Notes: generated by a model from the letters alone, not told the origin. Shown: positions 1 to 64,000, numbered from the stretch's first letter. The stretch is DNA of 64,000 nt from Candidatus Dojkabacteria bacterium (GCA_018056375.1 JAGPFQ010000002.1:75344-139343); one strand, 5' to 3'. Numbers and translations are program-made.

Positions 1-1242
1 ATTTCATCCTCAGCTAAAGAAAAGAGTGTAAAAGCATCATCATTTAAATCAATAACAGAATTCTCAGGTGAGAAAAAGAAGATTTTACCAAAAGAGAGGA
101 TGAGTACAGGTTATGAAGAGTTTGATAGGGTGTTAGGTAAGGGTTTGGTGGAAGGTGAGGTTGTGCTTTTGAGTGGGGAACCAGGTGTTGGAAAGTCTAC
201 ACTTTTAATGCAGATAGTTTTGAATTTTACTAAGAAAGGAAAAGTTTTGTATGTTTGTGGCGAGGAGTCTCCAACCCAGTTAAATGAAAGATTAGAGAGG
301 GTTGCAGATGGTAAGTTGAAAGGTATTGAGAATTTTGTAGTAACGGAGGATGTTGTTGTAGAGAATGTCGTAGCATTAATTGAACAAGAGAATTTTAGTC
401 TTGTAGTAATAGATTCAATTCAGAGTATGCAGTCTTTGCAATCTAAAGGTTATCCAGGAAGTATATCTCAGGTGAGACTTTCTGGTGCATTATTAACCAG
501 GGTTGCTAAGACAACAGGTGTCCCAATCTTTATCGTAGGACAGATTAACAAGGGTGGTGATATTGCAGGACCTAAAGTCTTAGAACATATTGTTGATTGT
601 GTATTGTACATGGAAGGAGACCAGTATAATCAATATCGTATAGTAAGGAGTATGAAGAATAGGTTTGGATCTACCAATGAAATTGGGGTGTTTGAAATGA
701 GGGGGAATGGTTTAGTTGAGGTAGGTAATCCATCATTGCTTTTCTTAGAATCTACTCAAGAGGAATCGGGCAGTGCTATAGGTGCTGTTATACAAGGTTC
801 AAGAGTTGTCTTTGTTGAGGTACAAGCTCTAGTTGTTGAAAGAGAGAGTGAAGGTGGTCCTTTAAGAAGAGTTGCAAATGGTATAAAGAAACCGAGATTA
901 GATATGCTTTGTGCTGTTATGTCTAGAAAAGGAAAGGTATTTTTAGGTAACAAGGATGTGTTTGTGAATGTGGTAGGTGGTCTTACAATTTCTGACCCAG
1001 CAATAGATCTTGCTGTTTGTGCTGCTATTAAATCTTCTGTTTCAGATAGACCACTTTCTAAGTCAGTTATATATTTTGGTGAGGTTGGACTAACTGGAGA
1101 GGTTAGAGGTACGTGGGGTGTTGATTCAATTATTAAAGAAGCAGAGAGGTCTGGGTATACTGATTTGATTGTTGGTAGGATGAAGGTTGGTGTAACAAAG
1201 AAAGTTAATGTAAAGAAGATTTACAAGGTTAGTACTTTGTAG
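1..1242 (+). CDS. radA: DNA repair protein RadA/Sms, 5'-truncated at window edge (frame is open back to position 1)
   Basis: RecA-like ATPase with Walker A GEPGVGKST and the RadA ELDRVLG-type motif (EFDRVLGKG), followed by a C-terminal Lon-like domain. The frame continues upstream of the first ATG to nt 1. Confidence 0.85.
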   Translation: MSSSAKEKSVKASSFKSITEFSGEKKKILPKERMSTGYEEFDRVLGKGLVEGEVVLLSGEPGVGKSTLLMQIVLNFTKKGKVLYVCGEESPTQLNERLERVADGKLKGIENFVVTEDVVVENVVALIEQENFSLVVIDSIQSMQSLQSKGYPGSISQVRLSGALLTRVAKTTGVPIFIVGQINKGGDIAGPKVLEHIVDCVLYMEGDQYNQYRIVRSMKNRFGSTNEIGVFEMRGNGLVEVGNPSLLFLESTQEESGSAIGAVIQGSRVVFVEVQALVVERESEGGPLRRVANGIKKPRLDMLCAVMSRKGKVFLGNKDVFVNVVGGLTISDPAIDLAVCAAIKSSVSDRPLSKSVIYFGEVGLTGEVRGTWGVDSIIKEAERSGYTDLIVGRMKVGVTKKVNVKKIYKVSTL

Positions 1243-1441
1243 TAATTTCCATTCTTTAGAGTTACGAAGAAGTTTAGTATATTAATATTCTCTAGACTTC
1301 ACCCATATAAATATCCACAAATTATATAACACATGTCTAATACAGAGGTAAAACATAACTTCATGTGTAACAACCGGTTGAGAATGTCGTTGGAGAGGAA
1401 GTTTACAGAGGAACCCCAAAATGTGGATTGAATTTATAGGC

Positions 1442-1471
1442 TTGACAAGTGTGACTATAAGGGAGTATAAT
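1442..1471 (+). promoter_or_regulatory. Candidate sigma70-type promoter (TTGACA-18-TATAAT) in the radA-rho intergenic region, about 340 nt upstream of rho
   Basis: TTGACA at 1442-1447 and TATAAT at 1466-1471, read directly from the sequence. It could drive a long rho leader or a small RNA ending near a U-tract around 1580-1600. Confidence 0.35.
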
Positions 1472-1728
1472 TACTCGTAGTTCTTTATAAGGATGTGGAT
1501 ATCTTGAGTTTTTCCCTTTGTCTGGGGTGTCACAAGCACAGCTGGGCAATAGGAAAAGCTTAAGATTCTTTTGTCTTTTTCTTTTTTCAATTTACTATAG
1601 TAGATTCAAATAAGAAGAAGGGAAACATCCTGTATGTTCTTCGAAACTATTCCTAATATAAGGAGTAGAACCCGGGGTCGGTTGGGGCAGTACCGATCCC
1701 TTCTTTGTTTTTCATCTTGATTTTAGAA

Positions 1729-1757
1729 TTGACAATTAAATAGGTTTTCAATATACT
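1729..1757 (+). promoter_or_regulatory. Candidate promoter proximal to rho (TTGACA-17-TATACT)
   Basis: TTGACA at 1729-1734 and TATACT at 1752-1757, about 58 nt upstream of the rho ATG at 1816. Confidence 0.4.
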
Positions 1758-1815
1758 TTAATGATTAGATGTGGCAAGTTGCCCAATATCAATTTAAATT
1801 CCCACTTTAAGGAAA

Positions 1816-3081
1816 ATGGCTAAACAAAAGAAAACACTTAAAGACTATGAAGCCATGACATTGGCTGAAGTCAGAGCTGAAGCAAAAGCTCTTAAATTAG
1901 AAAATTTTATGGAACTCTCTAAAAGAGATTTGACCATTGCTATCCTCAAAGCACAATCTGAAAAGAATGGTTTTGTTGAGGTAAGTGGCATTTTAGAAGT
2001 CATGAAAGATGGTTCTCATGGAATATTAAGAACAGAAGGATTACTACCTGGTGATAATGATGTATATATCTCAGGTTCTCAAATTCAAAAATTTAGTCTA
2101 AGAACAGGTGATGAAGTAACAGGACCAGCTAGATTACCTAAAGACAAAGAGAAATACCTCAGTCTATTAAGAGTAGAAACTGTTTACTCTAAGCCTGCTG
2201 CAGAAGCTGCAAAGAGACCAAACTTTAGAAAACTTACACCAATCTTTCCAAACAAACAGATTAAACTTGAAACAGAACAAGATGTAATTTCTACTAGGGT
2301 GATTGACCTTCTTGCACCAATTGGTTTTGGTCAAAGGTCAATGATTGTATCTCCTCCTAAAGCAGGAAAGACATGGCTTTTGAAGGATATTGCAGATGGT
2401 ATTGCTAAGAATCATCCAGAAGCTAAATTAATGGTTGTTCTAGTAGGAGAGAGACCTGAAGAGGTTACAGATATGAAGAGATTTGTTAAAGGTGAAGTAT
2501 ATGCTTCTAACTTTGATGAATTACCACAACATAACTGTAATATCGCAGAGATGGCTCTCCAGAAAGCTATGAGAATGGTTGAGTGGGGTGAAGATGTCAT
2601 TATCTTAATGGATAGTATTACTAGATTAGCTAGGGCATACAATATTACAATGCCAACATCTGGTAAAACTCTCTCTGGTGGTTTTGATCCAGTAGCACTG
2701 TATCCACCTAAGAGATTCTTTGGTGCTGCTAGAAATTTTGAAGAGAGTGGTAGTCTTACTATCATAGCAACAGCACTAGTAGAGACAGGTAGTAGAATGG
2801 ACGATTTAGTATATGAAGAGTTTAAAGGTACTGGTAATATGGAACTTCACTTAGATAGAAGTCTTGCAAACAAGAGAGTATATCCAGCAATTGATGTTAT
2901 GAACTCAGGTACAAGAAATGAGGAGCTTCTCTTAGGAAAAGATGTTCTTAATCAATCATGGAGAATTAGAAGAATGTTTGAGGTTTTAGATACAAACGAA
3001 AATCCTACAGAGGTCTTAGTGGACAGACTAAGAAAAACAAAGGATAATGCGGAGTTTCTTGCAACATTGCATGAAGCCTAG
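1816..3081 (+). CDS. rho: Transcription termination factor Rho
   Basis: N-terminal Rho domain and cold-shock-like RNA-binding region, then a RecA-type ATPase (SPPKAGKT Walker A), 421 aa. Confidence 0.9.
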
Positions 3082-3084
3082 TTA

Positions 3085-3093
3085 TGGTATAAT
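3085..3093 (+). promoter_or_regulatory. Extended -10 element TGGTATAAT upstream of the LysM/M23 gene
   Basis: TGnTATAAT motif 30 nt upstream of the ATG at 3123. The same 9-mer recurs upstream of several tRNA genes in this window. Confidence 0.4.
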
Positions 3094-3122
3094 TATATCC
3101 TAACTATTTAATTATAAATAGC

Positions 3123-4445
3123 ATGAAGGATACAGAAGATCTTCCAAACAACCAGAGTAGAACGATTAAGCCTTTGAGTTTTAGGAATATTAAAAAGGTA
3201 GAATCTTCTAATAATTATCTCTTTGTTGATGATGAGATAGAGGAGAATAGGTTTTTTAGGAATCTTAAGAATAAATACCGAGAATTTTACAATAAACAAC
3301 AATCCAAGAACAATATTATAGAATTTGTTTTGGCTTTAGTAGAATATGTTTTCTCTAGAATAAAAGTGCTTTTTGTCTTAATATCCGTTCTTTTTGATAT
3401 TATCTTTGAAGCTTTTAATGTTAGGAAGAATACATGGGCTACTAAGATGTTTTGGGGGAGAGGAAGTTTTCTTGCTTCTGCATTGAAGGTTCTTCTTGTT
3501 GGTATTTTCTTCATAGTGAGCATAACATATCTTTACAGAAAACCTGTTGTTCAGGCTTCTGCTGATGAACAATTGGATAGTATCGGTGTTGCACAGACAG
3601 ATACTTTAGTTATGAACTCTACTATCAATACTGTGATTCCTAAGGATAGACCTAGGAGATATACTGAAGAATATATTGTAAAAAGAGGAGATACTGTTGC
3701 TAGTATCGCTCAGATGTACAATCTTAGTGTTAAAACTATTCTTTGGGCAAATGAGATGAGGAATGCAAATATGTTAAAGCTAGGTCAAACATTGGTAATA
3801 CCTCCTAGTGATGGTGTGATTGTAACAGTTAGAAAGGGAGATACTGTTGAAAGTTTAGCTAAAAAATATTCTGCTCATCCTGGAGATATAGTAGACCATA
3901 ACTGGTTAGAAAGTCCTTTTACTTTAGCTGTTGGTACTGAGCTCTTCATACCGAGTGGTTCTGTTCCTACACCCCCTAAACCTGTTGTTGCATCGGCTCC
4001 AATATCTCTTAAGCAGAGTAGTATCGCTTACAAATCTGTTCCTGTAGATCCTAATGTTGGTAAATTCTTAGGTTGGCCAGTAGGTGGACCTAGTAAAATT
4101 TCAAGAGGCTTCTATCCTGGTCACTATGGAATAGATATCTATCCTACAAGTGGACAGCCAAGTGTTGTTGCATCAGCTCCTGGTACTGTTATTAGTGCTG
4201 GTTGGGGGAGTGGGCGATACGCAGGTTTTGGTTATTACGTTCATGTAGATCATGGTAATGGGTATACGACACTTTATGCTCATATGCAACAGTTATATGT
4301 TGGTACTGGTGCTACAGTCGGAAAAGGTCAAGCATTGGGGAAGATAGGACAAACAGGTTATGCTTTTGGTGTTCATGTTCACTTTGAATTAAGAAGAGGT
4401 GCGGAGTTAAGTGGTAGAATTAACCCAGCTCCATATATGCAGTAA
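3123..4445 (+). CDS. Membrane-anchored peptidoglycan hydrolase: two LysM domains plus an M23 (LytM-type) peptidase domain
   Basis: N-terminal TM segment; two LysM repeats (YIVKRGDTVASIAQMYN..., VTVRKGDTVESLAKKYS...); M23 signatures GHYGIDIY and HVHFELRR. Confidence 0.85.
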   Translation: MKDTEDLPNNQSRTIKPLSFRNIKKVESSNNYLFVDDEIEENRFFRNLKNKYREFYNKQQSKNNIIEFVLALVEYVFSRIKVLFVLISVLFDIIFEAFNVRKNTWATKMFWGRGSFLASALKVLLVGIFFIVSITYLYRKPVVQASADEQLDSIGVAQTDTLVMNSTINTVIPKDRPRRYTEEYIVKRGDTVASIAQMYNLSVKTILWANEMRNANMLKLGQTLVIPPSDGVIVTVRKGDTVESLAKKYSAHPGDIVDHNWLESPFTLAVGTELFIPSGSVPTPPKPVVASAPISLKQSSIAYKSVPVDPNVGKFLGWPVGGPSKISRGFYPGHYGIDIYPTSGQPSVVASAPGTVISAGWGSGRYAGFGYYVHVDHGNGYTTLYAHMQQLYVGTGATVGKGQALGKIGQTGYAFGVHVHFELRRGAELSGRINPAPYMQ

Positions 4446-4446
4446 T

Positions 4447-4518
4447 GGGCTTATAGCTTAGTTGGTAAAGCATCGCATTCGCATTGCGAAGACACCAGTT
4501 CGATTCTGGTTGAGTCCA
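4447..4518 (+). tRNA. tRNA-Ala (anticodon CGC)
   Basis: Hand-folded cloverleaf: acceptor GGGCTTA/TGAGTCC with the G3:U70 Ala identity pair, D-stem GCTT/AAGC, anticodon stem TCGCA/TGCGA, loop TTCGCAT, T-loop TTCGATT. No encoded CCA. Confidence 0.75.
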
Positions 4519-4532
4519 TTTTAAGTAGTACG

Positions 4533-4698
4533 AGTACGGTTACCTTCGCGGTTTGTTCTTTTCTAGTAAGGACTATAACGGTTTTTCAGTGATTTTTTAA
4601 TATGCTATAAGATGAGAACTTGTAGTATGTTAAATATGTTGTCATGATGCTATATAGTTCTTTTTGTAGTAATACTTTACCGCGAAGGTAACCGTAAC
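4533..4698. mobile_element. MITE-like palindromic repeat, copy 1 (TIR ACGGTTACCTTCGCGGT ... ACCGCGAAGGTAACCGT)
   Basis: 17-bp perfect terminal inverted repeats at 4536-4552 and 4679-4695. Internal segments (gtaaggactataacgg..., cttgtagtatgttaaatatg, tagttctttttgtagtaata) are shared with copies at 22844-23019 and 24002-24177. Lies between two tRNA-Ala genes. Confidence 0.7.
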
Positions 4699-4713
4699 TA
4701 TTTATTATGGTTA

Positions 4714-4722
4714 TGGTATAAT
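4714..4722 (+). promoter_or_regulatory. Extended -10 TGGTATAAT upstream of tRNA-Ala(GGC)
   Basis: TGGTATAAT 11 nt upstream of the tRNA 5' end. Confidence 0.4.
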
Positions 4723-4733
4723 AACAGAGTTCT

Positions 4734-4807
4734 GGGCCTGTAGCTCATTTGGCTAGAGCACTTCGCTGGCAGCGAAGGGGTGAGGGGTTCGAATCCCCTC
4801 AGGTCCA
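4734..4807 (+). tRNA. tRNA-Ala (anticodon GGC)
   Basis: Acceptor GGGCCTG/CAGGTCC with G3:U70, D-arm GCTC/GAGC, anticodon stem CTTCG/CGAAG, loop CTGGCAG, T-arm AGGGG-TTCGAAT-CCCCT. Confidence 0.8.
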
Positions 4808-4831
4808 CATCTAACTTTTCTTATCATCTCA

Positions 4832-6106
4832 ATGCAAAAAGAAAAGCTTCAAGACTATATATTCCCAAAAAACTTCTACTGGGGAGCAGCTACTGCTAGT
4901 CATCAAGTAGAGGGAAACAATCATAATGATTGGACAGAGTGGGAGAAATCAGAGAAAAGAGTTAAGGATTTAAAAAGCAGTGGTTTAGTTGGTAAACATG
5001 GACTTGATAACTTCATATCAGGTAGGAGTGCAGACCATTACAATAAATATAAGGAGGATTTTAAGTTAGCTAAAGAATTAGGTCATAATGCAACTAGGTT
5101 CTCCATTGAATGGTCTAGGATAGAACCAGAGGAGGGAAAGTTTAATCAAAAAGCAATAGACCATTACAAAGATGTGATAAAGACATTAAAGGAATTAGAT
5201 ATTGAACCATTTGTAACTCTTTGGCATTGGCCGATTCCAATATGGTTGAGAGATAAAGGGGGATTGAAGTCATCAGAGATGCCTAAGTACTTTGTTAGAT
5301 ATGCTAAGAAGGTTGTAGAAGCATTAGGGGATGATGTTAAATTCTGGATTGTTCTCAACGAACCAGAAGTAAATGCTGGTATGGGATATATGCTAGGAAT
5401 ATGGCCTCCACAGAAGAAAAATATCTTGCAGTACTTTAGAGTTACTTACAATCTAATGAAAGCTCACAAGCTGACATACAAGGAGGTAAAGAAGATTAAT
5501 CCTAAAGCTCAGGTTGGTATAGCAAAGCAAAATGTTTCTTTTTCTCTCAAAAGGGATACTCCTGTGAATAGGATAATTAGATGTTTGGCAAACTTCTACT
5601 GGAATCATGTATAGCTATGTTCTCTTAAGAAGTATCAGGATTTCATTGGACTAAATCACTATTTCCATTGTGTAGTAGATTATGGTTTGTATAAGAATGA
5701 TTTTAAGATAGTAAATGATTTAGGTTGGGAAATATGGCCAACTTCTCTGTATGAGTGTCTTAAAGATTTGGAGAAGTATAATAAACCGGTATATATTACA
5801 GAAAATGGTCTAGCTGATGCTAAAGATGAGAAGAGAACATGGTTCATATACGAAATGTTAAAAGGAGTTCATAAGGCAATAGAAGAAGGTATTGATGTAA
5901 AAGGATATTTGCATTGGTCTTTAATGGATAACTTTGAATGGGCAGAAGGATATTGGCCAAGATTTGGCTTAATTGAAATAGATTATGACACTCTTAAAAG
6001 AAAACCTAGAAAGTCGGCATATTTTTACAGGGATATTTGTATACATAATGGAATAGTAGCTTCAACAGTAGATAAGTACAAAAAAGAAATTGAGAAATTC
6101 TCCTAA
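4832..6106 (+). pseudogene. GH1 family beta-glucosidase/6-phospho-beta-glucosidase interrupted by a single in-frame TAG at 5612-5614
   Basis: ORFs 4832-5614 and 5687-6106 are in the same frame. The N-terminal part has the GH1 F-x-WGAATASHQVEG motif. Translation across the TAG continues ...DFIGLNHYF... and the ITENG catalytic nucleophile motif. Combined ~424 codons, a normal GH1 length. Confidence 0.7.
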
Positions 6107-6214
6107 ATGTATACAATAATAGGTAGGAGAGTGAATCTGTTTCACTCTTGAGTTTCATAAATCTTCAAATAGTGTCCTTCCAATGTTTTCTTTTTTAATG
6201 TAAAATACTTAGGT

Positions 6215-8629
6215 ATGGAAAACAGATACAACCCTAAAGATATTGAAAAGAAGTGGCAGGATAAATGGTTTGCAACTGATATGTATCATGCCAAAGATTT
6301 TGATTCTAAAGAAAAGTACTATCTTCTAGCAGAATTCCCATATCCATCAGGTGATAGTATGCATATGGGACATGCTAGGAACTTCACTAATATGGATTCT
6401 GTTGCTAGATTGAGAAGAATGTTGGGTCAGAATGTATTGTATCCAATAGGTTGGGATGCATTTGGATTACCAACAGAGAACTATGCAATTAAAATGAAAA
6501 GGCCTCCTCAAGAGATTACTAAGGAGAATATTGCTACTTTTATCAAACAGTTGAAAGCGATGGGCTTTTCTTTTGATTGGGATAGGGAGATTGATACAAC
6601 AGATCCAGAATATTACAGATGGACACAGTGGATTTTTCTTCAGTTGTACAAGAAAGGTTTAGCGTATAAGGCTGAGATGCCAATTAACTGGTGCCCTAAG
6701 TGTAAGGTTGGTTGTGCTAATGAGGAGGTTGTTGGAGGGAGGCATGAAAGATGTGATGAACCTGTGGAACAAAGAAATATGAATCAGTGGGTGCTTAGGA
6801 TTACGAAGTATGCAGATAGATTGATTGATGAGCTGGATAAAACGGAGTATTGGGAGAGTGTTAAATCAGCACAGAGGAATTGGATTGGGAGAAAGACTTG
6901 GTATGACATTGATTATAAGGTGGAAGGTACAGATATTACATTAAGAGTGTCAACAACAAGACCGGATACACAATTTGGTTCTACATTTGTTGTTGTTGCT
7001 CCAGATAGTGAAGTTGCAGAGAAACTTTTGAAGTATATTCCAGAAGAGAGAGTAACTGATGTAAAGAAATATATTGAAGAATCTTCTAAGAAAACGGAAG
7101 AGGAACGAATTATTGGAAAAGGAGAGAAAACAGGTGTAGAAACAGGACTTGTTTGTAAAAATAGCATAACAGGTAAAGACCTGCCAATCTATCTTGCAGA
7201 CTTTGTTCTATCAACAGTTGGGACTGGTGTGGTGGTTGGGGTACCCGCTCATGATAAAAGGGACTTTGAATTTGCAACTAAGTATGGACTTCCAGTTATT
7301 AGAGTAATTGAAGGTCCAGATGGAGATAGGTCAGAGATAGATTCAGTTGAGAAAGTATATGAAGATGAAGGTATTGTTTTCAACTCTGATTTCATAGACG
7401 GAATGAAGAGTGAAGATGCGAGGGAGAAGATGGGTGAATATATTAAGGAGAAAGGAATAGGGGATGTTGTTGTTAGATACAATCTAAGGGATTGGATTTT
7501 CTCAAGACAGCATTACTGGGGTGAACCAATTCCAATAGTACATTGTGATAAATGTGGTGAGGTTCCTGTTCCAGAAGATCAGCTTCCAATTAAATTGCCT
7601 GAAGTTGAGAGCTACGAACCAACAGATACAGGAGAGTCACCATTAGCAAGTATTACAGAATGGGTAAATACAAAATGTCCTAAATGTGGAGGGGATGCTA
7701 AGAGAGAAACTGATACAATGCCAAACTGGGCAGGTTCTAGTTGGTATTACCTTAGGTATATTGATCCACATAATGACAAAGAGTTTTCTGATATGGAAAA
7801 GATGAAGTATTGGATGCCGGTAGACCACTATGAAGGTGGTTCTGAGCATGTAACTCTTCATCTTTTGTATTCAAGGTTTTGGCACAAGGTACTTTTTGAC
7901 TTAGGTTTAGTTCCAGAAGTTGAGCCATACAAGGTTAGGACAATACATGGGGTAGTTTTAGGGAAAGATGGTTCTAAAATGTCAAAGTCTTTAGGAAATG
8001 TAATTACACCAGATGAACTACTAGAAGAGTATGGGGCTGATGTTACAAGGGCATACCTTATGTTTATGGGACCATACGAAGGAGATGTTAGTTGGAGTAC
8101 TGAAGCTATTAACGGGGTTAAAAGATTTGTTTCAAAGTTCTACACCTACCTTTTGGCATTGTGGGAGAAGAAAGATGATAAACTAGCAGAAAGCAAAGAT
8201 ATTGCTAAACTGGTAGAAAAAGTGTGTGAAGATATACTAAACTTCAAATTTAACACCTCGATATCTGCACTCATGCAATTCTACAATTCGAATGTTGATT
8301 CTACATTCTCAACTACCGATGTTGAAAGATTGATTCTAACAATTGCTCCAATTCTTCCACATATGGCAGAGGAGATTTGGGAAAAAACAGGACATGAGTT
8401 TAGTGTTCACACTCAAAAGTGGCCAGAGATAGATGAGAGTCTTTTAGAAGATGACATTATTGAAATCCCTGTACAGGTAAATGGTAAATTGAGAGGAAAG
8501 GTAGAGGTTTCTTCAGATGCTACACAAGAAGATGTTGAAAAAATTGTATTAGAAAGCCAAATCTTAGGTGATGTTGAAGTTAAGAAACTAATATATGTAC
8601 CGAAGAAAATAGTAAGTGTGGTTGTTTAG
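6215..8629 (+). CDS. leuS: Leucyl-tRNA synthetase
   Basis: HMGH (HIGH-class) motif, KMSKS motif (SKMSKSLGNV) and an editing domain insertion, 804 aa. Confidence 0.9.
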   Translation: MENRYNPKDIEKKWQDKWFATDMYHAKDFDSKEKYYLLAEFPYPSGDSMHMGHARNFTNMDSVARLRRMLGQNVLYPIGWDAFGLPTENYAIKMKRPPQEITKENIATFIKQLKAMGFSFDWDREIDTTDPEYYRWTQWIFLQLYKKGLAYKAEMPINWCPKCKVGCANEEVVGGRHERCDEPVEQRNMNQWVLRITKYADRLIDELDKTEYWESVKSAQRNWIGRKTWYDIDYKVEGTDITLRVSTTRPDTQFGSTFVVVAPDSEVAEKLLKYIPEERVTDVKKYIEESSKKTEEERIIGKGEKTGVETGLVCKNSITGKDLPIYLADFVLSTVGTGVVVGVPAHDKRDFEFATKYGLPVIRVIEGPDGDRSEIDSVEKVYEDEGIVFNSDFIDGMKSEDAREKMGEYIKEKGIGDVVVRYNLRDWIFSRQHYWGEPIPIVHCDKCGEVPVPEDQLPIKLPEVESYEPTDTGESPLASITEWVNTKCPKCGGDAKRETDTMPNWAGSSWYYLRYIDPHNDKEFSDMEKMKYWMPVDHYEGGSEHVTLHLLYSRFWHKVLFDLGLVPEVEPYKVRTIHGVVLGKDGSKMSKSLGNVITPDELLEEYGADVTRAYLMFMGPYEGDVSWSTEAINGVKRFVSKFYTYLLALWEKKDDKLAESKDIAKLVEKVCEDILNFKFNTSISALMQFYNSNVDSTFSTTDVERLILTIAPILPHMAEEIWEKTGHEFSVHTQKWPEIDESLLEDDIIEIPVQVNGKLRGKVEVSSDATQEDVEKIVLESQILGDVEVKKLIYVPKKIVSVVV

Positions 8630-8729
8630 AGTGAGGAGAATTTATGGTTCTTGAATATCAGGGTATTAATATGTATTCTTAATATATGGTTCTGTTATTC
8701 TATTTAATTTAATTTTCATACAAAGTGTA

Positions 8730-9380
8730 ATGAGTGCATTTAAAGAAATCTTTAAAGAAAATGGAAAGATAATACTCTTAGCTTTAGGGTTACTAGTGGC
8801 AGCTTCTATTGGCCTTTTATTTTTTAACAAAACTAATTTTTTACCAAATATGAACATGACAGCTGTGACACAACAAGAAGAGAATGGAGACACAGTAGTA
8901 CTTCCAGATTATAATGCAGTTCTTAAAACAAGTATGGGAGATATAGAGGTAAAACTTTTTAGCAAGGAAACTCCTGTAGCTGTTGAAAACTTTGTAAAAC
9001 TATCAAAACAAGGGTTTTACAATGGTCTTACTTTCCACAGAGTCATTAAAGATTTTGTAATACAAGGAGGAGATCCAAAAGGAAATGGTACTGGAGGTCC
9101 GGGTTATCAGTTTGATAATGAGATAACGGACAGGAAATTTGAAAAATACTCCTTAGCTATGGCAAATGCTGGTAGACCTGGTACTAACGGTTCACAGTTC
9201 TTCTTTACTGTTGGTAGTATTGATAGAGCAACACTCGAACATCTTGATGGTGACTACACAATATTTGGTATAGTGACTTCTGGTGAAGATGTTGTAGATA
9301 GGATTAGTAAGGTTGCTACAGATGCTAATGATAAGCCTGTGAATGCAGTGATAATAGAATCAATAACAATTGTAGAATAG
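8730..9380 (+). CDS. Peptidyl-prolyl cis-trans isomerase, cyclophilin type, with N-terminal membrane anchor
   Basis: Cyclophilin core FHRVIKDFVIQGGDP ... GTNGSQFFF and an N-terminal hydrophobic helix. Confidence 0.8.
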   Translation: MSAFKEIFKENGKIILLALGLLVAASIGLLFFNKTNFLPNMNMTAVTQQEENGDTVVLPDYNAVLKTSMGDIEVKLFSKETPVAVENFVKLSKQGFYNGLTFHRVIKDFVIQGGDPKGNGTGGPGYQFDNEITDRKFEKYSLAMANAGRPGTNGSQFFFTVGSIDRATLEHLDGDYTIFGIVTSGEDVVDRISKVATDANDKPVNAVIIESITIVE

Positions 9381-9437
9381 AAAATTAATAATTGAGTTAA
9401 TCTAAATTTAATACTTCTGCTGTAATATCTAGTTAGT

Positions 9438-10190
9438 ATGGAAAAGATATTACAGAAAAAAGAAGTAAAGAGGTTCGTTGTTGGTATCCTTGTTTCTTTT
9501 GTGTTTGGAATTCTCTTAGATCACTTCCTAATATATCCATTCTTTAAGATTTCTACTACAGAAGTGGATAGTAGTATAGAACAGGAGAATGAAAACATTG
9601 AAGAGCCTCTTGTTTTAGGTAGTTCCACGCAATTAGACAGGAAAATAGAGATTGAGAAGGTATGTAAAACAACAGTAGATATCAGTGGAGCATTAAAACA
9701 CCCTGGGGTTTTCTGTCTGGATGAAGGAGCAAGGGTTATTGATGCTGTAACTAAGGCAGGAGGCTTTAGTCCTGATGTAGCATACCGATTTGTTGCGAGA
9801 AAAATCAATCTAGCACAGAAGTTAGTAGATAATCAAAAAATATATATTCCTTTTGAAGATGAAACAGAGTGTACATTGATAAGTTTTCTACCACAAACAA
9901 AAGAAGTGCAGAATATAATGACAAATAGTGGAAAAACAGACTTTCCTACGAGTGAAGATGACACTTCTTCTACTGCACAAACTCCACCACAGGCGGAAAC
10001 GGATGGTTCTGGGTGCATAAATATCAATAGTGCATCTGCATCTCAGTTGGAAACAATCAGTGGTATAGGACCTGCTATGTCCAAGAAGATAATCGAAGGA
10101 AGACCGTATTCTAAAATAGAGGATTTACTAAATGTCAGTGGAATAGGGGATGCACTTTTTAAGAAAATTAAGAGTGAGGTATGTGTCTAA
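9438..10190 (+). CDS. comEA: Competence protein ComEA-like (SLBB domain plus tandem helix-hairpin-helix DNA-binding domain)
   Basis: N-terminal TM; SLBB-like VDISGALKHPGVF...; C-terminal HhH pair ININSASASQLETISGIGPAMSKKIIEGRPY. Confidence 0.65.
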   Translation: MEKILQKKEVKRFVVGILVSFVFGILLDHFLIYPFFKISTTEVDSSIEQENENIEEPLVLGSSTQLDRKIEIEKVCKTTVDISGALKHPGVFCLDEGARVIDAVTKAGGFSPDVAYRFVARKINLAQKLVDNQKIYIPFEDETECTLISFLPQTKEVQNIMTNSGKTDFPTSEDDTSSTAQTPPQAETDGSGCININSASASQLETISGIGPAMSKKIIEGRPYSKIEDLLNVSGIGDALFKKIKSEVCV

Positions 10191-11854
10191 AAATGTTCCA
10201 CAGACTCCTACCAGTAGGTAGGAGATTTTTAAAAAGATTGAGAGGAATTTTTAAGTATATTTTTGACTACAAAATAATCCTCTTTTCACTTCTGTATATC
10301 ATCATGAATTCCTGTGTGATTTTCCTCCTAAGAAACATTTTTAGCATCTCTTCTATAGGGTGGTTCTTCCCTGCTGCTTTCCTGATTCTCTTCGTTTTGG
10401 TTCATTTCTTTCAGAAGAAACAGCAAGGGAAATTGTTAGAGAATGGAAAGAGTAGAAAAGGTAGGGGAGAAAGGATAGTCAAATTTTTTGTTCTGTTAGA
10501 ATATGTTTTTCTAGTAGGTATTTTTTCTCTCTGTCGTAATTTACCAATTATTTCCAACGAAGCCATGTTGTTTAAAAACAGGGAAAGTTTCACTCAAGGT
10601 TTCATAAATGTAAAGGTATATATCTCTGAGGAAATAGAGGAGAGACACAAAGATATGTCACTTACAGTTACTTTACTAGAGGATTTGGAAATGGGTGGTA
10701 AAATACTACCAAAAAGTAGTACAAAACTACTTCTTAAACTTCCCAATTTTTACTCCTTTGAGATAGGACAAGTTTGTCAGGTTGAGGGGTATTTAACTCT
10801 GCCAGAAAATTTTGATGATTTTAATTATGAGAGATATCTGGCAAATAAAAAAATATTTTTTTTGATGGATAATCCAAAAATTTTTTGTAAGGAATTGACA
10901 GAAGAGAGGAAGGGAAATTTTCTTAGAAATGTCTTAGTCGATTTTAAAATGAAAATGGTTGGGTATGTGGATGAGGTATTGAATGAGCCACAGTCATCAC
11001 TACTAGTAGGTATACTTTTTGGCCAAAAAAGATTGTTTAGTGCTGTTTTTGATGATGCAACAAGACTTTCTGGTGTAAGTCATATTATTTCAGCATCAGG
11101 ATATAATGTGACAATTCTTACAATTGCTATTAACAAACTACTTTTCTTTCTTCCAAAGAGAGCTAAGGTTATTGTTGGACTCATTGTTATATGGCTTTAC
11201 TGTATACTTTCAGGTCTCTCAACATCTATAGTAAGGGCTACAATAATGGGGAGTGTATCAATGATAGCTATGCTATTAGGAAGAAATACCTCTATTCATC
11301 TTTCAATTCCTTTCGTTTCTTTTCTTTTCGTATTACTAAACCCAACGGCAATGACAGATGTTGGCTTTCTTCTCTCTGTTTCTGCACTTTTAGGTCTTGT
11401 ATATCTTCTTCCAATACTAACAAACTTTAGAGAGAAGGTGTTTAAAAAAGCTGTATTTCTAGATGAATATGTACTACCTACACTAAGTTGTACTCTTGCA
11501 ACCTTACCTGTTCTCATTTTGACCTTTAAAACATTCACTATTTGGTCTGTTTTAGTAAATGCAATAATCTTACCAATAGTGGAGAGCACTATGCTTTTTG
11601 GTTTTCTAGCAATCTTTTTTTACATTCTCTTTAAACCTTTCTCATATATTCTTTTTTCAGTAATTAATGTACAACTCAAATGTTTTGAGATGATTGTAAT
11701 GTTTGTAAAAAACTTAGGTTTTGGACAATTTGAGATTGAAAGTAAATATGTTATACCTTTTGCTTTACTCTTAATCCTTTGTTTTGTTGTAGTAACATTA
11801 TATTTCTATCCTTTAGAGAATGAAAAATACAACTACTATCTTAAAGATACTTAA
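10181..11854 (+). CDS. comEC: ComEC/Rec2 DNA internalization channel, membrane part (DUF4131 plus competence domain)
   Basis: Polytopic membrane protein with the competence-domain segment LVGILFGQKRLFSAVFDDATRLSGVSHIISASGYNVTIL. Overlaps comEA by 10 nt. Confidence 0.7.
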   Translation: MCLKMFHRLLPVGRRFLKRLRGIFKYIFDYKIILFSLLYIIMNSCVIFLLRNIFSISSIGWFFPAAFLILFVLVHFFQKKQQGKLLENGKSRKGRGERIVKFFVLLEYVFLVGIFSLCRNLPIISNEAMLFKNRESFTQGFINVKVYISEEIEERHKDMSLTVTLLEDLEMGGKILPKSSTKLLLKLPNFYSFEIGQVCQVEGYLTLPENFDDFNYERYLANKKIFFLMDNPKIFCKELTEERKGNFLRNVLVDFKMKMVGYVDEVLNEPQSSLLVGILFGQKRLFSAVFDDATRLSGVSHIISASGYNVTILTIAINKLLFFLPKRAKVIVGLIVIWLYCILSGLSTSIVRATIMGSVSMIAMLLGRNTSIHLSIPFVSFLFVLLNPTAMTDVGFLLSVSALLGLVYLLPILTNFREKVFKKAVFLDEYVLPTLSCTLATLPVLILTFKTFTIWSVLVNAIILPIVESTMLFGFLAIFFYILFKPFSYILFSVINVQLKCFEMIVMFVKNLGFGQFEIESKYVIPFALLLILCFVVVTLYFYPLENEKYNYYLKDT

Positions 11855-12662
11855 AGAATTGTTGTTTAGAAATATTCTAAATATTCTTTTCTTTCTACTA
11901 GCTATTTTCTTTGTTGTTGTCTTAAAGAAAACAGAGATAGGGCAAGTAGAAGTTGTTTTTTTGAATGTTGGACAGGGTGATGCAATATTAATACAACAAG
12001 GTAATTATCAGATTCTAGTAGATGGCGGTGCTGATGATACAGTTCTCTATGAACTAGCTAAATATTTGCCTTGGTATGACAAGACAATTGAGAAAGTTGT
12101 ATTGACACATCCACACGCAGATCATATTAATGGTCTTTTGCTTGTATTAAAGAAATATACTGTTGGGGAGGTATATTACAATCCTGTTGAGTATCCAAAC
12201 TTAGCATATGAATATCTTAAGGATACCTATAATGACATATTAGTGGAGATTAAATCTGGTGATGTTTTGGAATATGAGGATATATATGGAGTAGTTCTTT
12301 ATCCTTTTGAAGGGGAGAAGATTCAGGAGAAAAATGTGAATAACAGTTCAGTAGTAATGCTTTTTGTACTTAATGGGTACAAAGTATTGTTAATGGGTGA
12401 TGCTGAAGCAGAACTGGAAGAAAAGTTGTTAGACTATACATTTTTGGAAGGTATAGATATATTGAAAGCAGGTCATCATTGTTCTAGAACTTCCTCTTCT
12501 ATAAGTTTCTTAAGTTTCACTCAACCTGTTGTTGCTATCTGTATGTGTGGAATAGGTAACAGTCTAGGACATCCGCACTATGAAACTCTAGAAAAGTTTG
12601 AAAAGATGAATGTTCAATATTTTGTGACATATAGGGATGGGAATATTAGATTTAGGTTCTAA
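11820..12662 (+). CDS. Metallo-beta-lactamase fold domain protein, the usual ComEC C-terminal domain, here a separate ORF overlapping by 35 nt in a different frame
   Basis: N-terminal TM helix, then the MBL motif VVLTHPHADHINGL and LNVGQGDAILIQ. Domain order matches fused ComEC, so this is either a frameshift or a genuinely split gene. Confidence 0.65.
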   Translation: MKNTTTILKILKELLFRNILNILFFLLAIFFVVVLKKTEIGQVEVVFLNVGQGDAILIQQGNYQILVDGGADDTVLYELAKYLPWYDKTIEKVVLTHPHADHINGLLLVLKKYTVGEVYYNPVEYPNLAYEYLKDTYNDILVEIKSGDVLEYEDIYGVVLYPFEGEKIQEKNVNNSSVVMLFVLNGYKVLLMGDAEAELEEKLLDYTFLEGIDILKAGHHCSRTSSSISFLSFTQPVVAICMCGIGNSLGHPHYETLEKFEKMNVQYFVTYRDGNIRFRF

Positions 12663-12675
12663 TATCATAGTTTTA

Positions 12676-12684
12676 TGGTAAAAT
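12676..12684 (+). promoter_or_regulatory. Extended -10-like TGGTAAAAT upstream of tRNA-Arg(GCG); an identical motif at 12781-12789 lies upstream of tRNA-Arg(UCG)
   Basis: The same 9-mer lies 12 nt upstream of each tRNA 5' end. Confidence 0.35.
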
Positions 12685-12696
12685 ACTAATATATAT

Positions 12697-12770
12697 GTAC
12701 CTGTAGCTCAACTGGATAGAGCATTGGTTTGCGGAACCAAAGGTTGTCGGTTCGATTCCGACCAGGTATG
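12697..12770 (+). tRNA. tRNA-Arg (anticodon GCG, unusual)
   Basis: Acceptor GTACCTG/CAGGTAT (G1:U72 wobble), D-arm GCTC-AACTGGATA-GAGC with the A20 Arg identity base, anticodon stem TTGGT/ACCAA, loop TTGCGGA, T-arm GTCGG-TTCGATT-CCGAC. Confidence 0.6.
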
Positions 12771-12800
12771 CATGAAAATATGGTAAAATACAGGTGTAAA

Positions 12801-12874
12801 GCACCTGTAGCTTAACTGGATAGAGCATCGGTCTTCGGAACCGAGGGTTGGGGGTTCGACTCCCTCCAGGTGCG
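12801..12874 (+). tRNA. tRNA-Arg (anticodon UCG)
   Basis: Perfect acceptor GCACCTG/CAGGTGC, D-arm identical to the upstream tRNA, anticodon stem TCGGT/ACCGA, loop CTTCGGA, T-arm GGGGG-TTCGACT-CCCTC. Confidence 0.75.
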
Positions 12875-12896
12875 TACTGTATTATATACACAATCT

Positions 12897-14678
12897 ATGA
12901 AGCAGAAGATAGAGAAGATAGTTTTAGGAGCATTGAAAAAGATGGGTGTAGAGACATCTTCTTTTGATATTGTCGTTGAGATTCCTAAAGATTCCTCTAA
13001 TGGTGATTACTCTACAAATATTGCAATGAGGTTGGCATCTGTATTAAAGAAAAAACCTCTTGATATTGCAAATGAGATTGTAAATAACATTCAAGATGAG
13101 GATTTCTCTAAAGTAGAAGCAGTTGCACCTGGTTTTATCAACTTCTATCTCTCTGAGACATATCTTTTTAATGAGGTTGAGAGTATTGTTGAGAACCCTG
13201 GTGGATATTTCAAGTCTACATTGAAAAAGGGAGAGAAATTAGCAATCGAATATACGGATGCTAATCCGTTTAAAGTTCTACATATTGGACATCTGTACTC
13301 AAATACAGTAGGAGAATCTTTTGCTAGATTACAAGAAGCTCTTGGAGCTAATGTAAAAAGATTAAGTTATCAAGGTGATGTAGGTCTTCATGTTGCTAAA
13401 ACACTTTGGGGTTTGGAGAAGAAACTTAAAGATGAAAACAAAACATTTGTTGATGTAGAAAAACTACCATTAGCTGAAAGAGTAAAGTATTTAGGTGATG
13501 CATATGTTGAAGGAGCAGAGAGATATGACTATTCTGATGATCAAGAAGCAAAGAAAGAAATAGATGAAATCAATTATTATATTTTCTATATAACGAATCC
13601 TGTTTTAGAAAAGAAAGATTTTAAGAGGTTTGAAGATGTAGGTATGGAAGAGAAATATACTAAAGGAAGATTATGGTGTTTGGAACAGTTTGAAACAATA
13701 TACAAGAGACTTGGTACTAAGTTTGATCACTATTTCTTTGAGAGTGAGGTTGGAGAAGCTGGCTTGAAGCTTGTTTTAGAGAATGTAGGTAGTATTTTCA
13801 AGGAGGACGATGGGGCGATTATCTACGAGGGTGATGAGGAGAAGCATCTGCACACTAGGGTTTTTGTGAATAGATATGGATTGCCAACATATGAGGCAAA
13901 AGAACTAGGTCTTGCTTTCAAGAAAAAAGAAGAAATTGGTTATGATACTTCTATAATAATCACTGCAAACGAACAAAGTGGCTATTTCAAGGTGGTTATG
14001 GATGCTCTCAGCAAATTGGATATTGATACTGCTAATAGAACCAAACATTTCTCTCACGGAGTAGTAAAGTTGCCAAATGCAGAAAAGATGTCTAGTAGGA
14101 GAGGTGGAATTCTTTCTGCTGAGTGGTTGCTGGACGAAACAAAGAAGAAGGTTATTAAGAAGATGAAGAGTAGTAGTGTTGTGTCAGATAGTGATTTTGA
14201 AGATGTTGCTGAAAAGGTAACTATTGGAGCTGTTAAATATGCTTTCCTAAAAGTCACTGTGGGTAGTGATATAGCTTTTGATTTTGATAAAGCAATCTCT
14301 TTTGATGGTGATACTGGTCCGTATATTCAGTATGCGTATTCGAGGGCGTCTGCTTTGGTAGATGAGTTTGGAATGGAACCTACTCATAACGTGTATATTA
14401 AACAGACCTCTGAAGGTGCTTATGCACAGGGACTACTTAGGTATATTGGCAAATATCAAGAAACTTTGCTTAACAGTGCTTTAACATATTCCCCTTCAAC
14501 TCTTTGTCAGTATCTTTTTGAACTCTCTCAAGCCTTTAACTCTTTTTATCAAAATGTGAGATTATCTGATATGTCAGAGGAAGAAAGAGTGCCACTAGTT
14601 TTAATTATTAAATCCATTATGAATATTTTAAAGGATGGTTTAGCGAAGTTGGGTATAGAGGTTGTAGACAGAATGTAG
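12897..14678 (+). CDS. argS: Arginyl-tRNA synthetase
   Basis: Class I HIGH motif (HIGHLYS) and the C-terminal DALR anticodon-binding domain (GPYIQYAYSRASAL). The track ORF begins with a GTG at 12870 inside the tRNA acceptor stem, so the ATG at 12897 is the likely start. Confidence 0.85.
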   Translation: MKQKIEKIVLGALKKMGVETSSFDIVVEIPKDSSNGDYSTNIAMRLASVLKKKPLDIANEIVNNIQDEDFSKVEAVAPGFINFYLSETYLFNEVESIVENPGGYFKSTLKKGEKLAIEYTDANPFKVLHIGHLYSNTVGESFARLQEALGANVKRLSYQGDVGLHVAKTLWGLEKKLKDENKTFVDVEKLPLAERVKYLGDAYVEGAERYDYSDDQEAKKEIDEINYYIFYITNPVLEKKDFKRFEDVGMEEKYTKGRLWCLEQFETIYKRLGTKFDHYFFESEVGEAGLKLVLENVGSIFKEDDGAIIYEGDEEKHLHTRVFVNRYGLPTYEAKELGLAFKKKEEIGYDTSIIITANEQSGYFKVVMDALSKLDIDTANRTKHFSHGVVKLPNAEKMSSRRGGILSAEWLLDETKKKVIKKMKSSSVVSDSDFEDVAEKVTIGAVKYAFLKVTVGSDIAFDFDKAISFDGDTGPYIQYAYSRASALVDEFGMEPTHNVYIKQTSEGAYAQGLLRYIGKYQETLLNSALTYSPSTLCQYLFELSQAFNSFYQNVRLSDMSEEERVPLVLIIKSIMNILKDGLAKLGIEVVDRM

Positions 14679-14700
14679 ATTTATTTTAAGTGTAGATGTT

Positions 14701-14925
14701 ATGGAAAAAACACCCAAAAAGTTTCTAACAAAAAACATACTACTTATAATAGCTATAATCTATCTGCTTTTGCCAATAGATTTAATACCAGATAGCATAC
14801 CTGTGTTTGGGAATTTGGATGATACTGCATTCTTTATAATAGCATTGATAAAGAACTATGTAGATTGGAAAAAGAGTGAAGGTGATAAGGAAGAAGATGT
14901 TCAAGAAGGTGAGATTGTTAGGTAA
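14701..14925 (+). CDS. DUF1232 (YkvA-like) small membrane protein
   Basis: 74 aa, TM helix followed by the family motif LIPDSIPVFGNLDD. Confidence 0.6.
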   Translation: MEKTPKKFLTKNILLIIAIIYLLLPIDLIPDSIPVFGNLDDTAFFIIALIKNYVDWKKSEGDKEEDVQEGEIVR

Positions 14926-14999
14926 CGGGGTGTAGTTCAGATGGCTAGAACGCTACATTCGGGATGTAGAGGTCGCTCGTTCAAGTCGAGTCACCCCGA
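14926..14999 (+). tRNA. tRNA-Pro (anticodon CGG)
   Basis: Acceptor CGGGGTG/CACCCCG, D-arm GTTC/GAAC, anticodon stem CTACA/TGTAG, loop TTCGGGA, T-arm GCTCG-TTCAAGT-CGAGT. Starts immediately after the stop codon of the preceding ORF. Confidence 0.75.
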
Positions 15000-15026
15000 T
15001 ATGTAATAATATGTATTAAATAATTA

Positions 15027-15671
15027 ATGAAAAAACTGCCAAAAGTCACAAAAAAAGAACTTTTAGATCAAATAGGAGAATTTGGTAAAAGGGATATTGT
15101 TAAAAAAGCTCTCGATTTATCAAGTAAAGCTCATGCTAAACAGAAAAGAGAAAATGGAGCTTCGTATTTGCATCAACATGTATATTTTGTAACTTCTCTT
15201 TTATTTTCTGCATATAAAAGAGATAAAGAAATTGAAACTCTTTTAGTTTTAGCTCTCTTGCATGATACTGTTGAAGATACGGACATAAAGTTGTTTCAAA
15301 TTCAGAAAGTTTTTGGAGAGAGTATAGCCGAAACAGTTTCATTGCTTTCTAAAGAATCCAGTAAAAAAGATGTGGAACTTTCTGATGCAGATAAATACAT
15401 AGAGACTCAAAATTATCTGGAAAAACTTTCTGGAAATAGAGAGGCAGTTATTGTTAAACTTTTTGACAGACTTGCCAATGTTAGGTGTATAAACGAGGAG
15501 GCAGTAGAGAGGAAGCCAAAGAAATATTTAAGGTATTTTAAGGAGACTAAAAACTTATATATACCCCTTGCTAAGAAATACGATTTGAAAAAATTGGTTA
15601 AAGAATTAGAAGATGAAATTGATAGGGTGCAAGACTTGTTGGGTGAGATATTAATAACCCATAGGGATTGA
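15027..15671 (+). CDS. Stand-alone HD-domain phosphohydrolase (RelA/SpoT-type HD; possible small alarmone hydrolase)
   Basis: His...HD metal-binding signature LALLHDTVEDT, typical of the (p)ppGpp hydrolase HD_4 family, 214 aa. Confidence 0.5.
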   Translation: MKKLPKVTKKELLDQIGEFGKRDIVKKALDLSSKAHAKQKRENGASYLHQHVYFVTSLLFSAYKRDKEIETLLVLALLHDTVEDTDIKLFQIQKVFGESIAETVSLLSKESSKKDVELSDADKYIETQNYLEKLSGNREAVIVKLFDRLANVRCINEEAVERKPKKYLRYFKETKNLYIPLAKKYDLKKLVKELEDEIDRVQDLLGEILITHRD

Positions 15672-15886
15672 CGACAATGGGTTCGTTTGAATCATGGAGT
15701 GTTGTAAATCTAGGTCTGTCGGTGGGACATTAAGAAATTTCTTTTTTGAAATTTTTGATTTTCGTTTAAATCTTCTGAGCAGCAAAACAAAGAAATTTGT
15801 TCAAATGAAAAATATCTTCAGAAAACACTGGTAACTACGGTGTTGTTTTTGTATAAGGATGTTTGAACAGTAGGGGAAATGGAATT

Positions 15887-18790
15887 TTAGGAAGTCTTAG
15901 ACATTTTTTCTTTGGAAAGTTTCACTCTCTCTTCATAGTCTTTTTTTAGGACTTGTCCAGTATAACTTCGAGTATTTACCATTATATCACTTACTTTTCC
16001 TTGTGCTACTATCTCTCCACCTTTATCTCCACCTTCTGGACCAAGATCTATAATCCAATCAGAATTCCTTATGATATCAAGATTATGTTCAACAACAACT
16101 ACTGTATTTCCTTTCTCGACTAGCTCATCTAAAATCTTCAATAAGTTGTCAACATCATAGTAGTGAAGTCCTGTAGTTGGCTCATCTAAAACATAGAGTG
16201 TTCTACCAGTTGAGATTTTTGAGAGCTCTTTTGCAAGTTTTACTCGTTGAGATTCTCCACCAGAAAGGGTGAGTGCTGATTGACCCAACTCTATATATCC
16301 TAATCCAACTTTTTCTAAAATTTGAAGCTTCCTTTTAATTTTGGGATGGTTTTTGAAAAATGTCACAGCTTCAGATACTGTCATCTTTAAAACTTCTGCA
16401 ATATTTTTTCCTTTGTAATCTATCTGTAAAATATCAGAGTTGTATCTTGTACCGTTGCAGTGTTCGCAGGTTATATAGATGTCCGAAAGAAACTGCATCT
16501 CGATTTTTATCTCTCCATCTCCTTTACATTTTTCACACCTTCCACCTTTGACATTGAAACTGAATCTTCCGGGTTGATAGCCCCTTGCTTTAGATTCGTT
16601 GAGATTTGCATAGAGGTCTCTGATCTGTGTGAAGACATCTGTGTATGTTGCAGGGTTCGATCTGGGGGTACGGCCTATAGGGGATTGGTCTATGCTAACT
16701 ACTTTGTCTATGTTTTCTATACCAGTAATGTCTCTATATTTACCCTCTATCTGTCTGGAATGCATAATTCTGTTTGCTAGTACTGGAACAAGAGTGTTTT
16801 CTATCAGGGATGACTTTCCACTGCCAGAGAGACCTGTTATTGTTATTAATCTGCCTAAAGGTAGGTTTACATCTATGTCTTTCAAGTTGTTTGTAGTTGC
16901 CCCTGAGAGTGTGATGTTGTGCTTCAAGTCATCTCTGTCTACGGATAGAGTTTTTCTCTGGATTGAGAGGGTGTTGTTTAAGTACTTGGCAGTTAGAGTG
17001 TTTGATTGCTTGAGTTGTTCATATGTCCCTTGCATTGTGATTTCTCCACCATGTTTCCCTGCATATGGACCTATGTCTACCACCCAATCTGCTTGGCTCA
17101 TAGTACTAGGGTCGTGCTCAACAATTATTAGAGAATTGCCTTCATCTTTTAATTGTTTAAGAGAATTAATGAGCTTGTTAACATCTCTTGGATGTAGTCC
17201 AATGGATGGCTCATCAAGGACATAGATAACACCAGAGAGCCTTGTTCCTATCTGTGAAGCTAGCCTAATTCTTTGAGATTCTCCTCCAGACAAAGTGCTT
17301 GCTTCTCTGGATAGTGTAAGGTACTCTAGACCAACATTTACTAAAAAGGATAGTCTTACAAGTATCTCTTTAATGATAGGTTCTGCAATTTTCTTCTCAC
17401 TTCCTTCTAGTTTAAGATTCTTGAAGAATATATATGCATTGTTTATAGACATATTAGTAACATCTACGATATTTTTACCTTTGATTGTTACTGCGAGCGA
17501 ATATTCTTTTAATCTTTGTCCATGACAGATAGGACATGGAGTTTCAAGCATATATTTCTCATAGAAAGCTCTAGCATATTCAGAACTTGTTTCCCCGTAT
17601 CTTCTTTCTATTTCAGGTATAACCCCTTCATATTGAGCGGCATGGGTATTGGTATGTCCGAATCTGTTTGTGTAATCAATTGTATAATGTTCTTTAGTAC
17701 CTTTACCATAGAATATGAGGTCAAAAATCTCTTGACTGTATTCTTTGATAGGGGTTCTGAGGTCAAAACCATGAACTCTGGCAACTTCATTAAGTACTCT
17801 GGTTGTCCAACTATCTTTTGTTGTTCTATTTCCCCATGGGAAGATGCCTCCCTCTTTTATTGTTAAATTAGGATTGTAGAGTAGGTTAACGTCTATCTGT
17901 TTGAAAGATCCCAATCCGGTGCATTTAGGACATGCACCTTCTGGAGCATTGAAAGAAAAGGAGAGAGGTGAGATTTTAGGATATGACATATCACATTTGG
18001 TACATATGTTGTTTTCGGAGAGTAGTGTTTCTTCTTTGCCTTGAATGATTTTGACTTCTCCTCCAGATTCTGTTATTGCAAGCTCTATATCATCTCTTAA
18101 TCTCTTTTGAAACTCTGGAGTATCTGAATTATCTGATGTGAGCCTATCTATAACTAAATCAATAGTATGCTTCTTGTTTTCCTCGATATTAAGGTCTTCT
18201 ATGTCATCTAGGAGGTATGTTTCGTTGTCAATAATTACCCTTAGATAGCCTTTGGATAACAATTTGGCTAGTAGTGCTTTGTATTGTCCTTTCCTGTTTT
18301 TTACTAATGGTGAAACAATGGTAACATTCTTTGTGGAACTTTTTAGCATCTTGAGTACTTTTTTTGTAATTTCCTCTATAGTTTGTGATTGGATAGCTTC
18401 ACTACAATTCGGACAGTGTTGTTGTCCGATATGTCCGAATAATAATCGGAGATAGTTGTATATTTCGGTGATAGTTCCAACAGTAGACCTAGGGTTTGAA
18501 CCTGTTGTTTTTTGATCTATTGATATTGCAGGAGATAGACCAGTAATTGATTCAACATCTGGTTTCTTCATAATACCTAGAAATTGTCGAGCATAGGAAG
18601 AGAGAGACTCTACATATCTCCTTTGTCCTTCAGCATAGATTGTATCGAAAGCTAGAGAAGATTTACCACATCCAGAAACTCCTGTTAGAACAACAAGTTT
18701 GTTTTTAGGAATATCTAAAGATATATTTTTAAGGTTGTTCTCTTTAGCTCCACGTATTTTGATATATTCTGTCTTCATTCCAATATACAT
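15887..18790 (-). CDS. uvrA: Excinuclease ABC subunit A
   Basis: Two ABC ATPase modules ([18 protein letters not shown]), zinc-finger CxxC pairs and LSGGE signature motifs, 967 aa. Confidence 0.92.
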
Positions 18791-18850
18791 TATACCATGA
18801 AATGGGTAATAGTATTACCTATAGAGTTGTATAGTATGAAGTGTATTGTG

Positions 18851-18859
18851 TGGTATAAT
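18851..18859 (+). promoter_or_regulatory. Extended -10 TGGTATAAT upstream of tRNA-Arg(CCU)
   Basis: TGnTATAAT 12 nt upstream of the tRNA 5' end. Confidence 0.4.
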
Positions 18860-18870
18860 ATGGCATTTAT

Positions 18871-18944
18871 GCACTCGTAGCTCAATTGGATAGAGCAACG
18901 CACTCCTAACGCGTAGGTTGTAGGTTCAATTCCTGCCGAGTGCG
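18871..18944 (+). tRNA. tRNA-Arg (anticodon CCU)
   Basis: Acceptor GCACTCG/CGAGTGC, D-arm GCTC-AATTGGATA-GAGC (A20), anticodon loop CTCCTAA with a 31:39 A-C mismatch, T-arm GTAGG-TTCAATT-CCTGC. Confidence 0.65.
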
Positions 18945-18947
18945 CTT

Positions 18948-20492
18948 TTAGTTGGTTAATCTATATTCATCAACACAGAAATTTCCTTCATTATCGTTTC
19001 CAAAAACTGTGAGACTGTCTAGAGAGTATTTGACCGTATGGAAGTATGTATTATCGAGTGGAATTATTTCATATTCATTCTCACCATCTATTTCAGATAT
19101 ATATATCATCCCATCTTTACTGTATGAGAGGTATCTTGAGTTAGATATCCACTGTATATTTTCAACATCTTTTTCTTTTGTAAATATCTTTGATCCTAAT
19201 TCTTCCGTATGGTCTAGTTCATCCTTATCAAATGTAAAGATACCTATGATGTCATTACTGTAGAATATTATGCTTCTGTTGTTATATGCTATCTCCCCAA
19301 ACTTTGTAGGATATGGGGAAATCATTACATACATTCCATTCTTGATATTGTACAGGTAGGAGGATGTCTCTGAGGAAATTAGTATAATTCCAGCATTTTC
19401 ATCAACAGAGATACTATCTATTCTACCAACAGTTTGTGTGTTAATAGGTGAGTTCGTAAAGAATACAGGTGTTGGTAGGCTCTCTCTGTAGTAATTAATA
19501 TATTTGAGATCTTTCTGCATAGATATCTCTTTCAACATAGTTTGTTTGTATAACTCTTTCAAAGTTATCGCTTCTAAAGTATAGAGATAGACTTTGTCTT
19601 CTTTTTGTGAGGTTTCTTCTAAGAAGTAGAAAACACCTTTTTTTGAAGTCGTCCAAACATGTGTCTTTCCGTCTGTTTTTTTCATTAAAACCCTGGTGGT
19701 TTTATCTATGTGATTGTAAGAGAATATCTCAGTTTCTGTCTCTATTATTAGATATTTACTATCTTTACTCCAAGATAGTTGTGGTTCTTTCATATAGCTA
19801 AAATCAGTTAGATTTTCTTTCTCTACATTAAAGGAACTAGTATCTACAAAATATATTTCTTGTTTATTACCTTCCTTTTTAATTGTTAAGAGTGCTAAAG
19901 TACCATCTGGAGAGAGGGATATTTCAATTTTGGGGTTATCAGTAGTCCAAATCTTTGTAGGGTTACTTGTAATATCAAAAAGACCCTTTTCTATTTTGTA
20001 TTTCCAAATGGAATATATATCATCTTCATCTGTGTCTTTGAGTAAAATTAAACCAACATCTCTATTTTCATTAATCCAAACTTTTTCAGCTATCTGTTTA
20101 GAATCCCAAATAGTATATTTCTTTAACTCTTCTGCTATTAACCAAGGGAATAGTTGTGTTGGTTTCTCTTCTACTACAGAAACTTTCTTTTTCCATTCCC
20201 GATACTTATCTTTCTTTACTACTACATCATATTCCCCACTCTCTACTATTTTGCTTTTAGTTGTCCTTCCAATGTTTTCTCCGTTTAAGGTCACTGTAGC
20301 TCCTGATGGTTGTGATTTAACTACAATAGCTCCAGTATATTTTACTTCGCCTTTTGTGAAATCAATCCTATATCCTTTAGCTAGTAGGAATATGGTGATT
20401 GTGAGAAGAACTACGAGTGTAGAGGAGATAATAGGGAGATAATGTATTAGAGTATGAGAAGTTGTTTTTTTGTCTTTCTTTTTACTAATCAT
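18948..20492 (-). CDS. Membrane-anchored PEGA-domain protein with a large beta-rich (propeller-like) ectodomain
   Basis: TM helix, then a PEGA domain (GAIVVKSQPSGATVTLNGENIGRTTKSKIVESGEYDVVV), then ~400 aa of beta-strand-rich sequence. The likely start is the internal Met (MISKKK...); the track ORF extends to 20543. Confidence 0.5.
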   Translation of the reverse strand: MISKKKDKKTTSHTLIHYLPIISSTLVVLLTITIFLLAKGYRIDFTKGEVKYTGAIVVKSQPSGATVTLNGENIGRTTKSKIVESGEYDVVVKKDKYREWKKKVSVVEEKPTQLFPWLIAEELKKYTIWDSKQIAEKVWINENRDVGLILLKDTDEDDIYSIWKYKIEKGLFDITSNPTKIWTTDNPKIEISLSPDGTLALLTIKKEGNKQEIYFVDTSSFNVEKENLTDFSYMKEPQLSWSKDSKYLIIETETEIFSYNHIDKTTRVLMKKTDGKTHVWTTSKKGVFYFLEETSQKEDKVYLYTLEAITLKELYKQTMLKEISMQKDLKYINYYRESLPTPVFFTNSPINTQTVGRIDSISVDENAGIILISSETSSYLYNIKNGMYVMISPYPTKFGEIAYNNRSIIFYSNDIIGIFTFDKDELDHTEELGSKIFTKEKDVENIQWISNSRYLSYSKDGMIYISEIDGENEYEIIPLDNTYFHTVKYSLDSLTVFGNDNEGNFCVDEYRLTN

Positions 20493-20634
20493 TTCAGTTA
20501 AGAGAGTATAGCATAATAGGGGAGAAATTGTTAAAATATACATATTGTAAAAGCTAAATGGAAGTTTAAGAACGAATGATAGGGAAGTTATATTGATATG
20601 TTTTACTAAGAATTAATTTATAGCTTTAATCTAG

Positions 20635-21654
20635 ATGATAGGGAGAAAATTAGGAATAGATTTAGGAACAGCAAACTCAGTGGTTTTCCTCCAAGGAGAG
20701 GGTGTAGTTTTGACAGAACCTACAGTTGTAGCTATAGATTTGGATACTTTTACTGTTGTTGCAGTAGGTAAGGATGCTAAGAAAATGATTGGTAAGACAC
20801 CTGATAATATAATTGCAAAGAGACCTCTTAGAGATGGTGTAATTGCTGATTCTAGAATAACAGAGGCACTTTTGAAACACTTTTTTGATAGGGCTCTTGG
20901 TAGAGCTAGATTTTTTAAACCAGATGTTGTTATGAGTGTACCTGCAGGAATTACTTCTGTGGAGGAGAGGGCTGTACTTAAGGCTGCCAATGCTGTTGGT
21001 TCTAAGACAATAACGTTGCTTCCTGAACCTCTTTTGGCTGCTTTGGGAGCAGAATTGCCAATTCATACATCTTCAGGGAATATGATTGTAAATATGGGTG
21101 GTGGAACCACCGAGGTTGCTGTAATGTCTTTGGATGGTATTGTAGAATATGAGTCTCTAAAGGTAGGAGGAGATGCTCTTAATGAATATATAATTTCATA
21201 TATGAAGAAGAATAAGGGTATCATGATAGGTGAGCAGACAGCTGAGAATATTAAAATTAGGATTGGTTCTGCTGTTGAAGTGAAAAAGCCAAAGCAGATG
21301 GAGATTAGAGGAAGAGATGTTGGAGCTGGTATGCCTAAATCAGTTATTGTTGATTCTAATGATGTTGTAAAAGCATTAGAATTTCCACTTAAGAAGATGA
21401 TAGAAGGTATCAAGAGTGTTTTAGAGAAGACACCACCGGAACTATCGGCTGATATTATTGATCGTGGTATGGTTATGAGTGGTGGTACGGCTAAGCTGAG
21501 AAACTTAGACAAGCTTTTCTCGAGAACAACAGGAGTTCCTGCCCATATAGCAGATGAAGCTCTTTTCTGTGTTGCAAAAGGTACAGGTATTGCTTTAGAA
21601 TTATTAGCAACAGGTGAGAGAAAATTCTCATTTAACAAAGAATTTAGAAGATAA
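20635..21654 (+). CDS. mreB: Rod shape-determining actin homolog MreB (paralog 1)
   Basis: LGIDLGTANSVVF phosphate-1 motif and an actin/Hsp70 fold, 339 aa. Confidence 0.85.
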   Translation: MIGRKLGIDLGTANSVVFLQGEGVVLTEPTVVAIDLDTFTVVAVGKDAKKMIGKTPDNIIAKRPLRDGVIADSRITEALLKHFFDRALGRARFFKPDVVMSVPAGITSVEERAVLKAANAVGSKTITLLPEPLLAALGAELPIHTSSGNMIVNMGGGTTEVAVMSLDGIVEYESLKVGGDALNEYIISYMKKNKGIMIGEQTAENIKIRIGSAVEVKKPKQMEIRGRDVGAGMPKSVIVDSNDVVKALEFPLKKMIEGIKSVLEKTPPELSADIIDRGMVMSGGTAKLRNLDKLFSRTTGVPAHIADEALFCVAKGTGIALELLATGERKFSFNKEFRR

Positions 21655-21674
21655 TTTTTAAGTTTTGTATTCCA

Positions 21675-22826
21675 ATGTTTGACAAAAAGAAAAAAGAGAT
21701 GACATTGCAAGAAGTAACTGCACTTCTTGAGCAACTTAGATTACCAACAGCACTTGTCTTTACACCTCTTAATCTTGAGTCAGAGAAAAAGAAGTTTTTT
21801 GATTCTGATACATACGAACCATATTTTAAATACAGAATAGTTAAGAATGATAATGAAAAAATTCTTGATAAACTTTCTAAGGTTGAATTAATCTCCGATG
21901 TTGATCCAAGAATTTCCAAATTCTACATTGATTTAATTACATCTAAAGCACAAGCAAATGATTTAATGTATGCTGTAGGAAATAACCAGAAAGTTACAGA
22001 GATTTCAAAAGATAGATTTGGTATTCCCTCTCCAATTCTGTTTAGGAATGCTGCTAGGGTAATGAGAGGTGTTGTAAAGAACTACCACTTAGCGAAGAGT
22101 CCTTCAAAAACAAAAGATGTGTTAGGATATGATGAGATAGTTAAGGTATTTGACGGTGTGTTTAATGAATTGGGGTTAGAAGGGTGGGCAGTAGAGAGGT
22201 CAATAAATATATCCAAAAATGGAATTAAGATTGGTGTGAAGCGAAAACAAGTACTAGTTAATGAGGAGATTCAGAGGAGTAAATTTGCATTGAGAAAATC
22301 AATTGTGCATGAAGTTGGTACACATGTGCTTAGATCTGTAAATGGAAAAAACACGGGTTTCACAGCACTTGGAAATGCTAATTTACCAGCATATCTGGAT
22401 GTTGAGGAAGGGTTGGCAACGTGGAACGAGAGTGAAATGGGGGTGTTAACAGAGGATGGTTTGAAGAAGAAAGCTGCCTATGTTTATGCAATTAAGATAG
22501 GGGAGAATATGTCATTTAGACAGTTGTACAATGCTCTTCTTGGTTCTCTACCTAAATATTCAGCTTTTAATATAGTGTATAGGGTAAAGAGGGGTTTAGC
22601 TGATACAGCTAAACCAGGTATCTATACAAAAGATATTGTGTATTTTAGAGGTTTTAGAAAAGTGTTAAAGAAACTAGGTGAGGATAAATCATTATATCCA
22701 CTTCTGTATGCAGGTAAGATCGATTTTAAGCAATGTGATTGGGTTAGAGAAGGTTTGATACCTAAAGCAAAAATAGTCCCATCTAAAGAAATGTGGAACA
22801 AGATATTTACGAAGGTTGGGATATAG
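21675..22826 (+). CDS. DUF1704 / QEGLA-motif family protein (gluzincin-like HExxH metallopeptidase fold; the eukaryotic KIAA0895/MATCAP family)
   Basis: HEVGTHVLR HExxH motif, downstream EEGLATW (QEGLA-like) motif, ~380 aa, the typical family size. Confidence 0.55.
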   Translation: MFDKKKKEMTLQEVTALLEQLRLPTALVFTPLNLESEKKKFFDSDTYEPYFKYRIVKNDNEKILDKLSKVELISDVDPRISKFYIDLITSKAQANDLMYAVGNNQKVTEISKDRFGIPSPILFRNAARVMRGVVKNYHLAKSPSKTKDVLGYDEIVKVFDGVFNELGLEGWAVERSINISKNGIKIGVKRKQVLVNEEIQRSKFALRKSIVHEVGTHVLRSVNGKNTGFTALGNANLPAYLDVEEGLATWNESEMGVLTEDGLKKKAAYVYAIKIGENMSFRQLYNALLGSLPKYSAFNIVYRVKRGLADTAKPGIYTKDIVYFRGFRKVLKKLGEDKSLYPLLYAGKIDFKQCDWVREGLIPKAKIVPSKEMWNKIFTKVGI

Positions 22827-22843
22827 AACAGAAGAAAGAAGAG

Positions 22844-23019
22844 CCAGGTTACCTTTGTCGTATACCCTTTGGTCGTAAAGACTATAACGATTTTTTATCC
22901 GATATTTAACATACTACAAGACACTAGATAAAGCTTCTAGTATGTTAAATATCGTATTAGAAGTTCAATATAGTCTTGTTGTAGTAACGATATACGGATA
23001 TACGACAAAGGTAACCTGG
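22844..23019. mobile_element. MITE-like palindromic repeat, copy 2 (22-bp TIR CCAGGTTACCTTTGTCGTATA)
   Basis: Perfect 21-22 bp terminal inverted repeats, an internal palindrome atatttaacatactacaag / cttctagtatgttaaatat, shares gtaaagactataacga and tagtcttgttgtagtaacg segments with copies 1 and 3. Ends at 23019, directly abutting the TAA (minus) stop of the gene at 23020. Confidence 0.75.
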
Positions 23020-23949
23020 TTAAATAAATGCAGTGATAATGGCTTCTGCTATATTCACAGGTTTCCCTTCAATCTTTGTTTCGTATGCTTTATATCCTGG
23101 ATGGAAACTCCACTCTTGGACTGCAGGTTTTCCATTGATATACATAAAATCAACAGCCATAAAGTCTGCATGGAGTAGGGAAGCTACTTTTTCTGCTATG
23201 GTTTTAATCTCTTCATTTGGTTCGTTGTACATCTCATATTCACCTTTACTTACTGTCATAAAACTGCCTTTTGCATATCTCTTCCATCCACCAATGATTT
23301 TACCTAATTTAACAAAAACTCTGTAATCTTCACCAGAATTAGAGAACTCTTGTAAGAAGAAGTCTGGATTTAGCTTGTATTCATCTTCTTTTTCAATCTT
23401 AAATACATTCTTCTTTATCTTTTCCTTACCATCTATTACCTCAACTCTGTTTTTACCAGTATAGTCTTTGGTAATTAGTGGAAAATCTTTTAGATAATCT
23501 CTCTCTTCTGTGTAGTTTCCATCTGTTCTGAAGTATGTATTAAAATATGGGATGTTATTTATTGAACAGAATTGTGCCATTGCAATTTTGTTGTAGTAGG
23601 GGAATCTCTTTATAGCTTCAGCATTTTGTACTAATATGTTTTTATCTGGATTCTCTTTGTTGTACTGTTCTGCGAAATCAATAATATATCTTTTATAGTG
23701 ATATTCTTGGTCATTATGTAGGGCATGTCCTCTGAATATTATATGTGAATACTCTGCAATATCCTTTCCATTAGCTGTTATTATAAACCTACCATTATTT
23801 AATATAAATTCTAATTGGTCATTGTATATGAAATCTTGTTCTATATTCCTTTTGTCTAACTCTTCTAACAGTCTTGCAGAACTTGTTGGTATATCTAGTT
23901 TCTTACCAATTTCACCTCTCTGTCTTTTATCTATGATGAGATATTTCAT
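23020..23949 (-). CDS. ATP-grasp fold ligase (possibly tubulin-tyrosine-ligase/RimK-like), bracketed by two MITE copies
   Basis: C-terminal ATP-grasp signatures DYRVFVKLGKIIGG and ADFMAVDFMYINGKPAVQEWSFHPG, 309 aa. Confidence 0.5.
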   Translation of the reverse strand: MKYLIIDKRQRGEIGKKLDIPTSSARLLEELDKRNIEQDFIYNDQLEFILNNGRFIITANGKDIAEYSHIIFRGHALHNDQEYHYKRYIIDFAEQYNKENPDKNILVQNAEAIKRFPYYNKIAMAQFCSINNIPYFNTYFRTDGNYTEERDYLKDFPLITKDYTGKNRVEVIDGKEKIKKNVFKIEKEDEYKLNPDFFLQEFSNSGEDYRVFVKLGKIIGGWKRYAKGSFMTVSKGEYEMYNEPNEEIKTIAEKVASLLHADFMAVDFMYINGKPAVQEWSFHPGYKAYETKIEGKPVNIAEAIITAFI

Positions 23950-24001
23950 ACTTTTCTTGCTCTATTAAATTATCTATCTAATTTTATCATTTTTTAGTTC
24001 T

Positions 24002-24177
24002 TCCGGTTACCTTCATCGTATATCCTTACTACAATAACACTATATCGAGTTTTACATATGATATTTAACATACTAGAAGCTTTTATTTGAACAAGAGTAC
24101 CTTGTAGTATGTTAAATTTCTACTTAAAAATGATAATAGTCTTTACTCAGAAAGAGTATACGATGAAGGTAACCGGA
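24002..24177. mobile_element. MITE-like palindromic repeat, copy 3 (inverted relative to copy 2; TIR TCCGGTTACCTTCATCGTATA)
   Basis: The reverse complement aligns along its length with copy 2. Terminal repeats are perfect within the copy. Ends at 24177, abutting the TAA (minus) stop of the gene starting at 24178. Confidence 0.75.
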
Positions 24178-25881
24178 TTATATAATTTTTATCTTTTTAA
24201 TATATCCCTTACTTCTATACCTCTTTACAATCTTCATCTCTTCTTGATTTTCAAGCTCCTTACTCACAACTAATAAATCAATATTATTAAATCCTAAACC
24301 ATCACTCTTTACAGCATCCCAATCCCTATGATGAATAATTATGCCATCTAGTAAAGCATTAACCTTAAGTGCTTCAATACCTCTCCATTTCTCTAATCCA
24401 CTATTAATCTCTAACCCATTAATTCTTAAATATCCATCCTTGTATTCTCCAACTACTTCGTTTTCAGTAAAGTATGAACCAAAGAAATTCTTCTCTCTTA
24501 ATACAGTTAGAACATCTGGTAGACTACTTCCCACTACAACAACCTTTTTTGTTTTGTTGTCTTTTAGTAATTTCTTAACAAATATATCTATTACATATGA
24601 CCTGTCTTCCCCTAATACTGGGAAGAGATTAAGGTATGCTTCAGGCATTGTGTTAACCTCGAGGATACCTCCATTCTCTTGAGTAAGAGGTTCACTAATA
24701 TCTTTACAAAGTACATCAACTCCGACAACAAATGCATGTATAGAGGAAGCTATACTCTCTGCAACATACTTAATCTCATCAGAGACCTTGTCTGTAAAGT
24801 CCTCTGTTATACCTCCTTGACTCATACTAGCTACTTTTCTTACTTGTATTTTTTCATCCTGTTTTGGAATACTCTCTAATGTAAGGTCTTGCTCTTTAAG
24901 ATAGTCGAGTAGTGGTTGATCTATCTTTATTGGTTTTAATGTATGAGTAGGGTTAGTAACATCTCTTCTGGGGTCTTTGTTCGTTTCATCTAATAATTCT
25001 TGTATAGTACTCTTACCATCACCTACGATAAAGGCAGGGATTCTTTTTGTTGCTACCTCTAACTTACCATCGATAACTAGTAGCCTGTAATCTTCTCCTG
25101 GTACTTGTTCTTGAATCATTATCTTTCTCTGCCATGCTTCTCTCTCTTTACCATCAATGGCTTTTTGTGCGAAATCAAATGCCTTCTTTGCTTCCTCTAC
25201 TGTGTTTATACCAACTACAACACCACTTCCTCCAATTAATCCTGTGGGTTTGATTACAACTGGTTTGTTGTATTCACTCCATACTTCATCTATCTGGCTC
25301 TTGTTATCTAATGTTTCCCACTTAGGGATTGGTAGACCAAGTCTTGATATCATGAGATTGGTAGACCATTTATCCTTCTGCATCTCTTTTGCTATTTTAG
25401 AATCTTTGCTAGAAGAGATAGAGAAGATAATTTCAGAGCCTTTTCCACATCCAATTGTATGATGTCTGTTGTATCCTTTCATATATCCAGGTTTATCTGT
25501 ATCTAGAATTTTATTGTCTATAATTGTGGGAGTGATTTCATAACCCAAGGTGTATGCAGAGTGGAGTACTGGGATAGTGGACATAGATGCAACTCTCTGT
25601 TTGATTAATGTTTCAACAATATATTCTCTACATTCCTCATATGATATCTTTCTTTCTGCTAGCTTTTGTAAGTATTCACTTGCTTCTCTCCAAAGAAAGG
25701 CAGTTCTTGTTTCAATGTAAAGATAGCCTTGTGTGGAGTAATATTTTTCTATAAATAGTGGGTGAAAGCTACTGATTAAATCCAAAAGTTTCTTTACTTC
25801 TTCTGTTTCTTCTATCTCAATAATGATAGTTGAGTAGGGGGATATTAAGTTTAAACCTTGTAATACTTGTACTTTTTTCAT
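24178..25881 (-). CDS. Cyanophycin synthetase (CphA) G-domain-like ATP-grasp ligase lacking the Mur-ligase-like domain
   Basis: The segment DYRLLVIDGKLEVATKRIPAFIVGDGKSTIQELLDETNKDPRRDVTNPTHTLKPIKID matches the CphA ATP-grasp core (DYR[LV]LVV...HV[IV]GDGK.TI.ELI...N.DPRRG..H...L). 567 aa versus ~870 for CphA; the C-terminal ~120 aa is not Mur-ligase-like. Confidence 0.65.
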   Translation of the reverse strand: MKKVQVLQGLNLISPYSTIIIEIEETEEVKKLLDLISSFHPLFIEKYYSTQGYLYIETRTAFLWREASEYLQKLAERKISYEECREYIVETLIKQRVASMSTIPVLHSAYTLGYEITPTIIDNKILDTDKPGYMKGYNRHHTIGCGKGSEIIFSISSSKDSKIAKEMQKDKWSTNLMISRLGLPIPKWETLDNKSQIDEVWSEYNKPVVIKPTGLIGGSGVVVGINTVEEAKKAFDFAQKAIDGKEREAWQRKIMIQEQVPGEDYRLLVIDGKLEVATKRIPAFIVGDGKSTIQELLDETNKDPRRDVTNPTHTLKPIKIDQPLLDYLKEQDLTLESIPKQDEKIQVRKVASMSQGGITEDFTDKVSDEIKYVAESIASSIHAFVVGVDVLCKDISEPLTQENGGILEVNTMPEAYLNLFPVLGEDRSYVIDIFVKKLLKDNKTKKVVVVGSSLPDVLTVLREKNFFGSYFTENEVVGEYKDGYLRINGLEINSGLEKWRGIEALKVNALLDGIIIHHRDWDAVKSDGLGFNNIDLLVVSKELENQEEMKIVKRYRSKGYIKKIKII

Positions 25882-25883
25882 AT

Positions 25884-26888
25884 CTATTCTTTTGAATTTA
25901 AATATTTATCCCTAATATATTCCATAATTGGAATAGCTACTTTAACCTGTTCACCTTTATCTACTTTGTAGTGTAATCTTAATCCTGGGTTGTAGTTAAT
26001 TTCATTGACAGCACATTCATCTGGTTTTGTAATATCTTTTGCAATGATATCTACACCTCCAAACTCTGATCCAACAGTCTTTACAGCTTTGATAGCTAAC
26101 TGTCTGTAGAAGTCGTGAGTTTCTTTTGCACACTCTTCTGTTGTTCCTCCTGTAGTAAGATTGCAGTTGTATCTTAATATCTGCTCTTTTCCTTTTTCAA
26201 CTACAGACTCTAGGTTAAGATTATCTCTCATGAGTTTGAGCATGACCTCATTATCTATTGGTATTGGTAGTAAACCTTTTTCCTTTCGTGATATATTCTC
26301 TAGTTCTATCAGCTGTCTTACTGTGTGTTCTCTATCTCCAACTACATGTGCTGCCTTTCTTCTTACGATACCAATAACTTGATTTCCTAGAACTAGAAGT
26401 CGGTAGTTTTCACCATGTATGAATTCTTCTCCTATAACTTTTTTATCATCAGAAGGTGCATGGGAAGAATCAAAAGCAATCTTAAATGCTTTCAATACCT
26501 GTTCTTCACTCTGTGGAAGGATAGATACACCTTTACCACCTAATTGTTGAGTTGGTTTAATTACTATATCCTTATACTTATCGTAGAATTTAATAGCATC
26601 CATCTCGCATGTGAGAATCTCTTGTTCTGGAACTTTTACCCCCTGTTCTTTCAACACCAAATGTGTCAAATTCTTCCTTTTACATATTGTTGTACTGGGA
26701 GTAGGGACTAATGGAGTTACTGTGTTTATAATGAACCAATGTTTGTTTTCAACAGAAAATTTTGCCATGAGACCTGGAACTAATACTTTGTAGTTGATTC
26801 CTAGAATATCTGCAGCCTCAACGTAGTAGGAGAGATGGATATTCCCAGCTATCTGAATGTATTTCTTTTTGTCTTTATCTTCCTCCAT
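25884..26888 (-). CDS. ATP-grasp ligase, CphA/RimK-like (short form)
   Basis: ENYRLLVLGNQVIGIVRRKAAHVVGDREHTVRQLIELEN resembles the CphA/glutathione-synthetase-type ATP-grasp motif, 334 aa. Confidence 0.6.
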   Translation of the reverse strand: MEEDKDKKKYIQIAGNIHLSYYVEAADILGINYKVLVPGLMAKFSVENKHWFIINTVTPLVPTPSTTICKRKNLTHLVLKEQGVKVPEQEILTCEMDAIKFYDKYKDIVIKPTQQLGGKGVSILPQSEEQVLKAFKIAFDSSHAPSDDKKVIGEEFIHGENYRLLVLGNQVIGIVRRKAAHVVGDREHTVRQLIELENISRKEKGLLPIPIDNEVMLKLMRDNLNLESVVEKGKEQILRYNCNLTTGGTTEECAKETHDFYRQLAIKAVKTVGSEFGGVDIIAKDITKPDECAVNEINYNPGLRLHYKVDKGEQVKVAIPIMEYIRDKYLNSKE

Positions 26889-26913
26889 GATGTTTTAAAT
26901 TATATTCAATATA

Positions 26914-28362
26914 TTATTTAAACGTCTTACTGGTGTCAATCAAATATCCTTTCAGATCTTCTTTTCCAAACATTACATGATACTCTAGGTCAGGAACTAC
27001 AACAGTTTCAATCTCTCTTTCTTCTCCTGTTATTCTAACTTTAATCTGTATAACAGGGTAGATATTTACAAAATCTCCTTCTACAATTTTTGCAATTCTA
27101 ACAATACCATCTTCCATTGTAAGCTTTTGAAGATTAGCATCAATATATTCCTGTGCTTCTTTAAGTGATTGGAAGTTTTTGGGAACATTCAAACTCCTAA
27201 AATATTTTGTTGTTGATATATATCCAATTCTATTCGCAAATGTCTCAGAGATTCTAGATGTTAGAACACCTGTATCCATAAAAGCTTTGGCAACTTCTCT
27301 TACTTCTTTTCCTTTTTTTCTTTTCTTCAGGTGTGTAACAAGTATTCTCTCGTTAATATTCACAACCTTTCTACCACTGATAGCCTCAATGCTTTCCTCT
27401 ACTTCTCCTCCAAAGAGACTTTTTGCCAACCTTATCCCATGCTTTATCCCTTTCACTTCAATATCCTTAACTTTTTCTAATCTCCATCTCAAACCTGCTT
27501 TGTTTGCTACCTGTATACCTAATCCGGGTCTAGCATTTAACTCAAAGACGATAGGGCCTTTCTCAGCATCAAGAGCAATATCAACACCGAGATATCCTAA
27601 CTTTGAAACTCTTTGACACTTGAGAGCTATTTCAAGAATATTATCCCAATCAGGAATTTGAATACCACTAAGAAGTTTGTTTTCTTTCAAATCTTGTGTC
27701 ATTTCAATATCTTCATATCTATCTGAGAAAAGTGAGGATGTATCCATCTGCATAGAGTAGGTGGTAATACCTGTTGCGATATCAATACCTGTACAGATAG
27801 CACCAGAATGTAGATTAGCTGTACCATCTGATCTTTTAGTAGGTATTCGAGCCATAGCCATGATTGGGACACCGTTAAAACAGATAACTCTAATATCAGG
27901 AACTCCTTTGTAGGAGTATTGTTTGAGTAAAGAGTCTGTTTTTACTCTCTCTTCAAGAATGGCAATATCTTTCTTGTTTCCCATTGAGAACCTACCTTCT
28001 AGTATATTCTCAATATGTAGAATGATGTCATTTTTTGTCATTACATTTCCACTAGGTCTAATCCATGCCATTTCACCTTTCTTTTTACCATAGAAGACAA
28101 CGATTCCATTTCCTCCTGTACCCTTGTTTGGCTTAATTACAAAACTTTTAGGTAAACTCTCCCAATCTAGAAACTTAAGTTGTAGTTTTGATCTGATTAG
28201 CTTGTAAACTTCTGGAGATTTAATTCCTTCTTTTGCTATTAATCTCTTTGTTGCAATCTTGTTGTCAACAAGTCTTTTCGCAGAAGGAGGATTGTATGGT
28301 CTAATATATTCCTGATTCCTCCTGTTTAATCCCAAAATGTCTTTGTAGTGGTTGTTAATCAT
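26914..28362 (-). CDS. RimK-like alpha-L-glutamate-ligase-related ATP-grasp fused to a C-terminal retropepsin-like (DTG) putative protease domain
   Basis: N-terminal LGLNRRNQEYIRPYNPPSAKRLVDNKIATKRL and GVPDIRVICFNGVPIMAMARI...GYLGVDIALDAEKGPIVFELNARPG (ATP-grasp); C-terminal ~170 aa contains MDTGV (aspartic protease D-T-G). 482 aa. Confidence 0.6.
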   Translation of the reverse strand: MINNHYKDILGLNRRNQEYIRPYNPPSAKRLVDNKIATKRLIAKEGIKSPEVYKLIRSKLQLKFLDWESLPKSFVIKPNKGTGGNGIVVFYGKKKGEMAWIRPSGNVMTKNDIILHIENILEGRFSMGNKKDIAILEERVKTDSLLKQYSYKGVPDIRVICFNGVPIMAMARIPTKRSDGTANLHSGAICTGIDIATGITTYSMQMDTSSLFSDRYEDIEMTQDLKENKLLSGIQIPDWDNILEIALKCQRVSKLGYLGVDIALDAEKGPIVFELNARPGLGIQVANKAGLRWRLEKVKDIEVKGIKHGIRLAKSLFGGEVEESIEAISGRKVVNINERILVTHLKKRKKGKEVREVAKAFMDTGVLTSRISETFANRIGYISTTKYFRSLNVPKNFQSLKEAQEYIDANLQKLTMEDGIVRIAKIVEGDFVNIYPVIQIKVRITGEEREIETVVVPDLEYHVMFGKEDLKGYLIDTSKTFK

Positions 28363-29035
28363 CTTTTTTTATCTTTGTTGCAGATTTAAATCTGAAATAG
28401 TCACTTAATCTTAAACCTCTAAATTGACCAATCAAGAGGTTAAATACTATCAATGCTGGAACAATCCATAGGTTATTAATTACATATGTTGCAGCAAATT
28501 CTCTTGTAATCACAAACCAACCAACTGTTGCTACGAGTAGGGTACCTATAAATGAGGTTAGTGATGATTTGAAAGACTTTTGAACTAATTGCTTAATGAA
28601 GAAGTCTGAAAGTGTTGCAATCGAAATTAATGCTAGTGGTGGAATATTTGCTATATTTTCTAAACCTAGTTTGTATTTATTAGCAATTAGTATAAATCCA
28701 GTAATTGCCATGGTTAGTAAGCAGTAGTTGATAGCGATTCTTGTGATGTAGTGCATTCTAATTTTTCGAAGCAAGTAGTGAGATAGAAGGGTGGTTAGAA
28801 TGACTACTATTGTTGTAGCCAAGCCGTATTTTAGACCGGTGTACGAGTATGCTATTGCTAAGATAATGGGGGCATATATACCGTAGCTTTTAGTACCAAG
28901 AATGTATCTAAAGATACTTACAATGGTAGCCACTATTGTAATAGCTACAAGTAATTCAATTGTTTTTTCTGGTAAACCATTTTCGATTAACCAGCTTGTA
29001 AATGGAGAGTAATTCACTGTTCTACAAAATGACAA
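28355..29035 (-). CDS. Seven-transmembrane protein (7TM module of the 7TM-transglutaminase-associated ATP-grasp systems; no transglutaminase domain)
   Basis: 226 aa with seven predicted hydrophobic helices. First gene of a co-directional, tightly spaced or overlapping five-gene minus-strand cluster with the ATP-grasp genes. Confidence 0.5.
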   Translation of the reverse strand: MSFCRTVNYSPFTSWLIENGLPEKTIELLVAITIVATIVSIFRYILGTKSYGIYAPIILAIAYSYTGLKYGLATTIVVILTTLLSHYLLRKIRMHYITRIAINYCLLTMAITGFILIANKYKLGLENIANIPPLALISIATLSDFFIKQLVQKSFKSSLTSFIGTLLVATVGWFVITREFAATYVINNLWIVPALIVFNLLIGQFRGLRLSDYFRFKSATKIKKDD

Positions 29036-29222
29036 TTTAATGTTTTTATAATAGCAGATTTATGACTTAATTATACCATTTTTAGAGAGGAAAAGATAGT
29101 AATAAGAACTGTGGTTACCTTGTGAGATTTGCCAGTGTGTATCTGGACTATTATCGTTTTTAGTCAAAAAGTTAATGTACTATAGGTGTGTTGCCTTGCA
29201 ATTTGATTAGTAACTTGGTGTA

Positions 29223-30326
29223 ATGAATGAGATGAAGAAGGTCTTGATATTTACTGCCGGCGCTGGTGCTGGACATGTATCGTGTTCTAATGCACTTAAG
29301 AATGCATTATTAGAAAAAAATAAAAACTGGGAAGTAGAAATAATCGATATGTATCTACTTTCAAAAACTACCTCTAAAAATGGTCATCTTTACTCTTTAG
29401 TTAGTCGTATACGCCTCTTTGAAGCTGTATACAATCTAATTCATATATTAGTAGATAAATATAGATGGTTTGCTAAGCTTGCTGAATTTGTTGCTCTTAG
29501 ACCAATGTACAAACCAACTTTGAAGGTCATAGAGGAATATAATCCTGATATTGTGGTGGGAAATAATGCATTGTTAATACCAGTATTAGATTGGTGTCGT
29601 AAAAGGAAGGAATTTAAATATTTTGTTACTGTTACAGATCTAATAACTGTTTGTAGATGGTGGGCTAGTGAATTAGCAGATACAGTTTTTGTACCCACAG
29701 AGGAAGCTGAGAAGACACTGAAGGCATATGTTCCTAACTGTAACATTGCACGTGACTATTTCTCTTTTAGGGAAATAAAGCCTCTCTCTAAAGAGGAGAA
29801 GATGGAAGTATTTGAGCATTTCTTTTCAGGAACGACATTTAGTCCTACAAAACCTTTGATTGTGGTAACAGGTGGTGGTTTCTCAACAAGAAAAATAATG
29901 AAGGGTATTAAAAAGTATATTGAATCTTCTCATCATCAGTTTGTAATTCTAACTGGAAGAGACAAGGTGTTGTATGATGAGTTGCAAGAGGAGTTTGCAG
30001 GAGATGATAATGTCTTGATTCTTGGCTTTACGGATAGGAATTTAGATTTGATAGCAATTGCAGATGTCGTTATATCAAAATTTGGTTCTGTTAGTGTTGT
30101 AGAGATAGAGGAGATGAACAAAAAGACCATATTTACAAAACCTGTTGGTTATCAGGAATATGGAAATGTTGAATATATTAAGAGAAACAGGAATTTTGTA
30201 TTTGTAGGTAATAACTACAGACAAGTAGTTATTGAAATAGAGAGTTTCTTAATAGAAGACTATGAACCTTCAACTGCCCATATTCAAAATGCTAATGCAA
30301 TAGTTGAATATATCTTACAAAAATAG
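29223..30326 (+). CDS. GT28-family glycosyltransferase (MGDG synthase / UgtP-like diacylglycerol glycosyltransferase)
   Basis: N-terminal KVLIFTAGAGAGHVSCSNALKNAL resembles the MGDG_synth/UgtP N-terminal motif, 367 aa. Confidence 0.55.
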   Translation: MNEMKKVLIFTAGAGAGHVSCSNALKNALLEKNKNWEVEIIDMYLLSKTTSKNGHLYSLVSRIRLFEAVYNLIHILVDKYRWFAKLAEFVALRPMYKPTLKVIEEYNPDIVVGNNALLIPVLDWCRKRKEFKYFVTVTDLITVCRWWASELADTVFVPTEEAEKTLKAYVPNCNIARDYFSFREIKPLSKEEKMEVFEHFFSGTTFSPTKPLIVVTGGGFSTRKIMKGIKKYIESSHHQFVILTGRDKVLYDELQEEFAGDDNVLILGFTDRNLDLIAIADVVISKFGSVSVVEIEEMNKKTIFTKPVGYQEYGNVEYIKRNRNFVFVGNNYRQVVIEIESFLIEDYEPSTAHIQNANAIVEYILQK

Positions 30327-30435
30327 TTTCCTTTACATTTTGCAACCCTAAGTTTACATAAAGCAACTGTAAATTGGTGGTTGCAACTGCTAATATATTG
30401 GTAGAATTGGCCATTAATTTAACAATATATTAAAT

Positions 30436-31887
30436 ATGAGTTTTAGAAAAAATTTAGAATACCTTAGAAAGGGTAGAAAGCTTTCTCAGGAAGATCTAGC
30501 AGACAAGCTAGGTATTTCTAGACAGTCTGTTTCTAAGTGGGAATCTGGAGCAGCATATCCAGAAACAGATAAGATGTTGGCTCTGTGTAAGCTCTTTGAC
30601 TGTACTCTTGATGAATTAATGAATCAAGATATGCAAGAGGAGAAGTTAGAGGAATCAAGGAAATATACATTTAATGACTTCCTAAAGAGTGTTACGGGGA
30701 TAGTTGATAGGAGTATTAAGATGATTACTTCTATGAATGCTAAGTCTCTGTTTAAGTTTGTTTTAGAAATAGGTGTTCTTTTACTCTTGATTATATTGAT
30801 GAGACTACCTTTTCAATATATATATGATGCTGGAGCCAATATCTTTACACAGATAGATAGTAGATATTTTGATATATTGAGAGCTTTTTGGAAATTCTTG
30901 ATTGATATAGTGTATCTTGTAGTTAGTATAGTAGGTTTTGTATATATATACAAAGTACGATTTCTTGATCCTTTTGAGAGTATAGAGGTGAGAGAGACAT
31001 TTAAGAAGGAGAAGGTTAAAGAAAAAGGAGATCAACCTTCTGTAGTTAAGAGTGAAGTAAAAGAAGTTAAAAAAGTAGAGAAGAGGAATGTAGATTTTGG
31101 AATATTTAGATTCTTAGGAAAGGTTGTTCTCTTCTTTGTTAAGTGTTTTGTAGCTTTTTGTACTCTATTTATCGTATTTTTCTTCCTCTGTTCTGTTGCT
31201 GGTGTAGTTGTTTCAATCTCATGGATGTTTGAAGGTGTTGTCTTTTTTGGTGTTCTGCTCTTCCTTCTTACATTAATAGCATTTCTTGGTATGTTAATAG
31301 TGGTTTTGTACAATTTCATCTTTAACAGGAAGACTGCATGGAAGAAGATTCTTGTAGTTCTTTTAATAACCCTTGTAGGATTTGGGATTAGTGCAGGAGT
31401 AGGGTTCTTAGAGTTTAAGGAGTTTTCTGTCAATACAGAATGTGGTTCAGCCTTAACATCAGACATGGAGGTTAGGGAGTTTGAGATGAAAGATGAGTTA
31501 GTAGTACAAGTGAATAGTGGGGTTAGAAATTATGTGATAGATAATACATTGGGAGATATTATAAAAGTGGAGGTGAGGTATTCTAAGAAGTATTCCGAAG
31601 TCCATATTGATGAGAGAGAGAATGATATTTTGGTACATAGGGTAGATAAAGGGATTTCTTTTAAAGATATTTACAAAGTTTTTCTATATGATTTGAAGAG
31701 GAAGGAATTGAGAGGGAATTACAGAGATGCATTTGGTGATTGTGTGACTATATATGCTAGTAGGGAAAACAAGGATAAGCTTCAGCAGAATTGGGAAGAA
31801 AGGGTTGGTGTACATATGTCAGGCGATTATCCTTGTATTTGTATTGAAGATGGTGAGGAGTTTGGGTGTGAGTGTGAGTTAAGGTGA
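30436..31887 (+). CDS. XRE-family helix-turn-helix protein with multi-pass membrane region and C-terminal domain (RodZ-like architecture)
   Basis: N-terminal HTH LSQEDLADKLGISRQSVSKWESG; several TM helices; C-terminal Cys-containing soluble domain. 483 aa. Confidence 0.55.
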   Translation: MSFRKNLEYLRKGRKLSQEDLADKLGISRQSVSKWESGAAYPETDKMLALCKLFDCTLDELMNQDMQEEKLEESRKYTFNDFLKSVTGIVDRSIKMITSMNAKSLFKFVLEIGVLLLLIILMRLPFQYIYDAGANIFTQIDSRYFDILRAFWKFLIDIVYLVVSIVGFVYIYKVRFLDPFESIEVRETFKKEKVKEKGDQPSVVKSEVKEVKKVEKRNVDFGIFRFLGKVVLFFVKCFVAFCTLFIVFFFLCSVAGVVVSISWMFEGVVFFGVLLFLLTLIAFLGMLIVVLYNFIFNRKTAWKKILVVLLITLVGFGISAGVGFLEFKEFSVNTECGSALTSDMEVREFEMKDELVVQVNSGVRNYVIDNTLGDIIKVEVRYSKKYSEVHIDERENDILVHRVDKGISFKDIYKVFLYDLKRKELRGNYRDAFGDCVTIYASRENKDKLQQNWEERVGVHMSGDYPCICIEDGEEFGCECELR

Positions 31888-31917
31888 GTAGAAAAATTCC
31901 AAAATTGAACAGATTAA

Positions 31918-31957
31918 TTACCTCTCTGTCAAAATAGATAGAGAGGTAGTTGTTTTT
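31918..31957 (+). terminator. Rho-independent terminator after the HTH-membrane gene
   Basis: Perfect 8-bp stem ACCTCTCT/AGAGAGGT (31920-31927 / 31940-31947) followed by agttgttttt. Confidence 0.55.
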
Positions 31958-32078
31958 AAAAGTAGAGGGGGTCTTTTTACTAAATGTCCATATTTCCCTG
32001 TTTATAGTTAAAAAACACTTGCTATTAATAGATTAATATTGTAAATTGTAGGATAGAAACTGCTTATACTTTTTTTAA

Positions 32079-35000
32079 ATGGAAATAACTAAAAAGCCCA
32101 ATATACCACAACAAACAGCTAGTGTTAGTAACAAGAATCAAACAGATGTTACTTCTTGGATAAAAAATAACAGTTTTACAAACTCTAAGGAGAATATGAT
32201 AAAGCTTGTTGTATTAGCACTTTTGGCTTTTCTTCTTCCGTTTTCTGTAGTTGTATCATCTGCAACATACAGTAAGTATGATTTTTTCAAAAAAGATCAG
32301 GTAACTGAAGGTGATGTATTAGGTGCTGGTGAAGCTGTTTGTCAGGAGGATAAGGTGTGTGGAATGGTTGGTTTAGGAGGTTGTGTAGCTAGAGCTGAGT
32401 GTTTGGAGAATGAGTTTGCTTGTGGGGAGGGTGCTGATATGGTTTGTTGTGATAAAGGGGAGTGTCAGGAATGTTCTCCATGTATAGATGGTTTTCAGGC
32501 AGAAGCAAATGAGTGTGGAGAGGTGACAAAGAGTTGTGAGAGTGTTGATTGTACAGGTGGAGTTTGTGGTGAGGTAGAGAGTGTTTGTTATCCGGTGAAA
32601 TATAAGGTGACTTATGGTACCAAGGAAGGAAAATGTCCTGAGCCAGAGGAGGTTTGTCCTGGAACTGCTAACAAGGCTCCTGAGTGTAGTAGTAATACTG
32701 CTACTGTACAGGAATATACTTTGATTAGTGGTACTTGTGAAGGATTTGATACTAAGACAGGGGTTTGTAATGAAGTTGTGGAAGATCTTGAAGTTGGTGT
32801 TGTTTGGGAGCCAATGGTTTTACCTAAAGGTTCTCCACTGATGGGTGCAAAGGGTGGTGCAGGGATCAGGGCAATGACAGCACCTAGTATTAGTAGTGTC
32901 TCTCCTACGAACTATTCTTTTCTAGGTGGTGGTAGTATGACAATTAATGTCTCTAATATTGTTGACACGGAACAGTTTGATATTGTTGCTTCTGGAGGTA
33001 ATCATACTTGTGGAATAAAGAGTGATGGTTGGGCCTACTGTTGGGGGTATAACTATCACGGTCAATTAGGTGATGGAACTAATACGAACTCTTCGGTACC
33101 TGTAAAAGTTGCCCAAGGTGTAATTCCAGAAGGAGTGGGATTGAAAGAAATTACAGCTGGTAGTACTCATACTTGTGTGATAGGGACGAATGATAAGGCT
33201 TACTGTTGGGGCTACGGTGCTAATGGTCGACTAGGTAATGGATCTACAAGTAATAGGAATACTCCTGTTGCAGTTAATACTACAAGAACATTTAGAGGTA
33301 TTGTTGCTGGAGGTGGTCATACGTGTGCGTTTGGTGATATAGAAATGTACTGTTGGGGATTAAATAGTTCAGGTCAATTAGGTGATGGTACTACAACTCA
33401 AAGAACAACTCCTGTTCAAGTTAATCGAGGGGATATACCTGCAGGCACTGGTCTTTATAGTCTCACTGCAGGAGATTCTCATACTTGTGTACTTGATACA
33501 GGCAATGTTATTGGAGGGGGTGGTCCCATAGTGTCTGCAGTTTCAAATGTTAAAGCATATTGTTGGGGGAATAATCAATATGGTCAAGTGGGGGATGGTA
33601 CTACAACAACCCCGAAAACGACTCCTGTAGGTGTAGATTTTATAGCTTTTGGTACACCGAGCCCTTTTAAGAAAATAAATGCAGGTGGTTATCATACTTG
33701 TGCAATAAATGGTAATGATGTTACTTACTGTTGGGGGTTGAATAACGGAGGTCAATTGGGTGATAACAGCACAAATAATGCTTCCAGACCAAAAGCTATT
33801 AATCAAGGTAATATTCCTACAGGAGAAACATTGGAAATGCTGTCTCTTGGTTTATATCACTCTTGTGCCATAGCTAGTAATGCAAAAGCATATTGTTGGG
33901 GGCAGGGTCAATATGGTCAGTTGGGGAATAGTGGCACGGGAGGATCTTATACTCCTGTAGCTGTAAGTCAAGGAGCAATTCCTACTGGGATAGGAATTGC
34001 CAATATGGGGACAGGTAGTTACCATGGTTGTGTGAGAGGTAGTAATGGAAAACTATATTGTTGGGGACAGAATACCTATGGTAAGTTAGGAGATGGAACT
34101 ACAACTACTCCAAGAACTTCTCCAGTGGCTGTTGTAGATGCTGCAGGTGCAAATACGTATGAAATAAATATAGGGAATAATACATTGACAAGAACACTGA
34201 CTCCTGGAACTACGAGTATATCTGTAAGTCCAATACTTGCACATACTCCAGGTACAGTGTCTATATATATAAAGAGGTTAACAGATAATGTTAACTCTAA
34301 CAGTGTTTCTTTTGTATATAGCAATTTCCCTGCACCGAGCATTTCTAATGTAAATCCTAATACTATTGGTCAAGCAGGAGGAGAGACAGTCAGTATTACA
34401 GGGTCTAACTTCCTTGATTACAATGTGTTTGGGAGTGTTGTTAGTATATCAGCAGGTATGTTTCATTCTTGTGCAATTCAGGAAGAAGGTGCTTTTTGTT
34501 GGGGAAGAAATAATTATGGTCAGTTAGGTGATCGTTCTATAAACCAGAGAAATACTCCTGTTCTTGTGGATAAGGGAGATATTCCTGCAGGAGTGTCTCT
34601 CAGTAGTATTAGTGTAGGGAGTTATCATACTTGTGGAGTTGGAAGTAATTATAAAGCTTACTGTTGGGGGTATAACAATGCCGGGCAGCTAGGTGATGGT
34701 GGTAGTGTAACTAGTAGTGATTCTCCTATTGAAGTTCAGACAAGTGTGACCTTTAAGAGTATCAGCGCAGGTGGTTATCATACTTGTGGCATAAGTACTG
34801 ATAATTGGGCATACTGTTGGGGACAGGGAACATATGGTAAGTTAGGTAATGGTGGTACGACTGATTCCTCAATACCAGTAGCTGTCAATCAGGGGGCTAT
34901 TCCAAGTGGAGTCTCATTGATAAGTATCAGCGCAGGTGCTAATCATACTTGTGCTATAGGCAGTGATGATTGGGCTTACTGTTGGGGACAGGGAACATAT

Positions 35001-37205
35001 GGCAAGTTAGGTAATGGTGGTACTGCTCAATCCACAGAACCTGTGGTTGTGAGTAATGGAGGCATTTCAACAGGAACAAGGCTTGTTAATATTAGTGCAG
35101 GTACTAATCATACCTGTGTTATAGGGGCTAATTGGGCGTATTGTTGGGGACAGGGAAGTTATGGGGAATTGGGGAATGGTGGTACTGCTAATTCCTTAGT
35201 ACCAGTAGCTGTTAGCCAAGGCGCTATTCCAGTGGGAGCAAGGCTAGGAAACATTAGTGTTGGTGGTAATCATACTTGTGCTATTGGTGATGGTGATATA
35301 GGAGTTCACTGCTGGGGATATAATAACACTGGTCAATTAGGAGATGGTAGTAATACTCAATCTTTGACACCAGTATTTGTTCTTACAGGGGCGAGTTCTG
35401 TTATTAAACAAGTGTGTATATCTAGTGGCTCAAATCATACTTGTTCTGTTAATTATAATGGTCAGGCATACTGTTGGGGACAGGGAACATATGGTAAGTT
35501 AGGAAATGACTCTACTACTAACACCCCCACTATGAGTTATGTATTACTAAAAGGTTTAACTCCAACCATAGATTTTGATACAACTCCTGCTACGAGCACC
35601 ACATATACATCTACAACATCTATGAGTGCAGTAACTCCTCCACTTACAGCATCTGGGACAATACCACTAAAACTAACTAATCCAGATGGTCAATATGCTA
35701 CATATAACATAACGGTGAAAGCACCACCTTCAGCTCCACAAAATCTAACTGCAACTGCAGGAAATAAACAAGTAGTATTAAGCTGGACAGCTCCAAGTTC
35801 TCCAGGTAGCTCTCCTATTACAGACTACATAGTTGAATATAGTACAGATAACAGTACATGGACTGTATTTAATGATGGTACATCAACAAGTACTACAGCA
35901 ACAGTTACCGGTCTAACTAATGGAACTTTGTATTACTTTAGAGTAGCAGCAGTAAATACAGTTGGGACAGGGAAATATAGCAATACTGCATCAGCAACAC
36001 CCTTTAATGCACGTCCTGTATTCTCAGCAATATCAAATAACTCACCTAGTGGTACACCTAAGAATCCAGGAGACTCAATTACTTGGAATGCAACAGCATA
36101 TGACCCTGATTCAAATCAAGTGAAGTTAATAGTTTGTGATTCTCAAGGTATAACAGGGGGTATATGTAATGGGACAGAATTATGTTCAAGTTCTTTGGTA
36201 ACTTCTAACCCCTCATGCTCACATACAGCTACACCTCCTTATGCAGCAGGTCCTCATGATGCATATGTTTATGTGTTTGATGGTGAAGGTTTAGCAGCAT
36301 CAGGTGGAGTACATAATACTAATAGTGTCTTTTATATAAACAATGTAGCACCTTCAGTATTATCAGTAACACTTAATAGTGGTAATGCTATTACTTTACT
36401 AGAGAGTACAACCACATCTGTTTCTATTAAAACTCAAATAGAATCTAATAATGGTTGTCAGTCAATAGGGACAGTAACAGCATATCTATATAGATCAGGG
36501 AAGGGCTATACCTACTGTAACAAGGGGGCTGATGCAGATAACAACTTTTGCTATTCAGAAATCTCCTGTATACGAGATGCTGGAGAATGTACAGCTCCAT
36601 ATGGAAAAACAGCAAGGTATACCTGTACTGCAAGTGTCTGGTACTATGCAGACCCAACAGATAACAATACTGTATATAGTAGCGAAAACTGGCTAGCTAC
36701 AGTAAAAGCATTGGGAGGTGGTGGTACTGTTGGTACTGCCCAATCCTCAACAGGAGTAGAGATGAATTCATTAATAGCTTTTGATGTTACTAGCTCACTA
36801 AACTATGGTGATCTTCTTGTCTCTGAAGTTACGGATCCATTAAGTAAAGTATTGACAACTACTGCCACTGGTAATGTTGGTATCAATCAAAACCATTCTG
36901 GTGAGGGTATGGGGATGTGTGTAGACTATAATGATCAACATAATCCATGTTCTGTTGGTACTCCGATAGGGCTCGCTCAGCAGAAGTATAGCACTTCTGC
37001 TTCGACAAGTTATACAGATCCAACAAAAGCAATAGCTTTAACGCCTTCAGCTACTTTGGTTCAGCTAAAAATTCCCAAAGTAACTTCAACTCCTACATCA
37101 GCTAATACTTGGTGGGGCATATCTATTCCATCAAATATATTACCAGGTGCGTACGAAGGAAGAAACAGAATTGAGGCAGTCAAATCTGCTATCTCTGATT
37201 GGTAG
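32079..37205 (+). CDS. Giant secreted/surface protein: Cys-rich N-terminal module, ~21 RCC1 (beta-propeller) repeats, fibronectin type III domain and Ig-like/Cys-rich C-terminal modules
   Basis: Signal/TM at the N-terminus; repeated units ...GGNHTC(G/A)I..DG.AYCWG.N.YGQLG(D/N)G.T...; FN3 PSAPQNLTATAGNKQVVLSWTAP...YYFRVAAVN; 1708 aa. Near-identical DNA repeats between propeller blades at 34800-35510. Confidence 0.75.
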   Translation: MEITKKPNIPQQTASVSNKNQTDVTSWIKNNSFTNSKENMIKLVVLALLAFLLPFSVVVSSATYSKYDFFKKDQVTEGDVLGAGEAVCQEDKVCGMVGLGGCVARAECLENEFACGEGADMVCCDKGECQECSPCIDGFQAEANECGEVTKSCESVDCTGGVCGEVESVCYPVKYKVTYGTKEGKCPEPEEVCPGTANKAPECSSNTATVQEYTLISGTCEGFDTKTGVCNEVVEDLEVGVVWEPMVLPKGSPLMGAKGGAGIRAMTAPSISSVSPTNYSFLGGGSMTINVSNIVDTEQFDIVASGGNHTCGIKSDGWAYCWGYNYHGQLGDGTNTNSSVPVKVAQGVIPEGVGLKEITAGSTHTCVIGTNDKAYCWGYGANGRLGNGSTSNRNTPVAVNTTRTFRGIVAGGGHTCAFGDIEMYCWGLNSSGQLGDGTTTQRTTPVQVNRGDIPAGTGLYSLTAGDSHTCVLDTGNVIGGGGPIVSAVSNVKAYCWGNNQYGQVGDGTTTTPKTTPVGVDFIAFGTPSPFKKINAGGYHTCAINGNDVTYCWGLNNGGQLGDNSTNNASRPKAINQGNIPTGETLEMLSLGLYHSCAIASNAKAYCWGQGQYGQLGNSGTGGSYTPVAVSQGAIPTGIGIANMGTGSYHGCVRGSNGKLYCWGQNTYGKLGDGTTTTPRTSPVAVVDAAGANTYEINIGNNTLTRTLTPGTTSISVSPILAHTPGTVSIYIKRLTDNVNSNSVSFVYSNFPAPSISNVNPNTIGQAGGETVSITGSNFLDYNVFGSVVSISAGMFHSCAIQEEGAFCWGRNNYGQLGDRSINQRNTPVLVDKGDIPAGVSLSSISVGSYHTCGVGSNYKAYCWGYNNAGQLGDGGSVTSSDSPIEVQTSVTFKSISAGGYHTCGISTDNWAYCWGQGTYGKLGNGGTTDSSIPVAVNQGAIPSGVSLISISAGANHTCAIGSDDWAYCWGQGTYGKLGNGGTAQSTEPVVVSNGGISTGTRLVNISAGTNHTCVIGANWAYCWGQGSYGELGNGGTANSLVPVAVSQGAIPVGARLGNISVGGNHTCAIGDGDIGVHCWGYNNTGQLGDGSNTQSLTPVFVLTGASSVIKQVCISSGSNHTCSVNYNGQAYCWGQGTYGKLGNDSTTNTPTMSYVLLKGLTPTIDFDTTPATSTTYTSTTSMSAVTPPLTASGTIPLKLTNPDGQYATYNITVKAPPSAPQNLTATAGNKQVVLSWTAPSSPGSSPITDYIVEYSTDNSTWTVFNDGTSTSTTATVTGLTNGTLYYFRVAAVNTVGTGKYSNTASATPFNARPVFSAISNNSPSGTPKNPGDSITWNATAYDPDSNQVKLIVCDSQGITGGICNGTELCSSSLVTSNPSCSHTATPPYAAGPHDAYVYVFDGEGLAASGGVHNTNSVFYINNVAPSVLSVTLNSGNAITLLESTTTSVSIKTQIESNNGCQSIGTVTAYLYRSGKGYTYCNKGADADNNFCYSEISCIRDAGECTAPYGKTARYTCTASVWYYADPTDNNTVYSSENWLATVKALGGGGTVGTAQSSTGVEMNSLIAFDVTSSLNYGDLLVSEVTDPLSKVLTTTATGNVGINQNHSGEGMGMCVDYNDQHNPCSVGTPIGLAQQKYSTSASTSYTDPTKAIALTPSATLVQLKIPKVTSTPTSANTWWGISIPSNILPGAYEGRNRIEAVKSAISDW

Positions 37206-37220
37206 AGTAGGGAGCAAACA

Positions 37221-37246
37221 AAAAGACCACCTTTCGGTGGTCTTTC
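37221..37246. terminator. Terminator between the convergent giant gene and rplL (T-tract on the minus strand)
   Basis: Stem AAGACCACC-tttc-GGTGGTCTT. On the minus strand it is followed by TTTTTGTTTG. Confidence 0.6.
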
Positions 37247-37269
37247 TAAAGTCCCTTGTTTAAGAAGAA

Positions 37270-37674
37270 CTATGCTAATTCGACTGTAGCACCAACCTCT
37301 TCAAACTTAGCCTTAATCTCTTCTGCTTCCTCCTTCTTAACACCTTCCTTAACAGTCTGAGGTGCACCATCAACAAGATCCTTAGCTTCCTTCAAACCAA
37401 GTTCGGTAATCTCTCTTACAACCTTGATTGCGCCAATCTTGTTATCACCACCATCCTTAAGAACGATGTCAAACATAGTTTTCTCTTCCTCTGCTGGAGC
37501 TGCTTCTGCTGGAGCTGCTGCAACTGCAACTGGTGCTGCTGCTGAAACTCCGAACTTGTCTTCCATAACCTTTACGAGGTCTGCAAGTTCTAAAACAGAC
37601 ATCTTCTCAACAATCTCGAGAACTTTCTTACCATCAGCAGATAGCTCTGGTAATGTTTTTGTTTCCTCTGCCAT
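37270..37674 (-). CDS. rplL: 50S ribosomal protein L7/L12
   Basis: Ala/Glu-rich hinge [19 protein letters not shown] and a conserved C-terminal domain [23 protein letters not shown], 134 aa. Confidence 0.92.
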
Positions 37675-37709
37675 GTTTGTAAATATTTAAATTAAATAAT
37701 TGTTTCTAA

Positions 37710-38231
37710 TTAAGCTTTCTTTTCAGAAATGCCCTTAAGAACCATAGTTAAACCTCTAACATTGCCTGTAACAGCATTCATAAATCCAGATAGAGATGCA
37801 GACATACTTCCAACCAATTGACCAAGTAATACTTCTTTAGATGGAATCTCTGCTAACTGCATAACTCTCTCTTCTGAGAGAAACTCTCCTTCAAATACAC
37901 CTCCCTTAGCACCTAAGAGTTGAGTTTCTTTCTGTGTTTCTTTAACTAATTTTGCTGGACCAGTAGGATCCTCTTCAAAGTAGATTATCGCAGTAGGACC
38001 ATCTATATCTTGAGCCTCTAGTGGTTGGTTCTCCTCCTGTAATGCTACTTTAAAAATACTATTCTTAACAACTGCATAGTTAGCATCAAGGTCTTTTAGT
38101 TCAACCTTTAGCTTAGTAACTGTAGCAGTATCAATTTTGTCAGAGTTAACCAAAAGATATCCAGACTTATTCTTCAAAATATCTTTATATTTTTCTAGCA
38201 ACTCTGTTTTTTGAGAACGAGTTTTTGCCAT
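37710..38231 (-). CDS. rplJ: 50S ribosomal protein L10
   Basis: Typical L10 N-terminus, directly upstream of rplL; 173 aa. Confidence 0.88.
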   Translation of the reverse strand: MAKTRSQKTELLEKYKDILKNKSGYLLVNSDKIDTATVTKLKVELKDLDANYAVVKNSIFKVALQEENQPLEAQDIDGPTAIIYFEEDPTGPAKLVKETQKETQLLGAKGGVFEGEFLSEERVMQLAEIPSKEVLLGQLVGSMSASLSGFMNAVTGNVRGLTMVLKGISEKKA

Positions 38232-38517
38232 ACACTTACTTATTTAATTAATTTGAATCTATGTTTATCTAACAAGGATTTACTTTTGCACCTTGTTTCT
38301 TCGATAAACAACTGGGCAAATTATATCTCATGGAGTGGGTGAGGTCAAGTAATTGTATTTGGTAAAAATAGTTCTAGTTAATAAATGCAGAAGGTTGTCT
38401 ATATCTTTTTAATACTTTGCAAAAGAGTTTTTAAATGTGATAATTAGATAATACATTATATTTATTAGTTTGATCTATTGTTGTACCCATCAAAATATGG
38501 GAGTATGATATGAAGAG
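38232..38517 (-). promoter_or_regulatory. rplJ-rplL promoter/leader region (possible L10 autoregulatory leader), divergent from the vWA gene
   Basis: 286-bp AT-rich intergenic region upstream of rplJ. L10 operons typically carry a structured leader. No specific motif verified. Confidence 0.3.
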
Positions 38518-40917
38518 ATGAATATAGAGCAAGAATCTTTTTGCGAAAATCAAGAACCTGATGTAGAGGTTGTAGTGGACGATTTAAGAGGAAAAACTTT
38601 TGAAGAGTTTACTCCTGAGCAACAGGCGGAAATAGAGTATAAACGACAGGTGCTATCTACTTTAGCATATTTTATAGGGAAAGATTTTAGTATTCCTGTT
38701 GAGCTTAATGAGCCAGGAGGTGGTTGGCATTGGGATTTTGGGGACAATATCATAAGGATTGACCCAATAGGTCTTTTGGAAAAGCCTATGGATCATCTCC
38801 GTTATATTATTTCTCATGAAGGAGGACATAGAAGGATAACCAGAGTTAGTGAAGCTCAAATGGAAGATAGGCAACAAATAGGGTTTCCTTTCTTGATGAA
38901 TGTTATAGAAGACCCTCGAACAAATAATTTTGTTGCAGATGTGTATCCTAGGTTTGCGGGACAAATGAGAAGGGCATACAAAAGGAACTATGAAAAAGAA
39001 GCAGAACTGAGAGAGAAATTTAAGGGACAACTGGGACATTCTCTGCGGTATATTGATGCTGGTTTTGAATATCTCCGTCTTTGGTATGAAGAAACTGTGG
39101 GTGAGGAGAATCCTCCTGTAGATAGTAGGCTTCCAAAAGAAGTTCAAGAAGTAATTATGAGAACAAGAGAGGCTGCTCGAGATGCTTGGTTGAGATATCC
39201 ATCGAGAGAAGAAGCAGATAGTAGTGAAGAAATCATAAAACAATATTCGGAGTTTAGTTATAAGATTATTAAAGAAAAGGTTTGGCCAGAATTCAAAAAG
39301 CTCATAGAGTTAGATAGGAGAGATCAACAAATCCAAGAGTTTCTACAAGAAATGCTTCCAGAAGAAGGAGAAGGAGATGAACCAAATATCCCGCAGGAGC
39401 TTAAAGATGACTTGACACCTGAAGAACAGGAAGAGTTAGAGGGTGCCTTGAAAGGTAAGACTAAGAAGAAAGATTTAAATAATCAGGAACAAGGAGGTAC
39501 GCCGAGTAGTGGTTCTATGTATGGTAAAGGACAAGGTGGTTCCCAGATAGAAGGTTCGGAAGATGGAGGGCAAGAAAGTGATACTCAGGAAGATACAAAT
39601 TTGGAAGGAAATGGAAAACAAAATGATACAAAGGCAAAAGGTTTAGAAGGTAGTGAGAAACAAGAAAGTAATCAAAATGATAAAGGTTTAGAAGAGGATG
39701 GAGAACAAGGAGAAGCATCTTTCGATGCTTCTGGACGAAATACAATAGATTTAGATTCTCTATCCGAAGAATTAAAGGTAAAGCTTAAAGAATATATAGA
39801 CTCTTTACCAGAGGAAGCTCAACAAGAGCTGAGAGAGAAAGCAGATTCTACTTTAGGAGGTTTGGAAGAGGATTTTAATGAACAGTTAAAAGGAAAGTTA
39901 GTAGATTATTCTGCAGATGAGGGTCAAGAAGAGCCCGAAGAACAACCTGATAATTCTGTTGACTCTCAAAATCAATCTTACTCAGGTACAGAAGAAGATA
40001 AATCTGCAGATTCTCCTCTTGCAGAAAAGGAGGAATCATCACCAACGGAACAACAACAATGGTCTGGTTCGGAGCCATTTACACCCAAACCTCCTTCTGG
40101 GCAATATATATTTGGGCGTGCTCCAGATATAGAAAGAGAAGTGTCAGAAGGAGATTTAAGTCTATATGAAAGAGAGCGTCAAACGGTTTTACCATTAATT
40201 GATAAGTTAGAAAGTGATTTAAGAGAGATTTTTGTAGCAAGAAGAGCTAGTGGTTGGAAGACAGGTTTTAAAACAGGTGATAAAGTAGATATTCACAAGA
40301 GGATTCAAGAGAGAGCTCGAGGAATTCCTCCAATGGAAGGTAAATCATGGAAAAGAAGAGAAGCACCTAAGGAGAAGGATTATGCAATTACTTTATTAGT
40401 AGATTTGTCAAATTCTATGGCTGGGGCAACAATAGAGGAAACATTTAGGTCTACGATTGTTCTAGCTGAAGTTTTAAGTAGATTATCAATAAAAACAGAA
40501 ATTGTAGGTTTTAGTAATAAGAGGGAACAAGGATTGCACGAATATAAAAACTTTACAGAAGATATGGATAATCAAACAAGGAAAAAGATGAGTAATATTA
40601 TAAAAGATGTTTTTGGTGGGACAGATACGGGATGGGCTATTAAAGAAGCTTCTGAAAGACTTGCTAAACAAAATGCGACTGAAAAGTTTCTTTTGGTTCT
40701 TTCTGATGGAGATGCAAACGTACCAAAAGAATTGATCGAGGCTATGGGAAATATAGATACAAATACAGACCAAAAAGTAATAGGTCTGGGGCTTGGTCAT
40801 GGAAATGTCATTGATAAGTATTTCCCAAACAATCTTTCAATTCTTAGAGTAGAGGAAATGGCTGAAAAATTAGCAGATGTTATACGTGAGATTATTGCTA
40901 ATACAGATTCTTTCTAG
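38518..40917 (+). CDS. Multidomain protein: N-terminal HExxH metallopeptidase-like region, long acidic low-complexity linker, C-terminal von Willebrand factor A (MIDAS) domain
   Basis: ISHEGGHRR HExxH motif. Acidic D/E/Q/G-rich segment ~aa 280-500. vWA with MIDAS LLVDLSNSMAG ... LVLSDGDAN. 799 aa. Confidence 0.6.
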   Translation: MNIEQESFCENQEPDVEVVVDDLRGKTFEEFTPEQQAEIEYKRQVLSTLAYFIGKDFSIPVELNEPGGGWHWDFGDNIIRIDPIGLLEKPMDHLRYIISHEGGHRRITRVSEAQMEDRQQIGFPFLMNVIEDPRTNNFVADVYPRFAGQMRRAYKRNYEKEAELREKFKGQLGHSLRYIDAGFEYLRLWYEETVGEENPPVDSRLPKEVQEVIMRTREAARDAWLRYPSREEADSSEEIIKQYSEFSYKIIKEKVWPEFKKLIELDRRDQQIQEFLQEMLPEEGEGDEPNIPQELKDDLTPEEQEELEGALKGKTKKKDLNNQEQGGTPSSGSMYGKGQGGSQIEGSEDGGQESDTQEDTNLEGNGKQNDTKAKGLEGSEKQESNQNDKGLEEDGEQGEASFDASGRNTIDLDSLSEELKVKLKEYIDSLPEEAQQELREKADSTLGGLEEDFNEQLKGKLVDYSADEGQEEPEEQPDNSVDSQNQSYSGTEEDKSADSPLAEKEESSPTEQQQWSGSEPFTPKPPSGQYIFGRAPDIEREVSEGDLSLYERERQTVLPLIDKLESDLREIFVARRASGWKTGFKTGDKVDIHKRIQERARGIPPMEGKSWKRREAPKEKDYAITLLVDLSNSMAGATIEETFRSTIVLAEVLSRLSIKTEIVGFSNKREQGLHEYKNFTEDMDNQTRKKMSNIIKDVFGGTDTGWAIKEASERLAKQNATEKFLLVLSDGDANVPKELIEAMGNIDTNTDQKVIGLGLGHGNVIDKYFPNNLSILRVEEMAEKLADVIREIIANTDSF

Positions 40918-40931
40918 TATACTTTTTTTAT

Positions 40932-41342
40932 ATGGAAGACACATTCGAAGATTTTTTACTTAAAACAGAATCTCAGAAAGAAGTTTCTTTAGTAATAGTA
41001 CAAGAAGATCAAGATATTGAAGAAATAATTGAAGTGTTGGAGAAATTTCAATATAAGAATATGGTCAATCTTCCTAGTTTACTAAAAGAGATAGAAAGAC
41101 CTTCTAGAGTTTGTATTTTTTTGGAAAAGGTTTTCCCTAGAAAATTGTATGATTTTATTTCCCAGTATCCTACAGGAAATATTGAAGTATATGATAATGA
41201 AACATCTGGATCTCAAGTAGCTTTTCCTTTGTATGACGGAGTATCCATTGTTGTAGTAGCTAAACAATCTGCTCTTGATTATGCAAAACGTTTAGGTTAT
41301 TCAGTATTAGAGAAAGTAGGTTTAACATTTAGAAAATCATAA
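40932..41342 (+). CDS. Hypothetical protein (136 aa) between the vWA and AAA genes
   Basis: ORF of good length, co-directional and tightly spaced (14 and 5 nt gaps). No recognisable motif. Confidence 0.4.
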   Translation: MEDTFEDFLLKTESQKEVSLVIVQEDQDIEEIIEVLEKFQYKNMVNLPSLLKEIERPSRVCIFLEKVFPRKLYDFISQYPTGNIEVYDNETSGSQVAFPLYDGVSIVVVAKQSALDYAKRLGYSVLEKVGLTFRKS

Positions 41343-41347
41343 TTATT

Positions 41348-43486
41348 ATGAATCAGGGATTTACAGAGGAGTTAGTCCTAGAAGATGAAGAACAATTCGA
41401 GAGCGAAGAGTCAACACAGGGGACTGAGAATACAACGTGGGATATTGTTCAAGAGGCAGAAACAGTCTTGCAAAATACAAATCAGGAAAATGAACAAGTA
41501 TCTAACGAAGTGATTGAACATGCAGGAGGAGCTATAATTGAAACAGCAGACTCTATTTCTTACTTTGGGATAGAACTGCCCAAAGCAAAAGAAAATGATA
41601 GTCCCCTTGTTCCAAAAAGAAAAAATTATGTAGATTTTATACCAGATGATTTTTCATTAAATTTACAGAAGAATATTGCGATAAGTCTTGCTCAAGGAGA
41701 CCCTCTTCTAGTGGAGGGAGGAACTAGTATTGGGAAAACATTTGCAATAAAGAAGATGGCTGCAGAGTTGGGTTGGGAGGTACACTATATTAACCTTAAT
41801 GGTGCTACAGATGTCGAGAATTTAATGGGTAGGTATGTGCCCAATGCAAATAAGAAGAGCCCTGAAGACCCTGAGTATATTTTTGCCGATGGTAAAGTCA
41901 CTTCAGGTTTGCGACAGGAGGAGGGTAAAATTAAGATTATAGTCTTAGATGAACTTAATGCTGCATCTCCAGATGTCCTTATTAGACTTCATGAAGTTCT
42001 GGATGCTTTGAATAGTGGAGAAGATGTAGTTCTTTCAGAGAGTACAGGTGAGGGTATTCCTGTGAACAAACAAACAACCAAGATTGTAGGATTGATGAAT
42101 CCACCAGGTAAAGGGTATTTTGGTAGGGAACCACTAGATCCAGCACAATTAAGAAGATGGGTTTACTATAAAGCTCCTTCTGAACTTCCTGTAGATGCCT
42201 TCTCTGTTTCTGTGGATGAATTGTTTCGTGTTTCATCTATAGATGAGAGTAATGGAGTACTACGTAACCAAGAATTCGAAGAGGAAACTTTAGTCCCTGA
42301 GGGACAATTGGGGTCGAAGTCTAGAAGATTATCCCCTGAGCAACTCAAAGATATCGCTGGTCTGCCTGAGATATTGAGTAAATATAAGGAATTTCATATT
42401 ACTGCAAAAGAACTTGTAAAAAACAGAAAAGTTGCTGCAGATCAACCCCAACCTTTTACATTTGATGATCGTGTTGAGCCCAAGAGGGTAAGGGATTTTA
42501 TTTTGAGATATTTTAATGGAGACATAACTGAAACTTTCCAAAATGCTCTAAGATATTACTATTCTAACAAATTGGAATCAGATATAGACAGAGAGACATT
42601 AGAAGAGGCAATATTACTTGTTGAAGCTCCTGCATATCAGCGAAAATCTAATAGAAGAGGTTTAGAGGATATGGAGTCAGCATATTCAAGTACTGAAAGT
42701 AAAGAGTCAAGAGAGTTTTTAGAATTGGAGATTATAAAAAGAGAAAAAGAAGAATGGAGAAAAGTTCTCGGAGTGGATATAGAAGTAGATCCTCTCCCTG
42801 ATAGTGTTACTCCTGAATTAGTTAATTCCCTCAAACATTTAGGAATGGAGTTAAGATATATACCTAAAATAGATTTTATAGATACCTTTGATATGTATAA
42901 TGGATATATAAGACCGGACATGTTAGCACGAAAGTATCCTAATTGGAAAGGATTGGAAGGGTTAACTGAAGGACAGAGGAAAGATCCTAAGATATATAGA
43001 AATCTACCTGAGGACTATTGGAAGGATTACGGAGCAGGTACAAAGTCTAATGGTTATTGGTTAGCTGTGGAGGTTCTTCCAAAACCAGATAGAGGACAAG
43101 AGTATGTTGAGACAGAACTTTCTAAGACCTTAGAAGTAAAGACACGTTTTCTTACATACAAATATGAATTGGATAACATTTTAACACGCAAGAGATATGA
43201 CCTTCTAAAGCAGTTATTTAGAAGACAAAGCTATAGGTATGAAACTGATTTTAGATTGTTATCGCCACTTGAATGGAACTTATTAGGGAATAGAGAGGGT
43301 TGGGGAGGTACAGATACATATGAGATGATATCCTTAAAAAGTCAAGATATGGTGATAGGGAATTCTGACTTAGATGGGGCAGGGGGGTTATATGACCGTG
43401 ATCGTGATGATTTGGTAAAAAAGAAAAAGGCTGGTTTTCGTCTTGCTTTGTTTTTTGATAGGGAACAAGCTCGTCCACGAATCTAA
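41348..43486 (+). CDS. AAA+ ATPase of the AAA_5 (MoxR/CbbQ/NorQ, dynein-related) subfamily with long N- and C-terminal extensions
   Basis: Walker A EGGTSIGKT, Walker B KIIVLDELN, sensor GLMNPPG, LRRW arginine; 712 aa. Pairs with the vWA protein, as in MoxR-vWA chaperone pairs. Confidence 0.65.
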   Translation: MNQGFTEELVLEDEEQFESEESTQGTENTTWDIVQEAETVLQNTNQENEQVSNEVIEHAGGAIIETADSISYFGIELPKAKENDSPLVPKRKNYVDFIPDDFSLNLQKNIAISLAQGDPLLVEGGTSIGKTFAIKKMAAELGWEVHYINLNGATDVENLMGRYVPNANKKSPEDPEYIFADGKVTSGLRQEEGKIKIIVLDELNAASPDVLIRLHEVLDALNSGEDVVLSESTGEGIPVNKQTTKIVGLMNPPGKGYFGREPLDPAQLRRWVYYKAPSELPVDAFSVSVDELFRVSSIDESNGVLRNQEFEEETLVPEGQLGSKSRRLSPEQLKDIAGLPEILSKYKEFHITAKELVKNRKVAADQPQPFTFDDRVEPKRVRDFILRYFNGDITETFQNALRYYYSNKLESDIDRETLEEAILLVEAPAYQRKSNRRGLEDMESAYSSTESKESREFLELEIIKREKEEWRKVLGVDIEVDPLPDSVTPELVNSLKHLGMELRYIPKIDFIDTFDMYNGYIRPDMLARKYPNWKGLEGLTEGQRKDPKIYRNLPEDYWKDYGAGTKSNGYWLAVEVLPKPDRGQEYVETELSKTLEVKTRFLTYKYELDNILTRKRYDLLKQLFRRQSYRYETDFRLLSPLEWNLLGNREGWGGTDTYEMISLKSQDMVIGNSDLDGAGGLYDRDRDDLVKKKKAGFRLALFFDREQARPRI

Positions 43487-43551
43487 TTCTAGTATCTTGC
43501 GAAATAAGGGAGAGTAGGTATTAGGCTCTTGCTTTCTTCTCTGGTATCTCT

Positions 43552-44532
43552 TTACTGAAAACCTACATCTTTGCCTTCATACCAATCTAGTGTGTCTTGT
43601 ATTGTCTTGTGGATGTCTCTAGCTTTAAATCCTAGCTCTTTCTCTGCTTTACTACTATCTGTTAGGTGGTTAGAGTGTAGTACCTCAATAGCATATTCTG
43701 TAAATACAGGTTTCTTTTTTAATAATTTATAAAAGAATTCTGCAATTGGAGCAAGGAATTTAATTATACATGTAGGAGCCTTGATTTTTGGTCCAGGTGT
43801 ATCTGTTATCTTTGCTAATAGTTGGAAGAGTTCAAAGATGGTTATACTTTGTCCTGCGAGTAGGTAACCTTCTCCTGTTCTTCCTTTTTCTAATGCAAGG
43901 ATAATACCATTTGCAACATCTCTTACATCTACAAAATTATATCCTCCTTCTATATAGAATACTTTGGAGTATTTTCTAGCATCTTTGATTAAACTACCAA
44001 ACTCTGAGTGTCTAAAGTCATATGGTCCTACTATTCCAGAAGGGTAGACCACTACAGTGTCTAATCCCTCTTTGGCTGCTGTTAGAATTTCTCTGGTTGC
44101 CAGTACTTTTGTTTTTCCATATTCATCTTTTATACCTGTTATCTTTGCTAATTTCTCAATGATAGGGATACCCTTTGGTGGTTCATAGAGTGCATGTATA
44201 GAGCTTGTGTAGAGGAGTCTTTGCACCTTGGCTTTTTTACATGCTTCTATGACAGTCTTTGTACCTTCTACATTGACATCATACATGAGTTGTTCTTTAC
44301 CTGGTGCTATTGATATGATACCAGCTAGGTGGCATACATATTTTGCTTTTTTGAATATATTGGTAAGAAAATCTAAGTCTCTGATATCACCCTGATAATA
44401 TACTATATCTAATCCTTCTAAGGCTTTGTCTTTTGGATCTCGGTCTATAACTCCAACCTTATAGCCCTTAGAGAGTAGGGCTCTCACTAATACATTTCCT
44501 ACGTGACCTGAACCACCTGTGACTATTACCAT
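43552..44532 (-). CDS. NAD-dependent epimerase/dehydratase (extended SDR) family protein
   Basis: N-terminal Rossmann motif VTGGSGHVGNVLVRALL and an extended-SDR fold, 326 aa. Confidence 0.65.
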   Translation of the reverse strand: MVIVTGGSGHVGNVLVRALLSKGYKVGVIDRDPKDKALEGLDIVYYQGDIRDLDFLTNIFKKAKYVCHLAGIISIAPGKEQLMYDVNVEGTKTVIEACKKAKVQRLLYTSSIHALYEPPKGIPIIEKLAKITGIKDEYGKTKVLATREILTAAKEGLDTVVVYPSGIVGPYDFRHSEFGSLIKDARKYSKVFYIEGGYNFVDVRDVANGIILALEKGRTGEGYLLAGQSITIFELFQLLAKITDTPGPKIKAPTCIIKFLAPIAEFFYKLLKKKPVFTEYAIEVLHSNHLTDSSKAEKELGFKARDIHKTIQDTLDWYEGKDVGFQ

Positions 44533-44624
44533 ACATTTTCATTATATTCTCTTTTCTAAGAAGTAGTCAAATAGATATCTCTACTGAGTTGCATCCAAGA
44601 GTGATCAAGTTTGAAATAACGTGA

Positions 44625-45452
44625 TTATACTTTGTTGAATTTTTTGTAATATAATCCTTGTTTGAGATTTCTCATTATAGTATCTGTCTCTTCATTGTAA
44701 ACAGCATCTTTTATAAAATCTGTAGTCTCTAATAATTCTTTCATCATATCTAATGATTTCTTTCCCCAACCTTCAATCTTAATACCATCCTTATTCATTT
44801 TGTTTAAATAGAGGTTTCTTTGTTTGTTAATAGTGCTTAATCCTATTAAAAATCTCTTACTTAATTTCCCATTTTCATTAAGTATTTTATCTAAAAATGG
44901 GTCTAAATCAACTAAAAAAATCTGATTACTTTCACATTCGTAAACAAATTGTACTGGTCGAAATATATCCGTAAGGTAAAAAGAACTTTTGTCAGCTGAA
45001 AGATATTTATATAAACTATAATTAGTAATATTTGTTAACCATTTGTCCATTTGAATGTAGAAATTTTCTTTATCGTAATCCCAACAACATTGATAATCAA
45101 GAGGAAGACATCTTCCTTCTATAAATTCAGACATTAGACATAGACCACTTCCTTTAGATCCTTCTTTTGTATGAAAATGTGATACAAAGAGCATGTATTC
45201 AGGGATTTGTATGTCAAATTCATTTAATTCTGATGTGAGGGCTTGGAAGTTTTTAGCAACTTCGAGATAGTTCGGTCCTATAGAGAAACGTCTTTGGTCG
45301 GATAGAGAGGGTGGTCTTAATACGTACTTTTTCCCATTTTCTTCTGGCTGGTAAACTATAAGACGGGTGTCTGTCTTTCCTCCAACATCTATGTAAGTAG
45401 AATTTTTGTCGTCGTGATAGATGCAATCAGTATAATAGTGTTCTTCTTCCAT
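44625..45452 (-). CDS. Hypothetical protein with protein-kinase-like/APH-like fold motifs
   Basis: YVLR (Lys-region), hinge-like SEFIEG, catalytic-loop-like TDIFRPVQFV and DFG-like LVDLDPF. 275 aa. Weak assignment. Confidence 0.35.
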   Translation of the reverse strand: MEEEHYYTDCIYHDDKNSTYIDVGGKTDTRLIVYQPEENGKKYVLRPPSLSDQRRFSIGPNYLEVAKNFQALTSELNEFDIQIPEYMLFVSHFHTKEGSKGSGLCLMSEFIEGRCLPLDYQCCWDYDKENFYIQMDKWLTNITNYSLYKYLSADKSSFYLTDIFRPVQFVYECESNQIFLVDLDPFLDKILNENGKLSKRFLIGLSTINKQRNLYLNKMNKDGIKIEGWGKKSLDMMKELLETTDFIKDAVYNEETDTIMRNLKQGLYYKKFNKV

Positions 45453-45526
45453 TTATTATTATACCATATTCTATAGGGTTGCGCTATTGGGAAACTTTTT
45501 TCTTTGTAAAAGTAAAGGTTCCTTCC

Positions 45527-46213
45527 TTACTCAGCACTATATACAATCTTTACACTTTGTCCCATTGTTGGGGCTAAGTGCATCTTGTTAATCATCAACT
45601 CTGGTGTTCTTCCTACAACCTCCGAGATTGCTAGTAGGGCAGAGTGGAGATTTTCAATAAGCTTCTCATCTTCTAGGTCTAGTTTTCCAACACTCATATG
45701 TACAACTCCTGATGGATCGCATGCAAATGTTTGCTTTCCTTTTTTATATTCAGATACTGCATTTACAATATCTTCAGTTACTGTACCATTCTTTGGACTT
45801 GGCATGAGTCCTTTTGGCCCTAGTTCTTTACCTAATATAGCAATCTTTGGCATTACATCTGGTGTTGCAATTGCTACATCAAAATCAATCTTTCCTGCTT
45901 TGATATCTTTAATTAAGTTCTCTAAACCAACAACATCTGCTCCTGCTTTCTTTGCTTCTTCCTCTTTGTTAGGTGTACAAAATACTGCTATTTTTACTTG
46001 TTTTGTATCTGTTGTATGTGGTAATGATACTGCTCCTTTAAGAGATTTTGGATCTTTATCTTTAGGAAGTTTAAGGTCAACATGAAGTTCTAATGAACCA
46101 GTGAACTTAGAGTATGAGAGCTCTTTTGCTTTTTTTACTCCTTCTTCTATGGTATATGTAGCTGTTCTATCTAAATCCTTTGCGATTTTTTTGTAGTTTT
46201 TTCCTCTTTTCAT
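45527..46213 (-). CDS. rplA: 50S ribosomal protein L1
   Basis: Typical L1 sequence, 228 aa, immediately downstream of rplK. Confidence 0.9.
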   Translation of the reverse strand: MKRGKNYKKIAKDLDRTATYTIEEGVKKAKELSYSKFTGSLELHVDLKLPKDKDPKSLKGAVSLPHTTDTKQVKIAVFCTPNKEEEAKKAGADVVGLENLIKDIKAGKIDFDVAIATPDVMPKIAILGKELGPKGLMPSPKNGTVTEDIVNAVSEYKKGKQTFACDPSGVVHMSVGKLDLEDEKLIENLHSALLAISEVVGRTPELMINKMHLAPTMGQSVKIVYSAE

Positions 46214-46226
46214 ATATTTATTCTAT

Positions 46227-46655
46227 TTAGTTAATATCAGTATCAATACCCATTTGTTTTGCAGTACCTGCAACTATTTTTGCTGCTTGTTCTGGGTCTG
46301 ATGTATTAAGGTCTGGTAGTTTAATATCAACGATTTTCATAATCTGTTCTTTTGTTAACTTTCCAACTTTTTTTAAGTTTGGTTGTCCTGATCCTTTTTT
46401 AATATTCAATTCTCTTCTGATTAGTTCTGAAGTAGGGGGAGTTTTAAGGATGAAGGAGAAGGTTCTATCTTCGTAGATTGTTAAAACTACTGGAGTAAGA
46501 ATACCATTGGCTTCCTTTGTTTTTTCATTAAACTGTGTACAGAAATCTTGTGTGTTAATACCATAAGGGGCTAGGGTAGGACCAATGGGTGGTGCCATAG
46601 ATGCTTGTCCTGCAGGTATTGTGATTTTAATGATTTGTTTAATCTCTTTTGCCAT
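46227..46655 (-). CDS. rplK: 50S ribosomal protein L11
   Basis: KITIPAGQASMAPPIGPTLAPYGIN conserved L11 N-terminus, 142 aa. Confidence 0.92.
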   Translation of the reverse strand: MAKEIKQIIKITIPAGQASMAPPIGPTLAPYGINTQDFCTQFNEKTKEANGILTPVVLTIYEDRTFSFILKTPPTSELIRRELNIKKGSGQPNLKKVGKLTKEQIMKIVDIKLPDLNTSDPEQAAKIVAGTAKQMGIDTDIN

Positions 46656-46671
46656 ATTTTTATATATTTAA

Positions 46672-47271
46672 CTAAAGTTTTGTTACTTGAGAGAGCTCTA
46701 AATCTACAGGAGCTTCTCTACCTAAGAATGAGATGAGGACTTTTATCTTACCCTTAGCTGTATCTATTTCTTGGACACTTCCTATGAAATCAGCAAATGC
46801 ACCTTCTGTGATTTTAACTGCTTCTCCAATACTGAATGATGTCTGGAACGAAGGTTGTTCTACTTCCATAAATTTGGTAATCGCTTTTACTTCGCTCTCT
46901 GCCAATGGCTTTGGATATCTATCTGTTTTTACAAAACCTCTTACACCGTCAGTATTTTGTACTAAATCCCATGTCTTATTATCTAATTCCATTTTAATTA
47001 GGATGTAACCTGGGAATATCTTCTCTTCTTTGATCTCCTGTTTTCCTTTCTTTACGAAAATCTTTTTCTGTACGGGTACTAACATTTCAGAAATCTTATC
47101 TTCCATTCCTGTTGCTTCTGCCCTTTGTCTTATCTCTTTCTGGATTTTATTCTCATATCCATTTCTAATGTTTAATACATACCACTTTGCATTTGGATTG
47201 TCCTTTTTTACTGTCTGGACATCCTTCTTTTCTTTTGTCTTTTTTGCAACCTTTTTCTCAGCCATTTTCAA
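46672..47271 (-). CDS. nusG: Transcription termination/antitermination factor NusG
   Basis: NGN domain (KWYVLNIRNGYENKI) and C-terminal KOW motif (GEAVKITEGAFADFIGSVQEID), 199 aa. Confidence 0.9.
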   Translation of the reverse strand: MKMAEKKVAKKTKEKKDVQTVKKDNPNAKWYVLNIRNGYENKIQKEIRQRAEATGMEDKISEMLVPVQKKIFVKKGKQEIKEEKIFPGYILIKMELDNKTWDLVQNTDGVRGFVKTDRYPKPLAESEVKAITKFMEVEQPSFQTSFSIGEAVKITEGAFADFIGSVQEIDTAKGKIKVLISFLGREAPVDLELSQVTKL

Positions 47272-47276
47272 TCTTA

Positions 47277-47450
47277 TTAAATTTTAAGAAACCAATCTCT
47301 TATATGTGCTAATCCTAAGTCTAGGAATACCATTGTAAGAGAGAGGAGTATACTGATAATTAGTACATAGATTGTCATGTTAAGAACATCCTTCTTGGAA
47401 GGCCATGTACTTTTTTTCAATTCACTTATTATATTTTTTAAAAATTTCAT
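47277..47450 (-). CDS. secE: Preprotein translocase subunit SecE (57 aa; below the ORF-track length cutoff)
   Basis: Manual reverse-strand translation MKFLKNIISELKKSTWPSKKDVLNMTIYVLIISILLSLTMVFLDLGLAHIRDWFLKI, with the SecE KK..WP motif plus a single TM. Canonical position upstream of nusG. Confidence 0.8.
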   Translation of the reverse strand: MKFLKNIISELKKSTWPSKKDVLNMTIYVLIISILLSLTMVFLDLGLAHIRDWFLKI

Positions 47451-47468
47451 ATTCTTCTCTATTTAATT

Positions 47469-47544
47469 TGGCAGGCCCACACCGACTCGAACGGTGAACT
47501 ACGGTTTTGGAGACCGCTGTTTTACCAATTGAAACTATGGGCCC
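47469..47544 (-). tRNA. tRNA-Trp (anticodon CCA), CCA 3' end encoded
   Basis: Reverse complement folds as acceptor GGGCCCA/TGGGCCT, D-arm GTTT-CAATTGGTA-AAAC, anticodon stem GCGGT/ACCGT, loop CTCCAAA, T-arm CACCG-TTCGAGT-CGGTG, G-CCA. Canonical rpmG-tRNATrp-secE context. Confidence 0.8.
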
Positions 47545-47568
47545 GTATTGGTAAGAACAACACAGAAA

Positions 47569-47736
47569 CTACTGTTTTACCTTAGTCTCCTTATGTTCGG
47601 TATGACCTTTGCAAGTCTTACAGAACTTCTTTAGTTCGATTTTATCTTTAACATTTCTAGTCTTGTATACGGTGTAGTTTTTACTATCACATTTTGTACA
47701 TTTAAAGGCTATTATGTCTCTTTTTACTTTTGCCAT
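47569..47736 (-). CDS. rpmG: 50S ribosomal protein L33 (55 aa; missing from the ORF track)
   Basis: Manual translation MAKVKRDIIAFKCTKCDSKNYTVYKTRNVKDKIELKKFCKTCKGHTEHKETKVKQ, with the L33 CxxC...CxxC zinc ribbon and KLELKKF motif. Confidence 0.8.
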   Translation of the reverse strand: MAKVKRDIIAFKCTKCDSKNYTVYKTRNVKDKIELKKFCKTCKGHTEHKETKVKQ

Positions 47737-47823
47737 TCCCGGAACGAAACTAAATTAGAATATTTATTATGGGAAATACTAGCGTATTATATTGTAAATT
47801 GATGGTGAGGTCAAATATTTTAC

Positions 47824-48402
47824 TTAGATTTCCATTGGACCTTTGATATCTTCTACTGTTGGAGGTGTTGAGGTATTGGGAGTAGGGGTATCTGAGTATG
47901 TAATTTCTACTTGAGTGGTGGGAATATAGTTGTCTTTTATTGTTTTTTTTATTAAATTTACTCCTGTATCTACCCATCCTTCCACAGCGTTATTGTATCC
48001 ACTTAGGTTGTTGTCTCCTATGCGCATATCGGTATTAGGAGTTTCTGGGATGATAAAAGTACAGTATTTATCACCTCTTTGAAATCTTATATCTGTTTCG
48101 GTAATGCGTCTTTCTTCATCTCGAATAGGTTTGATACTGACTATTGGTGTTGTTGATAATGGAGGTTTCTTACTTTCTTCTCCTTTTTTTAATATGAGGG
48201 TAATTTTGTCAGCATTGTTTAGAACTTTTTGGATGGCATCAAGGGAGAGTATGTATTCTAAGTTTTTTCGAATTGCTTTAAGTTTCTCTCGATCTTGTAC
48301 TTCTAGAGGTCCAAACATGCTTCCTCGTGGATCATATTTTTTTATATCTTTTAGTTGTCTTGCCCAAGCACCTGTAAAATTTGTACTTTCACTAAATCCC
48401 AT
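47824..48402 (-). CDS. Hypothetical protein (192 aa)
   Basis: ORF only. Thr/Pro-rich C-terminal tail. No motif recognised. Confidence 0.4.
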   Translation of the reverse strand: MGFSESTNFTGAWARQLKDIKKYDPRGSMFGPLEVQDREKLKAIRKNLEYILSLDAIQKVLNNADKITLILKKGEESKKPPLSTTPIVSIKPIRDEERRITETDIRFQRGDKYCTFIIPETPNTDMRIGDNNLSGYNNAVEGWVDTGVNLIKKTIKDNYIPTTQVEITYSDTPTPNTSTPPTVEDIKGPMEI

Positions 48403-48488
48403 TTTTATTTATTAACAAATTATTAACTTTATCATAGCAGATTCAAATGGAGAAATAAATTTGTTTAAGAAGGTTCCTTTATATTCTT

Positions 48489-50246
48489 TTATCTTCTAGT
48501 TCCTCCCCATTCAGCGACAGTAAATCCTTTTCTGCTGGTATGCTTTATCTCTTGAGGTTTGATTTCTTCATATTCATTTAGTCTCTCGTATATCATGAAG
48601 ATTCTAATCTCGGTTGTAGGTTTTGGATATATCAGCAGGTTTGCTAGGATGTTAACATCTTCGTTTTGTAGGAAGTGAATTTTATAGTATGGAGAATGTT
48701 TACTTTTCATCTCTGGTATCCAGAACTCTTTAAAGTCATTAATTTCTTTATGGTTGAATCCTGCTTGAGTTAGAGCGAGGTTTAAGAAGGCTTCAAGATT
48801 CTCATTTTTAACAACAAAACCATCTGTTATATCAGGTAGGTGTTTACTTGTTGATTCCCACCAAAGGTATTCATATGTGTCACCTTTTGTATCTCTTATA
48901 GTACTGTTTCTATCTGCTAATACTGTCCACATGTTCTCATACTTTGGTAAAGTAAATGTTAATTCTCCTGTGGTAGGTAAGACTTTGACATTTACAAGAG
49001 TTTCTCTTTCAGGATAGAGATAGATGATGGGTTTAGCACATCCTCCAACCATTATATAATCTAGGTTGTAGAACTTAATTAGTCTTCCAACTTCATCTTC
49101 CCAGAAGATAATAGGGTGTTTAGTTAGATATTCTTCATATGTGAGAGCTGCTGCTTCGGTGTTTTCTCTGTATTCATAATGAAATTTTAGATAGTCTTCT
49201 TCGTAAAGTTTTTTAAGGCTACTATGTTGGGAATCCTTATGTTCGTAAATGGGTTCTTCAGTACCTGTTTTATGTCCAGTTATTTTAAGATCTTCTTTTT
49301 TCTCTTCCACTTCCCACAGACCAGTGGAGCTACAATAGTCGTAGCCATAATGATAATTTTCCTTGTTTGGGATATCTCCTTCCCATGTAATGGGGTAGGG
49401 AGCATCTTTTTCCCTTATTGTTAAAGAAGGAACATATTGAACACTTGCTAGAAAATGTTCTTTTGTTTTTATGTAGAAGGTATCTTTTTTATTCTTATCT
49501 TTGTATATAGGAGTATTTTTGTAAGTATCTACTTCTTCTATTTCTACATCTGTTGGTTTGATATCACCCAAAGAATACATAGTAAAAGGATAGTAATATG
49601 TTGTATAGTGTAATCCTTTTGTACTTTTGAATATTTCATCTTTTTGTATGTTCTCTGGTAACAAATTTGTGATTAGCCATATATCGTATTCTTTATCAAA
49701 TAGGTTACTGTTAGAATCTGAATATACATATGCATCATCAAATAGAGTGTAAAACTTTGAGTTATCAGCATTTGTGAAGATACGTGGATATGCTTGGTAG
49801 TCATCTACTTTACTCTCTATAATTAAATATTTTAGACCTATTAATTCATCTTTATGTGGTGTTGTATTAATGATTTTTCCAGCTTCTCTTATTTTACAAT
49901 TAGTACATAGATTAGGAATTTCTATATTATTATCTTTGTACTCTTCATAGAATTTCACTTCAACACCAATAGGTGTTTTTTGTGGTTCTTCGTTTTTAGT
50001 TTCACTTGTATTGCAGTTTACCTGTTTTTTAGCATTAAGTAGCTCTGCCCTAAGTTCTTTAACTTCCCTTGTTAATTCTGCATTTTTGATAATTTCAGAG
50101 TTTCTTTCTGCAGTTTGTACATCAATACCAATTACAAAGAAAGAAGTTACTAGATTTGTTAAGATAAACATTGAAAGAAAAACAAAGACCCAAGTTGGTA
50201 TCTTCTTTTTTCTCTTCTCTTTTGTATTTACTTCTTTTGTTGTCAT
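48489..50246 (-). CDS. Hypothetical membrane-anchored protein with coiled-coil segment and large extracytoplasmic domain (585 aa)
   Basis: N-terminal TM (WVFVFLSMFILTNLVTSFFVIG) and a coiled-coil-like ELRAELLNAKKQ segment. No catalytic motif recognised. Confidence 0.45.
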   Translation of the reverse strand: MTTKEVNTKEKRKKKIPTWVFVFLSMFILTNLVTSFFVIGIDVQTAERNSEIIKNAELTREVKELRAELLNAKKQVNCNTSETKNEEPQKTPIGVEVKFYEEYKDNNIEIPNLCTNCKIREAGKIINTTPHKDELIGLKYLIIESKVDDYQAYPRIFTNADNSKFYTLFDDAYVYSDSNSNLFDKEYDIWLITNLLPENIQKDEIFKSTKGLHYTTYYYPFTMYSLGDIKPTDVEIEEVDTYKNTPIYKDKNKKDTFYIKTKEHFLASVQYVPSLTIREKDAPYPITWEGDIPNKENYHYGYDYCSSTGLWEVEEKKEDLKITGHKTGTEEPIYEHKDSQHSSLKKLYEEDYLKFHYEYRENTEAAALTYEEYLTKHPIIFWEDEVGRLIKFYNLDYIMVGGCAKPIIYLYPERETLVNVKVLPTTGELTFTLPKYENMWTVLADRNSTIRDTKGDTYEYLWWESTSKHLPDITDGFVVKNENLEAFLNLALTQAGFNHKEINDFKEFWIPEMKSKHSPYYKIHFLQNEDVNILANLLIYPKPTTEIRIFMIYERLNEYEEIKPQEIKHTSRKGFTVAEWGGTRR

Positions 50247-50815
50247 TTCTCAGTAATGTTTATGTAATATTTTGCGTTTACATACTGAACAATTGGATAC
50301 AGAAGGAAATTGTCACTGCGATGGTCTTGTACGATATATAGTTCTGGTTTGTCTTTATGGCTAATATATTCTATGTAGGTTGTAGGGTCTTCGTTAAGTT
50401 CTATTTTGTATAACCTTAAGTGGTGCTTTACATCATCTAACTCTTTCAGATTTATTGTACTTATAGCACCGACTTCGTACACAGAAGAGTCCTTTGGGTA
50501 TGGATTGATAGGAGTTGTGATTAGAATAGGCTCTTCATATCGATGGACAGTAGTATTCTCAATCACAGTACTATTTTCAGATGGGAGCTTTTCTAAAATA
50601 TTGCAATAGTTTTGCATGTATGTGTTCTCTATCTGAAATCTCCACTTTTCTCTTTCTAATTTTAATTGTTCGTTAGTGCTGGGTATGTAGGTTTTTGAAT
50701 AGGTGTCCATAAACATTTCTATTGTGCTTCCACTAATCATAACTGATATTATGGATCCAACGATAAGTATTATCACTACGACGATAGGAATGGCAGTTTT
50801 AATCTTTTCTTTCAT
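50243..50815 (-). CDS. Hypothetical single-pass membrane protein (190 aa)
   Basis: N-terminal TM IPIVVVIILIVGSIISVMISG; overlaps the upstream gene by 4 nt (operon-like). Confidence 0.4.
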   Translation of the reverse strand: MKEKIKTAIPIVVVIILIVGSIISVMISGSTIEMFMDTYSKTYIPSTNEQLKLEREKWRFQIENTYMQNYCNILEKLPSENSTVIENTTVHRYEEPILITTPINPYPKDSSVYEVGAISTINLKELDDVKHHLRLYKIELNEDPTTYIEYISHKDKPELYIVQDHRSDNFLLYPIVQYVNAKYYINITEK

Positions 50816-50901
50816 TATTGTAAATAATATACTATCAATGGTAGTTGAGCAAGTGTTGTTTTAAGATAGTTGAGGGTTTTGGTGATATAATAAAAGAGAT
50901 A

Positions 50902-50977
<76 letters not shown>

Positions 50978-50978
50978 A

Positions 50979-51710
50979 CTATTTCTCTTTCTTTTCCCTT
51001 AGTTTTAGAGTTAAAACTAAGAATGTTATCCAAAGAGGTATAGAAACGATTGCTAATGCAACTACACTTCCGGGTGCCTCTAGTCTAACAATATCTTCTG
51101 GTTTGAAGTAGAAGTAGTTGACTAAAAGATATATAGATAGTGGGATGCAAATAATACTTAATACACTGTATATGATTAATGAAATGAAGTTGTATGTTTT
51201 TTTCAACCATGAGATAGTATTCTTTTTTTCAAGGAAGAGTAGGGTGATTCTATGAATTGCAAAGAGAATTAGCATTGATATTGTTAGAGTTGCTCCATTT
51301 ACTAATCCTTTTTTCTGTTTTATTGTATCAAAACAAACTTCTTCTTCCTCTATTTCCATTAATTCTCCTTGATAACAGGAGGGTTCTGCATTACTTTCAG
51401 TATCTGGTGTGTAAACGATTTCATCTTTCACTTCTGCATATGGTTCTTCTAGTTGATATGAGAAGGGTATTCCTAATTTGTATGAAGCTGCTGCATTTAG
51501 GAAGATGACTGTACCGATAGCTGCAATTGCTAGAGTTATAAAACTGATGATGTAGAGATAAATATGGAGTAAGGTATTGACACCCAAATTAATCTTTTTA
51601 TCTTTATTTCTAACTAAGTAAACAATCAAGTATATTGTTCCTGCTGTGAAAAGTAGGCTAAAGATTGTCATGAGGATAAAAAGAATCATGCCCATATATT
51701 CTCCTTCCAT
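50979..51710 (-). CDS. Hypothetical polytopic membrane protein, sandwiched between tRNA genes
   Basis: Multiple hydrophobic helices. The track ORF extends to 51821 across tRNA-Tyr, so the start is trimmed to the internal Met (MEGEYMGMILF...). Confidence 0.45.
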   Translation of the reverse strand: MEGEYMGMILFILMTIFSLLFTAGTIYLIVYLVRNKDKKINLGVNTLLHIYLYIISFITLAIAAIGTVIFLNAAASYKLGIPFSYQLEEPYAEVKDEIVYTPDTESNAEPSCYQGELMEIEEEEVCFDTIKQKKGLVNGATLTISMLILFAIHRITLLFLEKKNTISWLKKTYNFISLIIYSVLSIICIPLSIYLLVNYFYFKPEDIVRLEAPGSVVALAIVSIPLWITFLVLTLKLREKKEK

Positions 51711-51736
51711 AAGTTTAAGTGAAGATAAAATAAATA

Positions 51737-51819
51737 TGCAGGAAATTGGATTTGAACCAATGAACCCCGAAGGGAGCAGATTTACAGTCTGCCGCGATTG
51801 ACCACTCCGCCATTCCTGC
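51737..51819 (-). tRNA. tRNA-Tyr (anticodon GUA), long variable arm
   Basis: Reverse complement: acceptor GCAGGAA/TTCCTGC, anticodon stem GCAGA/TCTGC, loop CTGTAAA, variable arm TCCCTTCGGGGTTC, T-arm ATTGG-TTCAAAT-CCAAT, discriminator A. Confidence 0.75.
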
Positions 51820-51820
51820 A

Positions 51821-51897
51821 TGGAGCCAGAGGAGAGATTCGAACTCTCGACCTGCTGTTTACAAAACAGCTGCTCTGACCAACTGAGCTACTCGGGC
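51821..51897 (-). tRNA. tRNA-Thr (anticodon UGU), CCA encoded; 1 nt upstream of tRNA-Tyr
   Basis: Reverse complement: acceptor GCCCGAG/CTCTGGC (one C:U mismatch), D-arm GCTC-AGTTGGTCA-GAGC, anticodon stem GCTGT/ACAGC, loop TTTGTAA, T-arm GAGAG-TTCGAAT-CTCTC, T-CCA. Confidence 0.7.
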
Positions 51898-51899
51898 TT

Positions 51900-52380
51900 A
51901 ACTTATGGAGTCTATTATATCTTAAAACGTGAGTCAATGCCACATAAGAGGTCTGGCCTAGGTTTGCCCTTGATTCATATATTTTTAATAATCTCCTAAC
52001 GACTTCCTGCTACTTACTTTTTGACATGCTCCTTGTGGCCTCCTGAACCAAAACTTTTACAACGACTAGAAAGTATGGGTCGGGGAGCCTTATGGAGAGT
52101 GTGAAATATGAGGATTAAAATTTTCTTAACGAGGGGCAGACCTAGGTCAGACCTTTAGAGTTACAAAAAAATGCTCTAGAAGGAGGCAGAATCATAGAGC
52201 TCTTCTTTTTAGAAAGTGGGTTCCCTCAACTCTACCCCAAGGAGCAGAGTGATTATATCTATTTGGGATCCCTAGCTCTTATTTACGGAGCTATGAAACC
52301 GCCTGTATTCTCCTAGAGCAATATATTATCCCATGAGAAAAAAATGATTGCCAATAGGTTGGGGCTTGTAGTAAAGATTC
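51900..52380. ncRNA. Candidate structured noncoding RNA region (unassigned) between the M50 protease gene and the tRNA cluster
   Basis: ~480 bp without a credible ORF and visibly GC-richer than the flanks. Contains related motifs around CCTAGG (tctggcctaggtttgccc at ~51952 and cagacctaggtcagacc at ~52137). No RNase P, tmRNA or SRP consensus could be confirmed by eye. Confidence 0.25.
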
Positions 52381-53009
52381 TAAAAAAAGCCTAGTAAAGC
52401 AAGAACTTTTGTTAATGTTTTTCCTAATATAACGGAGGCAATTGAGCCAAATGGAAATATGGGTAATAGTAATAACAAGAGAGGTATATAGTAATAACTT
52501 TCTAATTTTTCCCAGTAGTATCTAAGCTTTCCTTTTGGAATGATTGCTCTTACAATCTTGTGTCCATCTAGGGGTGGTATTGGGATAAGATTAAATACTG
52601 CCAAGACACAGTTAATCATTGCAAATGTTGTTAGTAATGTGTATATCCAAGATTCAGGACTGGGTTTTAATAGTGCATTTATTCCAGCTGCTAGTAGTAA
52701 TAGTAGGATGTTTGATACTGGACCTGCTAGGGAAACAAGAGCTGTATCTCTTTCTCTTCTTTCGAAGTTATACTCGTTTATTGGCACAGGTTTACTCCAT
52801 CCAAATTTGAAGATAAGCATAGAGATTGCACCTATTGGATCAATATGTGATAGTGGATTTAGAGTTAGTCTACCAGCTGCTTTTGCTGTAGGGTCTCCTA
52901 ATTTCATTGCTGCCCAAGCATGTGCATATTCGTGAACAGTAGAGGCAATTAGTATTGATGGTATTGCAAAAAGTATCCAATATATTGTTTCTGATATTGC
53001 TGAGTTCAC
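52380..53009 (-). CDS. M50 family (site-2 protease-like) zinc metalloprotease
   Basis: HEYAHAW HExxH in a TM helix, LIPIPPLDGHK second motif, polytopic; 209 aa. Confidence 0.8.
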   Translation of the reverse strand: MNSAISETIYWILFAIPSILIASTVHEYAHAWAAMKLGDPTAKAAGRLTLNPLSHIDPIGAISMLIFKFGWSKPVPINEYNFERRERDTALVSLAGPVSNILLLLLAAGINALLKPSPESWIYTLLTTFAMINCVLAVFNLIPIPPLDGHKIVRAIIPKGKLRYYWEKLESYYYIPLLLLLLPIFPFGSIASVILGKTLTKVLALLGFF

Positions 53010-53056
53010 ATCCTCATTATACTAAAGATGACATTATTTTGTATAATGAGTTGAGT

Positions 53057-54433
53057 ATGGAAAATTTTAAAGATAAAAAGGTTCTAATATTTGGTCTTGG
53101 TTTGAATGATGGTGGTCTTGGAATGACTGAGTTTTTTTTAGAACAGGGAGCGATAGTTACAATAACTGATGGGAAGAGTGAGGAGGAGTTAAGGCCTACA
53201 CTGGAGAAGCTGGAGAAGTATAAGGATAGGGTGACACTTCATTTGGGTGAGCATATAGAGGAGGATTTTATCAACAATGACATTATCATTCGTAATCCAG
53301 CTATTAAACCAGATAATCAGTATCTACAGATAGCAAGGGATGCTGGTAAAAGGATAGAGATGGAGATGAGTCTGTTTCATAGATTAGCTCCATGTAAGAT
53401 AGTGGGAGTGACTGGTACTAAAGGTAAGTCTACTACTACGACTTTGGTATATGAATTTTTGAAAAAGAAATTTGGAAATAGAGTTCTATTAGCAGGTAAT
53501 ATTGGGAAAAGTGCAATTAGAGAACTTCCAAGATTAACTAAGGATGATATTGCAGTTTTAGAGCTTTCAAGTTTTCAATTGGATGCAATGGGTGAGAACA
53601 AGGTATCTCCTGATGTTGCTTTGGTAACAAATATGTTTGCAGATCATCTAAATTGGCATGCAGATATGAATGAGTATATAGAAGCTAAAAAGAATATATG
53701 TAAGTATCAAGGTGAGGATGGAATTCTTGTTGTAAATTTAGATAATAAAATATCTGCTACATTTTTAGACAGGTATACCCACAGGGGTATAGGTTTTTCT
53801 TTGCAGAAAAAAGATTCTTCGTACTACATGGACAGTAATTTAGATGTATATGAAAAAGGAGAAAAGTTTTTAAATATCAGCGATGCTGCCTTGCAGGGGA
53901 CCCATAATCACTACAACATTCTTGGAGCTATCGCTGTTGCTAGGGAGTTTGAAGTCTCAGTATCTGAAATACTTTCTGTATTGAAAGAGTTTCAAGGAGT
54001 AGAAGGTAGGCAACAATTTGTTAGAGAGATTAAAGGGGTGAAGTTTTATAACGATACTACTGCAACTTCAGTAGAAGCTATGGTTGCTATGTTAGATAGA
54101 TTTAAAAATCAGAGTGGCAAGATAGTTATGATATCAGGGGGTATGGATAAAGGATTAGATTACAGTAAGGTTGTTGAGAAAATGAAAGATGAATTAAAAG
54201 CACTTGTTCTGTTTGAAGGAACAGCTTCTGAAAAAATTGCAGATTTAATGAAGAGTGAAGAGTATGTTCATAAATACTATGGAACTCTTGAGGATGCAGT
54301 AGATAAGGCATTGGAACTTGCTGCAAGTGGTGATATGATAATTCTCTGTCCGGGTGCAACAAGTTTTAATATGTTTCTTAATGAATTTGATAGGGGTGCT
54401 AAATATGTCAATTATGTCAATTCTCTAAAATGA
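53057..54433 (+). CDS. murD: UDP-N-acetylmuramoylalanine--D-glutamate ligase
   Basis: N-terminal KVLIFGLGLNDGG Rossmann motif and Mur ligase P-loop VGVTGTKGKSTTT. Start moved to the internal Met because the track ORF overlaps the M50 gene. Confidence 0.8.
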   Translation: MENFKDKKVLIFGLGLNDGGLGMTEFFLEQGAIVTITDGKSEEELRPTLEKLEKYKDRVTLHLGEHIEEDFINNDIIIRNPAIKPDNQYLQIARDAGKRIEMEMSLFHRLAPCKIVGVTGTKGKSTTTTLVYEFLKKKFGNRVLLAGNIGKSAIRELPRLTKDDIAVLELSSFQLDAMGENKVSPDVALVTNMFADHLNWHADMNEYIEAKKNICKYQGEDGILVVNLDNKISATFLDRYTHRGIGFSLQKKDSSYYMDSNLDVYEKGEKFLNISDAALQGTHNHYNILGAIAVAREFEVSVSEILSVLKEFQGVEGRQQFVREIKGVKFYNDTTATSVEAMVAMLDRFKNQSGKIVMISGGMDKGLDYSKVVEKMKDELKALVLFEGTASEKIADLMKSEEYVHKYYGTLEDAVDKALELAASGDMIILCPGATSFNMFLNEFDRGAKYVNYVNSLK

Positions 54434-55752
54434 TAGATACAAGTAATTTAAAAAAGGTACACTTTATAGGGATAGCATCAGGCTTTAGTAGTTTCTGTGC
54501 TAACTATCTTATTAACAAGGGAGTTCAGGTAACAGCATCAGAAATTAATCAAGAGTCTGAGAGTGCAAAAGAGTGGATAAAGAGAGGGGTTTTGTATGAA
54601 GGAGGACATGATAGTAAGTATATTACAGATGATATTGATTTAGTTGTATATCCTAATGGCCCAATTCCTGGTAATCCAGAGTATGAAGAAACAGAGAAAA
54701 AAGGTATTAAGTCAATAATATTGCCTAAGTTAGTAGGGGAGATAGGGAAGGATTTTAAGGTTATCGCAATTGCTGGAACTCATGGTAAGACTACTACTTC
54801 AGCATTAACTGTATGGGTTTTGTACAAGGCTCTTGGATATTTACCAAATTTCATAATAGGGGATAATATTTTGGGGATAAATAGATCTTGGAATTATAAT
54901 GAAGATTCGGAATATCTTGTGATTGAGGCATGTGAGTACAGAAGACAGTTTTTAGATAGGGCACCAGCTCCATATATCTCTGTGATTACGAATATTGAAA
55001 TAGATCACACCGACTATTACAAAGACCAAGATGATTACAATAGTGCTTTCTCAGAATTCCTTTCTAATACAGTAGGTACGATAATAATAGATAAGAAGGG
55101 TGTTAATGTAGAGGAAGTTCTAAAGAATATTAAGAGTAATGCAAAAATAATGGATTGTGCGGAGTGTAGGGAAGAATGTTCATGTGTAGATGCTAATTTG
55201 ATAGGTGATTACAACAAGGAGAATATTCTTAGAGCTCTCTGTGTTGGTAAGGTTCTTGGTTTTGATGTAGATATGGAGGACTTTCCTGGGGTTGCATCAA
55301 GAATGGAATATTTAGGTAAGACTAAGAATGGAATGCCTCTGTATATGGACTATGCTCATAATCCTAAAAAGATAAAGTCTTGTTTGGAGGGGGTGAAAAG
55401 TGCTTTCCCAAAAAAGAAAATCTTAATGGTGTGGCAACCACATAGCTATGAAAGGACATATACCTTTAAAGACCAATTTGCAGAGAGTGTTTTTGATTTA
55501 GATGTTTTGTATATACCAAATATCTTTTCACCAGGTAGAGAGTCAGAGAGTGATAGGCAGTTGATAGGTGTGGATTCTTTTGTAGATATTTTGCAAAAGA
55601 AAAATCCTGAAAAAGAAATATTAAACACTGTCTCTTTTGAAAACACTGCTGAAATGATTAATGAGGAAAGATTTGGCGATACCTGGGTAGGTATACTAGC
55701 TAGTGCTGGAGATCTAAAGAAAATTCTTAATTTTATTGACCTGTCAAAATGA
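54430..55752 (+). CDS. murC: UDP-N-acetylmuramate--L-alanine ligase
   Basis: N-terminal HFIGIASGFSS (MurC-type) and P-loop IAIAGTHGKTTTS. 4-nt overlap with murD. Confidence 0.75.
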   Translation: MIDTSNLKKVHFIGIASGFSSFCANYLINKGVQVTASEINQESESAKEWIKRGVLYEGGHDSKYITDDIDLVVYPNGPIPGNPEYEETEKKGIKSIILPKLVGEIGKDFKVIAIAGTHGKTTTSALTVWVLYKALGYLPNFIIGDNILGINRSWNYNEDSEYLVIEACEYRRQFLDRAPAPYISVITNIEIDHTDYYKDQDDYNSAFSEFLSNTVGTIIIDKKGVNVEEVLKNIKSNAKIMDCAECREECSCVDANLIGDYNKENILRALCVGKVLGFDVDMEDFPGVASRMEYLGKTKNGMPLYMDYAHNPKKIKSCLEGVKSAFPKKKILMVWQPHSYERTYTFKDQFAESVFDLDVLYIPNIFSPGRESESDRQLIGVDSFVDILQKKNPEKEILNTVSFENTAEMINEERFGDTWVGILASAGDLKKILNFIDLSK

Positions 55753-57320
55753 AATATTCAGAAACAAAGAAAGCAACTATCCTAGGAATTGGTGGTGAAG
55801 GTGCCTACTATTTAGCTAAATTCTTACTCTTGTTAGGTGTTGAGATAGAGGGTTTTGATATGAAAGAGAGTGAAAGGACAAAAGAATTAGAAGATTTAGG
55901 TGCAAAGATAAACTACAGAAATCCAGAAGAGGATGTTTTTGATACAGATTTTTACATTTTTTCCTCAAATATCCCATCATCTATTATGGATAATGTTTTT
56001 AAAGCTAATCCAAAATTAAAAAAATATGAAGTAGGTGGGTTCTATCACAAGTTAGTTAAGGAGTATGAGAACAATCTGCTTAATGAAAAGGAGAAAACAG
56101 CTTTTTTGAAGTCGGATATAGCCCCATTGTTTAACATTGATCTAAGTAAAATGAGGTATATCTCTGTAACAGGTACAGATGGTAAAACAACAACATCAAC
56201 AATGGTCTATCACATGTTAAAAGAGAATGGTTTTAAGCCTGCATTAATCACCAGTGTTGCTGCTTTCATAGGAGATGAACAGATAGATACAGGTTTTCAT
56301 ACCACAACTCCTACTGCACAGAATATGTTTGCGTTGATAAAGAAGGCTGAAAAGAATAAATGTACACATATCATAGTTGAATCAACTTCTCATGGGCTTG
56401 AGCAGGGTAGGTTGGCAGGTATAAAGTTTGACAATGTTGGATATACCAATATTACTACAGAACATTTAGACTATCACAAAACTGGAGAGAGGTATTTTCA
56501 GGCTAAGGCTTTGTTGACAACAGATCATCTTCAAAAGGGTGGTAGTGTTACTTTGAATGAAGATGATGATTCTTTTGTTAAATTAAAGAAGATTGCAAAA
56601 AACTATTCTTCATACAGTATAGAGAAAAAAGCAGATTTCTATGCAACAGATATTGTAGAAGGAGAGGATAGCATATCTCTAAAGGTTAATGGTTTGGAGT
56701 GTACATTACCTCTAATTGGGTTGTTTAATGTCAGTAATTTCCTCTGTGCTTTGTCTATCTGTTCTAAAGAAGGAATTCCTTTGGAAAATTTGTTATCAAG
56801 TATAGCTAGTTTGCAACCAGTTGTTGGAAGAATGGAAGTTCTTCAACAGAAACCATTCATTGTAATTGTAGACTTTGCACATACAGCTAATTCTACCTTA
56901 AATGCTTTGAAATCAGCTAAGAAACTTGTAAAAGACGGTTCTAAATTGATACATGTCTTTGGTTGTGCAGGACAGAGAGACCCAGGGAAGCGGTTTAAGA
57001 TGGGTAAGACATCTAATGAGTATGCAGACATTACAATCCTTACAGCAGAAGATTGTAGATTTGAGAGTCTAAAGGATATTAATGATGAGATAGAGAGAGG
57101 ATGGAGAGATGGTGGTAACAAAAATGCCAAGATATTTAGGTTTGATGATGATACTGTTAATGTGGAAGTTAGAAGAGATGCTATACTAAAAGCTTTTGAA
57201 TTAGCTCAGGAAAATGATGTCATTATCATTACAGGTAAATCTCATGAGAACTCTCTCTGTTTTGGTGATGTTGAATATGATTGGAATGATATCGAAGAAG
57301 TTAAGAAGCTAATTAACTAG
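55749..57320 (+). CDS. murE: Mur ligase family protein, most similar in motif layout to MurE (UDP-MurNAc-tripeptide synthetase)
   Basis: P-loop ISVTGTDGKTTTS, NITTEHLDYH motif, HVFGCAGQRDPGKR near the C-terminus. The DNPR motif is degenerate. Confidence 0.6.
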   Translation: MKYSETKKATILGIGGEGAYYLAKFLLLLGVEIEGFDMKESERTKELEDLGAKINYRNPEEDVFDTDFYIFSSNIPSSIMDNVFKANPKLKKYEVGGFYHKLVKEYENNLLNEKEKTAFLKSDIAPLFNIDLSKMRYISVTGTDGKTTTSTMVYHMLKENGFKPALITSVAAFIGDEQIDTGFHTTTPTAQNMFALIKKAEKNKCTHIIVESTSHGLEQGRLAGIKFDNVGYTNITTEHLDYHKTGERYFQAKALLTTDHLQKGGSVTLNEDDDSFVKLKKIAKNYSSYSIEKKADFYATDIVEGEDSISLKVNGLECTLPLIGLFNVSNFLCALSICSKEGIPLENLLSSIASLQPVVGRMEVLQQKPFIVIVDFAHTANSTLNALKSAKKLVKDGSKLIHVFGCAGQRDPGKRFKMGKTSNEYADITILTAEDCRFESLKDINDEIERGWRDGGNKNAKIFRFDDDTVNVEVRRDAILKAFELAQENDVIIITGKSHENSLCFGDVEYDWNDIEEVKKLIN

Positions 57321-57365
57321 TTTCTTGGCTTGCACCATTTAGGTTATTGATATATAATGCTCGCT

Positions 57366-57578
57366 ATGGCAAAAATGTGTGAACTTTGTGGAAAATCTAC
57401 AGTGTCTGGAAACAGAATACAGCATAAGCACTCTGTTGGGTGGAGATATAAAGCTCCTAAGACAAAGAGGGCTTTTGTGCCTAACCTTAGGAAAATAGAT
57501 GTTGATATTGATGGTACACCTAAGAGGATTAATGCTTGTATGAAGTGTTATAAAAGACTTAGAAAAGAGCAGGAGTAA
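57366..57578 (+). CDS. rpmB: 50S ribosomal protein L28
   Basis: MAKMCELCGKSTVSGNRIQHKHS...PNL matches the L28 consensus (M.K.C...GK....GN..SH.....R.F.PNL). Confidence 0.85.
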   Translation: MAKMCELCGKSTVSGNRIQHKHSVGWRYKAPKTKRAFVPNLRKIDVDIDGTPKRINACMKCYKRLRKEQE

Positions 57579-57620
57579 ATTTTCTTTACAATATCCTTTA
57601 TTATTTGGTAACATTTCTAT

Positions 57621-58262
57621 ATGACAGATTCGTTTGACTTTGATGAGCCAGTAGGAGAATCTCCTGAGTCTCGTTTATGTAAAGAGTTATTAGGACAGGA
57701 TTATGAGGAGGATCCAGAATCTGTATTTGATAAGATGAATGCAGATAGAAAGGAGATTGCTCAAAAATACGGTATACCATTATTGTTTGAGCAAGGACAA
57801 GATTATAAGAAATATGCCCAAGAGTTAGTGGATTTTGCTAGTAGGGAAAATATTCCTGTTTTGTATGTGGATTCGTCTAGGTTAGAATCAGAGGGTGCTG
57901 CTGCAGGTCGCACATCTTCTGGAGATATAGCAGTACCTAAAATAGATTTCGACAAGTCTACAACTAGTCAAATCTATAACTGGTCAGTAAGATTGGGACA
58001 TGAGTTAATACATGCTTTACAGGAGAGGAAAGAACCAAATATGCCTATCGAAAAGGCAGAATACGAGGCATATGTTGCTACATATCTCCCTACTGCATAT
58101 GCAATTGCATCTAAGGAAGTAGGTGGTGTTAAAGGATATCTTATGTATTTTAGAGCAGTAGATAATGTTTTGGACTTGATTAAAGGTTCCAGTTTGTATA
58201 ATTACAAAAAAAGAGGGATTCCTGAAAATAATATCTCGTGGTATAAAACTATTGAATCGTAA
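57621..58262 (+). CDS. Hypothetical acidic protein with HExxH motif (HELIHAL)
   Basis: ORF only plus a single HExxH. 213 aa. Confidence 0.4.
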   Translation: MTDSFDFDEPVGESPESRLCKELLGQDYEEDPESVFDKMNADRKEIAQKYGIPLLFEQGQDYKKYAQELVDFASRENIPVLYVDSSRLESEGAAAGRTSSGDIAVPKIDFDKSTTSQIYNWSVRLGHELIHALQERKEPNMPIEKAEYEAYVATYLPTAYAIASKEVGGVKGYLMYFRAVDNVLDLIKGSSLYNYKKRGIPENNISWYKTIES

Positions 58263-58332
58263 CCCCTCGAGTTCTTCACCATTTGATGGTAAAATTACTG
58301 AGTAATTAATTATAAATATTTTGTTCATTAGT

Positions 58333-59382
58333 ATGTTTGATAGGTTACAGGAAATCCTCACATATGATTTGGGTATAGATTTAGGTACAGCCAATACCAA
58401 GGTATATATGAGAAATCATGGTATAGCAGTATCTGAACCCTCTGTTGTCGCTATAAACAAAAGAACAAAAGAAGTACTTGCAGTTGGTAAAGATGCTAGA
58501 CAGATGATAGGTCGAACACCTGGTAATATTGTTGCTGTAAGACCACTAAAGGATGGTGTCATTTCTGACTTTGATACAACACAAGCAATGATTCATCATT
58601 TCATAACTAAGACACACAAAAGTTTTAATAAACCTTTTAAGTTACAGAGGCCCAGAGTCATTGTAGGTGTACCATCTTCTGTAACAGAGGTCGAAAGACA
58701 AGCAGTTATAGATGCTGTTAAAACAGCACAAGCAAGAAAAGTGTACATAGTAGAAGAAGCAATGGCAGCAGCTATCGGTGCAGGACTCCCAGTTGAAGAG
58801 GCCTCAGGTAGTATGATAATTGATGTTGGTGGTGGTACTACTGATATTGCTGTGTTCTCCTTAGGTGATATTGTTGTAGATCGAACAATGAAAGTAGCTG
58901 GTGATGAGATGGATCAAGACATTATTGACTACATTAAAACAAAATACAACATTTTAATTGGTGAGAGAAGTGCAGAGGATATTAAAATTATGATGGGTTC
59001 AGCTGTACCATTGAAGAAAGAGAGAAAATATCCAGTACAGGGTAGGGATTTGTTAACAGGTTTACCTAAAACAGTTGAATTAAGTAGTAGAGAGGTTAGG
59101 GAAGCAATAATGAATACAATTTCGCAGATAACAGATGTTCTTAAGGATGCAATAGAGGAAACACCACCAGAGTTACTTAGAGATTTAGTATCTTCAGGCA
59201 TATATATTGCAGGTGGTGGAGCTTTAATTAGAGGATTGGATACATTTTGGACACAGGAGTTGGGTCTCCCTGTAAAGGTTGTGGAAGATCCGTTAACAGC
59301 AGCGGCAAGAGGTACCGCTTTAATGTTAGACCATATTGATTTGTTAGATAGAGTACAAAAATCTTGGGAAGAATTAGTTTAA
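58333..59382 (+). CDS. mreB: Rod shape-determining protein MreB (paralog 2, in an mreBCD-mrdA operon)
   Basis: DLGIDLGTANTKVY, actin-fold motifs. The track ORF starts at a TTG 12 nt upstream; the ATG at 58333 is preferred. Confidence 0.88.
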   Translation: MFDRLQEILTYDLGIDLGTANTKVYMRNHGIAVSEPSVVAINKRTKEVLAVGKDARQMIGRTPGNIVAVRPLKDGVISDFDTTQAMIHHFITKTHKSFNKPFKLQRPRVIVGVPSSVTEVERQAVIDAVKTAQARKVYIVEEAMAAAIGAGLPVEEASGSMIIDVGGGTTDIAVFSLGDIVVDRTMKVAGDEMDQDIIDYIKTKYNILIGERSAEDIKIMMGSAVPLKKERKYPVQGRDLLTGLPKTVELSSREVREAIMNTISQITDVLKDAIEETPPELLRDLVSSGIYIAGGGALIRGLDTFWTQELGLPVKVVEDPLTAAARGTALMLDHIDLLDRVQKSWEELV

Positions 59383-59398
59383 TTGATAGATTGAAACA

Positions 59399-60238
59399 AT
59401 GAAGAAGCAAAAGAAGGCTTTCACACTTGCTGATAAAAACCTGTTTCTTCCAATTGCTATTGTAGTTATGCTTCTTTTGATTTTCCTAGATGGAACTAAG
59501 GTATTACAACCTCTCAGGGCAGGTGTATCGTTTCTTTTTCAACCGATATCTGTAGATGGTAGTGATTTGGGGAGTAAGATTAACAAGAAGTTTGGAATAA
59601 TTGCTCAAATTTCTAAATTCCAAAAAGAATTTAATCAAATGAAGTTAGATATGTATGAGAAAGATGTTAATAATAGTTACTTTGTTGTCTTGCAAGAAGA
59701 GAGAGATGTTTTACAGAAGCAATTGGATTTAGGTAATAAAGAAAATAAGTATTTGATGGCAAAAGTTTTGGGAGAGGAGAGAACAAAGTCTTTAAGACTA
59801 AATAAAGGAAATAGCGATGGAGTAAATGTTGGGGATGCTGTCTCATTAGGTAATTTGTTTCTAGGTGTTGTAGATAGGGTTGATGAGTATTCTTCTAAGG
59901 TTATGCTACCAACAGTAAAGGGTAGTAGTTACGAGGTTTTCATTACAAAAGTTGGTGTAGAAAAGAGTGTTGTTAGAAAAGGAGGTGTGCAGATTTTGAG
60001 TAAAGCAGTTATACAAGGTGCTGGTGACCATATTAGAATTGAGAATATTTCAACTACCTCTAATGTAGAAGATGGTGATGTTGTTGTTATTAGTGATCCT
60101 AAGGTTGGAGACTATCTTGTTGTAGGTAAAGTTGTGGGTCTCTCTTCTAATCCTGCAGAGACTTCTAGGAGTGGCAGGGTTGAAATGATGCTAGATAGTA
60201 GATATTTAATGAGTGTATTTATTAATATTACAAACTAA
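59399..60238 (+). CDS. mreC: Rod shape-determining protein MreC
   Basis: N-terminal TM, coiled-coil, C-terminal beta domains (GDVVVISDPKVGDYLVVGKV). Position between mreB and mreD. Confidence 0.75.
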   Translation: MKKQKKAFTLADKNLFLPIAIVVMLLLIFLDGTKVLQPLRAGVSFLFQPISVDGSDLGSKINKKFGIIAQISKFQKEFNQMKLDMYEKDVNNSYFVVLQEERDVLQKQLDLGNKENKYLMAKVLGEERTKSLRLNKGNSDGVNVGDAVSLGNLFLGVVDRVDEYSSKVMLPTVKGSSYEVFITKVGVEKSVVRKGGVQILSKAVIQGAGDHIRIENISTTSNVEDGDVVVISDPKVGDYLVVGKVVGLSSNPAETSRSGRVEMMLDSRYLMSVFINITN

Positions 60239-60239
60239 A

Positions 60240-60743
60240 ATGCAGGTTTTAACAATTTTAGGCACAATAGTAGGAGTATTTGTTTTACAATTCTTTGAGA
60301 GCTTTTTCCTAGCTCTTTGTGGTTTTAGATTAAGTTTTGTTCTTTTTCTAATAGGGTACAAGAGAGTTGATTGGAGAAAGCTACTTCCAATTGTAGTTGT
60401 TGTTTCAATAGCTTTTGATGTGACTATGAACTACAGATTAGGTACTAATCTAACACTTTTTGTCCTTCCAGCATTTCTACTTTGGCTTTCTTCAAAAATC
60501 TTTTCATTAGATAGTACCGTAGGCTTTCATGTTATGAACTTCTTTTCTTCTTTCTTCTTCTACATTCTTAATCATCTTCTTCCCGATTTTTTAGAAAGAG
60601 GAGTTTTTGGTTTCTTAGATTGGAAGATGGTTCTAATATGTGCGGTGAAAGCATTTGTTTCAATGCTTTTGCTTCTATTGTTAGAGCTTTTGTTAAAAGG
60701 TTGGAGAGGTAGAGGTAATGCTACTCAAATTCGGTTAAAATAG
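60240..60743 (+). CDS. mreD: Rod shape-determining protein MreD (polytopic membrane)
   Basis: Small 5-TM hydrophobic protein in the canonical position. ATG at 60240 is preferred over the track start at 60213, which overlaps mreC. Confidence 0.6.
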   Translation: MQVLTILGTIVGVFVLQFFESFFLALCGFRLSFVLFLIGYKRVDWRKLLPIVVVVSIAFDVTMNYRLGTNLTLFVLPAFLLWLSSKIFSLDSTVGFHVMNFFSSFFFYILNHLLPDFLERGVFGFLDWKMVLICAVKAFVSMLLLLLLELLLKGWRGRGNATQIRLK

Positions 60744-60746
60744 TGT

Positions 60747-62744
60747 ATGGATTTGAAGATTTCAAAAAAACTAGAGAGTACAACAGAGAGGAAAAGACCT
60801 GTCTTAAAGGTGTCTTCAAGAGGGTTTTTGGATGCTTTGAAGAGTGGTATAAAGTCAAAAGGTAACGATAACTTTAGTCCTGCTTGGAATGCTGTTTTGC
60901 TTTTGGCACTCTTTCTTTTTCTCTTTGGTTTCTTAATATTTCAACTTGTTTCTTTACAGGTAGTTCAGGGAGAGCATTTTCTTGCAAAATCTAAGAGAAA
61001 TCAGGTTAGTGTAAGGGAGGAAAAGGCTTTGAGAGGTGTTATTATGGATAGAAACGGAAAACTGCTTGTAAAGAATGTTGCTTCTATGAATGTATATATC
61101 TCAATTGAGAGGTATATAGATGAGAATGGGTATATTGATACTGAAAGGTTAGAAACAACACTGAATACCCTAGGGGGTATTATTGGTGGTCTATGGAAGA
61201 GTGCAGAACAGACCGAAGAATTTACAACTTTGTCAGAGAAGATATATTCTACATATGAAAAGAATACATACTTTACAGAGATTCTTGTTGCTAGAAATAT
61301 TAATGATGATATGGCGATTAAGATTAAGGCTAGTACCAATGATTTACCTGGTGTGTATATAGATAGTGGTAGTAAGAGAGAATACGTACATGGTGATGCT
61401 TTTGCTCATATCTTAGGCTATACAGGTAATGTAACTGCGGAGGATTTGGAGAAATTAGATTATGTTAAATTTACAGATGTTGTTGGTAGGGTAGGTTTAG
61501 AGAAAAAGTATGACCAATATTTACTTGGTGAAGATGGGGAGATTGCTTGGGAGGTAGACTCTTTTGGTAGGAAAATTAGTGAAGAGGGGTATGTTGTGAA
61601 GGAACCAGTAGCTGGTAAGAATTTGTATTTAGCACTTGATATTGAGGTTCAAAAGAAGCTCTATGAACTAATGGAGAAAGCGGTTGTTGACTATGGTGCG
61701 GTGGGTGGTGCCGCTATAATTGAGGATGTGAACAATGGAGAATTGTTGGCTTTAGTCTCTAATCCTGGCTATGACAACAATCTTTTTGTAGGGGGGATAT
61801 CTCAGGTTGAGTATGATAAGTTGTTGAAGAATCCTAGAAATCCCTTGCTAAATAGAGCTATTGCAGCACAGGTCCCTCCAGGTTCTACATTTAAAATCTT
61901 AGTTGCAGCAGGAGGTTTAGATGCAGGTGTTTTAACTAGAAATACTATCTATGTCAGTAGGGCTGGATATACCTTCACAGGAGGAGCTTCTTTTCAAGAG
62001 TATGGGAACAGATCGCATGGACCATTGAATCTGATAGATGCAATTTCTGTTTCTTCAAACATATATTTCTGTGAGATGATTAGAAAGTGGGATATGAATG
62101 GATTGGTACCATATTTGGAAAAATTTGGTGTTGGTGAATATACTGGTATAGATATTCCTGGGGAAGCTCCTGGTAGATTGCCATCTCCAGCAAACAAGAT
62201 TGAACTTTCAAAAACAAGTCCTTGGCTTGAACCTGTTTGGTATCCTGAGGGGGATTCTTGTAACACAGTGATTGGGCAGGGTATTACACTCACAACACCT
62301 ATACAGATGGCTAATTGGACAGCTACCATTGCAAATGGAGGGAAATTAAATGTTCCTCACTTAGCTAAATCTTTTGAGGGTGAAAAGGGAAAGAAAGAAG
62401 AGGTTGAATTTCAACCTGTTAGAACAGATATTGTTTCCTCTGATTCTCTAAAGATAGTTAGAGAGGGTATGTGGAATGCAGTAAATGGTCCAAGGGCAAC
62501 CATTAGATATTTAGCAGGAATTCCAGGTGTTTCTGTTTCTGCAAAGACAGGTACGGCTGAGTTTGGTAAATTAAACAAGAAGGGTGTCTATGAACATACC
62601 CATGCTTGGGTTACAACATTTTTTCCCTCAGAGAGACCTAAGTATGTTTTAACTATGTTTTTAGAGGATGGAGGGCAGAGCTACAACACTGCTAAAGTTG
62701 CAAGAGAGATGATTATTTGGATGAAGGAAAACGGAAAGTTATAG
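60747..62744 (+). CDS. mrdA: Penicillin-binding protein 2 (elongasome transpeptidase)
   Basis: SxxK (GSTFK), SxN (SSN), KTG (AKTGTA) transpeptidase motifs; N-terminal TM and pedestal domain; 665 aa. Confidence 0.85.
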   Translation: MDLKISKKLESTTERKRPVLKVSSRGFLDALKSGIKSKGNDNFSPAWNAVLLLALFLFLFGFLIFQLVSLQVVQGEHFLAKSKRNQVSVREEKALRGVIMDRNGKLLVKNVASMNVYISIERYIDENGYIDTERLETTLNTLGGIIGGLWKSAEQTEEFTTLSEKIYSTYEKNTYFTEILVARNINDDMAIKIKASTNDLPGVYIDSGSKREYVHGDAFAHILGYTGNVTAEDLEKLDYVKFTDVVGRVGLEKKYDQYLLGEDGEIAWEVDSFGRKISEEGYVVKEPVAGKNLYLALDIEVQKKLYELMEKAVVDYGAVGGAAIIEDVNNGELLALVSNPGYDNNLFVGGISQVEYDKLLKNPRNPLLNRAIAAQVPPGSTFKILVAAGGLDAGVLTRNTIYVSRAGYTFTGGASFQEYGNRSHGPLNLIDAISVSSNIYFCEMIRKWDMNGLVPYLEKFGVGEYTGIDIPGEAPGRLPSPANKIELSKTSPWLEPVWYPEGDSCNTVIGQGITLTTPIQMANWTATIANGGKLNVPHLAKSFEGEKGKKEEVEFQPVRTDIVSSDSLKIVREGMWNAVNGPRATIRYLAGIPGVSVSAKTGTAEFGKLNKKGVYEHTHAWVTTFFPSERPKYVLTMFLEDGGQSYNTAKVAREMIIWMKENGKL

Positions 62745-62816
62745 TGGCTGTGGGAGGTTGACAGCATATCAAGAAATTTGTATATATTATTAATGTAATA
62801 TTATTTTATCTAGAAT

Positions 62817-63989
62817 ATGTTTTCTAAGAATGGTTTGTCATTGAAAATTCTGTTAATGGTTTTCTTTCTGTTAGGGTTTACTTTTCTGTTTAATAGTACG
62901 GCTTTTGCAGCTTGTAATGGTGAGGGAGCTAGGTGGTCAATATCTCCAAGACCAAAGGAAGAACCTTATGGACCAGGAGCTGATGTTGTAGTAGAAGGCA
63001 TAATTACGAATATCGCTGATGAGGGGGGCTTTAAATGGTTTAGACTTGGTTTCAATGGCTGGAGAACAGGTTCTCTAGGAATAGAAGAAGGAACGCAGAC
63101 ACTTGGAACTCCTGGAGACCAAGCTATGAATGGGAGTACTCTTCAGTTTACCCCAGTAGAAGAAGCTGAAAAACCAGCTTGGAAAGTGAAATTGATATTA
63201 AAACTCACATCTGGATATTTATATGCAAATAATATTCAGTTTACTTGGACTGGTACTGATGAACAGCCTCATAATTCGTGTGAATTAGGAACTACTTTTT
63301 ATTTCCAACAGAGTGATGCTTGTTACGGTGGACCAGATAGTGGCTCTACATGGATTTTGACAACTGGAGATACGAAATATTCTCCTGGGAGTATAGCAGT
63401 CACAAGTGTAAATGTTCGTGATTGGCAGGGTATAACGGATGATATTAGTTTCTTTTTTGATGGTTGGGAGTTTGAGTATGGTAAACCGAATGATGGTTGG
63501 ACAGAAGGTAGTGAGATGATTGTAACAGGTCAAGCTGGAGATACTAATAGAACTATAACTATGAAAGTCCCTATAATGCCTGTTCATGCAGATGGTCCAC
63601 ATAGGATTAGCTATAGTTGGGCTATCAAAGATAGCTATAGAAGATGTTCTACTAGAAATATTATTTATGTGTCTAACCCTAGTGTTCCTGCTGGCACGGG
63701 TAACACCGGTGGAACAAGTGGTAAAATCATGCCTAAAACAGGTCTCTTTGATGAAGGGAATAAGATGATAATTCTAGGTGTAGGATTAGTCATTTTAGGA
63801 ATCACATGGACTTTCATATTTAGAATAATCAGGAAGAGTAGGGAAGCTTACCTATCCATATCTGCTAAAGTATCAGGTAGGGTATCTAAGATCTCTAATC
63901 AGATATCTAAAGAAGTTAAGGTTGCTAAAGCTAGAACTGCTAAAAAGAAGGTTGAGAATAGAAGAAGTAGGTTTGAAAAGAGAATCTAG
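62817..63989 (+). CDS. Secreted surface protein with sortase-type sorting signal variant (MPKTG plus TM plus basic tail) and extra Lys-rich C-terminal extension
   Basis: Signal peptide (LLMVFFLLGFTFLFNSTAFA); IMPKTG followed by the hydrophobic IILGVGLVILGITWTFIF and RIIRKSR; then ~50 further residues. Confidence 0.5.
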   Translation: MFSKNGLSLKILLMVFFLLGFTFLFNSTAFAACNGEGARWSISPRPKEEPYGPGADVVVEGIITNIADEGGFKWFRLGFNGWRTGSLGIEEGTQTLGTPGDQAMNGSTLQFTPVEEAEKPAWKVKLILKLTSGYLYANNIQFTWTGTDEQPHNSCELGTTFYFQQSDACYGGPDSGSTWILTTGDTKYSPGSIAVTSVNVRDWQGITDDISFFFDGWEFEYGKPNDGWTEGSEMIVTGQAGDTNRTITMKVPIMPVHADGPHRISYSWAIKDSYRRCSTRNIIYVSNPSVPAGTGNTGGTSGKIMPKTGLFDEGNKMIILGVGLVILGITWTFIFRIIRKSREAYLSISAKVSGRVSKISNQISKEVKVAKARTAKKKVENRRSRFEKRI

Positions 63990-64000
63990 TTAATAATTGA

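What the first reader, a model, noticed from the sequence alone, without database searches (positions are those of the whole stretch)
38518..45452. About 7 kb block with an HExxH+vWA protein and an AAA_5/MoxR-like ATPase splits the conserved rplK-rplA / rplJ-rplL ribosomal cluster
In most bacteria rplKAJL are contiguous and followed by rpoBC. Here rplA (45527-46213) and rplJ (37710-38231) are separated by five genes: a 799-aa protein with an N-terminal HExxH region, a ~220-aa acidic low-complexity linker and a C-terminal vWA/MIDAS domain; a 136-aa ORF; a 712-aa AAA_5 ATPase; an SDR epimerase; and a kinase-like protein. rplL is followed by a convergent giant gene rather than rpoB. vWA plus MoxR-class AAA pairs act as metal-insertion or remodelling chaperones (CbbQO, NorQD, RavA-ViaA) and also occur in conflict/immunity systems. 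The fusion to a putative metallopeptidase with a long acidic tether is unusual.
Basis: partly seen in the sequence, partly recalled or inferred. Interest (0 to 1): 0.7.

Follow-up and report, generated by a model that had tools for sequence, protein, structure and literature searches.

The report
Hypermutation-target sensor module without its retroelement
Between two ribosomal-protein operons of a tiny Dojkabacteria (CPR) bacterium sits a three-gene ATPase / vWA / putative metalloprotease operon. In about forty related loci from other CPR genomes the same operon is the target of a mutagenic retroelement (DGR), but here the retroelement is gone and the variable part is frozen, so this is a variant of a known kind of system, not a new one.

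Summary
The coordinates and domains are correct, except that the 275-aa ORF has no kinase signal. The "five-gene block" is not one unit. Its core is a three-gene operon (38518-43486, +): a HExxH + acidic linker + MIDAS/vWA protein, a 136-aa orphan protein, and an AAA_5 (midasin/CobS-like) ATPase.

This trio recurs across Patescibacteria. In 40 fetched loci the last ~120 nt of the ATPase gene is the variable repeat of a diversity-generating retroelement, and 656 of 687 template/variable mismatches fall at template adenines. Avd and the reverse transcriptase lie just downstream.

The window copy (Candidatus Dojkabacteria) has no RT, Avd or template repeat in 64 kb, and its variable-region equivalent is invariant across strains. 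It is therefore an orphaned, frozen copy.

Genomic context elsewhere varies: restriction-modification, Abi, Fic and HEPN genes, recombinases, phage genes. Ribosomal adjacency is seen only here and, independently, in one other locus. The SDR and 275-aa genes never accompany the trio elsewhere.

AAA-CLec DGR targets in CPR are published. I found no description of the HExxH-vWA and 136-aa partners. The sensor-chaperone-protease mechanism is inferred.

The parts
38232..38517 (.). Divergent intergenic region between rplJ and the trio. It holds promoter-like sites for rplJ (38348->38320, TTGACC-17-TATAAT) and for the trio (38416-38444).
   Evidence: consensus matches only, fewer than in shuffles. 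No Rfam L10 leader was found. The region is 100% identical in six strain contigs.
38518..40917 (+). 799-aa HExxH + acidic linker + vWA/MIDAS protein, the first gene of the trio operon.
   Evidence: The family has >=547 members, E about 1e-190, and is always about 700 aa.
38518..39357 (+). N-terminal domain (aa 1-280) with invariant HEGGH (aa 100-104, nt 38815-38829) and invariant E131/D132 (nt 38908-38913). It is a putative minigluzincin-like metallopeptidase core followed by a helical bundle.
39355..40197 (+). Acidic low-complexity tether (aa 280-560; D+E 26%). It is about 100 aa longer than in relatives and has a conserved helical island (IDLDSLSE..YIDSLPE).
40273..40914 (+). vWA domain (aa 586-799) with an intact MIDAS motif D629-x-S631-x-S633 (nt 40402-40416) and D730.
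   Evidence: Pfam CobT_C 5.9e-12, VWA_CoxE, VWA. PDB profile hits: CobT 1.3e-16, midasin MIDAS 2e-8, NorD 6e-4. Invariant columns.
40932..41342 (+). 136-aa orphan protein (YDFIxQYPTG motif), the second gene of the trio, 14 nt after the vWA gene.
   Evidence: 219 cluster representatives, all stand-alone proteins of about 136 aa. No Pfam or PDB match. Present between the vWA and AAA genes in most loci.
41348..43486 (+). 712-aa AAA_5 ATPase with a helical lid and a C-terminal C-type-lectin (FGE-sulfatase-like) domain, the third gene, 5 nt after the small gene.
   Evidence: Walker A GGTSIGKT (aa 124-131) and Walker B D201-E202 are invariant.
42785..43483 (+). C-type-lectin / FGE-sulfatase-fold domain (about aa 480-712).
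43334..43456 (+). Frozen equivalent of the DGR variable repeat (about aa 663-703: SQDMVIGNSDLDGAGGLYDRDRDDLVKKKKAGFRLALFF).
   Evidence: It aligns with the VR of relatives. No template repeat is present in the window. It is 100% identical in six contigs. Only one substitution (S665G) falls here among all members of the >=90% identity cluster.
43552..44532 (-). SDR sugar epimerase/dehydratase (HpnA-like). It is a neighbour, not part of the system.
   Evidence: Pfam Epimerase 1e-33, TIGR03466 1.3e-68 but below cut-off. It co-occurs with the trio only in this species.
44625..45452 (-). 275-aa ORF of unknown function in a strain-variable slot. Not part of the system.
   Evidence: No hit in any library. 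It is replaced by PhdYeFM + YoeB in GCA_040773625.1 (L003).
37270..38231 (-). rplJ-rplL operon (left flank).
45527..46655 (-). rplK-rplA operon (right flank).

Best explanation
The region holds two unrelated things.

(1) The core is a three-gene operon (38518-43486, + strand). It is an orphaned copy of a module that is widespread but patchily distributed in Patescibacteria/CPR, with a few DPANN-labelled bins. The module has three genes:
- (a) a protein with an N-terminal HExxH...E minigluzincin-like domain, a long D/E-rich tether and a C-terminal MIDAS/vWA domain;
- (b) a 136-aa orphan protein;
- (c) a single-module AAA_5 ATPase of the midasin/CobS/NorQ branch that ends in a C-type-lectin-fold ligand-binding domain.

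In most relatives the last ~40 codons of (c) are the variable repeat of a diversity-generating retroelement, with TR, Avd and RT immediately downstream. The module is therefore the hypermutated 'target' side of the typical CPR DGR. In this Candidatus Dojkabacteria genome the retroelement half is absent and the former variable region is fixed.

(2) The SDR gene and the 275-aa ORF are independent cargo in the same gap between the rplKA and rplJL operons. That gap behaves as a small strain-variable insertion site.

Proposed mechanism (inferred from homology, about 35-40% confidence):
- The ATPase forms a ring, as CobS, NorQ, CbbQ and the midasin ring do, and presents the lectin-fold domains as cytoplasmic ligand sensors.
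- The MIDAS protein docks on the ring through its tether and pre-vWA helices.
- ATP-driven remodelling couples ligand capture to activation or delivery of the Zn-peptidase domain.
- The 136-aa protein acts as adaptor or regulator.

This resembles the MoxR-vWA 'ternary' conflict systems, with the DGR supplying anticipatory sensor diversity. In the window copy the sensor specificity is hard-wired.
For: Shown:
- Domains and invariant catalytic motifs: HEGGH, E131, MIDAS DxSxS, Walker A and B.
- The trio order vWA-small-AAA is conserved in about 60 loci from different CPR lineages.
- In 40 loci a TR/VR pair has its VR ending <=60 nt before the ATPase stop codon, and 656/687 mismatches lie at TR adenines. 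In L008 all 21 mismatches are at TR adenines, 20 of them in codon positions 1-2, and the TR encodes an Asn-rich template.
- An RT is present in 36 of 49 loci with >=4.5 kb of downstream sequence, and Avd in 38 loci.
- The window's C-terminal domain models confidently as an FGE/CLec fold and matches the DGR variable proteins TvpA, Mtd and TaqVP.
- The window has no RT, Avd or TR.
- The exact ATPase sequence is on 74 contigs, and variants within the >=90% identity cluster differ at scattered sites, with only one in the VR equivalent. The trio shows 0-1 nt differences across six contigs.
- In an NJ tree the window ATPase nests inside a DGR-bearing clade, on a long branch.
- Contexts elsewhere: type I and II restriction-modification, AAA_15, Fic, RadC, AbiEi/Eii, HEPN, integrase or serine recombinase, SU10-like portal and capsid genes.
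- No TM segment; all three proteins are acidic.

Literature:
[quoted passage not shown] 2017).
- CPR 'UVR4' targets match the midasin AAA domain, and TR-(avd)-RT is the architecture of 90% of CPR DGRs (PMC5758913).
- MoxR-vWA ternary conflict systems with DGR-diversified FGS domains are described in PMC7159879.
Against: - The mechanism is untested. No complex model could be made.
- Some cassettes sit among ordinary housekeeping genes (ParAB, ClpB, RelA, TopA), so the defence-island context is not universal.
- PADLOC gave no significant hit.
- Only 64 kb of this genome was searched, so a trans-acting DGR elsewhere is not strictly excluded.
- The six strain contigs were retrieved by identity of the vWA protein, which biases the 100% identity of that gene.
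Confidence: 0.78

Rival explanations
1. All five genes form one inserted functional island: vWA-peptidase, small protein, ATPase, SDR epimerase and a 'kinase'.
For: The genes are physically contiguous between rplA and rplJ. Four of the five are kept in all strain contigs seen.
Against: SDR and 275-aa homologues were found next to the trio in no other locus. They are on the opposite strand, and the SDR gene has its own promoter-like site. The 275-aa gene is swapped for Phd/YoeB in L003. The 275-aa ORF has no kinase signal. No flanking repeats or att-like sites bracket the block.
Confidence: 0.04
2. A CobS/CobT-, NorQ/NorD- or CbbQ/CbbO-type housekeeping chaperone that inserts a metal into, or reactivates, a specific enzyme.
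For: The best named hits are CobT_C, CobS and NorQ/NorD. JGI annotators call the relatives 'CobT'.
Against: NCBIfam scores are far below the equivalog cut-offs: 28 against 759 for CobT and 22 against 559 for CobS. The window has no CobN-sized partner, because the only ORF over 1000 aa is the RCC1 protein. The ATPase carries a lectin-fold domain that is hypermutated in relatives, which does not fit a fixed client enzyme. The family is patchily distributed and its context varies.
Confidence: 0.06
3. A midasin-like factor that acts on ribosomes (assembly or remodelling of the L1/L10-L12 stalk region), which would explain its position inside the ribosomal cluster.
For: Midasin is the best solved relative of the ATPase (E 3e-25) and a good relative of the MIDAS domain. 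A second locus, L078, also has the trio 2.2 kb from rplJ-rplL. Wu et al. noted ribosomal-protein genes inside five CPR DGR cassettes (PMC5758913).
Against: Only 2 of about 60 lineages show the adjacency. The two copies belong to different clades: 47% identity to each other, while L078 is about 70% identical to copies that are not next to ribosomal genes. Among about 55 loci, one chance co-occurrence near a given gene pair is not improbable (rough estimate about 0.3). The family is absent from most CPR genomes: about 81 species hits among 185,579 genomes, although the scan was pattern-limited. A ribosome biogenesis factor would be expected to be core.
Confidence: 0.04
4. The module is still diversified, by a DGR located outside the 64-kb window and acting in trans.
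For: DGRs with remote targets are known (PMC5758913, PMC7159879). Only 64 kb was inspected.
Against: The VR equivalent is identical at nucleotide level in six contigs from different samples. The exact protein occurs on 74 contigs. The few variants differ mostly outside the VR equivalent. The region has a 9-aa deletion and a charged DRDRDD..KKKK stretch unlike any TR-encoded Asn-rich pattern.
Confidence: 0.05
5. A decaying remnant of a mobile or prophage-borne DGR cassette with no present function.
For: Avd, RT, TR and the HEPN and phage genes that flank its nearest relatives are all missing. It is the most divergent family member, with <=51% identity to all others against 60-72% among them.
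Against: All three ORFs are intact and tightly spaced (14 and 5 nt). Every family-invariant catalytic residue is kept. The block is essentially invariant across strains whose flanks differ by up to 5%. The lectin-fold domain still models with high confidence.
Confidence: 0.08

Closest known systems
CPR diversity-generating retroelement targets of the 'AAA ATPase + CLec' class (Paul et al. 2017 as cited in PMC10907252; 'UVR4 / midasin' targets and B3 TR-(avd)-RT architecture in Wu et al. 2018, PMC5758913)
   Same: The ATPase is an ortholog (about 50% identity over the full length) of proteins whose C-terminal lectin-fold VR is rewritten by an adjacent TR-(Avd)-RT cassette. It has the same AAA_5/midasin-like N-terminal part and the same fold at the C-terminus.
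   Different: The window copy has no TR, Avd or RT, and its VR equivalent is fixed. The two conserved upstream partner genes (HExxH-acidic-vWA and the 136-aa protein) are not mentioned in the papers I could read.
MoxR-vWA 'ternary' (VMAP / iSTAND) conflict systems with DGR-diversified FGS domains (Kaur, Burroughs, Iyer & Aravind 2020, PMC7159879; Dore et al. 2024, PMC10907252)
   Same: Three components built around an AAA+ chaperone and a vWA protein, association with a peptidase and with a hypervariable lectin-fold sensor, frequent location in defence or mobile contexts, and predicted cytoplasmic location.
   Different: The ATPase is of the AAA_5 (CobS/NorQ/midasin) branch, not MoxR proper. 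The lectin-fold domain is fused to the ATPase, not to the vWA protein. The peptidase is an HExxH domain fused to the vWA protein, not a trypsin or caspase on a VMAP. The third component is a 136-aa orphan, not a VMAP. The hosts are ultra-small CPR bacteria, not multicellular bacteria.
Midasin / Rea1 (eukaryotic 60S biogenesis AAA+ protein)
   Same: It is the best solved relative of the ATPase domain. The grammar is the same: AAA_5 module(s), then a D/E-rich tether, then a C-terminal MIDAS domain.
   Different: Midasin is one polypeptide of about 4,900 aa with six AAA modules. Here one AAA module and the tether+MIDAS part are on two proteins, with an added HExxH domain and a lectin-fold domain. 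No link to ribosomes was shown.
Aerobic cobaltochelatase CobS/CobT; NorQ/NorD; CbbQ/CbbO
   Same: A two-protein AAA_5 + (acidic region + vWA) chaperone pair. CobT and NorD are the closest solved vWA relatives.
   Different: Scores are far below the family cut-offs. There is no CobN or client enzyme. The HExxH and lectin-fold domains are extra, and the family is linked to a DGR.
Minigluzincin metallopeptidases (selecase, projannalysin; HtpX-like cores)
   Same: An HExxH helix preceded by a small beta-sheet and followed about 27 residues later by an invariant Glu. These are the top Foldseek matches.

Membership tests
DGR variable (target) protein, CPR AAA-CLec class | C-terminal C-type-lectin / FGE-sulfatase fold | tested here: met
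DGR variable (target) protein, CPR AAA-CLec class | N-terminal AAA_5 / midasin-like ATPase | tested here: met
   PF07728 at 3.8e-12. Midasin at 6.8e-34 and 2.9e-25.
DGR variable (target) protein, CPR AAA-CLec class | Variable repeat with a cognate template repeat differing at template adenines | tested here: not met
   Window: no TR/VR pair in 64 kb. Relatives: met in 40 loci, with 656/687 mismatches at A.
DGR variable (target) protein, CPR AAA-CLec class | Adjacent reverse transcriptase and Avd | tested here: not met
   No tblastn hit better than E 0.39 in the window. Only 65 nt separate the ATPase stop from the SDR gene. Relatives: RT in 36 of 49 loci.
DGR variable (target) protein, CPR AAA-CLec class | Hypervariability of the VR among strains | tested here: not met
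   0 differences in six contigs. One VR-region substitution among all cluster members.
MoxR-vWA ternary (VMAP) conflict system | MoxR-clade AAA+ ATPase (AAA_3) | tested here: not met
   AAA_5 matches all 32 members. AAA_3 matches only weakly, in 10 of 32 (best E 0.004). The solved relatives are midasin, CobS and NorQ.
MoxR-vWA ternary (VMAP) conflict system | vWA protein with MIDAS, encoded next to the ATPase | tested here: met
MoxR-vWA ternary (VMAP) conflict system | VMAP third component carrying an effector or adaptor | tested here: inconclusive
   The third gene is a 136-aa orphan with no Pfam or PDB match. No VMAP profile was available.
MoxR-vWA ternary (VMAP) conflict system | Lectin-fold (FGS) sensor/effector fused to the vWA component | tested here: not met
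   The lectin-fold domain is on the ATPase.
Cobaltochelatase CobS/CobT | Scores reach the NCBIfam equivalog cut-offs | tested here: not met
   TIGR01651 scores 28.1 against 759, and TIGR01650 scores 21.9 against 558.6.
Cobaltochelatase CobS/CobT | CobN partner or cobalamin pathway nearby | tested here: not met
   The only ORF over 1000 aa in the window is the RCC1-repeat protein. The other large ORFs are UvrA, LeuRS, ArgRS, ComEC, a Mur ligase and a PBP.
Midasin / Rea1 | Six tandem AAA modules in one polypeptide | tested here: not met
   A single AAA_5 stretch, aa 120-270.
Midasin / Rea1 | D/E-rich region followed by a C-terminal MIDAS domain | tested here: met
   Present, but on the separate vWA protein.
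Gluzincin-type metallopeptidase | HExxH plus a downstream Glu ligand, conserved | tested here: met
   H100, E101, H104 and E131 are invariant in 31 sequences.
Gluzincin-type metallopeptidase | Zincin fold (sheet + active-site helix + Glu helix) | tested here: inconclusive
Gluzincin-type metallopeptidase | Zinc binding and peptidase activity | not testable with these tools
   Needs biochemistry.

The most novel reading that the evidence does not exclude
The conserved trio could be a so far undescribed three-component machine that is the main hypermutated system of CPR/DPANN nanobacteria. Its parts are a HExxH-peptidase + D/E tether + MIDAS protein, a 136-aa orphan, and an AAA_5 ring ATPase with a lectin-fold sensor. 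In effect it would be a split, midasin-like ATP-driven receptor-protease that serves as an anticipatory intracellular immune (or host-interaction) sensor. On this reading, the Dojkabacteria copy shows that the machine can be domesticated with a fixed specificity after losing its retroelement, and then spread as a single invariant haplotype among diverged strains.
Probability: 0.3. Interest if true: 0.75.

Novelty: new variant of a known kind. Interest (0 to 1): 0.5.

Why it matters
DGRs are unusually abundant in CPR bacteria, and it is an open question what their cytoplasmic, ATPase-fused targets do. This locus and its relatives show that the target is not a lone protein. It is the third gene of a tightly conserved operon whose first gene combines a putative Zn-peptidase, an acidic tether and a MIDAS domain.

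That gives a concrete, testable architecture for the system: sensor on an AAA ring, a MIDAS partner, and a protease output. It links the system mechanistically to the CobST, NorQD, CbbQO and midasin machines and to the MoxR-vWA conflict systems.

The DGR-less Dojkabacteria copy is a natural 'frozen' variant with a single sensor sequence. That makes it a convenient starting point for finding a ligand.

For genome annotation, it also shows that 'CobT/CobS' labels in CPR genomes are misleading, and that the split of the rplKA and rplJL operons here is an insertion-site phenomenon, not a functional link to the ribosome.

Tried and rejected
- Pfam, NCBIfam, PADLOC and PHROGs on the N-terminal HExxH domain, the 136-aa protein and the 275-aa ORF found nothing beyond the vWA and AAA domains.
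- tblastn against GenBank phages matched only the vWA domain of phage 'CobT' proteins and one haloarchaeal virus AAA domain, so the trio is not a known phage CobST.
- An IMG/VR scan gave only 3 contigs, so the family is mostly cellular.
- A metagenome scan for close relatives of the window protein gave one fragment, so the insertion could not be dated.
- An Rfam search found no L10 leader upstream of rplJ.
- A repeat search found no att- or TSD-like repeats bracketing the trio or the five-gene block.
- Clustering the neighbours of about 75 loci showed no universally conserved flanking gene. Recurrent ones are extra DGR targets, HEPN in one clade (7 members) and a portal-like gene (6 members).
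- Paul et al. 2017 (PMC5436926) could not be read.
- Rejected readings: cobaltochelatase, a single five-gene island, a kinase, and a ribosome-linked function. See the rival explanations.

Full report
**1. Observation**

The ORF map agrees exactly with the finding. Pfam confirms L7/L12, L10, L1, L11 and NusG on the minus strand. Between rplJ and rplA it finds five genes:
- a 799-aa protein with CobT_C/VWA at aa 586-759;
- a 136-aa ORF without hits;
- a 712-aa protein with AAA_5 at aa 120-270;
- a 326-aa SDR epimerase;
- a 275-aa ORF without hits.

HEGGH lies at aa 100-104. The linker aa 280-560 is 26% D+E and low in complexity, and none of the proteins has a hydrophobic segment. rplL is followed by a convergent 1708-aa RCC1-repeat gene. 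The only unsupported detail is 'kinase-like' for the 275-aa ORF: it has no hit in Pfam (even at E<=10), NCBIfam, PADLOC or PHROGs.

GC content is unremarkable. Codon usage is only mildly atypical for the vWA gene. The rest of the window is ordinary chromosome: UvrA, LeuRS, ArgRS, ComEC, a Mur ligase, a PBP and ten tRNAs. The exact proteins are deposited as 'Candidatus Dojkabacteria bacterium' (MBP8979561.1 and MBP8979563.1), that is, WS6 of the CPR/Patescibacteria.

**2. The five genes are not one unit**

The three plus-strand genes are separated by 14 and 5 nt and form an obvious operon. The same order, vWA protein (~700 aa), small protein (~136 aa), AAA_5 protein (~650 aa), recurs in the loci I fetched from about 60 other lineages. 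These are labelled Parcubacteria, Microgenomates, Saccharibacteria, Peribacteria, Berkelbacteria, Doudnabacteria and so on, plus a few DPANN-labelled bins.

Homologues of the SDR and 275-aa genes accompany the trio only in the window's own species. In one strain (GCA_040773625.1, L003) the 275-aa gene is replaced by a PhdYeFM/YoeB toxin-antitoxin pair. No repeats bracket the trio or the block.

The gap between the rplKA and rplJL operons is therefore a small insertion site with several independent occupants. In model bacteria these are separate transcription units (my own knowledge). A near-consensus promoter-like site lies upstream of rplJ.

**3. What the trio is**

The vWA family is very conserved: mean column identity 61%, E about 1e-190, at least 547 members. 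Invariant features are HEGGH, E131/D132, the MIDAS DxSxS motif and D730. The acidic tether is a family feature, and the window copy merely has about 100 extra residues.

The ATPase has invariant Walker A and B motifs and a conserved helical lid. Its best solved relatives are the AAA modules of midasin (E 6.8e-34 with the single sequence, 2.9e-25 with a profile), then CobS and NorQ. The vWA profile hits CobT (1.3e-16), the midasin MIDAS domain (2e-8) and NorD. NCBIfam CobT/CobS scores are far below the cut-offs, so this is not a cobaltochelatase.

In the alignment the ATPase ends with a motif typical of FGE-sulfatase / C-type-lectin folds (EWNLLANREGWG ... GFRVAVVL), and close homologues differ at interspersed positions just before the GFR motif. 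That prompted a search for DGRs.

**4. DGR linkage in relatives**

A self-comparison of every locus found 61 repeat pairs with adenine-biased mismatches in 44 loci. In 40 loci the variable copy ends within 60 nt of the ATPase stop codon, and 656 of 687 mismatches lie at adenines of the other copy.

In L008 all 21 mismatches are at template adenines, 20 of them in codon positions 1-2. The template encodes RDDGDPNRVIVGNSDNGGAANANWNHPTNSNDNVGFRVAVVL, a classic Asn-rich TR.

A reverse transcriptase is present in 36 of 49 loci that have at least 4.5 kb of downstream sequence, and Avd in 38 loci. The order is target-TR-(Avd, minus strand)-RT. Several loci have two or three variable repeats for one template.

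This matches published descriptions:
[quoted passage not shown] 2017).
- Wu et al. found 'midasin' AAA matches in the CPR UVR4 target class, and found that TR-(avd)-RT accounts for 90% of CPR DGRs (PMC5758913).

Neither of these papers mentions the vWA or small partner genes.

**5. The window copy is an orphan**

The window has no RT, no Avd (best tblastn E 0.39) and no template-like repeat of the gene's 3' end. The SDR gene starts 65 nt after the ATPase stop.

The VR equivalent (about aa 663-703, nt 43334-43456) has a 9-residue deletion and a charged DRDRDD..KKKK stretch. It does not vary:
- The trio has 0-1 nucleotide differences in six contigs from different samples.
- The exact ATPase is on 74 contigs.
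- The few variants in its >=90% identity cluster differ at scattered sites, with only one (S665G) in the VR equivalent.

In a neighbour-joining tree of the AAA+lid region the window protein sits on a long branch inside a clade of DGR-bearing cassettes (L091, L008, L009 and others). Its vWA protein is at most 51% identical to any other, whereas the others are 60-72% identical among themselves.

DGR loss is not unique: 13 of the 49 loci with enough flank lack an RT.

**6. Context and mobility**

Elsewhere the cassette lies next to:
- type I restriction-modification genes, a HEPN gene, and SU10-like portal and capsid genes (L009);
- HEPN (L008);
- ParB-methyltransferases (L091);
- HaeII restriction-modification, AAA_15, Fic, RadC and a serine recombinase (L096);
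- an integrase, RelA_SpoT, Fic and AbiEi/Eii (the P0098 locus).

It also lies among housekeeping genes (L097, L098). Clustering of neighbours shows no universal partner. HEPN and a portal-like gene recur only in the clade nearest to the window. Only three IMG/VR contigs carry the module, and only about 81 of 185,579 species genomes matched the two nearly invariant peptide patterns. The module is therefore accessory and horizontally mobile, often in defence or mobile-element neighbourhoods.

Ribosomal adjacency occurs only in the window species and in L078. There rplL-rplJ are followed by a radical-SAM gene and a SEC-C gene before the trio. The L078 copy belongs to a different clade, so the two adjacencies are independent and, given about 55 loci, compatible with chance.

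**7. The HExxH domain**

No Pfam model covers aa 1-280. The AF2 model (pLDDT 75) has a helix, a three-stranded sheet, the HExxH helix, a second helix carrying E131, and then a helical bundle.

**8. The 136-aa protein**

An exhaustive profile search finds 219 cluster representatives, all stand-alone proteins of about 136 aa. They share a YDFIxQYPTG motif and match nothing in Pfam or the PDB. Its role is unknown.

**9. Mechanism (inferred)**

By homology with CobS/CobT, NorQ/NorD, CbbQ/CbbO and midasin (established knowledge of these families, not tested here), I propose the following:
- The ATPase forms a ring.
- The MIDAS protein binds the ring and/or an acidic residue of a client.
- The lectin-fold domains on the ring are the ligand sensors, diversified by the DGR in most lineages.
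- The HExxH domain is the output, and the small protein is an adaptor.

All three proteins are predicted to be soluble and cytoplasmic. This fits the 'antigen sensor' model proposed for DGR-diversified MoxR-vWA systems (PMC10907252, PMC7159879) better than a surface adhesin role.

It is not a member of those VMAP systems. The ATPase is of the AAA_5 branch, the lectin-fold domain is on the ATPase, the peptidase is a zincin fused to the vWA protein, and the third component is different.

**10. Verdict**

The locus is a DGR-less, sequence-frozen member of the known CPR AAA-CLec DGR-target family, embedded with unrelated cargo at an operon boundary in the ribosomal cluster.

What may be new:
- the conserved three-gene composition of the target module;
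- the natural orphan state;
- the block's invariance among strains whose flanks differ by up to 5%. This last comparison is biased, because the contigs were retrieved through the identical vWA protein.

Noticed in passing
window 38232-43486 versus flanks (loci L001-L006): The 5.25-kb trio plus its upstream intergenic region has 0-1 nucleotide differences in six contigs from different samples. The flanking genes are mosaic: rplJ 95.0-98.9%, rplL 97.3-100%, rplA 94.7-100%, rplK 95.1-100%, SDR 98.4-100%. This suggests a single haplotype spread by recombination or a gene-specific sweep. The contigs were retrieved through the identical vWA protein, which biases the comparison.
   Followed up: partly
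window 32079-37205 (+): The giant RCC1/WD40_RLD-repeat protein (1708 aa) has higher GC (0.40). It is the most strain-variable gene here (94.5-95.4% identity). In one strain (L002) it is replaced by three RCC1/fn3 genes, one of them at least 2913 aa.
   Followed up: no
window 44625-45452 (-); L003 16146-16663: The 275-aa orphan ORF occupies a slot that holds a PhdYeFM antitoxin + YoeB toxin pair in GCA_040773625.1. It is a strain-variable mini-island next to rplA.
   Followed up: partly
window 47469-51897: The usual tRNA-Thr/Tyr/Thr ... tuf ... tRNA-Trp-(rpmG/secE)-nusG arrangement is also interrupted. Between tRNA-Thr (50902-50977) and rpmG (about 47569-47736) lie three ORFs without any family hit (190, 585 and 192 aa), and no tuf gene. 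Conserved clusters in this genome seem generally permissive to insertions.
   Followed up: no
L008 6379-7962, L009 6400-7962, L042, L046, L054, L055, L064, L094: In the clade closest to the window copy, a HEPN_LA2681 gene of about 520 aa lies 39 nt upstream of the vWA gene on the same strand. In several of these loci a SU10-like portal gene lies further upstream, and in L009 a SU10-like capsid gene lies downstream. In this clade the cassette may be phage- or satellite-borne and have a HEPN effector.
   Followed up: partly
L016, L017, L029, L031, L034, L039, L043, L050, L059, L061, L062, L068, L070, L075, L082, L083: One template repeat matches two or three variable repeats. Besides the AAA-CLec gene there are additional downstream lectin-fold target genes. 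Eight neighbour ORFs cluster as such extra targets.
   Followed up: partly
L078 202-6136: This is the second case of the trio close to rplJ-rplL. A B12-binding radical-SAM gene (491 aa) and a SEC-C-motif gene (152 aa) lie between them, and rplK-rplA are not adjacent there either. Wu et al. (PMC5758913) also noted ribosomal-protein genes inside five CPR DGR cassettes.
   Followed up: partly
P0098 locus and L098 10343-11401: In one subclade an extra unannotated 352-aa gene lies between the vWA gene and the small gene, making a four-gene target module.
   Followed up: no
L020, P0081, P0167: Some family members come from bins labelled as DPANN archaea (Micrarchaeota, Anstonellales, 'archaeon'). 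Others come from bins labelled Gammaproteobacteria, Anaerolineaceae or Bdellovibrionales. This reflects either cross-domain transfer or, more likely for many of them, mis-binning or mislabelling of CPR contigs.
   Followed up: no
window 23020-29035 (-): A cluster of ATP-grasp genes (ATPgrasp_ST, RimK-like), with a 7TM_transglut gene named in the contig annotation, lies upstream of the MGDG-synthase gene. It looks like a peptide- or sugar-modification system.
   Followed up: no
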